Assembly (NCBI GenBank): GCA_015680685.1
Contig: MNCI01001065.1
Location: forward strand, 140,029 to 204,028
DNA from: Gnetum montanum
Taxonomy: Eukaryota > Plantae > Gnetophyta
DNA: 64,000 bases
Direction: 5' to 3'
Both the position numbers and the translations under genes were made by a program. The notes beneath the pieces are model-generated. The model saw only the letters and a list, made by a program, of their open reading frames with translations. It had not been told where the DNA came from and ran no database searches. Below, in pieces: positions 1 through 64,000 of this stretch; position 1 is the stretch's first letter; the number at the start of each line of letters is the position of its first letter.

Positions 1-533
1 GGGTGAAGTGTGTTCATTTCTACTTGAGAACCCTTAGCCACCCAGGAGACCTACTACGATGCCACCAATCAAAGGCACACACACGAAAGTTGAACTGCAC
101 CATGGGCAAAGTTTCCAAAAGGACCATGCTCTTTGGCAGTGCAGCTAATCGGCTAGACTCGTGTTGGAATTCCTACCTCAAGAATGAAGTACACCATGAG
201 CAAAGCTTCCTTTAAAAAAAAGCAAAACAAAAAATGAGGACCATGTTCGTTGGCAGTGTAATAAGTTCTTGAGTGTGATGTGGTCCAGCAACAATCCTCA
301 CCCTAACCTTTGTTTCCCCTTTTAAATTTAAGTTTTTCAAAAAAGAAAAGAAGAAGAAGAAGAAGAAAAACGACCCAAGGAAAAATCTGAAAGTTGTGGC
401 TTACTATGATCTAACATGAGCTTTAGCTCATCCTCCTCATTAAGTTTTGTATAAGTTACTTGCTTAAAATAGTCTACATACTTTTACTGTTACTTTGTGA
501 GAATATTGAGAATGAGAGCTTAAGCACATATCT

Positions 534-534
<1 letters not shown>

Positions 535-562
<28 letters not shown>
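535..562. repeat. (TA)n microsatellite; a (GAA)n tract lies at ~347-367
   Basis: Directly visible. Confidence 0.95.
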
Positions 563-566
<4 letters not shown>

Positions 567-814
567 CACATATATCTATAAATCTTAGTTAAAATAATAA
601 TAAATTATATTTCTAGATTTTAATGGTTGTTTGGATAGCCTATGTCTATGTCTCTTTCGATTATTTGATTATTTTGATCATGTTTAAAACATTATAGTTT
701 AGTTTCAAGTTTGCATTTCTTATTTATGTTGTTTTTGTTTTCTCATCTGTTGCATTTTCATTCAGAATTTTCTAGTTCTTGCACTTACATGCAATCTGTC
801 GTTTGAGGGCTAAG

Positions 815-1972
815 TGTTGAGGCCAACCTCACCCATGCTAGGCATAGGGCCTTGTTTGAACAAGTTTAATATCACAAAAAATCATAAGTAGTACAGTATT
901 GACATGTCAAGCCCTCATGGTCTAAATTAAATGTACTTTCATGGGCTTGAATAACCCATAAATTGTAAAATGCAATGTACCTAGTCAAAGAATGCAACTA
1001 TACAACACACATCCAACTCGTGTATAACTATCCAACACAGATACATTGAACCTGGTCAAAGAATGCAACTATCTAACACACTTCCAACTCGTGCAAACTA
1101 TCCATGGGACACATGTTGCTAGATCTGCTTTCCTCTCATCTCATAACCATTGATTCCATTCTTGAATTTCATGCCCGCGCCCAGTCCAACCCTATAAATA
1201 CCTTGTCAATTCACATAAATAGGGGAGGAGCCAGAGTCTGCAGGAACCATTTTTCGTTCTACTGGCAGGCAACACCGACAGCAGAGGCATTTTCGACAGT
1301 CTTCTCTCTTCTACCAGCAGGCGGCAGAACACGGCAGGAGCGTGAAACACACGGTGAACATCAATAGCAGTTGCAGGCATATTGCAGATGACAGTGTGCT
1401 TGCCCTGCAATAGCAATTGTTGAACGACAATTTTTTGTTTTCTCAGATAGAAACACACACGTTTTCTTTTCTTTTCTGCCCACGCGGCAGAGACCAACAC
1501 CCAACACCGGCGATGCCAATGCAGACACCGTGAGGGGTGTCAGTAGAAGTCTTTCTTTCTGCCTATAAACAAAAACCTAGCAGAGACAGGTTGTATGCAC
1601 ATCGTTTTGTTCTTTATTTATTTTCTTTCAAACAAAAAGACAGATTTTTCTCTCTACCATCTCCAAGCGCAGAAGGAGCCACGGTGGCAGATAACTTTTA
1701 CAGTTTTCAATATTATTATTTGCATTTTATTTTGAATTATTTATTGTACTCTTTTAAATTGCATAAATTATTTAACTTTTCAATATTCTTATTAAATTTA
1801 AAGCTTTTAATATTTTGTTTAAAATATTGTTATTATTGTTTTGTCACATAGCCATTTCCAGCTGAGACTATTCTCAGGTTTCCATACCCATACGGGAGGC
1901 ACCCTAGGTGATAGTCTCCTAAAACGAGTTTTCACAGGTGTTAGCAGCGTGTCCAAAATTTACACATCAACA
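815..1972 (+). mobile_element. Probable 3' LTR of a Tat/Retand-like Gypsy element inserted into the gag of Copia A (1-814 is probably its 3' internal region)
   Basis: TGTTGA...TCAACA termini; purine-rich GAGGGCTAAG just upstream (PPT-like); CTATAAATA near 1192; CpG-rich core. Copia gag resumes right after 1972 as (T)GG AGT ATG TTG ATG AAA GAT ATC = WSMLMKDI. The left boundary and lineage are inferred. Confidence 0.55.
981..1103. repeat. ~71 bp imperfect tandem duplication inside the LTR
   Basis: CT(A/G)GTCAAAGAATGCAACTAT..AACACAC.TCCAACTCGTG starts at ~981 and again at ~1052. Confidence 0.85.
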
Positions 1973-4900
1973 GGAGTATGTTGATGAAAGATATCTAGGC
2001 ACAAAAGGAGTCTAATGAGGCCCTTCAACCTTCAAAACCTACAAGGATGTTAAATGATGATTAAAAAAAGTTGCAAGCAAAAGCACTAACATTGATCTAT
2101 CCCTATTTGAGCAACGGAATTTTGGCATCTCTTTCTAATGAAACAGATCCTCATGTTCTTTGGGTAATGTTGAAAAATAGGTTTGATAAAGCTTCAGGTT
2201 TAAATCAATTTCATATTTATCAAAATGGTTTTAATGTAAAGATGAAAAAATGTGTTTCTTTGCAAAATCATCTAGATGATATAATGGCTACTTTCGTTAA
2301 ATTTGAAGAATATAAAGTGATAATTCTAGAGCTATTAAAGTGCTATGTTGTTTTAAATTCTTTACTTAAATCTTGGAATCCAATTATTATAACCTCTATG
2401 AGTACCAATAATATTTCTTTTGATAAAGTAGTTTCTACTCTTCATGATGCAAAAAAAAGATTGCCTAAAGGATAGGGTCAATCATCAAGTAATGCTTTTA
2501 CAATTTCAAATAGAGGTACATTTAATAAACATGATCAAAGTAGGGGACCTAACCAACGTAGGGAAAGAAGTAAAAGTAGAGGAACTTCTAAAAGTAGGAT
2601 TGAATGCTAATTTTTCCACAAAATTGATCACATGAAGAGGGATTGTCGTGGTTACAAAGATTGAAAAGCATCCTTGCAACAAAAAGAAAAAATATAGTTA
2701 GAAAAATCAAAAAGTAATGCAAGCCCACAAATAAATCACACAGAGGGTGAGATTGCTTTTGATTTTATTGGAACTAAATCATTTACAATATTTTCTTTAA
2801 ACACAACAAAAGATGTTTAGATCATAGACACAAGAGCCTCATTTCATACTTGCCCTGAATCGTCTATTTTTACTTCATATTAGCCAATTTCATTAAGAGT
2901 TGTTTATGCTGCTAATGGTGTTCCTTTAAAAGTTGCTAGTATAGGAAGTGTTATTTTACAACAGCCTTGTTTGCCTAAAATCACTCTTAATAATGTTAGA
3001 CATGTTCCTCAAGTTTCTAAAAAGCTTATTTCTATTTCTCAACTTGATGATTTGGTTTTAAATTTTTCATGTGAAATCAATGGAGAATTACCAAGGGCAT
3101 TCTAGGGTAAAAAGATTGCCACAATATATACTTTAGGAGTTGATATATGTTTGCAGGATGATTCTATAGCTACAGTTGCCACAAGAGGGATACCAATTTA
3201 TGGCATAAATAGTTGGACCATATCATTTATTCTAATTTAAAGGTAATTCAATATCATTTTTGCATTCCCAAATTTGTAGTAAGTTGCACAAAATTTTGCA
3301 AAGATTATGTTGTGGATAAATCAAAAAGGGTGTATTTTTTTATAAATATGGGATGTAGATGAGCTAATCAATTGGAGCTTATTTATTCTAATGTTTGTGG
3401 TCCAATAAATCCAACATCATTAGGTGATTCACTGTGTTTTGTTACTTTCATTGATAATTATAGACAAAAAGTATGGGTATTTCCAATAAAGTCCAAGGAT
3501 GTTGTATTAAATATTTTTAACTTCTTTTTCGTTAAAATAGAGGTACAAACATGTTTAAAGTTGAAATGCTTGCTTACTGATAAAGGTGGTGAATCTAATT
3601 CAAATGCATTCAATGAGTTTTGTAGAGAAAAAGGAATTCAACATATTCGTCCTCTGCCTAGAACTCCAGAAGAAAATGGAGTAGCAAAAAGATGCAATAA
3701 AACGTTGTTAAATGTGCAAGATCTATAATTGTTGGTGTAGGTTTGCCTAAAATTTTTTGGGCTAAGGCTATTATGACTATTGCTTATTTAAGTAATAGAT
3801 CACCACATTCCTCTCTAAATAATGAAGTACGAGAATCTTTGTGGAGTGGAAGACATGTTTCTTATAATCATTTAAAAGTTTTTGGATGTGTTGCTTACAT
3901 GCATATATAAAAGGAAAATAGATCTAAATTTGATGATAAATCAAAAAGATGTATTTTCTGGGTTATGGTGGTGATGATTTGGGTTTTAGATTATGGGATC
4001 CTCAAACAAAGCAATTTGTAAGATCACGAGATGTAAAATTTCAAGAAAATGTAATGTTTAATGATTTTCAAAAGAAAAAGATATTTTATTCTATTACACA
4101 ACAAGTTCCTAGATTTTATTTGTAGTTTAAAACCCCCCAGAATTTTCAAATGAGGATGATGAGAAAAAAACTTATGAGGAGGAAACTCTTGCAGAAAATA
4201 CATCACATGTGGTAAGACATTTAAGTAGAATAATATGTCCTCTTACTAGATTTAAAGATTATATTCTTTATACAAATCGTGGTGAACTTGAAATGGTAAA
4301 AGAAGCTTTTGCAAATCTTGATGCAGTAAAATGGAAGGAAGCTATGAAAAGAGAATGAAATTCACTCCAACAAAAATAGAACTTGGGAATTGATGGAATT
4401 ACCCAAGGGACATAAAGCACTTCAAAATAGATAGATTTTTACTTTAAAGAATGCGGTAAATGGGGAAAATCTTTATAAACCTAGACTTGTAGTTAAAGGT
4501 TATGATTAAAAACCAGGAGTTGATTTTACATAATTTTTTTCTCCAGTTGTTAAGAATTCTTCTATTCGAATTGTTCTTTTATTAGTTTCTTGTTTAAATT
4601 TGGAGTTAGAATAGTTAAATGTTAAAATAGCTTTTTTACGATTTAAATGAAGAAATATATATGCATCAGCCAAAAAGATTTGTTGATCAAAATAAACCTC
4701 ACTATGTGTATTGCTTGAGGAAAAGTTTATATGGCTTAAAATAGGCTCCTATGCAATGGTATAGAAAATTTGTTTCTTTTATGCACAAAATGGATTATTG
4801 TAAAAATGATTTTGATCATTGTGTTTATTTTTCAAATGATAAAATTAAATTTATAATTTTGTTGTTATATGTAGATGATATGCTAATTGCAAGGAAGGAT

Positions 4901-6378
4901 ATATAAAAAATAAAACAACTTAAAATAGAGATGAGTAAACAATTTGCTATGAAGGATTTGAGACAAGCTAAAACAATTCTTGAAATGCATATTTACAGAG
5001 ATAGAAAGTAGAAAAAATTGTGGCTTAGTCAAACTAAGTATACTAGAAAAGTGTTAGAACGTTTTGATATGTCATAAGCAAAATCTATAAATACTTCTTT
5101 GGCTTCTCATTTTCAATTATTTAAGAAAGATTATCCTAGTATAGAAAAAAATTGTCAAAGTAAAAGATATTCCATATACTCCCGCTATTGGCTCTTTAAT
5201 GTATGATATGGTATGCACTCATCCAGTTATAGCACATGTAGTTAGTGTTGTTAGTGGATATATGAATAATTGTGGTTGGAAAGATTGGATTGGTATGAAA
5301 TGGATTCTTAGATACAAATGGAACTCGATCTGCCTATTTATGTTCTGGAAATAATGATTTGAATATTTGTGATTATGTGAATGCAAATTTTGTACTGCAA
5401 GTTACACTTTGGTTTTAGGTAGTGGTGCAATAAGTTGGATGTTAAAACTTCAATCTCTAGTAACTTTGTCCACTACAAAATATGAATATGTGGAATTGAC
5501 AAAAGCATGTAAGGAGATATTATGGTTGTGAATATTTTTACAAGTTCTTGATGTAAAGCAACATAGTTATCAAGTTTTTAGTGACAGCCAGAGTGCCTTA
5601 CATCTAGCAAGAAATTTAGCTTATCATAACAGAACAAAATATATTTATATTAAATACCATTTTATTAGAGATATTGTTGAATCATGTTTAATTAATTTGT
5701 AGAAAATTAGCATGAAGAAAAATGTTGCTAATGCATTAACTAAAGTGGTTGCAAAGGATGTGCATGTTTTTTGCACAAAACAACTTAGAATAGTATAGAC
5801 ATGAGAATGCAACTTGGAACTAGTGCATCTCTAATTTGAAGATTTGTGAGATTTTTCTTTAAGTAAGAGAATTGTTAACTGTCAGTTAATGTGTAAAATT
5901 AAACTATCAATTAATGTAAAGAAAACTCTTCCTTTGTTTTTATCAATTTAAGTTTTCTTTCATAACTTCCAACTTTGTAATCTCTTTTTGAGATATGATT
6001 AGCGTTTTCTAAAATCATCTAAAGTTTTTAATTAAAAAAAAGACTATTGTTTTCTATTATAAATTAAGGGTAAGAAAATGTGTTAAGTAACACCACAACA
6101 ACAACAACAAAGTGTGAAAGGAAGGGCTTAAGAGTGTCATAACAGCAACAAGTTGTGAGAGTTAACAAAGATGGTTTGTGTACTTGGGATATTTTCTCTA
6201 CATAAAGGAAGACCTTTGCATTGGTTCTTGTGATTTTTTATCACTTTAGGGTTTTTCATGTGACCTTTGCATTGGTTCTTGTGATTTTTTATCACTTTAG
6301 GGTTTTTCATGTAAATTTTTGTATGTGTTTTTCTTGTTTTTTCTGTTTCAATTTGTAGATTTAATTAATTTCATAACA
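1973..6378 (+). mobile_element. Copia A: degenerate Ty1/Copia (Tork/Tnt1-like) gag-PR-INT-RT-RH plus 3' LTR; its 5' end lies outside the window
   Basis: gag/UBN2-like ORF 2071-2475; PR remnant IIDTRASFHTCP ~2820; INT LELIYSNVCGP...PRTPEENGVAKRCN 3372-3728; RT YKPRLVVKGY, SLYGLK, LLLYVDDML ~4470-4890; RH SDSQSALHLARN...RTK ~5580-5640; many stops and frameshifts. Confidence 0.93.
5873..6378 (+). repeat. 3' LTR of Copia A, with a 51-bp perfect tandem duplication (6211-6261 / 6262-6312)
   Basis: PPT-like AAGTAAGAGAAT at 5861-5872; TGTTA...TAACA termini; laccase coding sequence follows directly. Confidence 0.85.
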
Positions 6379-7023
6379 CCAAGTTCACAGCCTGCATCAA
6401 CATATCATTTGTGATGCCTTCAATGGCTCTCTTGCAATCTCATTGCAAAGGGCAGATGAAGGGAATTTTCAAGACCAACTTCCCTGACAATCCACCATTT
6501 CCATTCAACTACACATCCACCAATCTGCCAAGCAACCTGAACCAACCCATGAAAGGGACAAGGGTGAAAGTGCTGCCTTTCAAAACAACAGTTGAATTGG
6601 TGTTGCAGGACACAGGCATTCTGGGTACCGAAAGCCATCCTCTGCATTTATATGGCTTCATCTTCTTCATTTTTGGGCAAGGTTTTGGCAACTACAATGA
6701 AACTAGAGATGCTCCAAAATTTAATCTGGCAGACCCTCCTAAAAGAAACACCATTGGAGTACCTCCCGGTGGTTGGGTTGCCCTCAGATTCAGAGCAGAC
6801 AATCCAGGTGAATATTGGATATCTCAGAATATCTGAAATTTCTCTTATGATAGTCTTAATATCGTGGGATAAAGAATTTGAAACTTTTGCAGGCGTATGG
6901 TTCATGCATTGTCATCTTGAGGTGCACACTTAGTGGGCACTCAAAATGGCATGGGTAGTTAAGAACGGCAATGGTCCATCACAGTCAATTCTTCCTCCGC
7001 CTCCGGATCTTCATCCTTGCTAG
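6378..7023 (+). pseudogene. LAC: Laccase (plant multicopper oxidase) pseudogene, last two exons: ~6378-6807 and 6893-7023, with a GT-AG intron at 6808-6892
   Basis: TKFTACINISFVMP...PFNYT...VELVLQDTGILGTESHPLHLYG...[63 protein letters not shown]. The L3 Cu-ligand His is changed to Tyr (6651), there is an in-frame TAG at 6931-6933, and the Copia sits inside the exon. Confidence 0.95.
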
Positions 7024-7587
7024 TTGCTAAGCCCGGATTCATGTCCTCCAAATCTAAAATAACTAGAAATCATTATTTTCTAGCTGACGGCAAACGCCTC
7101 AACCATCTTACACCTTTCTGTTTTTTCTGTTCAAATAGAAGCCTTCTAATGAATGGTTGATCTGCACAATGAGATGAACATTAAGATTCGTTTGATAGAA
7201 GCATTTGAATTGATTTCATAGAAAAGTCATTGAGGACCTTTTGTTTTAGAAAAGATTTTTAGTTGTGTGGATTGGAAAGACGCTTCTTGTACATGAGCAT
7301 AATGAATCCTCGGAACTAAACAATTCAAGTAGCTTTAAAAAATACAGTCTAACCTATGATAACCTTTGGTAAATATTTCCGTAAGAAGTACATTAGAAGA
7401 AACTAGGCTTAACCAAAACTGAGGAATTGAGTTTTTATGTAAATTACATGTTCCTAGAAGTCTGAAAAAATATAGGGATTTACTCAATCGGTCTCTAATA
7501 AAAGGTGTCTTAAAACTTATGATAATGAGTCAATGGATTTTCTCTCAACAACAATGCATGTAGATGGCTTAGAAGCTATGTTTTTTA

Positions 7588-10500
7588 TGTAGCGTGTCAC
7601 CCACTAATGTGCTTTATGCATTAGTTAATGCATGAAAGTGACCACTATGCTCACTAACGTGTTTTATGGGTTAGTTAATGTATAAAAGTGGCCACCATAC
7701 TTACTAACATATTTTTATGAGTTGGTTAATGCATCAATGTGGTCTACATATCCAGTAACGTGTTTTTTACGTGTGGGAATTGGGTCTCTTATGGTAATCA
7801 ATCTCGTGGCTTGTAAATTCATTCTTGATAAGAGAACAAAGGCATCCTGAATCACAACAGGATTGCAATTCTATGAGAGAACAAAGGCATCCCGAATCAT
7901 AGCAGGATTGCAATTCTGATCCCTTTCATAGATGCTTGAAGATTGCATACACCATTGTTGTAGAGCGCCTAGGTGAAAGAAGAATCAGAAAGTCAAATTT
8001 AATCTAAGGCATCAATGGTTGGAGATCAGTTCCATTTGGTCAAGAATTGTGCATTTCCACTTATTTATGCATGTGAATTTCTTGTGCCATTTGTTTCCAC
8101 ATTCTGTACTTTGATTACTTGTGCCATTGGTTTTCTACACCAATTTTTTTCTTACATTTGGTATCAAAGCATTAAATCTTTGTCTTGATGTGGTTTTTTA
8201 CACTGGTGCAATTTGGAAACAATGTTTTTTAATATTTTTGTACTTTATAGTTTGAGGAACACTAGCTTTTAGTTTCTACCTAGTGAAAGCGATTTCACTC
8301 TCACATTTTGTTGCATTCTTGTGCATCGTAAATCTAGAAAATAGAAACCATTGCTACTATGGCAATGAGGATATTTTCTTTTGTTGTTTTGGAGAGCTAA
8401 TTTAGTTGTGTTGTCTACAATTTTTCTTCGTGAAAACTGTATGCTGCATCGTTGACCTGCAATTGCTTGTCATTATGTAAATGTTTTCAAAGGTTGAGCA
8501 CAAAAATGAGCTTGCAATGCTAACACAAATTTCCTACTTTCCGTATACACTTCCTTTAGTTTTGGGTTTTCAATAATGATTTGGTTAAACTTGAGCGATT
8601 TTAAGGCTAATAAATGTCTATTCCCTCTGCACATACAACATTTGTGAATTATGTATGCATTTTTTTCATTTTGGCTTGCATATCAGCATTCATCATTGTT
8701 ATTATAATTTCTAGTGTTTTTCATGTCAACCAATGAATTAGCATCATTTTATAGGATTTTCTTTTTGCACTTTGGCCTCCACATGGGCACCTTGGGCTAA
8801 AATAATTGAATGAATTGTATTTATACCATGTTGAATCTAGTAATTTATCAATTTTATGGATATTTTTGTATATGTATGCATCATTTTCTACATATGAATT
8901 GTAGCAAGTGATCTATATAATTTTGTATGATTAGAGAGTAGCCACAACATCTTTAATTATGCAAAATTATGTACTAAGAGCTTTTGTATCACATATGGTA
9001 CACAACATTAAAAATTATGATTAATCATATGTAATATGATAAANNNNNNNNNNNNNNNNNNNNNNNNNNNNNNNNNNNNNNNNNNNNNNNNNNNNNNNNN
9101 NNNNNNNNNNNNNNNNNNNNNNNNNNNNNNNNNNNNNNNNNNNNNNNNNNNNNNNNNNNNNNNNNNNNNNNNNNNNNNNNNNNNNNNNNNNNNNNNNNNN
9201 NNNNNNNNNNNNNNNNNNNNNNNNNNNNNNNNNNNNNNNNNNNNNNNNNNNNNNNNNNNNNNNNNNNNNNNNNNNNNNNNNNNNNNNNNNNNNNNNNNNN
9301 NNNNNNNNNNNNNNNNNNNNNNNNNNNNNNNNNNNNNNNNNNNNNNNNNNNNNNNNNNNNNNNNNNNNNNNNNNNNNNTAAGGATGAACCACCTACCATT
9401 ACAACAATCACTTGTACAGATGATATTGGTAATTATGAAAAATGGGAGAGATCTAATTGCCTCTGTGTCATGTTCATAAAAACCAAGATCTCAATTAGTA
9501 TGTATGGTTCACTAAAATAGTATGACAATGTGTGCACTTTGTTAAAGGCCATTGATGAACAATTTGAGTTATTAAACAAGGCATTGGCCATCACCTTGAT
9601 AATGAAGTTCTCATCCATGAAGCTCACTAAAATTTGTGGTGTGCATGAGCACATCATGCAAATGAGGGATATACTAGCTCAACTCAAAACACTTGAGGTT
9701 GAGATGTCAGAATATTTCCTTGTGCACTACATCTTAAACATGCTCCCACCACAATATAGACCCTTTAATATTTTTTATAATACACATAAGGAAAAATGGT
9801 CAATCAATGAACTAATGACCATGTTTGTGCAAGAAGAGGGAAGACTTACTATGGAAGCAAAAGAGAGTGTGCATCTAGCTACACAAGAAAGAATAAAGGA
9901 CAAGCCAAAGGCAAGTGAAAGGTCAAATTGCCTACAGAAGTTGATATTAAGAAGGAATCCAGATGTTTTTTTCTTTTTTACAAAAAGAAAGGACACATAA
10001 AGAAGGATTGTTCTAAATATCATAAATCGCTTGAAAAGAAAGGTACTCGACTCTCACTTGTTTGTTTTGAATCTAATATGGTTGATGTTGGCCATGACAC
10101 ATGGTGGATTAATTTTGCTTCTACAATCCATGTTACCAATTCCTTGCAAGGGGTGAAAAACCTAAGGAAGCCCGTGGGAAGTGAGTCATGCATCTATTTA
10201 GGCAATAAGATGCGCTCACATGTGGAGGCAGTTAGAACATGCAAATTAGTTTTAAGTAGTGGTTTTATTTTAAAGTTGGAAAAGACATTTTATATTCCTA
10301 GTCCTTCAAGGAATTTAATTTTTTTTAAGGCTTGTATCATTGGGATTTCCCTTTAATTTTTCAAACACTATATTTAGTTTATATTATAGATCTAAAATTA
10401 TTGGAAATGGTACATTAATAGATGGTCTTTTCAAAATTAATTTGCAAAATGAAACTTCTTATACTTCTATGCATGTTCGTGCCAGCATTAAGAGATGTGT

Positions 10501-13107
10501 TATGCATGTTCCAACTAAACAATAGATACCAAAACCTATTAAAAAGCTTGTTGAACATCATGATCCTCAAGAGAATGATGAAGCAACATTAAGAAGATCT
10601 ACTAGAGTAAGGTGATTAGTGATTCCTAGTGACTATATGGTGTATCTACAAGAATTTGACTACAACATAGGAGCTGAAAATGATCCTAAAACGTTTTCAC
10701 AAGCCATGAGTTGTAAGGAATATAACTTGTGGCATGATGCCATGAAAGATGAAATGAACTCTATGTCATCTAATGGAGTCTGGGATCTTATCAAGTTACT
10801 TGATGGTGTAAAAGCCAATGGATGCAACTAGGTCTTCAAGACTAAGAAAGAGTCATTGGGCAACATTAAAAGATATAAGGTAAGACTTGTTGCTAAAGGG
10901 TTAACTCAAAAAGAGAAAATAGATTACAAGGAGACCTTTTCTCCTATATCTAAGAAGGACTACCTTCATGTTATCATGACATTGATTGCCCATTTTGATC
11001 TTGAATTACATCAAATGGATGTGAAAACAGCATTCCTAAATGGTGATCTATAGGAAGAGGTTTATATGAAACAACCTCAAGGATTTTCCTCTAGTGATGG
11101 TGAGCAATTGGTATGCAAGCTTAAGAAATCCATATATGGATTGAAACAGGCCTCTCATCAATGGTACTTAAAATTCCATGATATAATCACTTCATTTGGT
11201 TTTGAAGAAAACATCATGAATCAATGTATATACCAAAAGGTCAATGTAAGCAAAATTTGTTTCCTTGTCCTATATGTGAATGATATCCTTATTGCAACTA
11301 GTAATAGTGGATTTCTATACGAGGTGAAACATTTTCTCTCTAAGAATTTCAACATGAAGGATATGGATGAGGCATCTTATGTCATTAGCATATAGATCCA
11401 TAGGGACAGATCTATATGTATTCTAGGACTATTGCAGGAAACCTATATTAATAAAGTTTTAGAGAGATTCCGGATAAAAGATTGTTCACCAAGTATAGCA
11501 CCAATTGTGACAGGTGATAGGTTCAATTTGAACCAGTGCCCTAGGAATGATTTAGAGAAAAGTTAGATGAGCAACATTCCATATGCTTCAGCTGTTGGAA
11601 GCCTTATGTATGCTTAGGTCTACATAAGACCTGACATTGCATTTGCTATGGGAATGTTGGGCAAATATCAAAGTAATCTAGGTATTGACCACTGGAGGAC
11701 TACAAAAAAAGTGATGAGATACCTTCAAGGTACAAAAGACTACATGCCTATGTATAAACAAACTAACTCCTTGGAGGTGACTGGCTACAACAACTCAAAC
11801 TTTGCTAGCTGTGTTAATTCACAGAAATCAACATCTAGTTATGTTTTTATGCTAGCTGGAGGAGCTATATCCTAGAAGAGTGGAAATCAAACTTTGATTG
11901 CTACTTCCACCATGGAGGCAGAGTTCATTTCTTGTTTTGAGGCTACTTCACATGGTGTATGGCTAAAGAGTTTCATATCAGGGCTTAGAATTGTGGATTC
12001 TATATCTAGGTCATGAAGAATGTTTTGTGATAATTTAGCTGGTGTCTTTATGGCTAACAATAATAAGAGTGGTAGTCAAAGTAAACACATCAACATCAAG
12101 TACTTAGCCATAAGGGAACGCATTAAGGAAAACAAAGTGGTCATTGTGCATATAAGCATTGAATTAATGATAGTTGATCCTTTGACAAAAGGAATGCCAC
12201 CAAAGTCATGTAGATTGAATGGACTTGGTTCCATAATGTAATCCATTGTACGTACAACTTACAATCTTAATGAAACTCTTATTCACTTGTGTTATTTTCT
12301 CATATGGTTTGTGCATATAGTTATTAGAGAAAATACACATATGGCAGGACCTAGAATAAACATTAGGTTTATTCATAAAGTTAAGTTACCATATAAGGAA
12401 TTATGTTTGAGACATAATGCATTTTAATACATGGAAAATAATACTCACCTTAAGAGAAACTATCGTCATGATTCATGCACTTATTTCTTGAACTTTAGAC
12501 TTGATTAAATATGGAGACCAAGTGGGAGATTGTAACATGTATTACCCACTAACACGCTTTATACATTAGTTAATGCATGAAAGTGGCCACCATGCCCACT
12601 AACATGTTTTATGGGTTATTTACTGCATGAAAGTGGCCACCATGCCCACTAACATGTTTTATGGGTTAATTAATGCATGAAAGTGGCCACCATACCCACT
12701 AATGCATTTTTATGAATTGGTTAACACATCAATGTGGTCTCCATATTTGGTAATGTGTTTTTTACATGTAGGCATTGGGTCTCTTATGGTAACTGATCCC
12801 ATGGCCTATAAGTTTGTTCTGAATGGAAGAACAAAGGCACCACGAATCACAGCAGGATTTTAGTTCTAGTCCCTTTCATAGGTGCTTGAAGATTGCATAC
12901 ACCATCATTGTAGAGCAACTATGTGAAAAGAGAATTAGAAAAGAAAATTTAATCTGAGGCATCAATGGCTGGAGGTCAGTTCCATTTGCTCAAGAATTGT
13001 GCATTTCTAGTTATTTATGCATGTGAACTTTTTGTGTCATTTGCTTCCACATTCTATACTTTGATTACTTGTGCCATTCTAGTTTTCTGCACAAATATTT
13101 TCTTACA
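7588..13107 (+). mobile_element. Copia B: two-LTR Ty1/Copia (TAR-like) with the integrase deleted
   Basis: LTRs 7588-8156 and 12531-13107 (TGTA...TTACA); PBS TGGTATCAAAGC at 8159; PPT AAGTGGGAGAT before 12531; flanks TTTTA/TTTAA (4/5 TSD match). gag 9400-10040 with a CCHC remnant, PR WWINFASTIHV, RT 10700-11750 (YKVRLVAKG, HQMDVKTAFLNG, KSIYGLKQAS), RH 11780-12240. Confidence 0.93.
9044..9378. other. Assembly gap (N run) inside Copia B
   Basis: Run of N. Confidence 1.
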
Positions 13108-13429
13108 TTTAAGCCATGTTATATTTTTAAGTACTTAGCTTTATAGGAAGATTTAAGTTGAAAGAGATAAAATAAGCAAGCACTTTTTTTGAAGTACCAA
13201 CTTTTAAAACTAGATACTTGTCGTTGTAAAAGATAAATTTTTACAAGAAAAGATGGCACTTTGTAACAACATGCTAAGTAGTATATTTAAAATAGTTGTG
13301 AGTTATTTGGTTTAAAAAATCATAAATACAACAATTAAAAATAAAATCAACCTCTTATCCTCTTAATAAGAGAAAGAGCATAATTAACCTCTAAGTATAA
13401 CTTTTATTAATTCTATTATCATGTCACCT

Positions 13430-13900
13430 TTACATTAACCAAATATGTAGAAGGAATTATGATAAAGTGATAATAGTATCGCTATGGAAAATAGAGTTTA
13501 CAAATGAGAAAGAAAGAATTTTATTTAATAGTTTTATTGGTGTTAAACAAGGCTATCCTCTTTCTCCTACTTTATTTGGGTTTTTTATTGATGAACTTAA
13601 AGAGTGGATGCATAAAATACCAACTTAATTTGCAATTACAATTGGAAGCAATTATGTCAAGATCTTATTCAATGTTGATGATGTTGTCTTATTTTCAAAT
13701 TCAATGCAAGGATTGCAGCAAATGCTTAATACTCTTAATGGCTTTTGTTAATAATAAAAATTAAGGTCCAAAAATCAAAAATCATAATTTGTGGTACACT
13801 CATAAGACACACAATCTTACTATAAGACAAACATGTAGTTTTAGTTTTAGTTTTAATTTCATATATTTTATACTATGCATATAGTTAACATTGAGTTCTA
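13430..13900 (+). mobile_element. Non-LTR (LINE) reverse transcriptase fragment
   Basis: From 13539: GVKQGYPLSPTLFGFFIDELKEW...ILFNVDDVVLFSNSMQGLQQMLNTLNGFC, then ..KSKIII. These match the RT QGxPLSP and YADD regions. The frame differs from the listed ORF at 13504. Confidence 0.85.
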
Positions 13901-15413
13901 ACATTTAAAGTATAGGTAATTAAAACTTAAAACCTAAAATTGCCATCTTATGTTAGAAATATTTTGATAGATCTTAAGTGATAAAAAACTTTGTTTTTTA
14001 AATATTATAGCCAAAGGAAGATTAATTGAAGGCTAGGACTTAAAAAATAGTAGTGAGTTAGCCACTACAAGAAATGTGGAGATAGTGAATCTAGATCTTT
14101 GAAGTTATAGACTAACCATGATAAATTTTTGGAAGAACTATTTTATGACATTCCTTGATTTCTTGTCTAAGAAAGTTTGGTTATGATTATTTAAAAAGCA
14201 AAAAACAACTCTAAAGTGTTGAAAATATTGTAAAATATTAAAAATTAGTTGACAAAGAATGTTTCCAAGACTGTTACGAAATGTAATAAAAGTAAGTATG
14301 TGAACTCTTAATTTAGTGTTTTCCTATAAAAGAAGGAAATAAAACTTGAAATTTGCATAACTTACACTTATAGCATAACGAAGGCATAAAAATACGAAAA
14401 CAAGATACTAGGAGAAATAGTATAATATATAATTAAAGTATCATCACACAAAGTCCTAATGCTCATCTTGCCAAATGAGATCCTAGGAGAAGTGCAAATA
14501 TTATGTAAAATTATCTATTTAAATGTGACAAAGTAAAATGTATGAAAAGTAAATATTTTCTAAGTTAGACGGTTGCTTTCTGAATAAATCAATCTTAGTT
14601 TATTTCTAGAACATGGTCACATATAGGTACAACCACTTGAACAAAGACTCTGAACAAGTGACTTAGATACATGTTATGAGCACTTGTTGACTACTATAAA
14701 TCATGAAATAAGATTTTAATAGCTTTGCTACAATGGCTAAAAATATGCTCCAAATGTACCTCAACTCACACATATATATAAGAAAATATATTAGATACAC
14801 TATTGCATATGTGCCAATACATAAATAGATGTACCAACATATATACATTAATGAAAATGCATAATTGCATATGCACTAATGTAATAATATAAGGTTTGAA
14901 TTTTTAATGTTTATATAGCATCATGACTAACTCAAAAATTATCCTTGAATTGTACAAAATGGATAGAGTTTTCTTACAAGATTAGTAGGATGACATTAAC
15001 TAACTATTACAAAATTGTGAGTTTCACATGATAACACAATTTGTGTGGTAACCCTATTTACAAAATAAATTGAATCATAATACAAATAAAAAAATTTACA
15101 AAATTTGGCTTATGGAGAATAAATTTTAAGTGGCATTATTTGTTGGTCTTTTGACTTCCAAATTTGGTTGATCAATTGAAATTTCTCCTCATCAATCCAT
15201 GGATCTCCTATTATTCATGCATTTTTGGCAATCTATATTAGTACTAGAACATTTCATGGACATGTCAAAGTAAGAAAGAGATTATTAATGCTAATGAAAC
15301 AAGTTGAAAACAAGGATCATTCATGTTCTAGATTTGTTAGTTTTTGTTTACATGATTGGTTATTACTAATTCTTCATGCCAACTTTTTTGTTACATCCCA
15401 CTAGCTTGTCAAG

Positions 15414-18400
15414 TGTTACACCCTCAAATTTAGCCTAATTCCTTTAAATGCATTTTCTTAATTTACTTGATTATCCCTTTCTTAATTACTTTCATTACCA
15501 TTAATTTGTTAATTAATCTTAGAACCCAAGCCAACAAACACACCCAATCATTACACTCCTCTAATGATTTCATCAATTATAATAAAATAAAAGATCAGAA
15601 AATATAATAGTGGAAAAAAATGAGACTTAACCCTTATAAGATATGTGTAGGTACTACAAAATCTTAGGAAATTCCAACAATTAGCTTCTTCAATCTTCAG
15701 CCATTGTGTTGCACCAACTATGTTTCCCTCCTACTTTCAACACTTATACCAACTTCATCTACCTACACCATCATGCAAGAAGAGTCAATGCTCCCCAACT
15801 AGTCAAATCCACCTTGCTATCCTTTTCAAGGTATGACTAGAGTGGGTCATCTTATCTGTAACAAACCATTTGATGATACTATTGAATTAATAAAGAAAAA
15901 AATTACCATGTAAGACTCTTAGGTATCTATTTTAATGCTAACAAAAATCTCTAGAGGCTCATAGCCTTCCTACAATCTCATCATTGTTAGACACCTTAAA
16001 CATCCTCATCATTTGTTAGTCTCCAATGGGAGTATCTAGTGATTGTGCTACTAAGTAGCCTTGACAGATTTGCAATAGTCCTATGGCCAAAGTAGGAAGT
16101 ACCTAAAACCTGGATTGAATAATAGGGACCACCATAATCACCTCTACTATTTCTTTTTAGCTAGGTAACCTATTGACTACAATCCTAGACCTAATTCATC
16201 TTTCCTCCTAAACTAACTAGATCTAAGTCTCATCTAGAAATATCCCCAAGTAACTAGGTTTGAGTCTCCCTAAAGGATTAAAAGTTCCTTAGGACTTATA
16301 AGAATTGCATATGCACACTAGTTTCCAAGGTATCTAACTCAACCTTACCTGCATCCCATACCACATCAAGACTAACCACTACTAACTTGCTACTCAACCT
16401 CATACATGTCCTATACTACATCAAGACTATCTATTACTAAACCATTATTCAACCTCATATGTGCCCCATACCACATCAAGAGTATCTACTATTGTTGAGG
16501 TAATGCTGCTTATATCTTCAATGGCTTCTACCACATCTAACACAACCACTAGCCTCCATGACTCAAGAGCTAAGATAACTCTAACAACCATAAGACTTAA
16601 GAAAAAAGCATCAAAAGAAACATTAGCATTAGACCTAAGAAGAAATTTGAAATAAGAAATAGATCTACTACCTTCTTGAACTAGTAAGATATTCCCTATT
16701 GATAAACAAGCCTCACAAGATCCCAAGTGCAAAGCACCAACAAACTCAAGATAGAAGAAAACACAAATGAAAAATGATGGTTGAGAGAGAAATCCATAAC
16801 CTACTTATAAATTCAAATTACACATTCTTGTATGACTTCAATAAAGTTCTAACTTGAGACTTATTAAATGTGATAGATTCAATATAAATATCAACATTAT
16901 CTTTATCCAAGATAGAGATAAAAATCATCTTTATCAAGATCCAAATCTAGTCATCTTATCCTTATCTATAGACAACAAGGTTAGCATCATAAGATAATAA
17001 TAAAAGTAATAAAAAATTATAAAAATATAAAATCTCACATTAACCACAAATATAATGAGGTCCGACTTATTAACTAGAAATCACATTATTAGGATCTCAA
17101 GCCAAATTAGCCAATAATTAAGTCTCATGCATGTCTAAATTATTAATGAAGTCACATGCCACTAAATATATAGATCATGAAATTATAAAGTCTCATGTCA
17201 AACATCATCCTTTGAAATGAGACTCTTTAAAAGAAATTCAAAGTACAGTTACACGAATTATTAAGGCCTCTGCCAAAATGCCAAATAATGAAAAATATCG
17301 CATACTAGTGATAAATCAAAAGTGCAAGATCCTCTATTAAGCCAAGTTCAAACTATAGAACCAATGTAAGGGTAGAAAACAAAAATTCTAATCTTTCTAA
17401 AAATCCTAGGGATGTTCCATGAAGTAACTTTTGTAGGATTATTCTTTTTCCATATTTACCTATAACTTATCCTTTGTTTAATTATGAGTTTGACATTCAT
17501 GTTCATAGAGTGTAATGGTAGCTACTAATTTCTTCTCCAACTTGCTCCTAGGCTTACTTGAGATAAAGACAAGGTTGCAATAGTGTAGATTAGATATGTG
17601 TTGTTGATCCCACTCATAACACCAATGGCATCTTTTCATGATATCATATTAGAATCATAGAAAATGCTTTCAAGCTTGGTCTTTATCACTTAAGATTTGT
17701 TTCATTATTTTCCTTTTGTAAACCAACTTGATCTCTATATTTCCTTTTAATAGTCTTCAATCATTTGACCCCATTTTTTCAAGTCACAATCTCTATTGTT
17801 ATATGCTATCTAATGAGACATACTTTCTACTTGAAGATATTTTTGTTTTTCTTCAACAACCTAACTATCTCTAGGTTTTCTTTTAATTTTTTTCTACTTA
17901 ATATGTTAGAACGAGATTTAAATGCATCATATTCCTTTATCACCTTTTCTAACATTTGGTTTACTATAGTAGATTCCTTATTTTCTTCTTCTAATTCTAT
18001 AATTCTCTTCTTTAGGTTATATGACTTTTCTTTAGTCTAAGATGCATCCTACATGGTCCTTTTCTTAATCATAGATGCTTTTGGACAGTATCTTATAATT
18101 GATCAAATTCTACTATGCTTATCAAGCTTGGCCTAGAACTGAAATAAGTCTTTCATTACTATGAGGAGTTTCATCTAGCTTTATTAATTTAGTCTCTCAA
18201 AAAATATTAACTTTCCCTTTATGATGAGAAGCTCATATTACAAGGTAGTAGTATCCTTTGAAACATCAAATGTCTTTGTCAATTTCTTTCTTGTACTTAT
18301 CAATTACTTCAAGTTTTACTCATGTTCAGCTATTGTCATTTTCCTAAATGTCTTTTCTTTCTTGGTTTGATTTAGCCATTTTTCCAAACTTGTGAACATT

Positions 18401-19340
18401 GAAATGTCTTGTTGGAAACTAACATTAGTTGTCAATACCATGAGGAAATTTTGTTCTACATCTAATAACTTGGCAATAACCCCTATGACGTCTTCTTGTC
18501 CTTTGTAGGTAAGGATAACCATTGTTTCTCTATTTCCTTTCTCAATCATTACTTAGAATTATGTTGCATTATCCAACACGATCAACCATTGTAGCTACAT
18601 TCATCTTCATCTAGCTTTGTATTCTTGTTACAATTACCAAAAGTTTAGAAATATCTCAACTCATCCAAATAAATTCTTATGTGACTCTCTTGATTTAGAT
18701 TAATGTTAACATGATGGAACGATACAAGCTTGATGGACCAAAAGGTACACATTTAGCCCTACCCTTTCCAATGTTCCTTGTGATGGTATTAGTGACATTA
18801 ACAATGTGGTAAGTAATGTTACTATAGTTTATAATGTTATGTCAAATTGATTACGAGGACTATGACATTATCCCTATAAGAATCATTGTCAAAATTATAA
18901 ATCACATTTCCACAGGTTAACATTGTAATGTCTTCCTTTATAAGAATGAATCATTAATGTCTAATTTGTTTAGAATTTTTAGCTTCTATATGTATCATGA
19001 ATTTTTCAATCTTTCATGAGCTTTATTTTCATCATTACTACATTCTTCATGCAATGTACATTCTTGCTCCTCCTAGGATGTAGCCTAAGTATTTCTCCAT
19101 TTAGAAATTCATCTTTACTCACTTAACTTTTTTAATTAGAAGCTTGTCTCTACGCATGGTGGTCTTGCATTGAATAGTTGATTAAATGGCCACTTCATAT
19201 GTCTTTCTCATATCATAATTTTTATCTACTACTATAGGTTGGTTCATCTTCCATTCTTCATAGAACACACCTCACCTTCTCTATTTTTCTTATGGTTTTG
19301 GATTTCATCACTAATATTCCACATGCATGATGTTCTCATC
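15414..19340 (+). mobile_element. Degenerate LTR-element remnant (Tat/Ogre-like?) with an LTR-like start and antisense ORF relics, truncated by the CRM insertion
   Basis: TGTTACACCCTCAAATTT at 15414 resembles the LTR starts at 22347 and 50152; 18960-19330 is visibly homologous to 48960-49280. Confidence 0.4.
16341..16494. repeat. 55-bp minisatellite, ~2.8 copies
   Basis: Units start at 16341, 16396 and 16451 with core CATAC.ACATCAAGA.TA. Confidence 0.85.
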
Positions 19341-22300
19341 TAGTGTAGGAACACCTCTTCTAATTTCCTTTTTTTCCTACAAGTTGTTTTTGCAGGTTTG
19401 CATGCTTGAAAGAGACCAAAATGAGTGTGTCCTATTTTTGTGTGTCTTCTTATGTTGATTTTTATAATGAAGATTCTTAGATGTTTTCACATGTTTGGAG
19501 GTGTCTTTGGCCCATTTTGATGAGCCTAGGAGGTTCTAAGATCTATGGGGACTTTTTTCGAGGTATTTGGAGGCTCCAAGTATCAAAACAAGCATTTTTA
19601 TTTTTGGTACCTGCAAGATAGGTGTCTACCCAAAAATATATACATCTCACCTTAAACATCTAACTTGAAGAATAGATGTCTATGGACCAAAGTACACGTC
19701 TATCAAAAATAGTAGATGTTTCATATAAAAGTAAGACTTTCATAGTAGACATCTAATCAAGGCCAAAGATGTTTAAGATGGTAAGGGAAAAAGCTCCAAC
19801 ATGGCATTTCAATTAGGAAACATCTAAAAGACTTCATATCCTTGTGGGAAATCTCTAAGAAGCCAAATAGAAAGCTTCCTAGGGTTTTTGATCCCTATAA
19901 TTATGTATGTATCCATCCATGAGAAAGGAGGAGATTTTCTATAAGGAGAGAGCATCTATGCATGAAAGTGAGAGAGAAAGCATTCAAGCGTAGAGAGTTG
20001 AGCAAGAGAGATTGGATGAGTGCAATTGGTGATTACAGCTCCAAGATTAGCTTGTAGTATGTTTGTGTATGTGTTCTATTCTCTTGTATCTCACTTGTGA
20101 GTTGAGACCTCAATCCTAGGTTATGGAAGAGATTTATATTGATCGTGTCTTACATTAAGAACAATCATTATGTGGTTGTAGAGCCTCATGCTCTATAATA
20201 TTGGTTGAGTGTGATAGGTTTTGGCTGTTTGTGTGTTGTGTGAACCCTATACTAACCTTCTAATAAATTAATTAAAGATAGCCAGTTTTCTTTTTTCCTA
20301 GTAAATAATTTTATCTTTGCATAATATCTTAACTTAGTGCATTAAAGATGATTTAATTATTGAAGTGAACTTGCTCCAGCGTTATTGGTATCAAAGCCTA
20401 GTTTTATTATTTCTTGGATTTTGGTTGAGGATTTTGTCAATTTTAGATGACACCCAAGAATAAGTAGGTGTAAGCTCTAAATTGAGACATGAAGAGCATG
20501 ATGTCCACCTTCCAAATGATGGTTTCTCGATTGGATGAAATTAGTGCAAAGGTGGATAGACATGCTGGTCCTAGCCATATTCAAACACATGAAGATAAAG
20601 AGCATGTATGTTCAAATAAAGAAGTTTCACAACCAGGTGTAGATAGAGTGGATAAAGAGGAAGGTCAATCTAGATATGGAAGTTTAAGAAACCATCAACC
20701 AAGGATTCCAATGGGAGGGAATCTTATTCCTCAAATAAGAACTCCAAGGGCTTCAATGGTGTTCATACTTCTTCAAGAAATCTTAACAATGAAGATGAGG
20801 CAAGGCTTTCTAGAGCATTTAGAAATGCTTCAAGACTTCCATAACTAAAGTTGAAGACTTTCAATAGTATAGATGGTACCAATGCTTTTGCAAGTTGGCT
20901 GAAGGTACTTAAGAAGCATTTTCAATTGGAAGAGGTACCAAATAACTTGAGGGTACCTACTGTTGAATCCAAATTAAAAGGTATGGCTTTTACTTGGTGA
21001 GAAAAGGAGTCCCAGGGTCATGAAAGATGAAATAGTTAATCCATAAAAGATTGGAATATGATGAAATATAGGTTTAAAAGAAAATTTGAACAATCTTGTT
21101 AGAGAAAAGAAACCATTATGAAGTTGAAATTACTAAGGCAAGGTAACAAGGATGTCAAAGAATGTTACCTTAAATTTTGTGATCTATTCAATCGAGCTAA
21201 GGTAAACTGGGAGTATGAAATCTTTAATCTTTCTAGGAGCTCTCAAAATGATGAATTAGCAAGATTGTTCCTTTTATGAGCCACAAACCCTTAATGAGGC
21301 TTTTGATTTGGCACTCAAGGCTAAGAAGACATTAGATGGATTCAAAAATAGAAGCAAACAAACTTTTAAAGGGAAGGAGAAAGGATTCAGATCTGATAAG
21401 GGATCCAAGTCTAAATCTAAAGAGAAGAAGGGAAACCAAGATAAGAAGACTAAAGGAGGTGATGAGAAGGGTAAAACCAAGAAGGACCTAAGCAAGGAAG
21501 ACAAGGGTCAAGGTAGCAGCTCATCAAAAATTCAATCCTTCAAGTATAGAGAATGGGAACATAAGTAATGGGAATGTTTGCTTCACAAGGTAGCCAAGGA
21601 CAAAGATGTGCAAACCATAGAGGTGGAGGAGACATCAAGCCAAGCTCTTCAAAGAGGTAATACTAATGCTTCAAAGATTAAGAATGTTTTTGAATTAAAT
21701 TCTTGTGCATTCATGGGAAATATAAATAGAGGATATCATCTTGATAGGAAAGTTTTGTTTCAAATTGGGGCTAGTTGTTTGCTTAGTGAGGAATGGATTC
21801 ATGTTTTGATTCATGGGAAAGTACAAGAAAATTTTATTTCTTCTAGGATAGTTACTAGATTGGGTTTGGTAACTAATCCTCATTTGAGACCCTATAAGGT
21901 GCATTGGTTATCTAGAGATTTTTCCCAAGAGGTGAGGGAACAATGTACTTTGAAATTAAAAATTAGAAGTTTTCATGATGTTGTGAAATGTGATGTGCTT
22001 TCAATAGATTATGCTGATGTAATTCTTAGTAGACCTTGGAATTTTGAGAACGGTGCTTAGTTTTATGGAGCAAGAAATGTGTGGATTGTAGTTAGACATA
22101 ATGGAATCCATTACTTGATTCCAATGACAACTGAACAAGGGAAGAAACATAGCACACTTAATGCTTTCTTAATCTTTCTAGGAGAGAGGGAATATATTAA
22201 GGAACATGATGAAACTAGTTTTGATTTTGTTGTTATGAAAACACTTGCTACTAACCATGATGATGCAAAGGTTGAACTTCCTACAGGTGTGCTAGGCTTG

Positions 22301-22346
22301 AAGGAGAAATTTCCCAAAGTGTTTAAGGAAAAATTGGATGGACTAC

Positions 22347-24262
22347 TAATGAACCCTAAAATTTGTCCAATCTTTAAAATAAATATCTTCATAAAATTTA
22401 TGTATTTAAATTAATTTTATTTAAATATATTTGTTTAGTTAATGATTATTTTAATAATGATAAGAACTAGTTTATTGATTTTAATATGATATATGATTAT
22501 ATTAATTATAAATACATATATCTTATGCATATATATAATTTTATATATTATATAAATTTTATAAATATTTTTAACTCAAGCATTATAGTTAATAGAATTT
22601 GGGCAAGGAGCCCATCAATGGTGGTGGTGGTGGTGGCAACACTAGTAGCACTGGCAATAGCAGTGGCAATGCAAGCAACGATTTTGGTGAAGTATAGCTT
22701 CAACATCCAAGTTTGCCCCATCTATAAGGACAATCTCATGTGCCTACCTCCATGTGCAGTTGCTTCACTTGAAAACCTAGGGCTTCTTATTCTATGCAGC
22801 AAGGTTTTGGATTCTAGAGCCACTCATGCCCCACCATGTAGGCGAGTCAGTAGTAGGAAGTAGTGTAAGTAGCCAGTGCAGGTAGCAAGGGTTTCCAATA
22901 GCGTGCACGATGCAACAATAGCAAGCGATGGTAGGCAAATCAGAGCAAGTGCACGATGTGGCAGCAACAACTCCATTTCAATTCTATTGCATTTGTGTTA
23001 CTATATTTCCAATTGTCAATTACTATTCTGGTGCAAAGCAACATAGCATTTAGAGGGGCTAACATAGACGGTGAAGCAACACATGGACCAAGATAGACGA
23101 TGACTGTGACACATGAAAAGCCACCTTGGCTAGGGCCTAGCCACCATGTTCATGATGCCTAACGTGACAACGATTGGTAGCCAAAATTTCTACCAATTCT
23201 CTACTCCTATCTTAGGATCCATTTGGACATGGAGCATCTTAGTACCAGAGACTAAGGATGAACAGATTTCCCATAAGGATTTTTGGGATGTAATCTTTCA
23301 AGCTTGCCACAGCTATATGAAGTAGGATAATCCATCAGATACAAATATGATTTTTGCAATAGTCTATTCTTGGGCTTAGCCATGAAAATAGCTCTAGTCC
23401 AACAATGTCAGGATTTTATAGGAATTAAGCCAAGGCCACCTCCCACATGAACTCCATCACCTCAATCATCCACATCAAATATGCCCCTTCTGTCACTTCC
23501 CTTAAAATCCATATTAATTTAAAACATTAAAAAACCAAACTTAGTAGTGGTATCAATTTTAATATATCAACATCAGGCTTTGTACTACTCATATATTATT
23601 AAAATAGTTATTTTTGTAACATTGTTACAGTATAAATACTCCTTCAACTTTGCACCAAGGGGGCAACTCGAGGTGTGAAACCCAAGGGCCACCAAGGGGA
23701 CACCTATTAGGCATCATTTGCACACTAAAGGTAGAACCAATGTGAACCTAGCAGTGATCCCAATGGGCACCAAAGGTGTGCACCCAAAATTGATACCTAA
23801 GAAAATCAACATTAATTTTAAGTGTAATTCCCCTTGAAGAATTATTATGTGAGGGTTCGTTAAGCTTTGTGGTAACTATAAACCATTAGAGTTCATTGTC
23901 AAGCTGTCGAGGTGGCTACACTATGGAAATAGTAAGGTAGAATAAAAAATTAGGTGAAGTCTCCCTTGTGATCTTCATAATCTTTATATTTATAATTTTA
24001 ATTTGATTTAATCACTAATTCACTCTTGAACTTAATGTTAGAAGTTAGAGTGATAATTCATGATTTTACTTATGAGTGAGTCATAAGTGTGGAATTTGTT
24101 TGGATTTGATTCTAATCATTTATTGTCTTGATGATATTTTGACTTTAAACTATTCCTCTATGAGATACAACTCATGGGTCAATCACAGATGAGGTGATTC
24201 TCTATAATGAAAGAAAAATAAATTTTAAAGATATCCAACACCAAATTTTCTCTAGCTCGTCA
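22347..24262 (+). mobile_element. Solo LTR (1916 bp) inserted in the CRM pol, carrying captured gene sequence
   Basis: Perfect TSD ACTAC (22342-22346 / 24263-24267); termini TAATG...CGTCA (decayed TGACG...CGTCA); removing it restores LDGLQSMRNVQHHIDFIP; TATAAATA near 23631. Confidence 0.85.
22690..22857 (+). pseudogene. NMD3: Captured fragment of NMD3 (60S ribosomal subunit export adaptor)
   Basis: KYSFNIQVCPIYKDNLMCLPPCAVASLENLGLLILCSKV matches the plant NMD3 segment as I recall it (KYTFSVEIxPICREDLICLPPKVAxSLGNLGPLVICTKV); frameshifted LD... and ASQ** (QYW) relics follow. Confidence 0.8.
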
Positions 24263-25125
24263 ACTACAATCAATGAGGAATGTACAACATCATATTGACT
24301 TCATTCCTAGTGCTACCATTCCAAATAAGAAAGCTTACCGAATGGCACCAAATCAAAGGGTTGAATTAAAAAGGAAAGTAGAGGGTTTCCTTGAAAATGT
24401 CTTCATGAGGAAATCCATTTCACCTTGTACAGTTCCAATGCTACTAATGCCAAAGAAGGATAGTGATGAATGGAGGATGTGCATTAATTCCAAGGTAGTG
24501 AACAAGATAACAGTGAGGTACAACTTTCCTATTCCAAGGATGGATGATATCATTGATGTCCTTACAAATGCTAAAATTTTTAGTAAAATTGATTTAAAGA
24601 TTGGTTACCATCAAATTAGAATTAGGCTTGGTGATGAGTGGAATACAGCTTTCAAAACATTGGATGGACTATTTGAGTGACTGGTGATGCCATTTGAGCT
24701 CACGAACACACGTGCTACATTTATGAGGTTGATACATGATGTCTTAAAGGACTTGATTGGTAAGTGTTGTATTGTCTTTTTTGACAATATTTTGGTGTAT
24801 AGCTCTAATGAGGGACAGCACTTAGATCACTTGAGGATGGTATGCCTTAAGTTGAAGAAGGAATAATTGGTGATCAACATTAAAAAAAAGTCATTTCTTC
24901 TAGAGGGAAATCACATATTTGGGTCATGTGATTTCTAAAAATTAGATTCAGATGAAAGCTACAAAGGTGAAGGCTATTAGGAATTGGCTAACTCCTAAGA
25001 ATGTTGGGGAGGTAAGATCATTCCTTGGTTTAGCAGATTTTTATAGATGGTTCATAAAACATTTTAGTGGTATTTTATGGCCTATGCTAGCTTTGTTGAA
25101 GAAAAATAAGGAATTTATATGGAAT

Positions 25126-25616
25126 TTACTTGTATTAATTGTATTGAGCTTCTAGTGCAAGGATTTGTAAATCAAGTTACACTCTTTCTTGGTACTTTCT
25201 CTTTCTCTTTTGTAGCCCTACAGGGTTGATGTGCTTCTTGCAAAAATACGTCTTCATTAAGCTTGTTGAGATCCTACAAGGTTGAGTGGTTTTCCAGTAA
25301 CAAAACACTGTGATGTAAAGCTCACTTTTATAAAGGCTGTGGGATCCTCTAAACCACATGTTGTGCTTGTTAGGACCTTATGGGATTAAGTGCTTTCATA
25401 GCAACAAAACACTCTAGAGTAGAGCTCAAAGCTTGTAAAGGGTGTGGTGCCCTTCAAACAACATTTTGAAGAAACAAACTCTGAAGATGTGCACAGATTC
25501 TACCCTCCAAGTGTGGACGTACCCAAGTTGTGGAACCACATAAAATTTTTGTTTGCTTTTGGTGGTTGTAGCATTTTAAATTGGAGAACTTATTCAACCC
25601 TCCTTCTAAGTTCTCA
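25126..25616 (+). mobile_element. 3' half of a SIRE/Sirevirus-like LTR fused to the CRM RT
   Basis: Ends in GAACTTATTCAACCCTCCTTCTAAGTTCTCA (SIRE-type C-rich U5 end); homologous to 58450-58930. Confidence 0.7.
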
Positions 25617-28600
25617 ATGCGTAAAGATAAATCTGAGATTAACTCTTACCATCACCACTACACAACAAAGTATTTTAACATGCACTACACTTATTCTATG
25701 TGTGAAATAGGTTAAGATATGTCCTTGATCTAGATCCCAAAAGATATAAAGCAAAACCATGCTTGTAAGACTTAATTATAGGTTTTTGTAGTGGTGGAAC
25801 TCCAACCACTAGTGAATAAATCTAATGTTAGAGACGTTGTACATCCCTTTAACATTCTAAAGCTACATGAAAACTGGATAGATGGAACACACACTCCCCT
25901 ATGGGATGAGGTCCACAACAAGGGTTACATTAATACAATATAGTAGAGGTTAGTCAATCATACTCTAAGATACCCATTATGAACTAGTCACTCAAACTCA
26001 ATGTTAGCTTTGTACAAAACAATAATTAACAAATACAATAAACTTTAAATACCCTAAGCATAAATCAACATAATAGAAAAACATGAAATACAAAAATAGA
26101 CCTCATGGTGGAAGAGATGAACTTATTCAACTGTGCTATGAAATTCTTTGCATTGGAAGTTGAACTTAACCCTTCCAAAAATGTAAAACCATTAAAACAT
26201 CAAATTAAAACTAATGGAATCCAAAACCATCATTCTAACCATGTCATCACAACAACTAAGAGATTACTTATGTCAAGAACTGCCCAAGTTGCATCACCAC
26301 AGTTATCACAATCAATATGTTCATTATGACCTACCTCTACAAGTTGCTATGAACATTGCAACTTGTATTTCAAGTCACAATAAATACAAGTTGCTGTGAA
26401 AGTTGCAATCTCTAAAGACACTTAGAAGAATCATAAATTATCTTGCACCTAATGTAGACTACAATTAAATGACCATAATAGCTACCAAGTTAGAAGAACT
26501 ACACTCTAGCCAAGGCACCTGGAACTACAAGGAATTTAGCACAAAAAATGAAAAGTGCTAAAATTAGAAGATCTACTAAGGAAAAGGAAAATAAGTACAT
26601 ATACAACTATCAAAAGGAACAAAACTAGCCCTAACTAATACTATAAATCTATATTATAAAATTTACATCTAATAAAATTTAAGTTTACTATATGATCAAT
26701 CTTCAAAAAAGAAAATATTGAAGACTAATTACATTTATAAAAATCTAAGATCTATATGAAACTACCGACCTAGTCAAAATTGCAAAAAAAGGTTACATAA
26801 GAAACTATTTCTAACATAATAATAGACGAAAAATCCAAGATCTACTATAATACTATTTAAGAAAAGAATTCACATCTTTAAAAAATTACAAATAAATAAC
26901 TCAAGGCTAACATGCATTGAAATTTTATTATCACTCTACAAATCCATAACCCAATCTAAAATAATAATAAACTATAAAAAATAAATGCTATGTACTACAA
27001 ATATAGGAAAAACTAACTCTTAAGAGGAAAGAAGCCAAAAGAACTTCCTTAATTGATGTCAACATAAGTCCCATGGAGATGAGCATACTATGTACAACCC
27101 ACAATGTACACAATCACAACACATACACAACCTTACCAACATAACTATGAGATCTTTTTCTTCCTTAACATAGGATGCTTAATGTAGAAAACTAGGTCCT
27201 AGGCTAGAATTTAATAAATCTAAGCATACTTTCCTAACCCTAAGATTTTATCCTAATATTCAATGAAGAAACTGGAAAAAAATTTTGAAAAGGTGGGAGA
27301 TAAGGTTAATCATGTATATGTAATGTTAACTATGCAAATGAAAATTCCTATCTAACCAACCTATACCAAAAATATAGAGAAATGCAACTCAACCTATTAA
27401 AACCAAAACGACTAATTCCTAACATTATAACCAATTAATGCTAATAGAGCATAATTCTAATCACAACCAAAGCATGCACAATAACTTAATAAAACCTCCT
27501 AATTACTAACTACAAATAAAACACACTAATTCCTAATCAAGTAAGCTAATAAGAAAAATATAAACACAACAAAACTACTATCATTGAATAAAATAAAATC
27601 TAAATAAATAGTATATTCTAACTACTAACTATTACCAACATGACCTACCAACATAGACATAACAAAAACATACGCATAATGAAATTGTTAATTGCTACCA
27701 ATATTACATAAAAGGTTACTACTTGACAAAAGACCATAGCTAGGCTAGGCTAATAAATAAAATATATAATATATGTAACCACACTATCAACTATATTAAA
27801 TTAATTAATAACATAAAGCAAGATCAACTAATAAATATAAAACAATGCAAGAGCCTATATGCTAAGCATAATCGTATGGTAAGAAAGCACATACATCAAA
27901 TACAAATCAAAGTAATACCCCCAAGCCATAGCCACATCCATGGTACCTATCACTCATTTAACTAAGTTAGTGCATAAGAATAATAACTATTAATGTTAAG
28001 ATACAAAGCATGTGACATCCTATTCTCATATGTCATGGAAATATCAAGTATTCATAAAATTCAACATTATGTGCAAATAAAGTGATAGGAAAAAAGCAAA
28101 AGAAAATGAAAAGAATGTTTTATTAATATTTATATCTGGGTCCTGCTCTTAGGGTTTCTTAGGATTATCTTCCTTCAACATCTATCATTTAGAGGTAATC
28201 TAGCACTACCAACACAATTAAGCTTATAACCAACCAAAAGTGATATCATTTGTTACAAAGTAATATCATCTTTATTATAGAATGGCTCCATTTGGGAATG
28301 GGAACATGATAATGCAAGCCATGATCAATCATAAAATAACAAGCTAAAGACATGATTCATTTTGTCTTTTTTATTACTAAAAAGTAAAATGTAATTATTA
28401 TTTTTTTATGAATTGATGAACAAATGTACTCTATTTTGACCCTACATCATCCCTAGTTTTCCCAAATTTATTCCTTTTTACATTGAAAAATAACTCTCCA
28501 ATACCCTTTAGTATGACCTGAATGATTTTCTTTATAGTCCAAGGTCATACAAAGTTGTAATGATTAGTTTTTCTAGAAAAAAGTCTAGCTACAAATTTCA

Positions 28601-31600
28601 TTGATCTTTCTTTTCATCTTCTTTAAGTTGAAATTCTTAGTTCTTCTCAAATATTACTTTCACTAAATTTTTTTCAATATCAACCTACAAACATCTTCAT
28701 CATTCATCATCATTACTATCTCATCAACATCATTAATCTCTCTTATCAAGATTGGCATATCTTTCAATTACAATTCAAATTTTCGTCATTCAAATGACCA
28801 ACAATCACTTATACTTTAACATCTTTATCTCATCCCAAATTTCTCATAATTTAACTTCATATAATCTTCTTATTAATTACAACAGTGGCATCAAAGCCAG
28901 TTTCATTATGAGCTGCACAAACATAATAAAATATCAATATCAATAATAAGGAAATAGCTAAATATTCTATCATCTTTAAAGGTATACAAGATTTAATCTT
29001 ATTTAAAAACATGATGAAAGGCCTCCTTAAGGTAAATGATATCTGGAAAGTAATTGAACTAGAGGAAAACCAACCTTTTCAAAATCACTCTAAATAAACA
29101 AAATAAAGATGAAGAATATCCCTTGCGAAGGATTTGTTCAAGGAATAAAAATGAACAAGGAAAGACTCCCATGCTAGAATGATCATTATCTTCAATATTT
29201 TATAGGCAATAGTAGGAAGATTATGCTTTTTAAATACTACTAAACAAATATGGGATAGATTATGCTCAAACTATCTTGGAAATTGAAAGAATCAATACAC
29301 TAATGAACTCTTATACAAAATTTAGTTTGACAAAATTAAGATCAAGAAGGAAGAACATATTTATAATTTTTTCTTACAAGAATATACAGTTTTATCAAAA
29401 ACATTGATAAATTATTTGGGTGTGGCTTCATACAACATTAGAAGTTCCAAAAGATTATAGCAACACTTTATAATAACTCTAACTATCAAAATAAAAAAAT
29501 TGAATCATTTACAATAAATAATTTAGTTGCTCAAATAAGAACACTTGAAAGTTTGAGGATAGATAACACTACAAAGGATCCAATACTTACTACCAACAGA
29601 GGAAATGGAAGACCTAATAAGGAATAGAAAGATTTAATAGACAATATAACAAAGATCAAAACATGATAAAGACTTTACCAAGAGATACAAGAGGCATAGG
29701 ATTCATAAGAAAAAGATAAAATAACCAAGGATGGAGAAATGCACAATCCTTCAATCCCATTCTATCATGCAAATTTTCTAACACCATATAGACCAGCTAG
29801 GACAAAATTGGATTTGATGAACTCTAACTCTAGAATAAGAATCAAGATGAAGCTTTGACCTTAACTTCAATGCGAGAAGAAAATAAAGGTGGAATCGAAG
29901 TTGTCATTTCTAGCAACATTATTAAACAAAATTCTTCGATTATAGATAGTAGATGCTCTAACCATAGGATACCGTATAGATTCAATCTTCTTTACTACAA
30001 GCCCAATAGACTTTATAGCATTAAATTAGGTGATGGTAACATTCATAACATAGAAGAAGTAGGAAATTCCATTTTCAAATTACCAAATAACAATGCTATG
30101 ATTATCACCAAAGTATTCTATATCTCAAACCTCTCAAATCCTTTACTTTTAGTTGGACAAATGGCTAAAAAGGAATCAATGTTAATTTCAAAAATAAATG
30201 TTGCATCATCACAAAACAAAATGAAGAAGAAATCATTAGAATCAAGACCTATAATAATATAATTTATGTAATAGATTATAATCACTTTGATTCAAAAGGT
30301 AATCCCATTAACATTATTCATGATTCCAAAAAATCCATAACACAAATAACAACTTCAAAGAACAAAATAGATTTAGACACTTTCAAAAATACATCTAGAC
30401 ATTAGCATTCAATTGTAAATGAAGAAGAAGCTAAGATATGACATAAAAGATTAGGTCATATCTCATATAATAACCTAGAAAAAATGTCCAAACCAAAGAA
30501 AGTAATAGAACTCAAAATTAGAGAAACACCCAAAGGAAAATATGAAATCTACATACAAGAAAAACAAACTAATAATCCCCATAGCATAATTATGCAAATA
30601 ACAACAAACCTCTTCAACTTCTTTAGATTGATCTCATTGTTCTTATGCCAATCACTTCAATTGGCAGGGAAAACTACCTTCTTATTATGATAGATGTACA
30701 CTCTAGATTTACCTAGACATACGACATGAGAACTAAGGATGAAGCACTAAGAAAGTTTAAAGATTCTTATACCATCATACTTAATACCATGAATCTTACT
30801 ATTAAAGCCACTAGATTGACAAAAAAAGGAGAACTCATCAACAAATATTTTGAAGATTTCTATTCAACATAATGAATATTTCATCAAAAAAACATATTGG
30901 TGCAATTCACAATTAAATGAACTTGTGAAAAGGAAAAACAAAACTCTACAAGATATCATAAGGTGCCTTCTGAAAAATGCACAATTACCAAACAACCTTT
31001 AAGCATGGCCATGACTATGGAAACATATAGAACAAATAGAATTATCAAAAATAGCAACAAATACAAATCACCATATGAACTTTTCTACAATAAGCTCCCA
31101 AACATCCAGCACATGAAGATATTTGGATGTCATTGCTATGTTAAAACTCCAAAAAAAAATTTCTTGATAAATTGGAAAGTAGAGAAAAAATACATATTTC
31201 TTGGCTACAACACAAAAACAAGTGGCTATAAATGGTATAACCCAATTGAACACAAATGATACTCATCAAGAGATGTGCTATTCATTGAAGAAAAATTCAG
31301 TATAAATGATATCCAAAAACGTAATGAAAAATCAAATACCCTAAATAACCCTAAGTTAAGGATTCAAAGAGACAATCCTCAAGATCAAACGTTAGATGTA
31401 AATTTTGAAGGAAGGATAACCCTATTCAATTCATCAAAGAACCTTTCGTATTCAACCCTTAATCAAGAGCCAACTAACATACAAGAAGCATTGAAGATCA
31501 AATAATAAAACAAAGTCATTGACAAGGAGTATGAAGCCATCATGAAGAATAATACCTAAAACCTCGTGGACACAATAAAAGGAAAGAAGATAACTAATTT

Positions 31601-32540
31601 TAAATGGTTATACAAAATAAACTATAATGAGAAAGAATAAATTATCAAACATAAAGCAAGACTTGTTGTAAAAGGATTTAGACAAAAGAAACACATTGAC
31701 TATAAAGAAATATTTCTACCTATAGTAAGGTTTGAAACTATAAAGTTTATTCTTTTTATAATAGCTCATCAAATCTTATAATTACATCAAATGGATCTAA
31801 AATTAGCCTTCCTTAATAGAAATCCAAATGATAAATTTTATGTGTAGTAACTTATAGAATATAAAATTACAAGAAAAAACAAAGTATGCAAACTGAAAAA
31901 GGCTTTGTATGGTTTAAAGCAAGATCCCCTAGCTTGGTTCCACAAAATTAATGACTTTCTTCTCAAGAAATAATACTCATCATGCATGTTTGAACTAATT
32001 ATATATTACAAGCATGACAAGAATGACTTCATAATAATCTCTCTATGTTGATTACCTATTGGAAGAATTAAAATTAGACATGAAAAATGAATTCAAAATA
32101 AAATATTTTGGAGAACAAAAATAGTTTCTTGGCATTAAAGTTGAACAAGGAAAGGAGGATATCAAGGTTCACCAAACTAAATATGCAAAATCCATACTAG
32201 AAAAATACAACATGATAAAAGAAAAATTAGCAAATTCTCCTCTACTTCATAATATCAAACTTGAAAGTAAAGAGAAAACTCCTTTTATGAATGAAAATAT
32301 GTACAAAAGTATGATAGGAGCACTGAGATTTCTTTCCCATACTATTATAAATCTAGAATTTGCTTCATCATTTCTATCACAATTCATGTAATAACTACGA
32401 GACTCTCATCTCATCATCATCATCCTAGCCTTGTCTCAACAAAATGGGGTTAACTACATGAGCTCTTTTTTGTCATTCACCTTTTTAAAGAGCTAGATCT
32501 TTGTTTATTTGTAGATTTTTCAAATCATTTTTTTCCATGT

Positions 32541-35500
32541 CTAGAGAAGGTTCACTCCAATAATTAAATCACCTTCAATGCACTAAATCTAGATATTATG
32601 CAAATAAAAAATTATTTGCTAGAAAACAAGAAAACTATCTATCTTTAATTAATTTAATATAAGATTATAATATTTTTTACACAACCCACAAGCATCCAAA
32701 ACCTATCACACTTAACTGATATTGCAAAGCATGAGGCTCTACAACCACACAATGGTTGTTCTTAATGTAAGACACAACCAATAGAAATCTCTCCCACAAC
32801 CTAAGACTGAGATCTCAACTCACAAGTGAGATACAAGAGAATAGAACACACAAATCAACACACCACAAGCTAATCTTGGAGCTGAAATCACCTATTGCAC
32901 TTGTCTAGTATGTTCACCTAGTCTCTTTGGCCTAACTCTCCACTCTTAAGAGTGTTTCCTCTAACTCCTACTGCATACAAGCTCTCTCTCCTTAAATACA
33001 AGATTTCTTCTTTTCTCATGTATGGATACATACATAATTATAAAGATCAAAACCCCTAAGAAGATTTCTATTTGCCTTCCTAGATATTTTTCACAAGGAT
33101 CTGGAGTCTTTCAAATATTTTCCAATCGAAACACCACATTAGAGCTTTTTCCCTCATCTTCTTAGATATCTCTAGTTTTGCTTAGACGTCTACTCTTTTC
33201 CATAGACATCTATACTTCAAGTTAGACATCTAAGGTGAGATGTCTATCTTTCTAGGTAGACGTCTATCCTATAGATGCCAAAAATAAACATGCTTGTTTT
33301 GATGCTTGGAGCCTCTGGATGCCTCCAAAAAATTCCCCATAGACCCTAGAACCTCCTAAACTCATCAAAATGATCCAAACACACCTCCAAACATGCTTAA
33401 AAATCCAAGAATATTCATCATAAAAAATCAACACAAGAATACATGCAAAATAGGACACACTTGTTTAGGTCTCCTTCAATCATGAACACCTATAAAAATA
33501 TTTTGTAGGAAAAACATAAGGGAATCATAAGAGGTGCTCCTACACCAGCTCTCCCATGATTCAAAATGTGAACTCATGTAAATAAGGAAGTAGTGGTATA
33601 AGTGATCCCTCACTCAACAAGTTTGGTCTCATGGACCCATATAGCATCATTAGTGGATTAATCCTTCCAATGAATCAAATATTCATGCCTCTTAACTCTA
33701 CAGATTCTAGAAGCTTCCATCTGCTTGAGTACAATTACCTTCCTCTCCATTAAAGGCTTGGACTAATCAATTGCCCCCTTCAACTCATTGATGCTATCCT
33801 ATATGGTCTCCTCATCAATTGGTCAATGATAGTGCACAAGATCTGAAACATTAAACACAAAAGACATATTGTTTAGTAAATCAATCTTAAAAGAATTATC
33901 ATTAATCTTAGCCTTGATTTTCAAATGCCCCATCTTCTTAGCTTTAAATTTGAAGAAGTTAACATCTCTTAATTTCTTCTTCTCAAATGCATGTAAACCA
34001 AGTCACCAATAGCAAAATTAGTCTTCTATTTTTCCTTATTCCTCTTAAGGACTCTCTCTTCAACCTTCTTCTCAAGATTTGATTTTACATGTGCATGAAG
34101 ATCCATCATCTCTTGCACAAAATCATCACTAAATTGAAATTCACCATCAAAGCTCTTCAAAGTATCCACCATCTTTGGACAAAATGCATAATTCATCTCA
34201 AATGGGCTTTTGCCAATCACAACATGAAAAGTATTTTCATACAAAAACTCAACATTCTTCTTCTTGGTTTTGGGAAGTCTCTTACTCATCCTTCATCTAC
34301 CATGAAAATCATAATGTAGATTGGATTCATGTTGTCCATCCATTTCATAGCTAAGACAATCAATTTCATCCTTATCAATATCCAAATTAGCATTAATAAG
34401 GATCTTCTCATAATAACTACTATTATAGCCATATACATTAGGAAAATTACCATTGTTAATCTTTCTCTTATCAACAATGGCATCCAAATTTACATTTCTT
34501 TCATCATGCGCAACATAACTTAAAACTTCACCACAACCACCATAATAATCATGATGCTCATCATCATAATGGAATAGACCACTACTAAGCTAAAGTGAAA
34601 AACTAGAATCCAACACACTAGATTCTACATAAGAGATATTACTATCATCTACAAGGTTAAGCTTAGACTCACTTACCTCTTTAAGACTTTTCTTATCCTT
34701 CTTTGGTTCAACTAGATCTTTAACATATGGTTGTCCACGCTCATCAAAGCTTTTAGCTTTAAGATTCCACACAGGAGTCTCCAACTCCAATGGTTTCTCC
34801 TCTTCAAAGGAATCATCAATAGCTTCTACAATCCACTTTGGTGGTACCAACTAAAAAGGTAAATTCTCCTCCATGGCTTAAACATCAAATTCATTGAAAT
34901 CATTCTTTCACATATCTTAGCTAGAAGACTCACCTCTCTCCCTTGAGATAGCCTCAACTTGGTAAAGAATTTTCTTTCCTTTGTCATAATATATAGAACA
35001 ATTGCACAAAGAATGAATATCATACCCTCCAGTTATGCTCTTGATCCTTCTTGAAGAACTCCCTTGATCCTTGCCACTCCCTTGGCCTTGATCTTTCACC
35101 TCTCATAACATATGAGGTAAGAACTCTTCTTGATCAACCACATACACCATCTTGAATTATGAAGATTGCTTGTTCTCTTTGATGAAGCTCTTCATTCCCT
35201 CTTTTGAAACTTTTGAGTATTGAGCACTTCCTTTCTTAATAAGAGATGCTTAAGAACTCCTTCTCTCATTCATCTCTACTTCACCAAACCTTTCATCTTC
35301 CTTCTTGAACATCTTGTGAAATTTTTCCTTTAAGCCTAGCACACCTATAGGAAGTTCAACCTGCACATCATCATGATTAGTAGAAACTATTATCATAACA
35401 ACAAAAACAAAACCAATTTCATCATGTTTTTTAATATATTCCCTCTCTCCTAGAAGGATTATGGAAGCATTAAGTAAGCTTTGCTACCTCACTTCTTCAA

Positions 35501-38291
35501 CTATCATAGGAATATAATCATGGATTTCATCAAGTCTAACAACACTCCACATATTTCTTACTCCATCAAACATAGCACCATTGTCAAAATTCCAAGCTCT
35601 ACCAAGAATTACATCAACACAATCTATTGGAAGTAAATCACATCTTCCAACATCATGAAAACTCCCAATTTTAAATTTCAAAGTACATTGTTCCCTCACC
35701 TCTTGGAAAAAACCTTTAGACAACCAATGCACCTTAAATGATCTAGGATGAGGATTAGTTACCAAACCCAATCTAGCAACTACCCTAGAACAAATAACAT
35801 TTTCTTGGGCTTCCCCATCAATCAAAACATGAATCCATTCCCCACTAAGAAAACAACTAGTCCCAATCCAAAATAACAATTTCCTATCAGGATGATCTCC
35901 TCTATTTATATTCCCTATGAATGCACAAGAATTTAATTCAGAAACATCCTCAATTTTTTGAGCATTAGGATTACCAATCTAAAGATCTTGGTTTGATGTC
36001 TCCTCCACCTCCATGGTTTGCACATCTTTTTCCTTGACTACCTTGTGTAGTGGACATTCCCATTGCTTTTGTTCCCTTTCTTCACATTTTAAGCATTGAA
36101 TGTTTGATGAGCTACTACCTTAACCCTTGTCTCCCTTGCATAGGTCCTTCTTGCTTTTACCCTTCTCATCACCTACTTTAGTCTTCTTATCTTGGCTACC
36201 CTCCTTGTCTTCAAATTTAAACTTGGATACCTTATCAAATGTAGATCCTTTCTTCCTCACTTTAGAAGTTTGTTTGCTCCTATTTCCAAATCTGCCTAAT
36301 TTCTTCTTAGCCTTGAGTGGTAAATCATAAGCCTCACATAGGGTTTATGGCTCATAAAAGGATAACTCTTGCTAATACGTCATTTGAGACCTCCTAAAAA
36401 GATTGAAGTTTGCTCATACTCTTCCTAGTTTACCTTAGCTTGATGGAATAGATCTTTAAATTGGATGTAAAATTCTTTAACATCCTATTCACCTTGCCTT
36501 AGAAATTTCAACTTCATAATGGTTTCTTGTCTCTGACAAGACTATTCAAATTTTCTTTTTAGCTTGTATTTCATCAAATCCCAATCTCTAATAGGTTAAC
36601 CAATTCATCTTTCATATCCATGGAATTCCTCTTCCCACCAAGTAGAAGCCATACCTTCTAATTTGGATTCAGTAATAGGTACCCTTAAGTTATTCAGTAC
36701 TTCTTCCAAGTGAAAATTCTTCTCAAGTGCCTTCAGCTAACTTGCAAAAGCATTGGTGTCATCTACACCTAGGAAAGTCAACTCTATGTATGGAAGTCTT
36801 AAAGCATTTCTAAATGCTCTCACAAACCTTGCCTCATTTTTGTCATCAATTTTGTTTGAAGAAGTATTGAACACCATTGAATCCCTTGGAGTTCTCATAT
36901 GAAGAATAGGATTCCCTCCCATTGAAATCCTTGGCTAATGATTTCCTACACTCCCATAGCTAGATTTACCTTCCTCTTCATCTACTTCATCTTCACTTAG
37001 CTGTGAAACTTCTTCATCTAAACATACATGCTCTTCACCACCATGTGTTGAAATATGGCTAGGACCAGCATGTCTATCCACCTTTATGTTGATTTCATTC
37101 AATCAAGTAACCATCATCTGGAAGGAGAACTTCATGCTCTTCATGTTTCAATTCAAAACTTGCACCTATTTCTTCTTGGGTGTCATCTAAAATTGACAAA
37201 ATCCTCAACCACAAATCCAAGAAACAATAAAACTAGGCTTTGATACTAATAACACTAGAGCAAGTTCACTCCAATAACTAAATCACCTTCAATGCACTAA
37301 ATCCAAATATTATGCAAAGATAAAATTATATGTTAGAAACAAGAAAAGTACCTATCTTCAACTAATTTATTAGGAGATTATAATAGGGTTCACACAACCC
37401 ACAAGCATCCAAAACTTGTCACCCTTAAACTATATTGTAGGGCATGAGACTCTACAACCACACAATGGTTGTTCTTAATGCAAGACATAATGAATAGAAA
37501 TCTCTTCCATAATTCAAGACTAAGATCTCAACTCTCAAGTGAGATACAAGAGAATAGAACACATAGATCAACAAACCACAAGCTAATCTTGGAGTTGCAA
37601 TCACCTATTGCACTTGCCTAATGTGCTCACCTAATCTCTCTTGCCTAGCTCTTCACTCTCAAGAGTGACTCCTCTCATTCTCATTGCATACAAGCTCTCT
37701 CTCCTTGAATACAAGCTCTTCTCTTTTCTTATGGATGAATACACATATAATTATAAAGATCCCAAATGCTAGGAAGCTTTCTATTTGCCTTCCTAGATAT
37801 TTCACATAGGGATCAAGTCTTTTGAATGTTTTCCAATCAAAACATGACATTAGAGCTTTGTCCCTCACCATCTTAAACATTTCTGGCTTTTCTTAGATGT
37901 CTACTATTAAAGCCTTGTTTTCATGTGAGATGTCTACTCTTTTTGGTATAAATCTTCTTTGGTTCGTAGACATTCATACTTTAGGTTATATGTCTAAGGT
38001 GAGACGTCTATCCTACATGTGCCAAAAATAAAAATGCTTATTTTGATGCCTGGGGTCTTTGGATGCCTCCAAACAAGTCCCCATAGATCCTAAAATCCCT
38101 TAAACTCATAAAAATGAGCCAAAAATACCTCCAAACATGCCAAAACATCCAAGAATCTTCATCATAAAAAATCAACACAAGAAGATGCACAAAATAGGAC
38201 ACACTCATCCAAGTATCCTTCAAGTACAAACACCTACAAAAATAACTTGTAGGACAAACATAAGGGAATCGAAAAAGGTGTTCCTACACCA
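32541..38291 (-). mobile_element. CRM-like Gypsy copy 2, non-autonomous (gag, PR and INT tail; no RT, RH or INT core)
   Basis: 5' LTR 38291-37250; PBS 37248-37236; 3' LTR 33547-32541; PPT ATGGGAGAGC; gag with CLKC..ECP knuckle ~36100-36050; PR VLIDGEAQENV...VILGRAW 35879-35484; INT tail GKSPFEMNY...KIND...VFNVSDL ~34255-33830; flanks ATGT/ATGTT. Confidence 0.92.
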
Positions 38292-38768
38292 ATGTTTTCT
38301 TTGGTCTTCCTTTCAATGGCTTTTTTAGAATAGTAATGTAGTAACCTTTGTTTAGAATTATTGTCTAATCTTCTTTTCACATGTCCAAACCATCTAAGCC
38401 ATCATTCTTATTATCAATGTTTCAAGTTTCCATCCAAAGTTTCAATCACTAGATTTGCTTCTTTATCCATGCTCGTCCATGATGTGAAAACCCTTATTTA
38501 CTTTCACAAGATCTAGATGATGATTTTTTGTGTCATTCCTAAAGGAAATCTTAATAAGCCCTTGCCTATTTTCCACAACAACTAAGCCCTTTAACTATTG
38601 TGCATCACATCTTGGGGAATGCCCTAGTATCTATAAAATTTAAAAAAGAACTCATCTATAACATTTTTCAAGGTTTTATAGCCAGCTACCAACCTAATGT
38701 GAACACTTTTTTCATATCCAGGCTTGGGACCAACATTAGTGGAGTTACAAATTTCACAATTTTCAAAA

Positions 38769-38834
38769 ATTTCCAAGAGGTTACTCATTCTAGTACTACT
38801 TCAAGATGAGCATGCTTAATTACAAAATTTTTAT
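38769..38834 (-). promoter_or_regulatory. 5S rRNA-derived segment (Pol III type-1 box A / IE / box C region), decayed
   Basis: Minus strand ATAAAAATTTTGTAATTAAGCATGCTCATCTTGAAGTAGTACTAGAATGAGTAACCTCTTGGAAAT aligns almost without gaps to plant 5S ATCAGAACTCCGCAGTTAAGCGTGCTTGGGCGAGAGTAGTACTAGGATGGGTGACCTCCTGGGAAGT; most mismatches are transitions. Confidence 0.85.
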
Positions 38835-40022
38835 CTTAATTGCTAACAACTAGTTAATTCAATAGGTTATGTAAAAGCTCTAAAAGATCTCATCTAAAAG
38901 CTCTAATCCATATTTTGAAATATGTATAAGAAATAATTAATTATGGATTAATATATATTAGAGGAGATGACAAATTTCAAGCTTATTCAAATGTTGATTA
39001 AAGAGGAGACAATGACAATAGAAAATTAACTTCAAGGAAAATCATCTTCCATGGTAAAAATGTCATTTATTAAAAACTAATAAAACAAAAATTGTTCAAT
39101 CTTTCTACATGTGAAGCAAATTTTATTGATATGGATAAATATACCTAACACATCCATTTGTTGAAATAATTAAGGATACATCTTGGATTCAATGTTGACT
39201 TACCAATTAATTTGTCTTATGACAATACATTGAGCACACAAATTTTCAATAAATATGATTTTCACAAAAAATCAAAGCACGTTAACATAAAAACACTACT
39301 TCATTAAGCATATAGTAAAGAAGGGAAATATCAAACCAATTCATGTGCAATCTAATAATCAATTGGTTGATTTTTGTATTAAACTTCTCATGCATTATAC
39401 ACATGGGCACCTTTGTAATGGCATAGCCATCAAGAAGACATCAACAAAAGAGAAAGAAACTTCCATTACACCCTAAACGAGGGACTGTTGATGTTAGAGT
39501 ACAATGTAAGCCATGATCCAACATGAAGATAAGGAGCTAAATACATGAACTTATTACGTCTCTTTTTATTACTAAAAGCTAAAGAATAATTATATATATA
39601 TATATATATTGACTCATAGATATACTTTATTTTGGCCCTAATTCATCCCTATTTTTCTAAATTTACTCAACTTTACATTACAGAATGACTTTTCAACACC
39701 TCCTAATATAGCCTCTATTTTCTTTATACATTCCAAGGTCATACCATGTTGTAATAATTATTTTTTCAAGCAATGAAATATAGCTATGAATTTCTAAAAT
39801 TTCATTTTTCTCTCTTTTTACCTTCTTTAAGTTTAAATTCTAGATTATTCTCAAATATCACTTTTACCAAGTTTGTTTCAGCATCAACTCCCTTAACTTC
39901 ATCAACCTATCAACATCTCCATTATTCCTCATCATCACTATCACATCAACATCACCAAGCTCTTTCATCAAGATTAACATTCCTTTTAATTATCATTCAA
40001 AATTTCATCATTCAAAAAACCA

Positions 40023-43000
40023 TGTTGAGTTTTGTGATATGATAATTACTAGAGCTAAGGAACAAATAGAAATAATTATGTAAATCTTGATAATAGAAGA
40101 ACATAGTGAAATTACACCATACTATGGGCATTATACCATTATAGCATTTAGAATATTTGCACTATAAAGAATCAAGAAAATAAGTGCAAAATAAAGTATA
40201 TTGTGTTGATCTATCACCAGACTTCTATATCAAAATGTATAGAATCTGAAGATATATATAGGTTTAAGAGTACCATCATGTTGAGTAAGTTAAATAAACA
40301 CAACTGATAGTTAAAGATAATCATTAAACATAAATGATATGGCCAATATTAAAAAGTTATTAAAAATATATATTAAATTACATTCATACTATGGTGGTGT
40401 GTTACATCATGATGGTGTAAACCAACATTCATAATGTTACATGATATAGATCCTATTTGAGATGTTAAGTTTGATATAAAATATTAAACCCTCAACACCA
40501 CCCCTCAAACTTAACATTGAAAAACAATGGTACATTTTACTATATGAATACTTTTCCATGATATTAAAAGACAATTGATAAATAAAAAAACTATCATTTC
40601 ATTACACTTATTCACTATACAATATCAACAAGAGATTTTATTTACTGCCAATGGCTATGGAGTAAAATCTTTAAGGCTAAATTCCTTTAAATCGTACATT
40701 TCAAAATGAGCACTGTATGAATAAAAAAATTAAATTTGTAATTAGTAAAGTTATAATTACAAGGTATAAAGTGACAATGTACATATTTCTTTTCCTAAGT
40801 TATGTTATAAATCATTTTGTTCATTTAAATTTATTTTGAGATGCAAGATTAATGACTAGAAATATTGGAATTAACTATCTCTTTGAAAATATATTTTAAC
40901 ATAAGGTAAATATTAACAACAAAAAAAAAGAAAAAAATTTGTGTCATTGTAAACTAAATTAATATCATTGTTCAAATCATAGTTTATGAATTTAACAAAA
41001 TACAAGTAAAAATTAATTAACTATCATTAACAAGTAAAAACAAAGTCTATATTTGCATTTCATAAATTATCAAATACACTAAATGATGATTCACCTCTTG
41101 ACTAAGGAGCAATGTCTAGATTTCTGTATTGAAACACCCCAAAAAAAATTCATGTTATAGCCTATAACCAAAATTCTTTGTGATTTGGAGGAAAAATAAA
41201 GGTAGACACAATTGCCTTATTTTCCGAAAAATTTGGTATTATGACCTTGTGTCATTAGAATTTAAGGTGGTGCTTTAATGTAAAATATTAGATTTTCAGC
41301 CACACACTATAGATCTTATACATCCCAACTTTTGGAGGCTAAGAAAAATGCCTTATATGTTGTAAATGCCTTATCTTCCAATTTTCAAAAGTTATCGATT
41401 TTTTGTATCTAGGTTTGTGAGGGTTGAATGTGCTTTGAAGGCCACAAGATTTGGCATTTTTTAGCCCACACACTAAGCATTATAGTCGCACACACTAGGC
41501 AACCTACAAAAGCAACATACACGATTTGGGTTTTAAGCCCATACATTAGACATCCTAGCCCCATACACTACGCAACGTGTGGAGGTAGCATATAAAGATA
41601 AAAATAAGCTAAATTTTCTCATACACTACCAAAAGATGTCCTTCACACACCAAAATTCACTAGAAATCTATCAATAATCATCGCAAAATTTATCAACCAC
41701 AAATCAATACCCAATGGCCTATTTGAACAAGGATTTGTTACATTAAAAGGACTTTTGAAAAATTTACATTTGGGTTGAACTAGAGACTTTCGAAGCAATG
41801 TAGATATCTAAGAGTCATCAACCATTTTCTTCCCTAGCACTGATCATCTAAAGCAAAGCAGACCTATAACAAGCCATTTTCTCCCCTAGCACTAATCATC
41901 TAGAGTAGAGCAAACATGTAGCAAGTAAAGTTTGAGAGTGGATTGGTTGGAGAAGAACAAGTGTAGATTCCATAATAGAATGCATCCTACTATTTACATT
42001 TGGCATCAAAGATCTTTTCTTGTTCTCTATTTTTATAACCCACAAACTGCATTTCCTAAACCTTATTTTACATTGCATTAATACAAAGTTGCAGTTCTCT
42101 TTGTTCTTACTACATTCATCATTCATTTTACTATTCTCACTCATCAGATGTAGCTTTTAATCCACTATTGCAACATTTTTTTCAATTTTATTAACACATC
42201 AATGCTGACTATTGGAAGAGATTTCCGATAAAAGTGTTTGGCTCATGTGCTACTTCAAACTCATCTTGTTCCTCTTCTTTTTCATCCACATTGACCTCTT
42301 CACTTCTCTCATTGACAACTATAAGTGGTATTAACAAATAAGTATTGAAATCCATTAAAGGAATTTGATCATAGGATGAGGGAATGTATTCTTTCTCATT
42401 TTGGTGTATGATTTTAAACTGATTCTTGGCATCAAACTTAGAGTGTAAGATGAGAAGGACTATTTGTATCTTGGTACAAAGGACATTATAAAACTTCTCA
42501 TTTATAATTGTGAAGTCTGGTCTACTCTGAATTGACATCGATAATAGATCTTTAAGTCCTTGGGTGATTGAAAAGACCATTCAGGGTGCTTTGGATCCTT
42601 CTTTGAGAGGCCCATTGGATTTAAGATCAAAACTATTTTGCTCTAAAATTTTTGAGGTTCTAACACTAAATCTTTCAAGTGCTACATGTATGCTCTCATG
42701 ATAATGGGGAAGGTGTTCAAACCTTGCACTTCCTATTTGATGATCCCCACATTTATCCTTATCCTCTTCCACCATAAGCCATTTTGTTTAACAGTTGATA
42801 CACAAACTACAAGAACCATAGTTTAATGATTTAATGATTAAAACCATAGTTTAAGTGCACATATTTAATCTATTAACCATTTAAATAATTATGCAATTAT
42901 TGAATTCTATTATGAACATAATAAATAATTAGTTTTAACTAAAATTTGACTCAAACGAATTTAGATTTAAATAAGGGTTCAATTTTCACATCATTTCTTA

Positions 43001-43734
43001 CTTAAAATTAAAGCGTAATTAAGAACAAATTCCCTAAATCTTTAACAATCTAATCTAAAGAAAAATTCAACTTGCTAAGTAATCACAAAGTGCTTGTGCT
43101 TAACTGTGATTAAATTTTGTAGAAATTTTGATGCACAAATAGTGAGAAATGAAATTTGTTTAATTTGCTTTTATGCTTACTTATGCATTTAATGCACTCA
43201 ATAACTTTAGCACCACGATAAAAAAATAGTGTGCAAATATATAATCTATACAGCCATGCTCCAATACCATGTTGAGTTTTATGATATGATAATCACCAAG
43301 TCCAAGGAATAAATAGAAAGAATTATGTAGATCTTGTTAATAGAATAACATAGTTAAACAATAACACAACATGGACTTTATATCATTATGGTATTAAGAA
43401 TATTTATAGTATAAATAACTAAGAAAACAAGAGCAAAATAAAGTATGTTATGCTTGTCTACCATCACAGTTCTACATTAGAATGTACAAAATTTAAAGAT
43501 ATATTTAGGTTTGAGAAAACTATCATGTTGATCAAGTGGAATACACATAAAAAATAATCAAAGATAATCATTAACTATAAATGGTATAACCAATATTAAC
43601 AAATATATATTAATTTACATTTACATTGTGGCAATGTGTCACATCGTGATGGTGTAAATCAACTTTCACAATGTTGCATGATATAGACCTTATTTAAAAT
43701 GTTAAGTTTGATATAACACACCAAATCCTTAACC
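40023..43734 (-). mobile_element. Short non-autonomous LTR element (3.7 kb, TR-GAG/TRIM-like) inserted in the 3' LTR of Copia C
   Basis: Direct repeats 40023-40497 and 43270-43734 (TGTTGAG...CTCAACA); minus-strand PBS TGGTATTGGAGC at 43269-43258; PPT TTGAGGGGTGG at 40508-40498; decayed minus-strand ORF 42775-41896; no pol motifs seen. Confidence 0.85.
41821..41925. repeat. ~53 bp tandem duplication
   Basis: CCATTTTCT.CCCTAGCACT.ATCATCTA.AG.A.AGCA occurs twice. Confidence 0.85.
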
Positions 43735-43960
43735 CTCTTTATCTCATCCTAAATTTTGCAAAATTTAACTCCAAAAAGTCTTCTCATCAGTGACAATAAA
43801 AAATATACCATAAGCATAAATAACCTATCATGCTCAAATAGAAATCCAATCATTTCTATGTAAACAAAGATGCATTAGCTTGCATATCATATCTAAGCAT
43901 AAGCATATAAAACATAACAAAGTATAACATTTAAACCATCTATCAAAAATCTGCCCATAA

Positions 43961-46790
43961 TGTAACACCCTATCCTACCACTTTTGGCTAGGACGAAGTG
44001 ATCCCTAGGATCACTAGTAATAACACAACAAAAGCATGGCAAGTTGGGAACTAATGGTGCATGAAAATACATAAGAATAAACCACTCGATATACATAATT
44101 ATTATGAAAGATCAAATTATATAAAAATTTGTGCCAAACTAAAGACTAAGCATACATTTCAATTTATAAACCTGCATGTCTCTACATAAACCAAAAATCT
44201 GTACTACTCTCATATGATACAAAACATAAACATCATCAAATACATAAGAGTATAGTGAGGATCATACAAATATAAATAATCTATAATAATGTGCATAGAA
44301 ATATACATTAACCAATCCCTAAAGATATCCCTCTCCTCTACTCTCTCTTAGTGCTTACCTACACCCTTACAACCTCCACTTATAATTAAATAAAGTTAGT
44401 ATAAAATTGAGTGGAAAGCCTTTACACTTCCCCTACAAGATGATCAACAAGTGCTACACTGGAGGAGAGGAATGGGATACAAAGCAAGTTGCATGAATAG
44501 TCAATCTCATACACACTCTAAGAAACACATGCATAGATGATATCACATACCATATTGGCATAATCCTTACTAGAGTGAGAAAATTGCTAACATACCATCA
44601 CAAATATAATCACTGATAGACATAATCAATTATATAACTATTACACCATACCATATGCATTTTCACTATCATGCCCATGCATTCATATCTACATCATACC
44701 ATCAATCACCACACTGATCACTCATTGATAAACCAATCACAAGATATACTACCATTACAATGACTTACAAAATGATACCAATATCTCCACATAACCCATG
44801 TGGATGCCATATGAACTTATATAGATTACCAATGTGGTGCCTAGAATATTCGAACTTAGTGTAGCATGTTAAATGTTGCTATGAGTACTCGTAATTAATC
44901 ACTTTCTTGTAGCTCCTTTATTAGTCTTTTATTTATCTAAGCAGTTTTAGGATTCATCAACCTATGACTTGCAACCACTAGCCTTCTAAAAAATTAGCTA
45001 TAGGAACAAACACACCTATGTCAGGTACTAGTCGGAGGGATAAACACACCTATGCTCTTCCACTCTCAAGGTGAAGTCTAAGATAGGAGTCTCACTAATG
45101 CATCAAAGTGGGGGTTAATCCATAACTACCTCTAGGGTATCTCATCACTGATCAACCCACAAAATTATACTTGCACCATCCACCAATGACTGCTAGAAGT
45201 GTCATTGTGAAGCACATACCAATTTAGGCTATCTTAAGCCAACACATGTCACAAGCACAACACATCCAAAATAAACATAACATGACCATATATATCCACA
45301 CCTAGCAATCACAATCATTCCATGAAAACAATATCATAACTTAACATAAAAAAATTTTGCATCAAAACTATACTTCTTGAACTACATATAATTTTGTAAA
45401 AATAACCACTATTGTAACTTCCAAGATGATAGATGTCAAAAGAAAAAAAAATTCCACAAATAGAAAGTACATCAAAATATGATCCTAATGATCCTAATTA
45501 CACCTCAAATGAACTCCTAGAAAAAAATTTATGTGTTTAAATTTTAATTAATAAAATAATAAATAATATTATTTAATTATAGCAAGTGATAATTGAAACT
45601 CCTACACAAAAACATGCTTCTAAAATATAATATTCCAACCATGATAATCTCATTAACATCGCATGTAACATTTCACAAGTCCATATCATTTCATACATCG
45701 CATATTTATTCATAAACAATCCACAACCAAAACTATAAAATTTTAGGAAGTCTACAAAACAATACATCCAAATTCAATATTTTAACTATCTACCCCACAT
45801 GCCCACATTTCATGATCATATACACTAATCTAGTCTAAAAATACAGGGAAAAGATAAAGACAACCCACCAATTATAATTGTTGAAGCAAAAATTCTAAAA
45901 CAAGCATGAACTCCTCAAAAATCTAGCAAAACTTCATTTTGCTCCAAAAAAAATCTCATACCCTTGTAGATATTATTACAAAAAATTCAAATCCAAGTTT
46001 TGCACCAACAAAATCCTTCCACAAAGCTAAAAATTAGAAAAAGAATGGAAAATAGAAGAAACAGGAAAAAAATAGACTTGCAATCGATTGATGTTTGTAT
46101 AAAAATAAGAAAAACTAGTTACACAATAAAATCCATGGAAGGTAGTGAAAAAAGAAAAGAAAAATGGTAGTGCTTTTTATTATTTTTTTCATATGTATAA
46201 AGTATAAAGCTTATGCATAAACCCAAAGTTACTTTTTCGTTATGCACGTCATGTGCAATTGAAAAACCCATTTATTTTTACTTTCTAATTTTTTTTTCAA
46301 AAAAAAGAAATATTTTCATAAGTCTATTTTTTCCTTCCAAACTAATGTTATGCACTTCAAACATGCATAACAAACACATCGAGACTCCAAATCAAAATCT
46401 ATTTAAACCATTGAGTTCCATATCAAACACACCACATCCACATGCTAAAATCACATTCAAGTAACACAACATAGCACTATAGTTCAAATATATAAATACC
46501 AAAATCATACATAAAGTGTAAATACATATCAAATAAATTCTCTTATATCCCAATCCAACAAACTTACCAATCACATCATCTATCTAACACATTTCATGGG
46601 GCTAGTGTACATAATCATGTTAGTTACGTATGTAGAGACATCATAATCGTAACATAAAAGTTAAAGCACCAACATATAAAGTGCAACCATAACAAATGAA
46701 CTCGTCTCCAATAACCTACTGAGACCACATACATAATATATAAATCATAATTATACTACCATACCCAATGTATCTGAAAGGGTTGTAATA
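43961..46790 (-). mobile_element. Solo LTR, Tekay/Del-like (2830 bp)
   Basis: TGTAACACCC...GGGTTGTAATA termini, perfect TSD CATAA (43956-43960 / 46791-46795), non-coding. Strand inferred from AC-rich composition only. Confidence 0.75.
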
Positions 46791-46899
46791 CATAACCATA
46801 AAGAAATGAAAAACATAATGAGATTAAAATCAAGGAAACTAATAGTAAATCAAAGAGCATCGAAAAGTGGGATGTTGAATACTTTTATATTATTAAAGG

Positions 46900-49800
46900 C
46901 CTTCATTCATGCTTCTTTGTTATTGTTTCACTCCTCTTTCCTTTCAATAGTAAGTCCTTCTATATGATGAGGAAATAAAAGGAATTTTGATATTTTTCTA
47001 TTAATTTATCATTAACTTCTAGAATTATTTTGATAAGTGTTTTAACATTTTTCTAGCTACTACTCTCTTATATTCTAATATCTTTAGTGTTCAATTTATT
47101 TCCAACTTCCCTACCCTTTTTGCCTTTCTTAATATTATCTAGGAAAGGTGTAGTCTTTTCTTCTTTTTACTTCCTACTCTTGAATTTTCATGTCACTAGT
47201 TTGCCTAATGACTTAACCTTTTTCTGTTGCCTATTTTACAAATGACTAGTTCTCTTTGTTCCAGCCACTTCAAAAATAATATCCAATTCATTATTCTTAT
47301 TTTCACTTCCTTTGAATTTGTTGTCTGGTTTTTTTGTTCATTCCCCTTCTTGTTCAAATTCTTTCTAGAAGAGAGCTCTCCTATTTCAACTAGGGTATTA
47401 GAATTTTCTTCTTTTTCTCTACATTTTAATTTTGACAATATATGATTTTCTACTTCCATATGAGAAAAATGGTTTTATTAATTTCAATATTTTGTAACCA
47501 GCCAACGATGATCTAGCCCTATCAAAAATGTCCTTCACACATGTAAAGCTTCCATCTAAGCACCAAATGTTGTATATCCTCTACAGGAAACTAAAATTAA
47601 TATGGTTATCCCTATTTGAGACAAATATATGTCACAAATGCAGGTGTGATGCATATGGAGGGTCCTCTACCTTCATTCAATCTAATCTAATTTTTATCTT
47701 TCTACTCAAAATAGAACTCTAAATCCATAAAAATTTCCTTCATCTACTCATTATCTAAAATATGACTACAAGAAATTTGCAAACCCTTATCCTAGATTAT
47801 GATCTTGCTTATGTCTTTACTTCTTAAAGAGAATGCCACTTCCACGTCACCTTACTTGTATACAAACTTGTCATTTCTTTCTCTCCAAGACTACTTTGAT
47901 AACCTCCTGCAGGATCTTTTCTTCTTTAAATATCTTTACAAATATATATCTTGTAAAGTCCAGCTCTTGTAAATTTACCCAGTTCAACTATTGTAACTTT
48001 TTCCATACTTTTTGAGAAAATTTTTCTCTAGATATATTATCAACATTTCTTAAATATATCATTTCTTAAAGTATTGTTCTTCTTCTTACACCATTTGAAT
48101 GTCCCAATCTTCTTCCATTTTGTTCTTCATTTCTTAAGCATGTTGTTATGTAGCTTTAGCATATTATAGATTGCAAACACAACTTTTTTATTCTTTTGTC
48201 CTTTCCAAATTTTAACCTCTTGCTTCCTTAGCTTCTGAGTATAGTAATCATTCATTGCAAACTTATATAAATTTTAAATTACTCTTATTATTCTCTCACA
48301 TAAATGATTTACTCATCATCTTAGATTAATTGATGAATCACACTTAGATTATTTAAATTCTCGCTTCTTCTTTTGAAAAATATGATTTATTATAGCAATA
48401 TTCTATTCCTTTAACTTACAAGAGATCTTGATCATGTAATTAATGCTTTTCATCATGTCATCAAAGTTTACGTCTTTATTTATTTTAAAATCCTTCATGA
48501 TTTTATAAATTGAAGCTCAGTTGTGTTCATAAAAAATATTTATCACTTATTTTTATATATTTTATAATTTTCCATCATTATTTCAATAATACATTATCCC
48601 CTTATCATCCTTCTTCATATATTATTTCAAAAGTGAACTTGAGATTTAATTCTCATATCATTTCTAGTCTTGAGCTTTCATCATACTGTGTTTTTATTCC
48701 TTCTAAGCTTCAAACTGATATCTTCAATGTCATTTAAGAATCTATCTATACCAACTATTAACAAGGTCAAAATTCTTTAATGTCTTTAGAACATGGTTTA
48801 CTTTGATATCATGTTAATTGATGATGAGGACTATGATGTTATTCCTGCCAACATCATTATCAAAATTATTAATTACATTTCTACAAGTTTACATCATGAT
48901 TTCATCCTTTATAAGAATGAAGCATTGATATTCCATTTGTTTGGAACTTGCAACTTCCATATGTATCATAGATTTTTCAATCTCTCATGGACTTTGTTAT
49001 CATTACTACATTCTCTGTGCAATTTTCATTCTCAGTCCTCTTGTAATATGTCTTAATGTTATCATTCTAGCTTAATTATTTTTCAATTTGGAAATTCATC
49101 TTCTCTTCCTTAACTTTTACAGTTATGAGCTTGCTACTACTCATTGTCGTCTTTTCTAGAATAGCTAGTTATATGGTCACTCTATCTATCTTCCATATAT
49201 CATGGTTGATTTGTCCTTCATTCTTTACATGGACAAACCTCACCTTCTTTGTTTCTCTCATAATTTTGGATTGATGATGTTTCTTTCCAATCAACCAATG
49301 TTTATGACTGTCGAATGAACTTAATTAATAATTGCTTACCTATAGTATTCCACCCATTTTTTGAACATGGTTTTAATGGCACAAATTTTCACTCTTTGTG
49401 TGGATGTTATTTTTTCTTTTTATGTATCTTCTCTCATGATACAATTCTTATCTTTATCATTGACTTGTAAGTGACATGCTTCCTACAAGTTCTTTCTCCC
49501 ATTCAACTTGGGTTTCTTCATCTCTAGCACTTGATCTTCACACAGATCATAATTTATTGTATATTTTTATATTTCTCATAGATTATATTACTTAATATAC
49601 ACCTTATTTTCTATGATATAGATCCTGATGAGTCTTACGAACAACTGCAATCCTTTCTGTTTAGAAACACATCTCTTTGATTAAATTGTGATCCATGGAA
49701 AATATCATTAAATTATACTTGAACCTAGTTTTAGTATTTTTGGAACCTCACTGTTCTATTAGTAGGGCTTCTTGTTAAAATATTGCCAAAATATCCTCAT

Positions 49801-50580
49801 GATCATTAAATTATCATTCAAAGCTTTATAGGTATTTGAATTATGTCTTTATATTCTGAAATTTGATGTGTCTATCTTAGTATAACTTCTCATAGTGGTT
49901 ACATTATGAAATTGAAAGTGAAATTTTTTCCTTAAATTCATTGAGATCCTTCAACTTTATCAAACTAGTTTCAGATTTCCTTCTATAGAAATTTTTTTTT
50001 TAATTTATAGCTTAATGCTGCCAAGTGGAATCAAACTTATGACTTGGTATCACCAGGACAAGACTCTTACCACTAAACTAATACTTCATTATTGATCATT
50101 CTTAATGATAAATTTTAGTCTTTCAATATACAAATATCTGAGGGGAGGAGATGTTGAACCCTAAAATTAAAATGTATTATAAAAAAATAGAGTCAAATGT
50201 GGAAAAACACCAAAGAGTGATTAAAATCTAGCAAAACATTTTTAAAATGGCCTAATAATTTTAGGAATTCCTTTTCGTATTTTTCATCTTTACAACTAAT
50301 CCTAAAAAACCTCTCCTTAGGGTCATAAAAAGCATCAAACATTGCCCTCTTTTAAAAGTACCTTCTTGGATTTCACTTCCTTCTAAGATTTTCCTATAAA
50401 TAAAATGTGATTTCCCTCTCTTAGATCTTTATATTGTATTCCTTTTCTCTCGTCTATTTCTCATTATTAGAAATTAACATAGCATAACATTAAAATTGTG
50501 TCTATTGCAATATGTTTGGGTAGCTTTGTAGTACCTATATAGTCTATCATGACTTAGGGGGATCCATCGCCACTTCAATT
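46900..50580 (+). mobile_element. 3' region of a Tat/Ogre-like Gypsy: antisense ORF relics, PPT and start of the 3' LTR
   Basis: PPT GAGGGGAGGAGA at ~50140-50151, then TGTTGAACCCTAAAATT at 50152; CCTATAAATA near 50393; homology to 18960-19330. Both boundaries are uncertain. Confidence 0.55.
49991..50085 (-). mobile_element. tRNA-derived SINE
   Basis: Minus strand: A box TAGTTTAGTGG, B box AGTTTGATTCC, short body, poly(A) tail; similar to 55873-55962. Confidence 0.7.
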
Positions 50581-52949
50581 TGCAATGATTATGCTAACTA
50601 AAAAATGATTGCCACTACCTCTAACATAAGTTGTAATGAATTTTATGGCTCTTAAAACGATTGCAATTTCAATTACTTGATGATGTCCTTTATTTATCAT
50701 GCAACATTCTATGTGCATTAATCCTTCTAGGTTATCACAAGTAGCTGAACATGAGTTAAACCTATCCAAATCCATGATGAAATAACAAACAAATTATGCT
50801 TGATTTATTTTTTGAAGCAAGATAGAGTTGAATCTATATTGGCCAAGGCATATCTAACAGAAGTAAACAAAAACAATCATTCCAATTTCTAACACAATAG
50901 ATATCTATTAGTGAAGGGTAAACAGTGGCACTTCCATGAGTATCCAGATAAAAATAAATAGGCCTAAGAGATTAAAAAATTAAAAAACAAAAACAAAAAC
51001 TACCACTCACTGTAAACTTTATTTTTTCTTTTTTGGGTGGAACCAATATAAACAAACCTTTTAATAAGAAAATCAAAGTTTCGTTCCATGATTAAGTGGA
51101 GATAATAATTTCATGAATGCCTTCAAAGTAGTCATTTATTACTTTTACAAGCAATTCCAAATCAAAATCCACTCAACCAAATCTCATGACAAAATGAGAT
51201 GAGGATTCCACTATTTATTAGAAATGAAAAGCCTATTGTGACTTGTTAGAATTTTGGCAATTGCCAAATTTTGTTTTCAACATTTTTACTTATTCTTCAA
51301 AGTCAAGTTGTCAAGGTGCTTATAGCCAAGAGAAATTTGTAATAGGCTCATAAGCCATGAAAAATGGCCAAAACAAAAAAGGCATAGATGTAAAGCCAAA
51401 AGTCATAAAATAGTCATTGGTCTCAACATCAAAGTATTCATCCATAATAAGTTGGTTACAATGTACAGTGGTCATGGTATCTAATTCTATTTTTATGTTG
51501 TATTCGAACATATGCTAAGGTGCATAAACTTATACTTGTTTCTTGTATTCTAATAATGTCATGTATAAGATGTGGCAAGTGTGGCCAAAGTAGTGGAGAA
51601 GTGCATTAAGTGCAACAAATAACGGTCACAAAATTAGGGAAGTCACATAGGAGTAATGGGTATTATTAAGAGGTTGTCGAGAGGTTATGGTAGTTATATT
51701 CCATATTGAAGTTACTCATGTTGTGCTCATTCATGAAGCATCATGTGAGTGGCATTTGATTCTCTTAATGAGGTCACTTCTAGAAGAGTGAGCTTTCATA
51801 TCCATTGACTATTGGCTATGTAGCATGTAAAGTGTGTTGGCTAGAAACAATGTAGCATTTTGTGTATGTAATTAATTCAAGATGGATTTTACTAAGTTTC
51901 TTTTTTTCTTTTTTCTTTTTTTCTTTTTTTTTTTTTTGCATCCCTACAAAATTTTCTACCCTTATGCTATTGTGTTTTAGAGCTTTGTAAGCTTCCCCAT
52001 GATCATTCTCTCATTCTCGTAGCATATTTCACATATGAATTTCTCCCATATCAAGCCAGCATGATTACTAATAATTTTTTCACAAGTATTTCTTTCATTC
52101 TTGACTCTCATTCTCTCAAAGATGTTCTCATTCTCACATCCAACTCTCATTCTCTCAATTAGCTCTCAATTACTCTTAATTTCCTGCAAGTGTTTTACAG
52201 TTAAAAGTTTGGTGAATGATTTGAGGCCAAGTTGATTTTGATATGAAAGACAAGTTAACAATTGTTGGTTTTGATAATTAGAAGCTTAGACACATTTCTA
52301 CTTATGCATGCAAGGCTCAAACAAAGTTTTTGTTCCTCTAAGTTGTGATTTGACCAAAGAGCACTTGTTGTAGTCCAAGTGGTAAGAATGATCCATAAAA
52401 ATACCTAATGTTGTGTCTGTATTGTAGCCTAAGAGGCATGAATTCCTCAAAAGAATCCAAGATGAAAACATCAATAGAATTTTCAAGATGATAAAATGGT
52501 TAAAAATGCCAAGAAGGCAAGAAAGGTGGCCTTAAAATGGCTAAGATCTAAGAGATCCAATGTGGCTCATGAAAAGCTTCCTAAAATTCTCTTAAGAATT
52601 TAAAAAAACCAAAGGGAAAAGATAAGTAATTAAGATCCTCAAAATATCAAAAAAAATCATTCTCCAATGAGTCTAGCTATGGATACTTCATACTTTCATC
52701 CAAATTTATAAATAATTTTCTAGGTATTTTATTTCTTGTGATTTTGTGCAGATTTTAGATGTTCATTTACAATGACATCTAAGAAGAAGACTACTTAAAA
52801 ACTATATAAAAAGTTTCAATATCCCAAAGCTAGTTTCAAATCACCTACTCATGATAGATATGAAATCCTTCTATAACTAAAGACATCATCCCATTAGTAA
52901 GTTAAATCTTACCATCATAAGTAATAGAAAGAAAAACAATACAACAATA

Positions 52950-55050
52950 TTTTTCCTTTTAGGCTCAGGTAAAATCATACTTATAAAGTAGGCTTATGAA
53001 AAAATAACACAATGACTTTTATCAACAAATGAAAACCACCTCAAAACTCTTATAATTTAATAATGAAGATGAGGCAATAATAGCAAGGCCATTGAAGCAT
53101 GAATTAAAATGCCTTATGGAATGCAGTAATCCTATTTTAATGAACTTGAATGGATAGATCTCTTCTTTTCATGGTTGAGGGATTTTAACAAACATTTCTA
53201 AATGGATCAAGCACCTAATCACATAGAAAATTTCTATGTACAAAGTCAATTAAATAATTTAGTAACAATTTGATGAAATAAATATTTTAATGATTACTTT
53301 TCAAACAAATGTATTTTCCACAAAGATTGGATGAAACATGTACCCAATAGAATGTAAAGTATTTACTAAAGAAGAAAGTTGTGAAAAATGATGAAGTACT
53401 TAAGGTATAATGAATATTAAAGACTTCTTCATTGATTTTATTAAGATAATTAAGAAAGTGTTAGCCAATTTGATTGTTAATAAGCAAGAAATTTCCTAAA
53501 AATGATCTAGAAATATCTTATGAACAAAAATTTGGCATTTTATTAGTCTCAATATTTCAATAATAAATACAATATTACAATGAAATATGAGCAAAAGCAA
53601 ATAGTAGTAGATCAATGAGGTTTTAGATTAGTGGTAAGATTCTTAATATAGAAAAGACATGATCACAATATCAATTCTAATGAACAATGTTGTGTTATGA
53701 ACAAATAAAAAAATTCATAGAAAGAAGCTCTAAAATTAGTCTGATAGATCCAAGAGGGTCTTAGTGAATGTCAAAGGGTTCAGATAGAGACATGAATAAT
53801 AAAAATGCTTTAAACAAAGCTTAAAATAAAGAAGATAAAAGGTACATGAAAGGTTTAGTGTTTTGCTTACAATGAACTACACCAATTCAATTTCAAAAGT
53901 CAAAGAGTAATATTTAGACAGAGACATCAACAAGGATAATTATTAAAATAAGTTAAAATTAAGGAGATAAAAGATAAAGAAAGTGGTGCATGAAATGTTT
54001 AGTTCTTTACTTATGATGAATTAGGCCATAAGCACTAAGGTGCCAAAGCCCAAGCAAGTGGGAGGAATAAGAAGTTGTAAGAAATGAAGAAGAATGAAAT
54101 TTCATTACAAGGTATGTTGAGGGATAAACCTAATCCTTCAAGGATTAAAGAAATTTGATAATATTAATGAGGGAAAATAACTCTCAAAAAATTGTTACTC
54201 ATAATAAAGATTCAATGTTTTTCCCATGTGCAAATGAATTACATATTAATTAATGAAGGGGCATAATAGTATGTTACTTTCTTCAATATTATAAAGAATT
54301 AACTTAGAAATAAATCAAAAACCTTACATTTACAAGGTACATTAGCTTTTCAAGGACCTTTCTAAGAAGCTAAGAAAGTAAATGATTGTAAGTCATGGTT
54401 AAAGAAATTTAATGTTTAGAAAATCTATGTGAATAATTACACTTATGTATTAATTTCATTAATTTCTAAGCAAGTTGAAATAAAATTTAAGACTAAATCA
54501 TCTTTAGTATTTTTGAGTAGACAGTTCTAAAATTGGAAACTTTTTTCTTTCCATATTTTTTTCTGATGATGTCTACTCAATGTCAAGTTTGTGATGTACT
54601 TTAAATTTTCTTTGTTCACTATTAATATTTTTTTGGTGTCAAACACCACCATTCCCAACTTGAGATTAAAGCCTTATTAAGAAAGTTTTCAAAGGTATTT
54701 AAGAAAATTCTAGAGAAATATTTTGTAAAAGATCATCATTTAATATCAAATAAATTTCATATGATGAACTTTCATTTCTAATAAAAATTTTTATAGAATG
54801 ACATCTTAATAAATTCAAGGCAAGAACTTAAAAAAAGAGTGAATGAGATTGTAACCATTGGTTTTAAGAAGAAAATTAATTTCCCTTACATTATACAATA
54901 CTATATTAGGAGAATTACTAAGTTTTCTTAGTAACATTTTCAATAAATCAATCAAGTTTTCAATAGTAATATCTCATTTATGTCTAATGTGCTCAAATGT
55001 AAGACATTACAAGAAAGTATGATGTTTATCTTCAATGCTATTTTTATTGC
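52950..55050 (+). mobile_element. Highly decayed CRM-like gag-PR-RT start
   Basis: INLEINQKPYIYKVH*LF ~54300; EIKALLRKFSKVF ~54660; QELKKRVNEIV ~54820. The order is collinear with CRM copy 1. Confidence 0.55.
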
Positions 55051-55069
55051 ACAATCAGTATATTTGTCC

Positions 55070-55263
55070 TTCATAAGGAATTTTAAGCTATCTACCTCAT
55101 CTCTTAAGTTCTTCATGAGGTTGTAGGGTTTAATTCCTACCTTTGTTTACAGATGTGATAGTAGTGAACCTTTTTGTTTAGTGGGTCACATCTACCTTCT
55201 TGTGTGGGTATGGGTTGTGCTACCAACCCTAAGTCTCCTTGCTTTAAAAAAATGAAAAAAAAT
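55070..55263 (+). mobile_element. Possible tRNA-derived SINE (longer family)
   Basis: B-box-like GGGTTTAATTCC ~55126 and an A-rich tail at 55245-55262; the A box is unclear. Confidence 0.4.
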
Positions 55264-55317
55264 AGTGTTTTTTTTTTCATAACAATTTAAGCTTATGAAG
55301 TATTGCTTACTTAGCTA

Positions 55318-55398
55318 GAGCATGCAACTATGTTTAATTTTAAGGATCATGCAACTATGCTTAATTTTAAGGAGCATGCAACTATGTTTAACTTTAAG
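55318..55398. repeat. 27-bp minisatellite x3
   Basis: GAGCATGCAACTATGTTTAATTTTAAG units at 55318, 55345 and 55372. Confidence 0.92.
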
Positions 55399-55779
55399 GA
55401 GTATGGTGATTTGACACCATTATGCATACTTTGCTTAAGTTCTATAAGAGTATCATGCTAGTTATATATTCAAGGTACATATAGTTAAATAGTTTTAAGC
55501 TCCAATACCTCATATCAAATTAAACTTTGAATAATATGTTGCAAATTCAGTGTTTAAACAATGATTTATTTAGATATTATTAGACTAAACATGCTATGCC
55601 TTTCAATAAGAAGCATGATTAGTGTAAACAATAATATTTTATCTATATTCAATCAAATATGAGGAGTTAATCACTTTTTACAACTCTAGAGGAATAGAAT
55701 TCAAACTATTTAGAAATTGATAAGACTCCTTGGATTCATTAGACTAGTTTCAAAACTCCCCAAGATATATAACTCAACA

Positions 55780-55847
55780 ATGCCCACCAAAATCGAACCC
55801 ATGACTTAAAACCTTTAAATCAATAGTCTTACCACTAGTTGAACACC
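55780..55847 (-). mobile_element. tRNA-like SINE head
   Basis: Minus strand CAACTAGTGGTAAGAC...GGGTTCGATTTT with tRNA-like A/B box spacing. Confidence 0.55.
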
Positions 55848-55872
55848 TTGCTTGGAGTGATACCATGAAGTG

Positions 55873-55962
55873 TTAGTTTAATAAAAAGAGTCTTGGATTG
55901 GTAACCTCAAATCATAGGTTCGATTCCTCAGAGTACTATAAAGTTATAAATTTGAAAAAAAA
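55873..55962 (+). mobile_element. tRNA-derived SINE, same family as 49991-50085
   Basis: TAGTTTAATAAAAAGAGTCTTG...CATAGGTTCGATTCC...AAGTTATAAATTTGAAAAAAAA. Confidence 0.7.
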
Positions 55963-57822
55963 TTGTAAATGGAATTATGGATTTGATTTGATAAATCTAA
56001 AGTGTCTTAGCAAACATAAGCAAAAATTCTAGTTTTAGTTGTAATATCTTATTCTTCATGACATGCAAATTTCATTATTATATAATTTTTCAATTGTGAA
56101 TGCTAGTAGTATTTTAATTTCATTATGCTTTTAAATAATTAGTTTTAGATAAACAAGTACTCATAATAAATCATTGTAAACTTCTTTTTTACTTTAAAAA
56201 TTTAGTCCATATTGCATAAGAACCTTAGTATTTTTCAAATGTGATTTATCATAGGCTCAATTAGAATTCGATTCAACTTGTATTAAGGCAATCTAATTTT
56301 TATTATAAACTTTATTTTTAATGAAAAATGAATATTTTTTTAAATGATTTATCTAACTGCTATGACAACTCAACTTACTTGTAGATTTTCTTTGATTTTT
56401 TAAACCTTCCAACCTAATGTATTTATTGAACATTTTAAATAGTGGACGAAATGAAGACATTAACATGAAGATACTTTTCAAAAATTCTTCAAAAATTTAT
56501 ATTTCATTTAAGATCATAGTTATTTTGTAGTTTCTTCTATTTAACTTCTTTGAATTTGTTTATTTTTTTAATAAAATTTACTTTTACATCAACTTTCAAG
56601 AACTCTTATAGAGTCATGTACATTGCTTTGGATTAGGAGATTAGAAGTGATGACTTTTATAAATACAAAACCCAATGGATCCATCACAACGGAAAGATTA
56701 CTTGGAAAGCTCCAAAGAAATGACTCCCATTGCAAGATACCTTTTTTGGGCTAGATAAAGGAATCTATGTTGTTCCAAAAGATGAAAGCTTTAGCATAAC
56801 CCTAGAATGTAGGATTACAAATTTCATAAATTTCTTTGAATATTTATTTTTTAAATGTCCTTTGATTGTTGCATGTGCAACTCAATTGAATGAGATTTAT
56901 TTTTACATAGTTTTAGATTAGTTTTTCTGACCTTGGATGCTTGGTTGTGCTATATGAGAGAGAAATCATTTTGGGCTTTCATCGTTGATGGACTACACTA
57001 CCATATCTTAACCATGACCTTTGAAATATCTAGATCCTAAGGCATTGTCTTGAATTATCAGGTTCTATTTTGTTTATTAAGAAAAGAGGTCATGAATCTT
57101 TCAAATGGTTGTTGTACTAGTATACACATTTAAATCCATCATTCTATATCACAATCTCTTTGTAATGGTAGGGGAAATAGTCTTTTGAAGCAAATGTGAG
57201 GAATACACTTTATGGCTTGAAGAAATAAAATTAGTATAAAACACCTAAATTTGTTCTTCCAATTATAGTCAAAGATTAGGATCTAGTTCAACTCCATGTG
57301 GAACTTGAAGGTCATCAAAAGACATGCATATCCTAGGAGATAACATAAAAAGCCCTTTGACTTCAACTTTTATTCCTTAGTTACTATCAAAAGAGTCTTA
57401 AAAGATTATTTAAGCTTGACTCTCACCTTTAGTTGAAACACCATTAAAATTAATTTGGATATCTAATGTGGGACAAAAGCCCCACTTTAAAAGGTACAAG
57501 ATTTAAAATCTCCAAAACTTCATTAGCTACTTCATGGGTTTAATTAAGGAAAGACATTGAGCAGTGATGAGCAATAGAGCAATCCTAACACTCTACCACA
57601 CACGTCACGAGTGCCAATGCATGACTAAATTGTAATCCATGAATGGGCAATGTAATTATGCTAGTAATTGATGTTAAGTTCAAGATTGTTGTCTTCCAAC
57701 TTTAAGATAGTGAAGTCTAAGTGTATGGTTTAGCTCTTAATGAGCCATATGATTAACTAATGTTGAGAGGCTCTATTCACCTTCTTGTGTGTCAAAAAAT
57801 TAAGTAAAATTCAATCAAAAGT

Positions 57823-58957
57823 TGTTTGTATGGTTGTGTGGTTGTTGTGTTTGTAAGACAAAGTACATGGGAAACCAAGATGAGATGATAAGGAATGAAC
57901 TAGTGAGCTTAAAGGAAAAGGTCATTTACAAAGTCTTAAGCGAACATGCAAGAATTCAAAGAACATGGACAAAGACCAAACAACTTATAAGAAAATTTAA
58001 CATCATTGGAGCATGTGGAAAGGCAAGATCCTGGACAAGGAATGAAGAAATCAAAATGCAAAGGAAGTAGAGAAAGACATCTCCAAGAAATAGTAGATGT
58101 CTTGGTATAATTGAAGGTAGCATAGGCAAAGATGTCTCTACAAAACAACAGACATCTTTGATCATACAAAGATGTCTTCTCAAAATAAAGGCTAGTTACA
58201 AAAAGACGTATATCACCAGACAAAGATGTCTTCCTAAAAAGGAGGCTAGATGTAGAAGGTTATCTCAGCAATGAAGAAGACGTCTTCCATGACCATTAAC
58301 TAGTCATTACACTAATTCCAAGATGAATTTGAAAACTTATTCATTATAAGAAGATATCATTCTTATTGGAAAATGTGCAAGCTTTTGTACAATCATTATG
58401 TAATCATTGTAATCATTATTGCTTTTCATTGTATTATATTTTATCTATTGTAAAGTTAGCTATACTTCAAGTACAAGGATTAGCAAACTAAGCTGCATTC
58501 ATCCCTTGTAATTATTGTTCTCTTTTGTTACCTTGCAGGGTTGATGTGCTTCTTATGAGAAGGCATCTTACTTGAGCTTTTCGGGATCCTTTGAATTAAG
58601 TGTTGTTGTAGCACCATAACACTTCAAAGTAGAGCTCAATACTGTAAAGGTTGTAGGATCCTGGAAATCACATTCTAAGCTTGTCAAGACCTTGCAGAGT
58701 TGAGAGGATTCATAGTGTTGAATCACTCCAAAGAGGACCTTAGAGCTTATACAAGGCATGGTACCCTTCAAACCACATTGAGAGCAACAAAGTTCAAAGG
58801 TACCCTTGCAAACTACCCTCCAAGTATGGACTACCCAAGTTGGGAAACCATGTTAAATGTTGTGTGTGTGCTTTGTTCCAAAGCATTTTATTTTAGGGAA
58901 CTTATTCATCCTTCCCCCCTTCTAAGTTCAATGATCCACAGGCTCTTAAGTGCTCCT
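57823..58957 (+). mobile_element. SIRE-like solo LTR
   Basis: TG start; AAAGT on both sides (57818-57822 / 58958-58962); palindrome array 58070-58290; C-rich CTTATTCATCCTTCCCCCCTTCTAAG near the end; homologous to 25126-25616. Confidence 0.7.
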
Positions 58958-59027
58958 AAAGTAAACATGATTAAATAATTTCTAAGACTATTTAGCTAAT
59001 AAAAAATAAATTTACCTTATCCTAATG

Positions 59028-61067
59028 TGATGGACATTCGATCCTGGTCTACCATTCACACCTTGGACTTGTGTAGTTATCGTTGGGATTACCAAGTGGA
59101 ATTACTACTGCTCACACCAAGAAACACTACTACTAGGTTACTAGATAACTACATCAAGCACTTGAAATTAGTCATATCCATTTTTCTTACTAAGGAAATG
59201 TAAAATAAAGTGCTTGAAATATAAATGATTAACTAACAAAATAGTAAAGATTATGCTAAGTAAACAAATAAAACTAAGGAAATGTTGCAATAATGGAAAG
59301 TAATCTCGATCTTTATTGCCCTCATGAACTACATCCAAGTACAATTCACTTGGATAAAAACACTAGACAACTACCAAACATCACACTATAGGCATTCACT
59401 TTCTACTACAACTGTGAAATAAAACTGCAAGAGTTTCCCTAAGACTTGGAATCAAAAGCTATAGATTGTGTGCTCAAGTGTCAATATTTATAGGGCTACA
59501 TGAATCCTGAGACATCACATCAACAATAATGTAGCATGTACCATGACATCGTTTCTACAGTATTGTAGATACAATATCACATCACAACAAAAATTGACTT
59601 TATCATACCCTCACGACTAACTCAAAACTCATCCTTGAGTTAAAACAAAATGACGATAGATTCCCTTACAAAATTTGGAGGTAAACTTGATTGTATGACT
59701 TACTAATTATTTATATGACTTAGCATGTCACAGTGGTGTTTTTACAAAATATGACATAGTTACATGACAAGATGAAACAAAATGTAATAAAACAAAACTT
59801 GGAGTAACTCAATGTAGCTAATGTTCTATGCAATGGTGGCTCTTCCATTGACTACTTCGTTTATTGTTAGAATTTTTGAATTGGTATATGTTAAGAAATA
59901 CTTGAAGTTTTTCTTCCTCTATCCTTGGATCATGTGTTGTCCATGCTTGTTGTGCAATGTTGGATGAAGTAGGTACATCCCATGGGCATGGCAACTATGG
60001 AAATATTTTGTTGACCTTTACATACCATGGTCCAAACTACTGCTTCTCTTCTTCAAAAGCTCTGGTTGTCTTTCTCAGCTTTTGATAATTTGACATTCAA
60101 CGTGCTAGGTAAGCTACTACATCCTCCTGGCCTTGGTAGTTAGCTTTCATAATTTCAAGTTCAGAATTTGTGACATGTAATTTCTATAACAAATCCTTTC
60201 AGTTAACAAACTTCTTCTCAAACATGACATAGATTATCAATACCTACTACTCAAACTCATTTCTAGGCTTGCCTACTATTAACATGGCTAGATTAGCATA
60301 CTAAAGGTTTGATAATCCCATGTACTCTATCAAATCTTCAATATACAGGTCCTTATTTTTCACTTCAGCTTGGTGAACATGACCGAGGCTATCCAACATT
60401 GGCTTCTAAGCTAGGTTTTATGTAGAAACTAAATTGATTTTGGTCCTTTTCATCTAGATCTCTTTCTCATTTATTTATTTGTACATGCCCAGCTGATCCC
60501 TAAAGTGTTCTTTTAGTTGCTCATGTTTCTTAGCATCATTCTGCCATGTGCTGATTTCAATTGCAAACTTTTGGTGAATGGTTCAGACCTCTTCCATTAA
60601 TAGGATTTCAATTTCCTAAACCAAGCAACTCATATCTTGGTCAACTCTACCTAGTCTTTCTCGGAGCCATTGATTTTTCTCCTCAAGAACATTTTTCTGC
60701 TTCTCTATACTTATTAAATGAGCATTATTGGAAACTAATTATTTGTTTTCTTTTTATAAGGCTATGAGAGATTTATTATGTGCATACATTTGTGCCTTAG
60801 CAATAGATGCATCCCACACTGCCTTCTACTTCTCTTTCTTCATTCTCATATTATGGTTAATCAACCTCCTCATGTGGTCGATTCTAAATTGACCTAGTTG
60901 GTCTAGTGTTATGAATTGTGTCAAGCCTCTTCTTTCAACTCTTAGGGTGGCTAACTCCTCTTGAAACTCTTGTAACTCATTCTTTGCATGCTTAGCCCTA
61001 CTTTTAGCCATGATCAACTATCCTTTTATAGCAATCAAATCAAACTAGCCTTCAGTGATATCACTAG
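59028..61067 (-). mobile_element. Athila-like element, 3' end: LTR 59028-59605 plus 3' internal region with a decayed coiled-coil-like ORF
   Basis: TGATG...TATCA termini; minus strand CTCAAGGATGAG...GTGAGGGTA pre-LTR/PPT motif; ORF relic 61017-60826 (ELQEFQEELATLRVE). Confidence 0.65.
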
Positions 61068-63077
61068 TGATGAGTGGCGAGGTACCCCTACACTCAACCA
61101 TATGAATACAAGCGTTACACGCGCGATTTGGTCAAACTCCGCAGACTAAGTTCCTACACGCCTTATGGAACACTTAAGGTTAATCATTCATTGTCTTCCC
61201 AGACTTGTATTTTTCACAGTTGTATGGTTAAGTAAGTCTGAGGTATGTAATTTTTATGTCTTTTCTCTTTTATCGCCTATGCTAATAAGGGAAAGGGTGA
61301 AGAGACTAAGTAACTAACTTTAACTAACTAAGTTCTAATGCCTAGCATTAGTATCTATCCCACTTGCTGTCTCATACCCTAAACCAATGCAACGCTACTA
61401 GGGTTACCAAACATTATTTGTTACTAGGATTACCAAGCGTAATGCACGTGCTCGAAGCAGTCGTACTGAATGCACTTAACTAGGAGTGTTAAGGGTTGAC
61501 AAAGATTAAGTCCTTAAGAAAGCATTTAAACACTTAACAATAATTAGATTCCTATTTAGCTTAGTCCATGCACTGCAAGGTTTATCCAAAAGTTCATCTT
61601 TATTTCCGTACACAAACGTGTGCTCAGGTACAGTATTTGCTTGAATAAAGATCCATTCACTTTGGGACTCCTACTGCGGGCACATGGAAATTAATCTAAC
61701 TCTGGAATGGAAAAATGGCAAGAGTTTGGCTAAGGTCTAGATCTAGATGAAGTAACAAGGGAGAGCCGCCTCTTATTTATAGAACTAGCGGCGAACTGCA
61801 ATATCACGTATGCGATATCGCAGGGAAGGACGTGATATCGCGACCTATGCGATATCATGTCCCATCATACCCCCATGACTGAATAAAAACTCGTCCTCAA
61901 GTTCCTTCCAAGATATTGGGAAGGTATGGAATTATTGACTTGAATGGAACTAATGGTAAATGGGAAGACATGTGAACGGATCATCATTACAAAACATGAA
62001 AAAACTGGTGTTCACGACAACAAGAGTGAACACTTTATACATTTGACATCAGGCCTTATTTGGCAGCTAAGAGAGAAGAGAGAAGAAGTCTGCTACTGCC
62101 AACGCCAAGATTGCACCTTTTGTTGTCCATCCATAAGCACGCCATCAATCTNGTAGGGGTTAGGAGAAAATTGAAAAAATTGGACTAGGACCCCCATGAC
62201 TGAGAGCAAACCTCCGGTAGCGATAGAATGGATGAAAACGATAAGGAATAAGAAAGACAAATAAAAAGAGACAACTATAACGTTGATGAAATAAATGTCT
62301 AGATGGAAATGAACAAAATAAGGTTGATTACAAAAATGTTAAGGGAAAGAAATTAACTGATGCACCAACGAGGAATGCCAGTGGGTCCTCCCTAAAGCAG
62401 GTTCATGCCCTTGATGCCCTGACAAACCCACATTCAAAGAGTCCGTAGGCTCTGGGAATGTCATTTGGAACAAGAGTTAAAGTCTTAACCAAAAGAATTT
62501 ACCACAAAGAAAACAATGTGTCAACCAAAATATACACTAATGATACAATTGGCAATGAGATGAACAATGAAGAAAGAATGATGGAAAGAAGATAATGGAA
62601 TGGAGTCTCAAGAACAAGGTGGTGTACCACCCCTTATGTATTTAATGATTAATGTGACTTAGTAGATCCCATTCCAAATCCAGCCTCAAACAACCCACAT
62701 TCAGTGACTTCGCATTAATACATTCAGTCCATCCATCCACTTGAACTAACAAGAATGCATCCCTCAAAGAGCCACCACCATTCCGACGAAACAAGGGAGG
62801 AAAAAGTAGGAAGTGGGGAAGGGCCTTAGTTAGAGGGAACATGTTTTTAGTTCCATAACTAGTGCTTGTAGCCCAGATGATTATTTCTTCTAAGGGGTGT
62901 GCTTTGAATCCTCACTATTTTTATTTTTATTTTTGGGTTTTATGTGTTTATACGTGAGAACCACACCATGCAAAGACTTTTTATTTTTATTTTTATTTAC
63001 TCAACTTCCCAATAATTGGGTAACGTCGAAACGGTAAGAAAGCTCAAGAAGAAAACATCCAAGCACCCAAGAGAATG
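61068..63077 (-). mobile_element. Younger Athila-like element, 3' end: LTR 61068-61867 plus 3' non-coding region, nested in the previous element
   Basis: TGATG...CATCA termini; minus strand CTTGAGGACGAG...CAGTCATGGGGGTA PPT; second PPT-like copy at ~62190; minus-strand TATA (CTATAAATAAG) ~61775; CpGs retained. Confidence 0.75.
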
Positions 63078-63950
63078 NNNNNNNNNNNNNNNNNNNNNNN
63101 NNNNNNNNNNNNNNNNNNNNNNNNNNNNNNNNNNNNNNNNNNNNNNNNNNNNNNNNNNNNNNNNNNNNNNNNNNNNNNNNNNNNNNNNNNNNNNNNNNNN
63201 NNNNNNNNNNNNNNNNNNNNNNNNNNNNNNNNNNNNNNNNNNNNNNNNNNNNNNNNNNNNNNNNNNNNNNNNNNNNNNNNNNNNNNNNNNNNNNNNNNNN
63301 NNNNNNNNNNNNNNNNNNNNNNNNNNNNNNNNNNNNNNNNNNNNNNNNNNNNNNNNNNNNNNNNNNNNNNNNNNNNNNNNNNNNNNNNNNNNNNNNNNNN
63401 NNNNNNNNNNNNNNNNNNNNNNNNNNNNNNNNNNNNNNNNNNNNNNNNNNNNNNNNNNNNNNNNNNNNNNNNNNNNNNNNNNNNNNNNNNNNNNNNNNNN
63501 NNNNNNNNNNNNNNNNNNNNNNNNNNNNNNNNNNNNNNNNNNNNNNNNNNNNNNNNNNNNNNNNNNNNNNNNNNNNNNNNNNNNNNNNNNNNNNNNNNNN
63601 NNNNNNNNNNNNNNNNNNNNNNNNNNNNNNNNNNNNNNNNNNNNNNNNNNNNNNNNNNNNNNNNNNNNNNNNNNNNNNNNNNNNNNNNNNNNNNNNNNNN
63701 NNNNNNNNNNNNNNNNNNNNNNNNNNNNNNNNNNNNNNNNNNNNNNNNNNNNNNNNNNNNNNNNNNNNNNNNNNNNNNNNNNNNNNNNNNNNNNNNNNNN
63801 NNNNNNNNNNNNNNNNNNNNNNNNNNNNNNNNNNNNNNNNNNNNNNNNNNNNNNNNNNNNNNNNNNNNNNNNNNNNNNNNNNNNNNNNNNNNNNNNNNNN
63901 NNNNNNNNNNNNNNNNNNNNNNNNNNNNNNNNNNNNNNNNNNNNNNNNNN
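63078..63950. other. Assembly gap (N run)
   Basis: Run of N. Confidence 1.
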
Positions 63951-64000
63951 TTCTCTTGTTGTGTGGTTTCTACATATAGGCACTTTTGTATGTTAACTTC

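Follow-up and report, generated by a model that had tools for sequence, protein, structure and literature searches.

Results

Within the 64,000 nucleotides of Gnetum montanum DNA analyzed here (the window), we found an old, decayed copy in which a piece resembling 5S rRNA precedes a shortened RTE LINE, both lying inside one TSD. Its architecture is that of a sense-strand, 5S-derived head joined to an RTE-derived body and tail, inserted in one piece. In our judgment the chances are about even that a composite RNA was retrocopied here in a single, RTE-mediated event, the product of which would have a proto-SINE3 architecture.

A single insertion into a Copia element

Once the nested LTR element at 32538-38291 is removed, a 722-nt unit on the minus strand is left (596 + 126 nt; 38887..38292 and 32537..32412), bounded by an 8-bp TSD. 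The 5' copy of the latter lies at 38888-38895 (TCTCATCT on the plus strand, AGATGAGA on the minus strand) and adjoins the head, while the 3' copy, which has the same 8 bp as that at 38895-38888, lies at 32404-32411 and adjoins the RTE tail. The host is a Copia element on the plus strand, whose gag_pre-integrs, integrase SH3, and RVT_2 remnants are found at 29834-32403, and whose pol ORF resumes past 38896. Upon deleting the unit together with one copy of the TSD, the pol reading frame of the Copia element is re-joined (bringing ...SHL and KALIHILKYV... together), and this translation aligns with that of another Copia ORF found at 11618-11872 of the window, with no gap at the junction and a score reached by 2 of 500 shuffles. 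This restoration of the frame bears out the proposal, made in the initial annotation, of a unit of about 0.72 kb within a single TSD, and it means that the 5S-like head and the RTE tail came in one retrotransposition event. A search for internal tandem duplications in the unit yielded no significant self-similarity.

The element that now splits the unit is foreign to it, and is a non-autonomous, gypsy-like LTR element on the minus strand (32538-38291), with LTRs of about 1 kb at 32538-33547 and 37252-38291 that are 82% identical (K2P 0.21), a remnant of a tRNA-iMet-type PBS at 37248-37237 (minus strand), and one ORF with 72% identity to an element at 21569-22057. Its initial assignment to CRM could not be confirmed, as none of its ORFs matches a Pfam family. 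The unit predates this insertion, which, with a K2P of 0.21, puts its age at a minimum of several million years.

The 5S-like head

The unit opens with a 40-nt leader (unit nt 1-40; 38848-38887, minus strand) in which sequence comparison revealed no clear 5S similarity, followed by a decayed 5S-rRNA-like domain (unit nt 41-137; 38751-38847, minus strand), delimited by a match to Rfam family RF00001 and by the core of box C. The Infernal run with RF00001, a check suggested in the initial annotation, did return an alignment on this copy, at 38847-38751 of the minus strand, with 16.9 bits against a gathering score of 38; the associated E-value of 0.52 spans 4227 families, and thus amounts to about 1e-4 for the single family asked about. 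No match was obtained with Rfam at the gathering threshold over the whole 64-kb window. The box A/IE/box C region extends over approximately 38834-38769, and its 21-nt box C core (GTAGTACTAGRATGRGTRACC; 38799-38779) has no mismatches to the degenerate pattern, occurs once in the window and in none of 100 shuffles, and differs from 5S by G-to-A changes only. Overall, the alignment to 5S runs uninterrupted over about 55 positions, and transitions account for nearly all of the differences. Judging from these features, the head is 5S-derived in spite of its decay, and, as initially proposed, it runs in the same sense as the LINE. The accompanying claim that only the central part of 5S is present was not confirmed: in the Infernal alignment, unit nt 41-137 cover the entire model apart from an internal deletion of 24 nt, and the helix I pairs are for the most part standard, so that the head may be a nearly whole, rearranged 5S-like unit. 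Box A would lie about 67-81 nt from the start of the unit, a spacing close to that of type 1 Pol III promoters. The RNA folds of the head (z 0.15) and of the twister-like region described below were no better than those of shuffles, which is not surprising in a copy this decayed.

A twister-like motif at the 5' end of the RTE part

A stretch on the minus strand at 38698-38747 (UAA-CUCC...UUGGUCCCAAGCCUGG-AUA...) carries the ordered blocks of the published twister ribozyme table. The order tested was L1 UAA, P2 CUCC, P4-L4-P4 ..GGUCCCAAGCCYGG, L2 AUA.., P2 GGAG, and L1 ..GGG, and the pattern made of the first four blocks was matched once, at 38747-38715 of the minus strand, and never in shuffles. 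The 5' blocks match exactly, and the 3' GGAG and GGG blocks are lost in the unit; the majority letters of other copies restore GGAGGG at 38709-38701, where these blocks are 3 nt shorter than in published twisters. Rfam covariance models, run with E up to 10 on 511 nt and on 106 nt, detected no twister, HDV, or hammerhead; we refer to this motif as twister-like on the strength of its sequence blocks. What had been described as an RTE 5' UTR motif is present at 38747-38715, but is rather a twister-ribozyme-like core.

Cleavage is predicted between 38747 and 38746, 4 nt past the end of the 5S-like alignment (38751). The RNA that transposes in ribozyme-headed LINEs begins at the cleavage site, which makes the 5S-like head an add-on upstream of an RTE-derived element whose canonical 5' end is likely at 38746. 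A connection between twister motifs and RTE-clade elements is known from Schistosoma (PMC8501958), and we found no papers linking them to plant RTEs. A reading of 38689-38618 as the "LRWMCG" region of the RTE ORF, according to which the unit would be a simple 5'-truncated RTE, was judged less likely and dropped because the twister-like motif puts the canonical 5' end at 38746.

The RTE-derived body and tail

Downstream of this motif, all on the minus strand, read-depth tables reveal a UTR-like stretch (38612-38697) common to many other copies (about 75-90 contigs per run), followed by a low-depth stretch of about 140 nt (38470-38611), where the initial annotation had placed the endonuclease codons, and which is missing from other copies, as joints from 38469 to 38617/8 were seen in three runs. 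The C-terminal remnant of the RTE ORF (DK..N..I...LRWFGHVKRR...GRPKKT; 38292-38469) belongs to a very high-copy family. The end of this remnant and the 3' UTR are found at 32425-32537, with the frame carried on across the nested insertion as in other copies, and the loose-end consensus at 38292 likewise continues the RTE region into the 32537 side. A microsatellite-like (GAT)n tail, here (GAT)4, closes the unit at 32424-32412, so that the LRWFGHV and GRPKKT motifs and the trinucleotide tail listed initially are all in place; this 3' end is common to the partner LINE, and the region is very high-copy in three runs.

The unit has a microsatellite-like tail, as opposed to poly(A), and a short TSD of 8 bp, as would a derivative of an RTE-clade LINE. 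Among the plant RTEs listed in PMC6007223, the usual ending is (GTT)n, with (GATGTT)n in maize RTE1, so that the type of tail fits whereas the repeat differs. In the pattern described in PMC6007223, a T stretch lies about 10 nt upstream of a TSD whose first letter is T; this is not seen here, as the TSD starts with A and TTTT directly precedes it, although this signature is statistical and one locus says little about it. The unit retains neither RT nor EN sequence. For its 36-aa LRWFGHV piece, the database yielded two repeat-expanded fragments as the only relatives; a follow-up search with one of them found itself only, and tblastn of that fragment on the unit returned LRWFGHV only. An antisense 83-aa and a sense 58-aa ORF gave no candidates in protein searches. 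Many relatives of the RTE part are shortened to varying degrees, as joints between 386xx and 383xx-385xx were seen in three runs. One contig of 1545 nt, from a related copy, matches the unit only downstream from 38737, and the 1362 nt that it has upstream do not resemble the head, which means that headless copies exist, with homology beginning about 10 nt past the predicted cleavage site. The decayed copy also contains eight T4-T6 runs, which would stop Pol III, some of them possibly created by decay.

Copy number and read depth of the head

In the 64-kb window, blastn with the joined unit found no second copy besides the locus itself, and a degenerate search found no second 5S box C core. Two metagenome scans for the 5S box C plus motifs of the unit gave 0 matches, but the collections scanned are poor in plant DNA and such blanks mean little. 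Read depth over the leader was 350-550 compared to 20-75 in the flank, a difference of about tenfold seen in three runs, which could reflect head-bearing relatives; the contigs of two runs break at the same position of the head (38809), which hints at shared 31-mers elsewhere. Beside the 5S core, depth drops steadily from 5142 to 1381 between 38801 and 38782, a pattern of spill-over from other 5S contigs and not of a plateau, and read depth was accordingly rejected as proof of a head-bearing family. Segments resembling 5S are common in this genome, and in each run the core is covered by about 100 or more distinct contigs. In RNA run X10, about one read covered the head. Promoter use of the 5S part by an RTE family or its partner, as initially suggested, is not supported by these results: no second copy with the 5S-RTE junction was found, and the depth beside the 5S core is explainable by spill-over.

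Discussion

If the locus is the retrocopy of a composite RNA, its 3' four-fifths would represent a "mini-RTE" made of the twister-like 5' end, the UTR-like stretch, the stretch of about 140 nt, the last 60 or so codons of the RTE ORF, the 3' UTR, and (GAT)n, while its first 141 nt, the 40-nt leader and the decayed 5S-like unit in sense orientation, would be the add-on. We infer two routes by which this head might have been acquired. The source copy could have been sitting directly behind a 5S-type Pol III unit and have been retrotransposed as an uncleaved co-transcript; alternatively, the reverse transcriptase could have switched templates onto a 5S-like RNA, or an RNA ligase could have joined the 5'-OH end to it. 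With the head ending 4 nt before the cleavage site, an RNA fusion or an uncleaved co-transcript accounts for the structure no less well than does an evolved SINE. The abutment of the 5S alignment end (38751) on the cleavage site (38747/6) speaks for the composite retrocopy. Against it, a chimera with mature 5S rRNA should begin at 5S position 1, and here a leader of 40 nt comes before; the roughly tenfold depth of that leader over the flank, with the head-bearing relatives it could reflect, also counts against it.

Those possible relatives lead to a more ambitious reading, possible but in our opinion doubtful, in which the unit belongs to an amplifying plant family of SINE3 type, or is a head-bearing "master" mini-RTE. 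The 5S head would act as an internal Pol III promoter, the RTE proteins would mobilize the RNA via the shared 3' end, and the twister would release headless daughters, with rare uncleaved RNAs renewing the head-bearing copies. The sense orientation of a 5' head with box A some 67-81 nt from the unit start would suit such a family, as would the excess depth of the leader and the many variably shortened RTE relatives whose joints recur in three runs. On the other hand, no second copy with the junction emerged by any route, be it window, protein, or metagenome searches, the depth beside the 5S core falls off in the manner of spill-over, RNA reads (run X10) give no signal on the head, and a body of 722 nt containing T-runs exceeds the usual length of SINEs. 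Moreover, cleavage by a ribozyme placed right after the promoter would remove that promoter. A still bolder proposal, which we consider rather unlikely, is that a plant RTE lineage with twister-headed RNAs and no promoter of its own relies on 5S-type Pol III modules for transcription. Head-bearing master copies (5S head, twister, and mini-RTE) would be transcribed from the 5S promoter, headless RNAs freed by the ribozyme would give rise to most daughters, and rare uncleaved RNAs would renew the masters.

It could also be argued that two events, or mere adjacency, brought a headless mini-RTE beside or into older sequence that already carried 5S, for instance the solo LTR of a Cassandra element or a pseudogene of 5S. 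In its favor, 5S-like segments are abundant (about 100 or more contigs per run over the core), the conserved core of about 70 nt is as in Cassandra LTRs (PMC10853983), and an 8-bp match between two windows of 60-70 nt arises by chance in 8-11% of trials. Reconstruction of the empty site, however, largely refutes this scenario, which we regard as improbable: with the unit and one TSD copy taken out, the Copia pol ORF continues in the same frame, so that no 5S sequence pre-existed at the site. Tail and head, furthermore, each adjoin a TSD, there is a single 5S core in 64 kb with no second LTR and no PBS beside the head, and the TSD is of 8 and not 5 bp. Even less credible, and in our view highly improbable, is that the resemblance to 5S arose by chance in AT-rich, decayed DNA and that the unit is a 5'-extended or rearranged RTE fragment. 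The low Rfam score (16.9 compared to 38 for gathering) and a fold no better than shuffles (z 0.15) would agree with it, but the box C core of 21 nt with its G-to-A changes only, seen in 0 of 100 shuffles, the 55 or so contiguous positions that differ almost exclusively by transitions, and the single-family E of about 1e-4 all argue otherwise.

The retrocopy of a composite RNA, if a one-off fusion, would be a clean example of how a SINE3 might arise, if of modest interest. Because a Pol III-type unit lies directly upstream of a ribozyme-defined LINE 5' end, the locus also bears on how promoter-less, ribozyme-headed LINEs are transcribed. Should a 5S-launched, twister-headed RTE lineage instead prove true, plants would have their first SINE3-like system, which might be the source, or a sibling, of Cassandra's 5S module. 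That module has been proposed to derive from the insertion of a SINE3 into an LTR, an origin for which a 5S-headed non-LTR element from a plant would be the missing piece.

Comparison with known systems

Cassandra TRIMs (Kalendar 2008; Maiwald 2024, PMC10853983) are, like the element inferred here, plant retroelements with a 5S promoter core of about 70 nt and flanks unlike 5S. Cassandra, however, has its 5S core in each of two LTRs, a PBS and a PPT, and a 5-bp TSD, whereas this unit has no LTR pair, PBS, or PPT, and shows an 8-bp TSD, a microsatellite tail, and the signature of non-LTR mobilization; in the window, neither a direct repeat around the 5S core nor a PBS near it was found.

The twister-like motif has its closest parallel in Perere-3, an RTE-clade element of Schistosoma mansoni (PMC8501958), which carries a twister-type motif at its 5' end with the same blocks (UAA, CUCC, GUCCCAAGC, CCGG, AUAAA, and GGAG). 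In Perere-3, sequence upstream of the cleavage site is absent from canonical copies (PMC8501958), while here, in a plant and with a decayed motif that fails the Rfam models, the copy also includes 141 nt from upstream of the site.

SINE3 elements are 5S-derived SINEs of fish, mammals, reptiles, and insects (Kapitonov and Jurka 2003, as cited in PMC10946416 and PMC10886601), whereas plants, according to a 2024 review (PMC10946416), have no known SINE derived from 5S. Some SINE3 families carry RTE-type tails. The unit resembles them in its 5' head with 5S in sense orientation and the box A/IE/box C region best conserved, in its LINE-derived 3' end, and in a TSD made by the machinery of the partner LINE. 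It differs in being known as one locus, in its length of about 720 nt with ORF remnants as opposed to a short, non-coding body, in the ribozyme-like motif between head and body, and in its plant host.

LINE-mediated chimeras, lastly, in which small RNAs, 5S included, are joined to 3' parts of a LINE within one TSD, are documented and non-propagating (bioRxiv 10.1101/2025.02.02.635956). Like U6/L1 and 5S/L1 chimeras, the unit places a Pol III-type RNA 5' of a LINE 3' part inside one TSD, as the product of one event, with no need for propagation. Its two parts may have been joined at RNA termini, the 5S alignment stopping 4 nt short of the ribozyme site. The partner, however, is an RTE and not L1, the 5S-like part is in sense orientation whereas human 5S/L1 chimeras are mostly antisense and truncated, a 40-nt leader precedes it, and the LINE part would start not at a random truncation point but at an end defined by a ribozyme.

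Results

The unit occupies 38887..38292 on the minus strand, where it is interrupted by a nested LTR element (32538-38291, minus strand, LTRs of ~1 kb), and resumes at 32537..32412. It is bracketed by an 8-bp target site duplication (TSD), AGATGAGA on the minus strand, at 38895-38888 and 32411-32404. Because chance alone yields an 8-bp match in 8-11% of trials with windows of this kind, we sought an independent test of the insertion. The unit, in fact, exactly splits the pol ORF of a decayed Copia element (29834-32411 and 38896-39500, plus strand) that retains remnants of gag_pre-integrs, integrase SH3 and RVT_2. When 32125-32411 is joined to 38896 onward, with the unit and one TSD copy deleted, the frame is uninterrupted (...LRDSHL|KALIHILKYV...), and the joined translation aligns without gaps across the junction to a second Copia ORF of the window (11618-11872), with a score of 43 that was reached by 2 of 500 shuffles (shuffle mean, 26). 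The restored frame and the gapless alignment therefore indicate that no 5S-bearing sequence was present at the site before insertion. The (GAT)n tail, which adjoins the 3' TSD, arrived together with the head (the first 141 nt), which adjoins the 5' TSD, and the restoration of the Copia frame across the empty site bears out the initial annotation's view of one unit within a single TSD once the nested element is removed. In a related species, a contig from sequencing run X6 carries the same flank-to-head junction (window 38848-39049) at ~5% divergence, and the insertion therefore took place before these species or subgenomes diverged.

The nested element had been labeled a CRM, a label for which we found no support, as none of its ORFs matches a Pfam family. 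One of them, a protease-like ORF, is 72% identical over 134 aa to an ORF of another element at 21569-22057 (plus strand), and because of these two findings we regard the nested element as non-autonomous and gypsy-like; the two are members of one such LTR family. A decayed tRNA-iMet-type primer binding site (PBS) lies at 37248-37237, directly after the minus-strand 5' LTR. The LTRs are 82% identical (K2P 0.21), which at the usual plant rates corresponds to roughly 8-15 million years, and this age is a lower bound on that of the host unit. Assembly gaps (runs of N) at 9044-9378 and 63078-63950 generate false long ORFs in ORF lists.

The RTE-derived part contains, as originally described, the frame with WLRWFGHVKRR (38401-38294) and a remnant of GRPKKT, and it ends in a (GAT)4 tail (32424-32412). 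In three DNA runs from related plants, contigs stack on this region to a summed depth of up to 47,000-62,000, and loose contig ends show neighbouring family sequence crossing the nested insertion point as the joined unit does. Many contigs connect positions 386xx with varied points in 383xx-385xx, so variably shortened relatives exist; the stretch 38611-38470, which would include the putative first endonuclease codons, has low depth and is absent from several of them. In a contig of 1545 nt, alignment is confined to 38737-38615 and the 1362 nt upstream are unlike the head, and headless copies therefore exist in which similarity starts ~10 nt past the cleavage site predicted below. Two public predicted proteins (P0001 and P0002) carry the RLRW(F/C)GHV motif of this LINE C-terminus tandemly expanded 5-9 times, an odd repeat expansion in a LINE ORF remnant. 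The window also contains, at 13401-13625 (plus strand), a fragment of another LINE's reverse transcriptase (weak RVT_1 match, 18.6 bits), which has no relation to the RTE unit.

The presence of a 5S segment in the same sense as the RTE part was upheld by a sub-threshold match of the Rfam 5S model to 38847-38751 on the minus strand (16.9 bits against a gathering score of 38; E 0.52 over 4227 families) and by a box C core, GTAGTACTAGRATGRGTRACC, with no mismatches, which is the sole such site in 64 kb and occurred in 0 of 100 shuffles. Only the central 5S part had been thought present. That region does align, but the alignment extends from end to end of the model, apart from a 24-nt deletion, and most helix I pairs are standard. 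The head may thus be a 5S-like unit that is rearranged but almost entire (unit nt 41-137), preceded by a 40-nt leader, rather than a central fragment alone. Over the central and 3' portions of the alignment, nearly all changes from the 5S consensus are G-to-A or C-to-U, and CpG is almost wholly lost from the unit, a pattern that fits decay of methylated DNA. The RNA fold of the head in the present copy was no better than that of shuffles.

Directly past the 5S alignment the unit reads U-AA-CUCC-..-UUGGUCCCAAGCCUGG-AUA..., and the twister block pattern has one match in the window (38747-38715, minus strand) and none in shuffles. The RTE 5' UTR motif of the initial annotation is thus real as a motif, and its identity appears, from its sequence blocks (38747-38698, minus strand), to be twister-like. 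We prefer this term to ribozyme because the Rfam twister models gave no match to the region even at E 10 and its fold is unremarkable. The 3' twister blocks are absent from the present copy; in other copies from related genomes, the majority letters at 38709, 38708, 38705 and 38701 convert the local A-rich run to ..GGAGGG... The predicted cleavage site is 38747/38746, and the 5S alignment ends 4 nt before it. Twister variants of this type stand at the 5' end of Perere-3, an RTE-clade LINE of Schistosoma mansoni in which whatever precedes the cleavage site lies outside the element (PMC8501958). Our literature search linked twister to RTE-clade LINEs in Schistosoma and found no paper for plants.

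Discussion

Our results show that target-primed reverse transcription from the RTE tail inserted a composite in which a 5S-like unit precedes a mini-RTE with a ribozyme-like head. We infer that the head stops at the expected end of a 5S-type Pol III transcript, and that the RTE part starts at the would-be twister cut; these predicted RNA termini leave two simplest origins. The source copy might have lain just behind a 5S-type unit and yielded an uncleaved co-transcript, or a 5S-like RNA might have been joined on, either by a template switch of the reverse transcriptase or by ligation at the 5'-OH that ribozyme cleavage would leave. Mature 5S rRNA is an unlikely partner in view of the 40-nt leader, which is compatible with a transcript of a variant 5S type or of Cassandra type; in Cassandra LTRs a ~70-nt core is retained between flanks unlike 5S (PMC10853983).

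In our judgment the locus is about as likely as not to be a single or low-copy product, and a real family is the less likely, though still substantial, alternative. Depth over the leader is 350-550, ~10x that of the flank (20-75), and 320-460 over the spacer past the 5S core, as relatives bearing the head might produce. Depth, however, declines steadily from 5142 (38801) to 1381 (38782), as expected of spill-over from many 5S-like contigs, 5S rDNA included, and because of this match the leader depth is no proof of such relatives. Position 38809 in the head is a contig break point shared by two runs, a weak hint of common words elsewhere. The 64-kb window has no second copy of the unit or of the 5S core. 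A working SINE would need to escape its own ribozyme and be read through its T-runs. RNA run X10 gave no signal on the head (about one read). Metagenome contigs had no match to the junction and three protein searches were likewise negative, which carries little weight for a plant repeat.

Mammalian U6/L1 and 5S/L1 chimeras, which are non-propagating, offer a parallel to the proposed origin (bioRxiv 10.1101/2025.02.02.635956). The locus shares its architecture with SINE3, and 5S-derived SINEs were described as unknown in plants in a 2024 review (PMC10946416). Cassandra, for which an origin by SINE3 insertion into an LTR has been proposed, differs from the locus, which has a single 5S core and an 8-bp TSD and lacks both an LTR pair and a PBS. 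We regard the locus as a composite retrocopy that RTE machinery made in a plant, with a 5S head and, at the joint, a twister-like motif.
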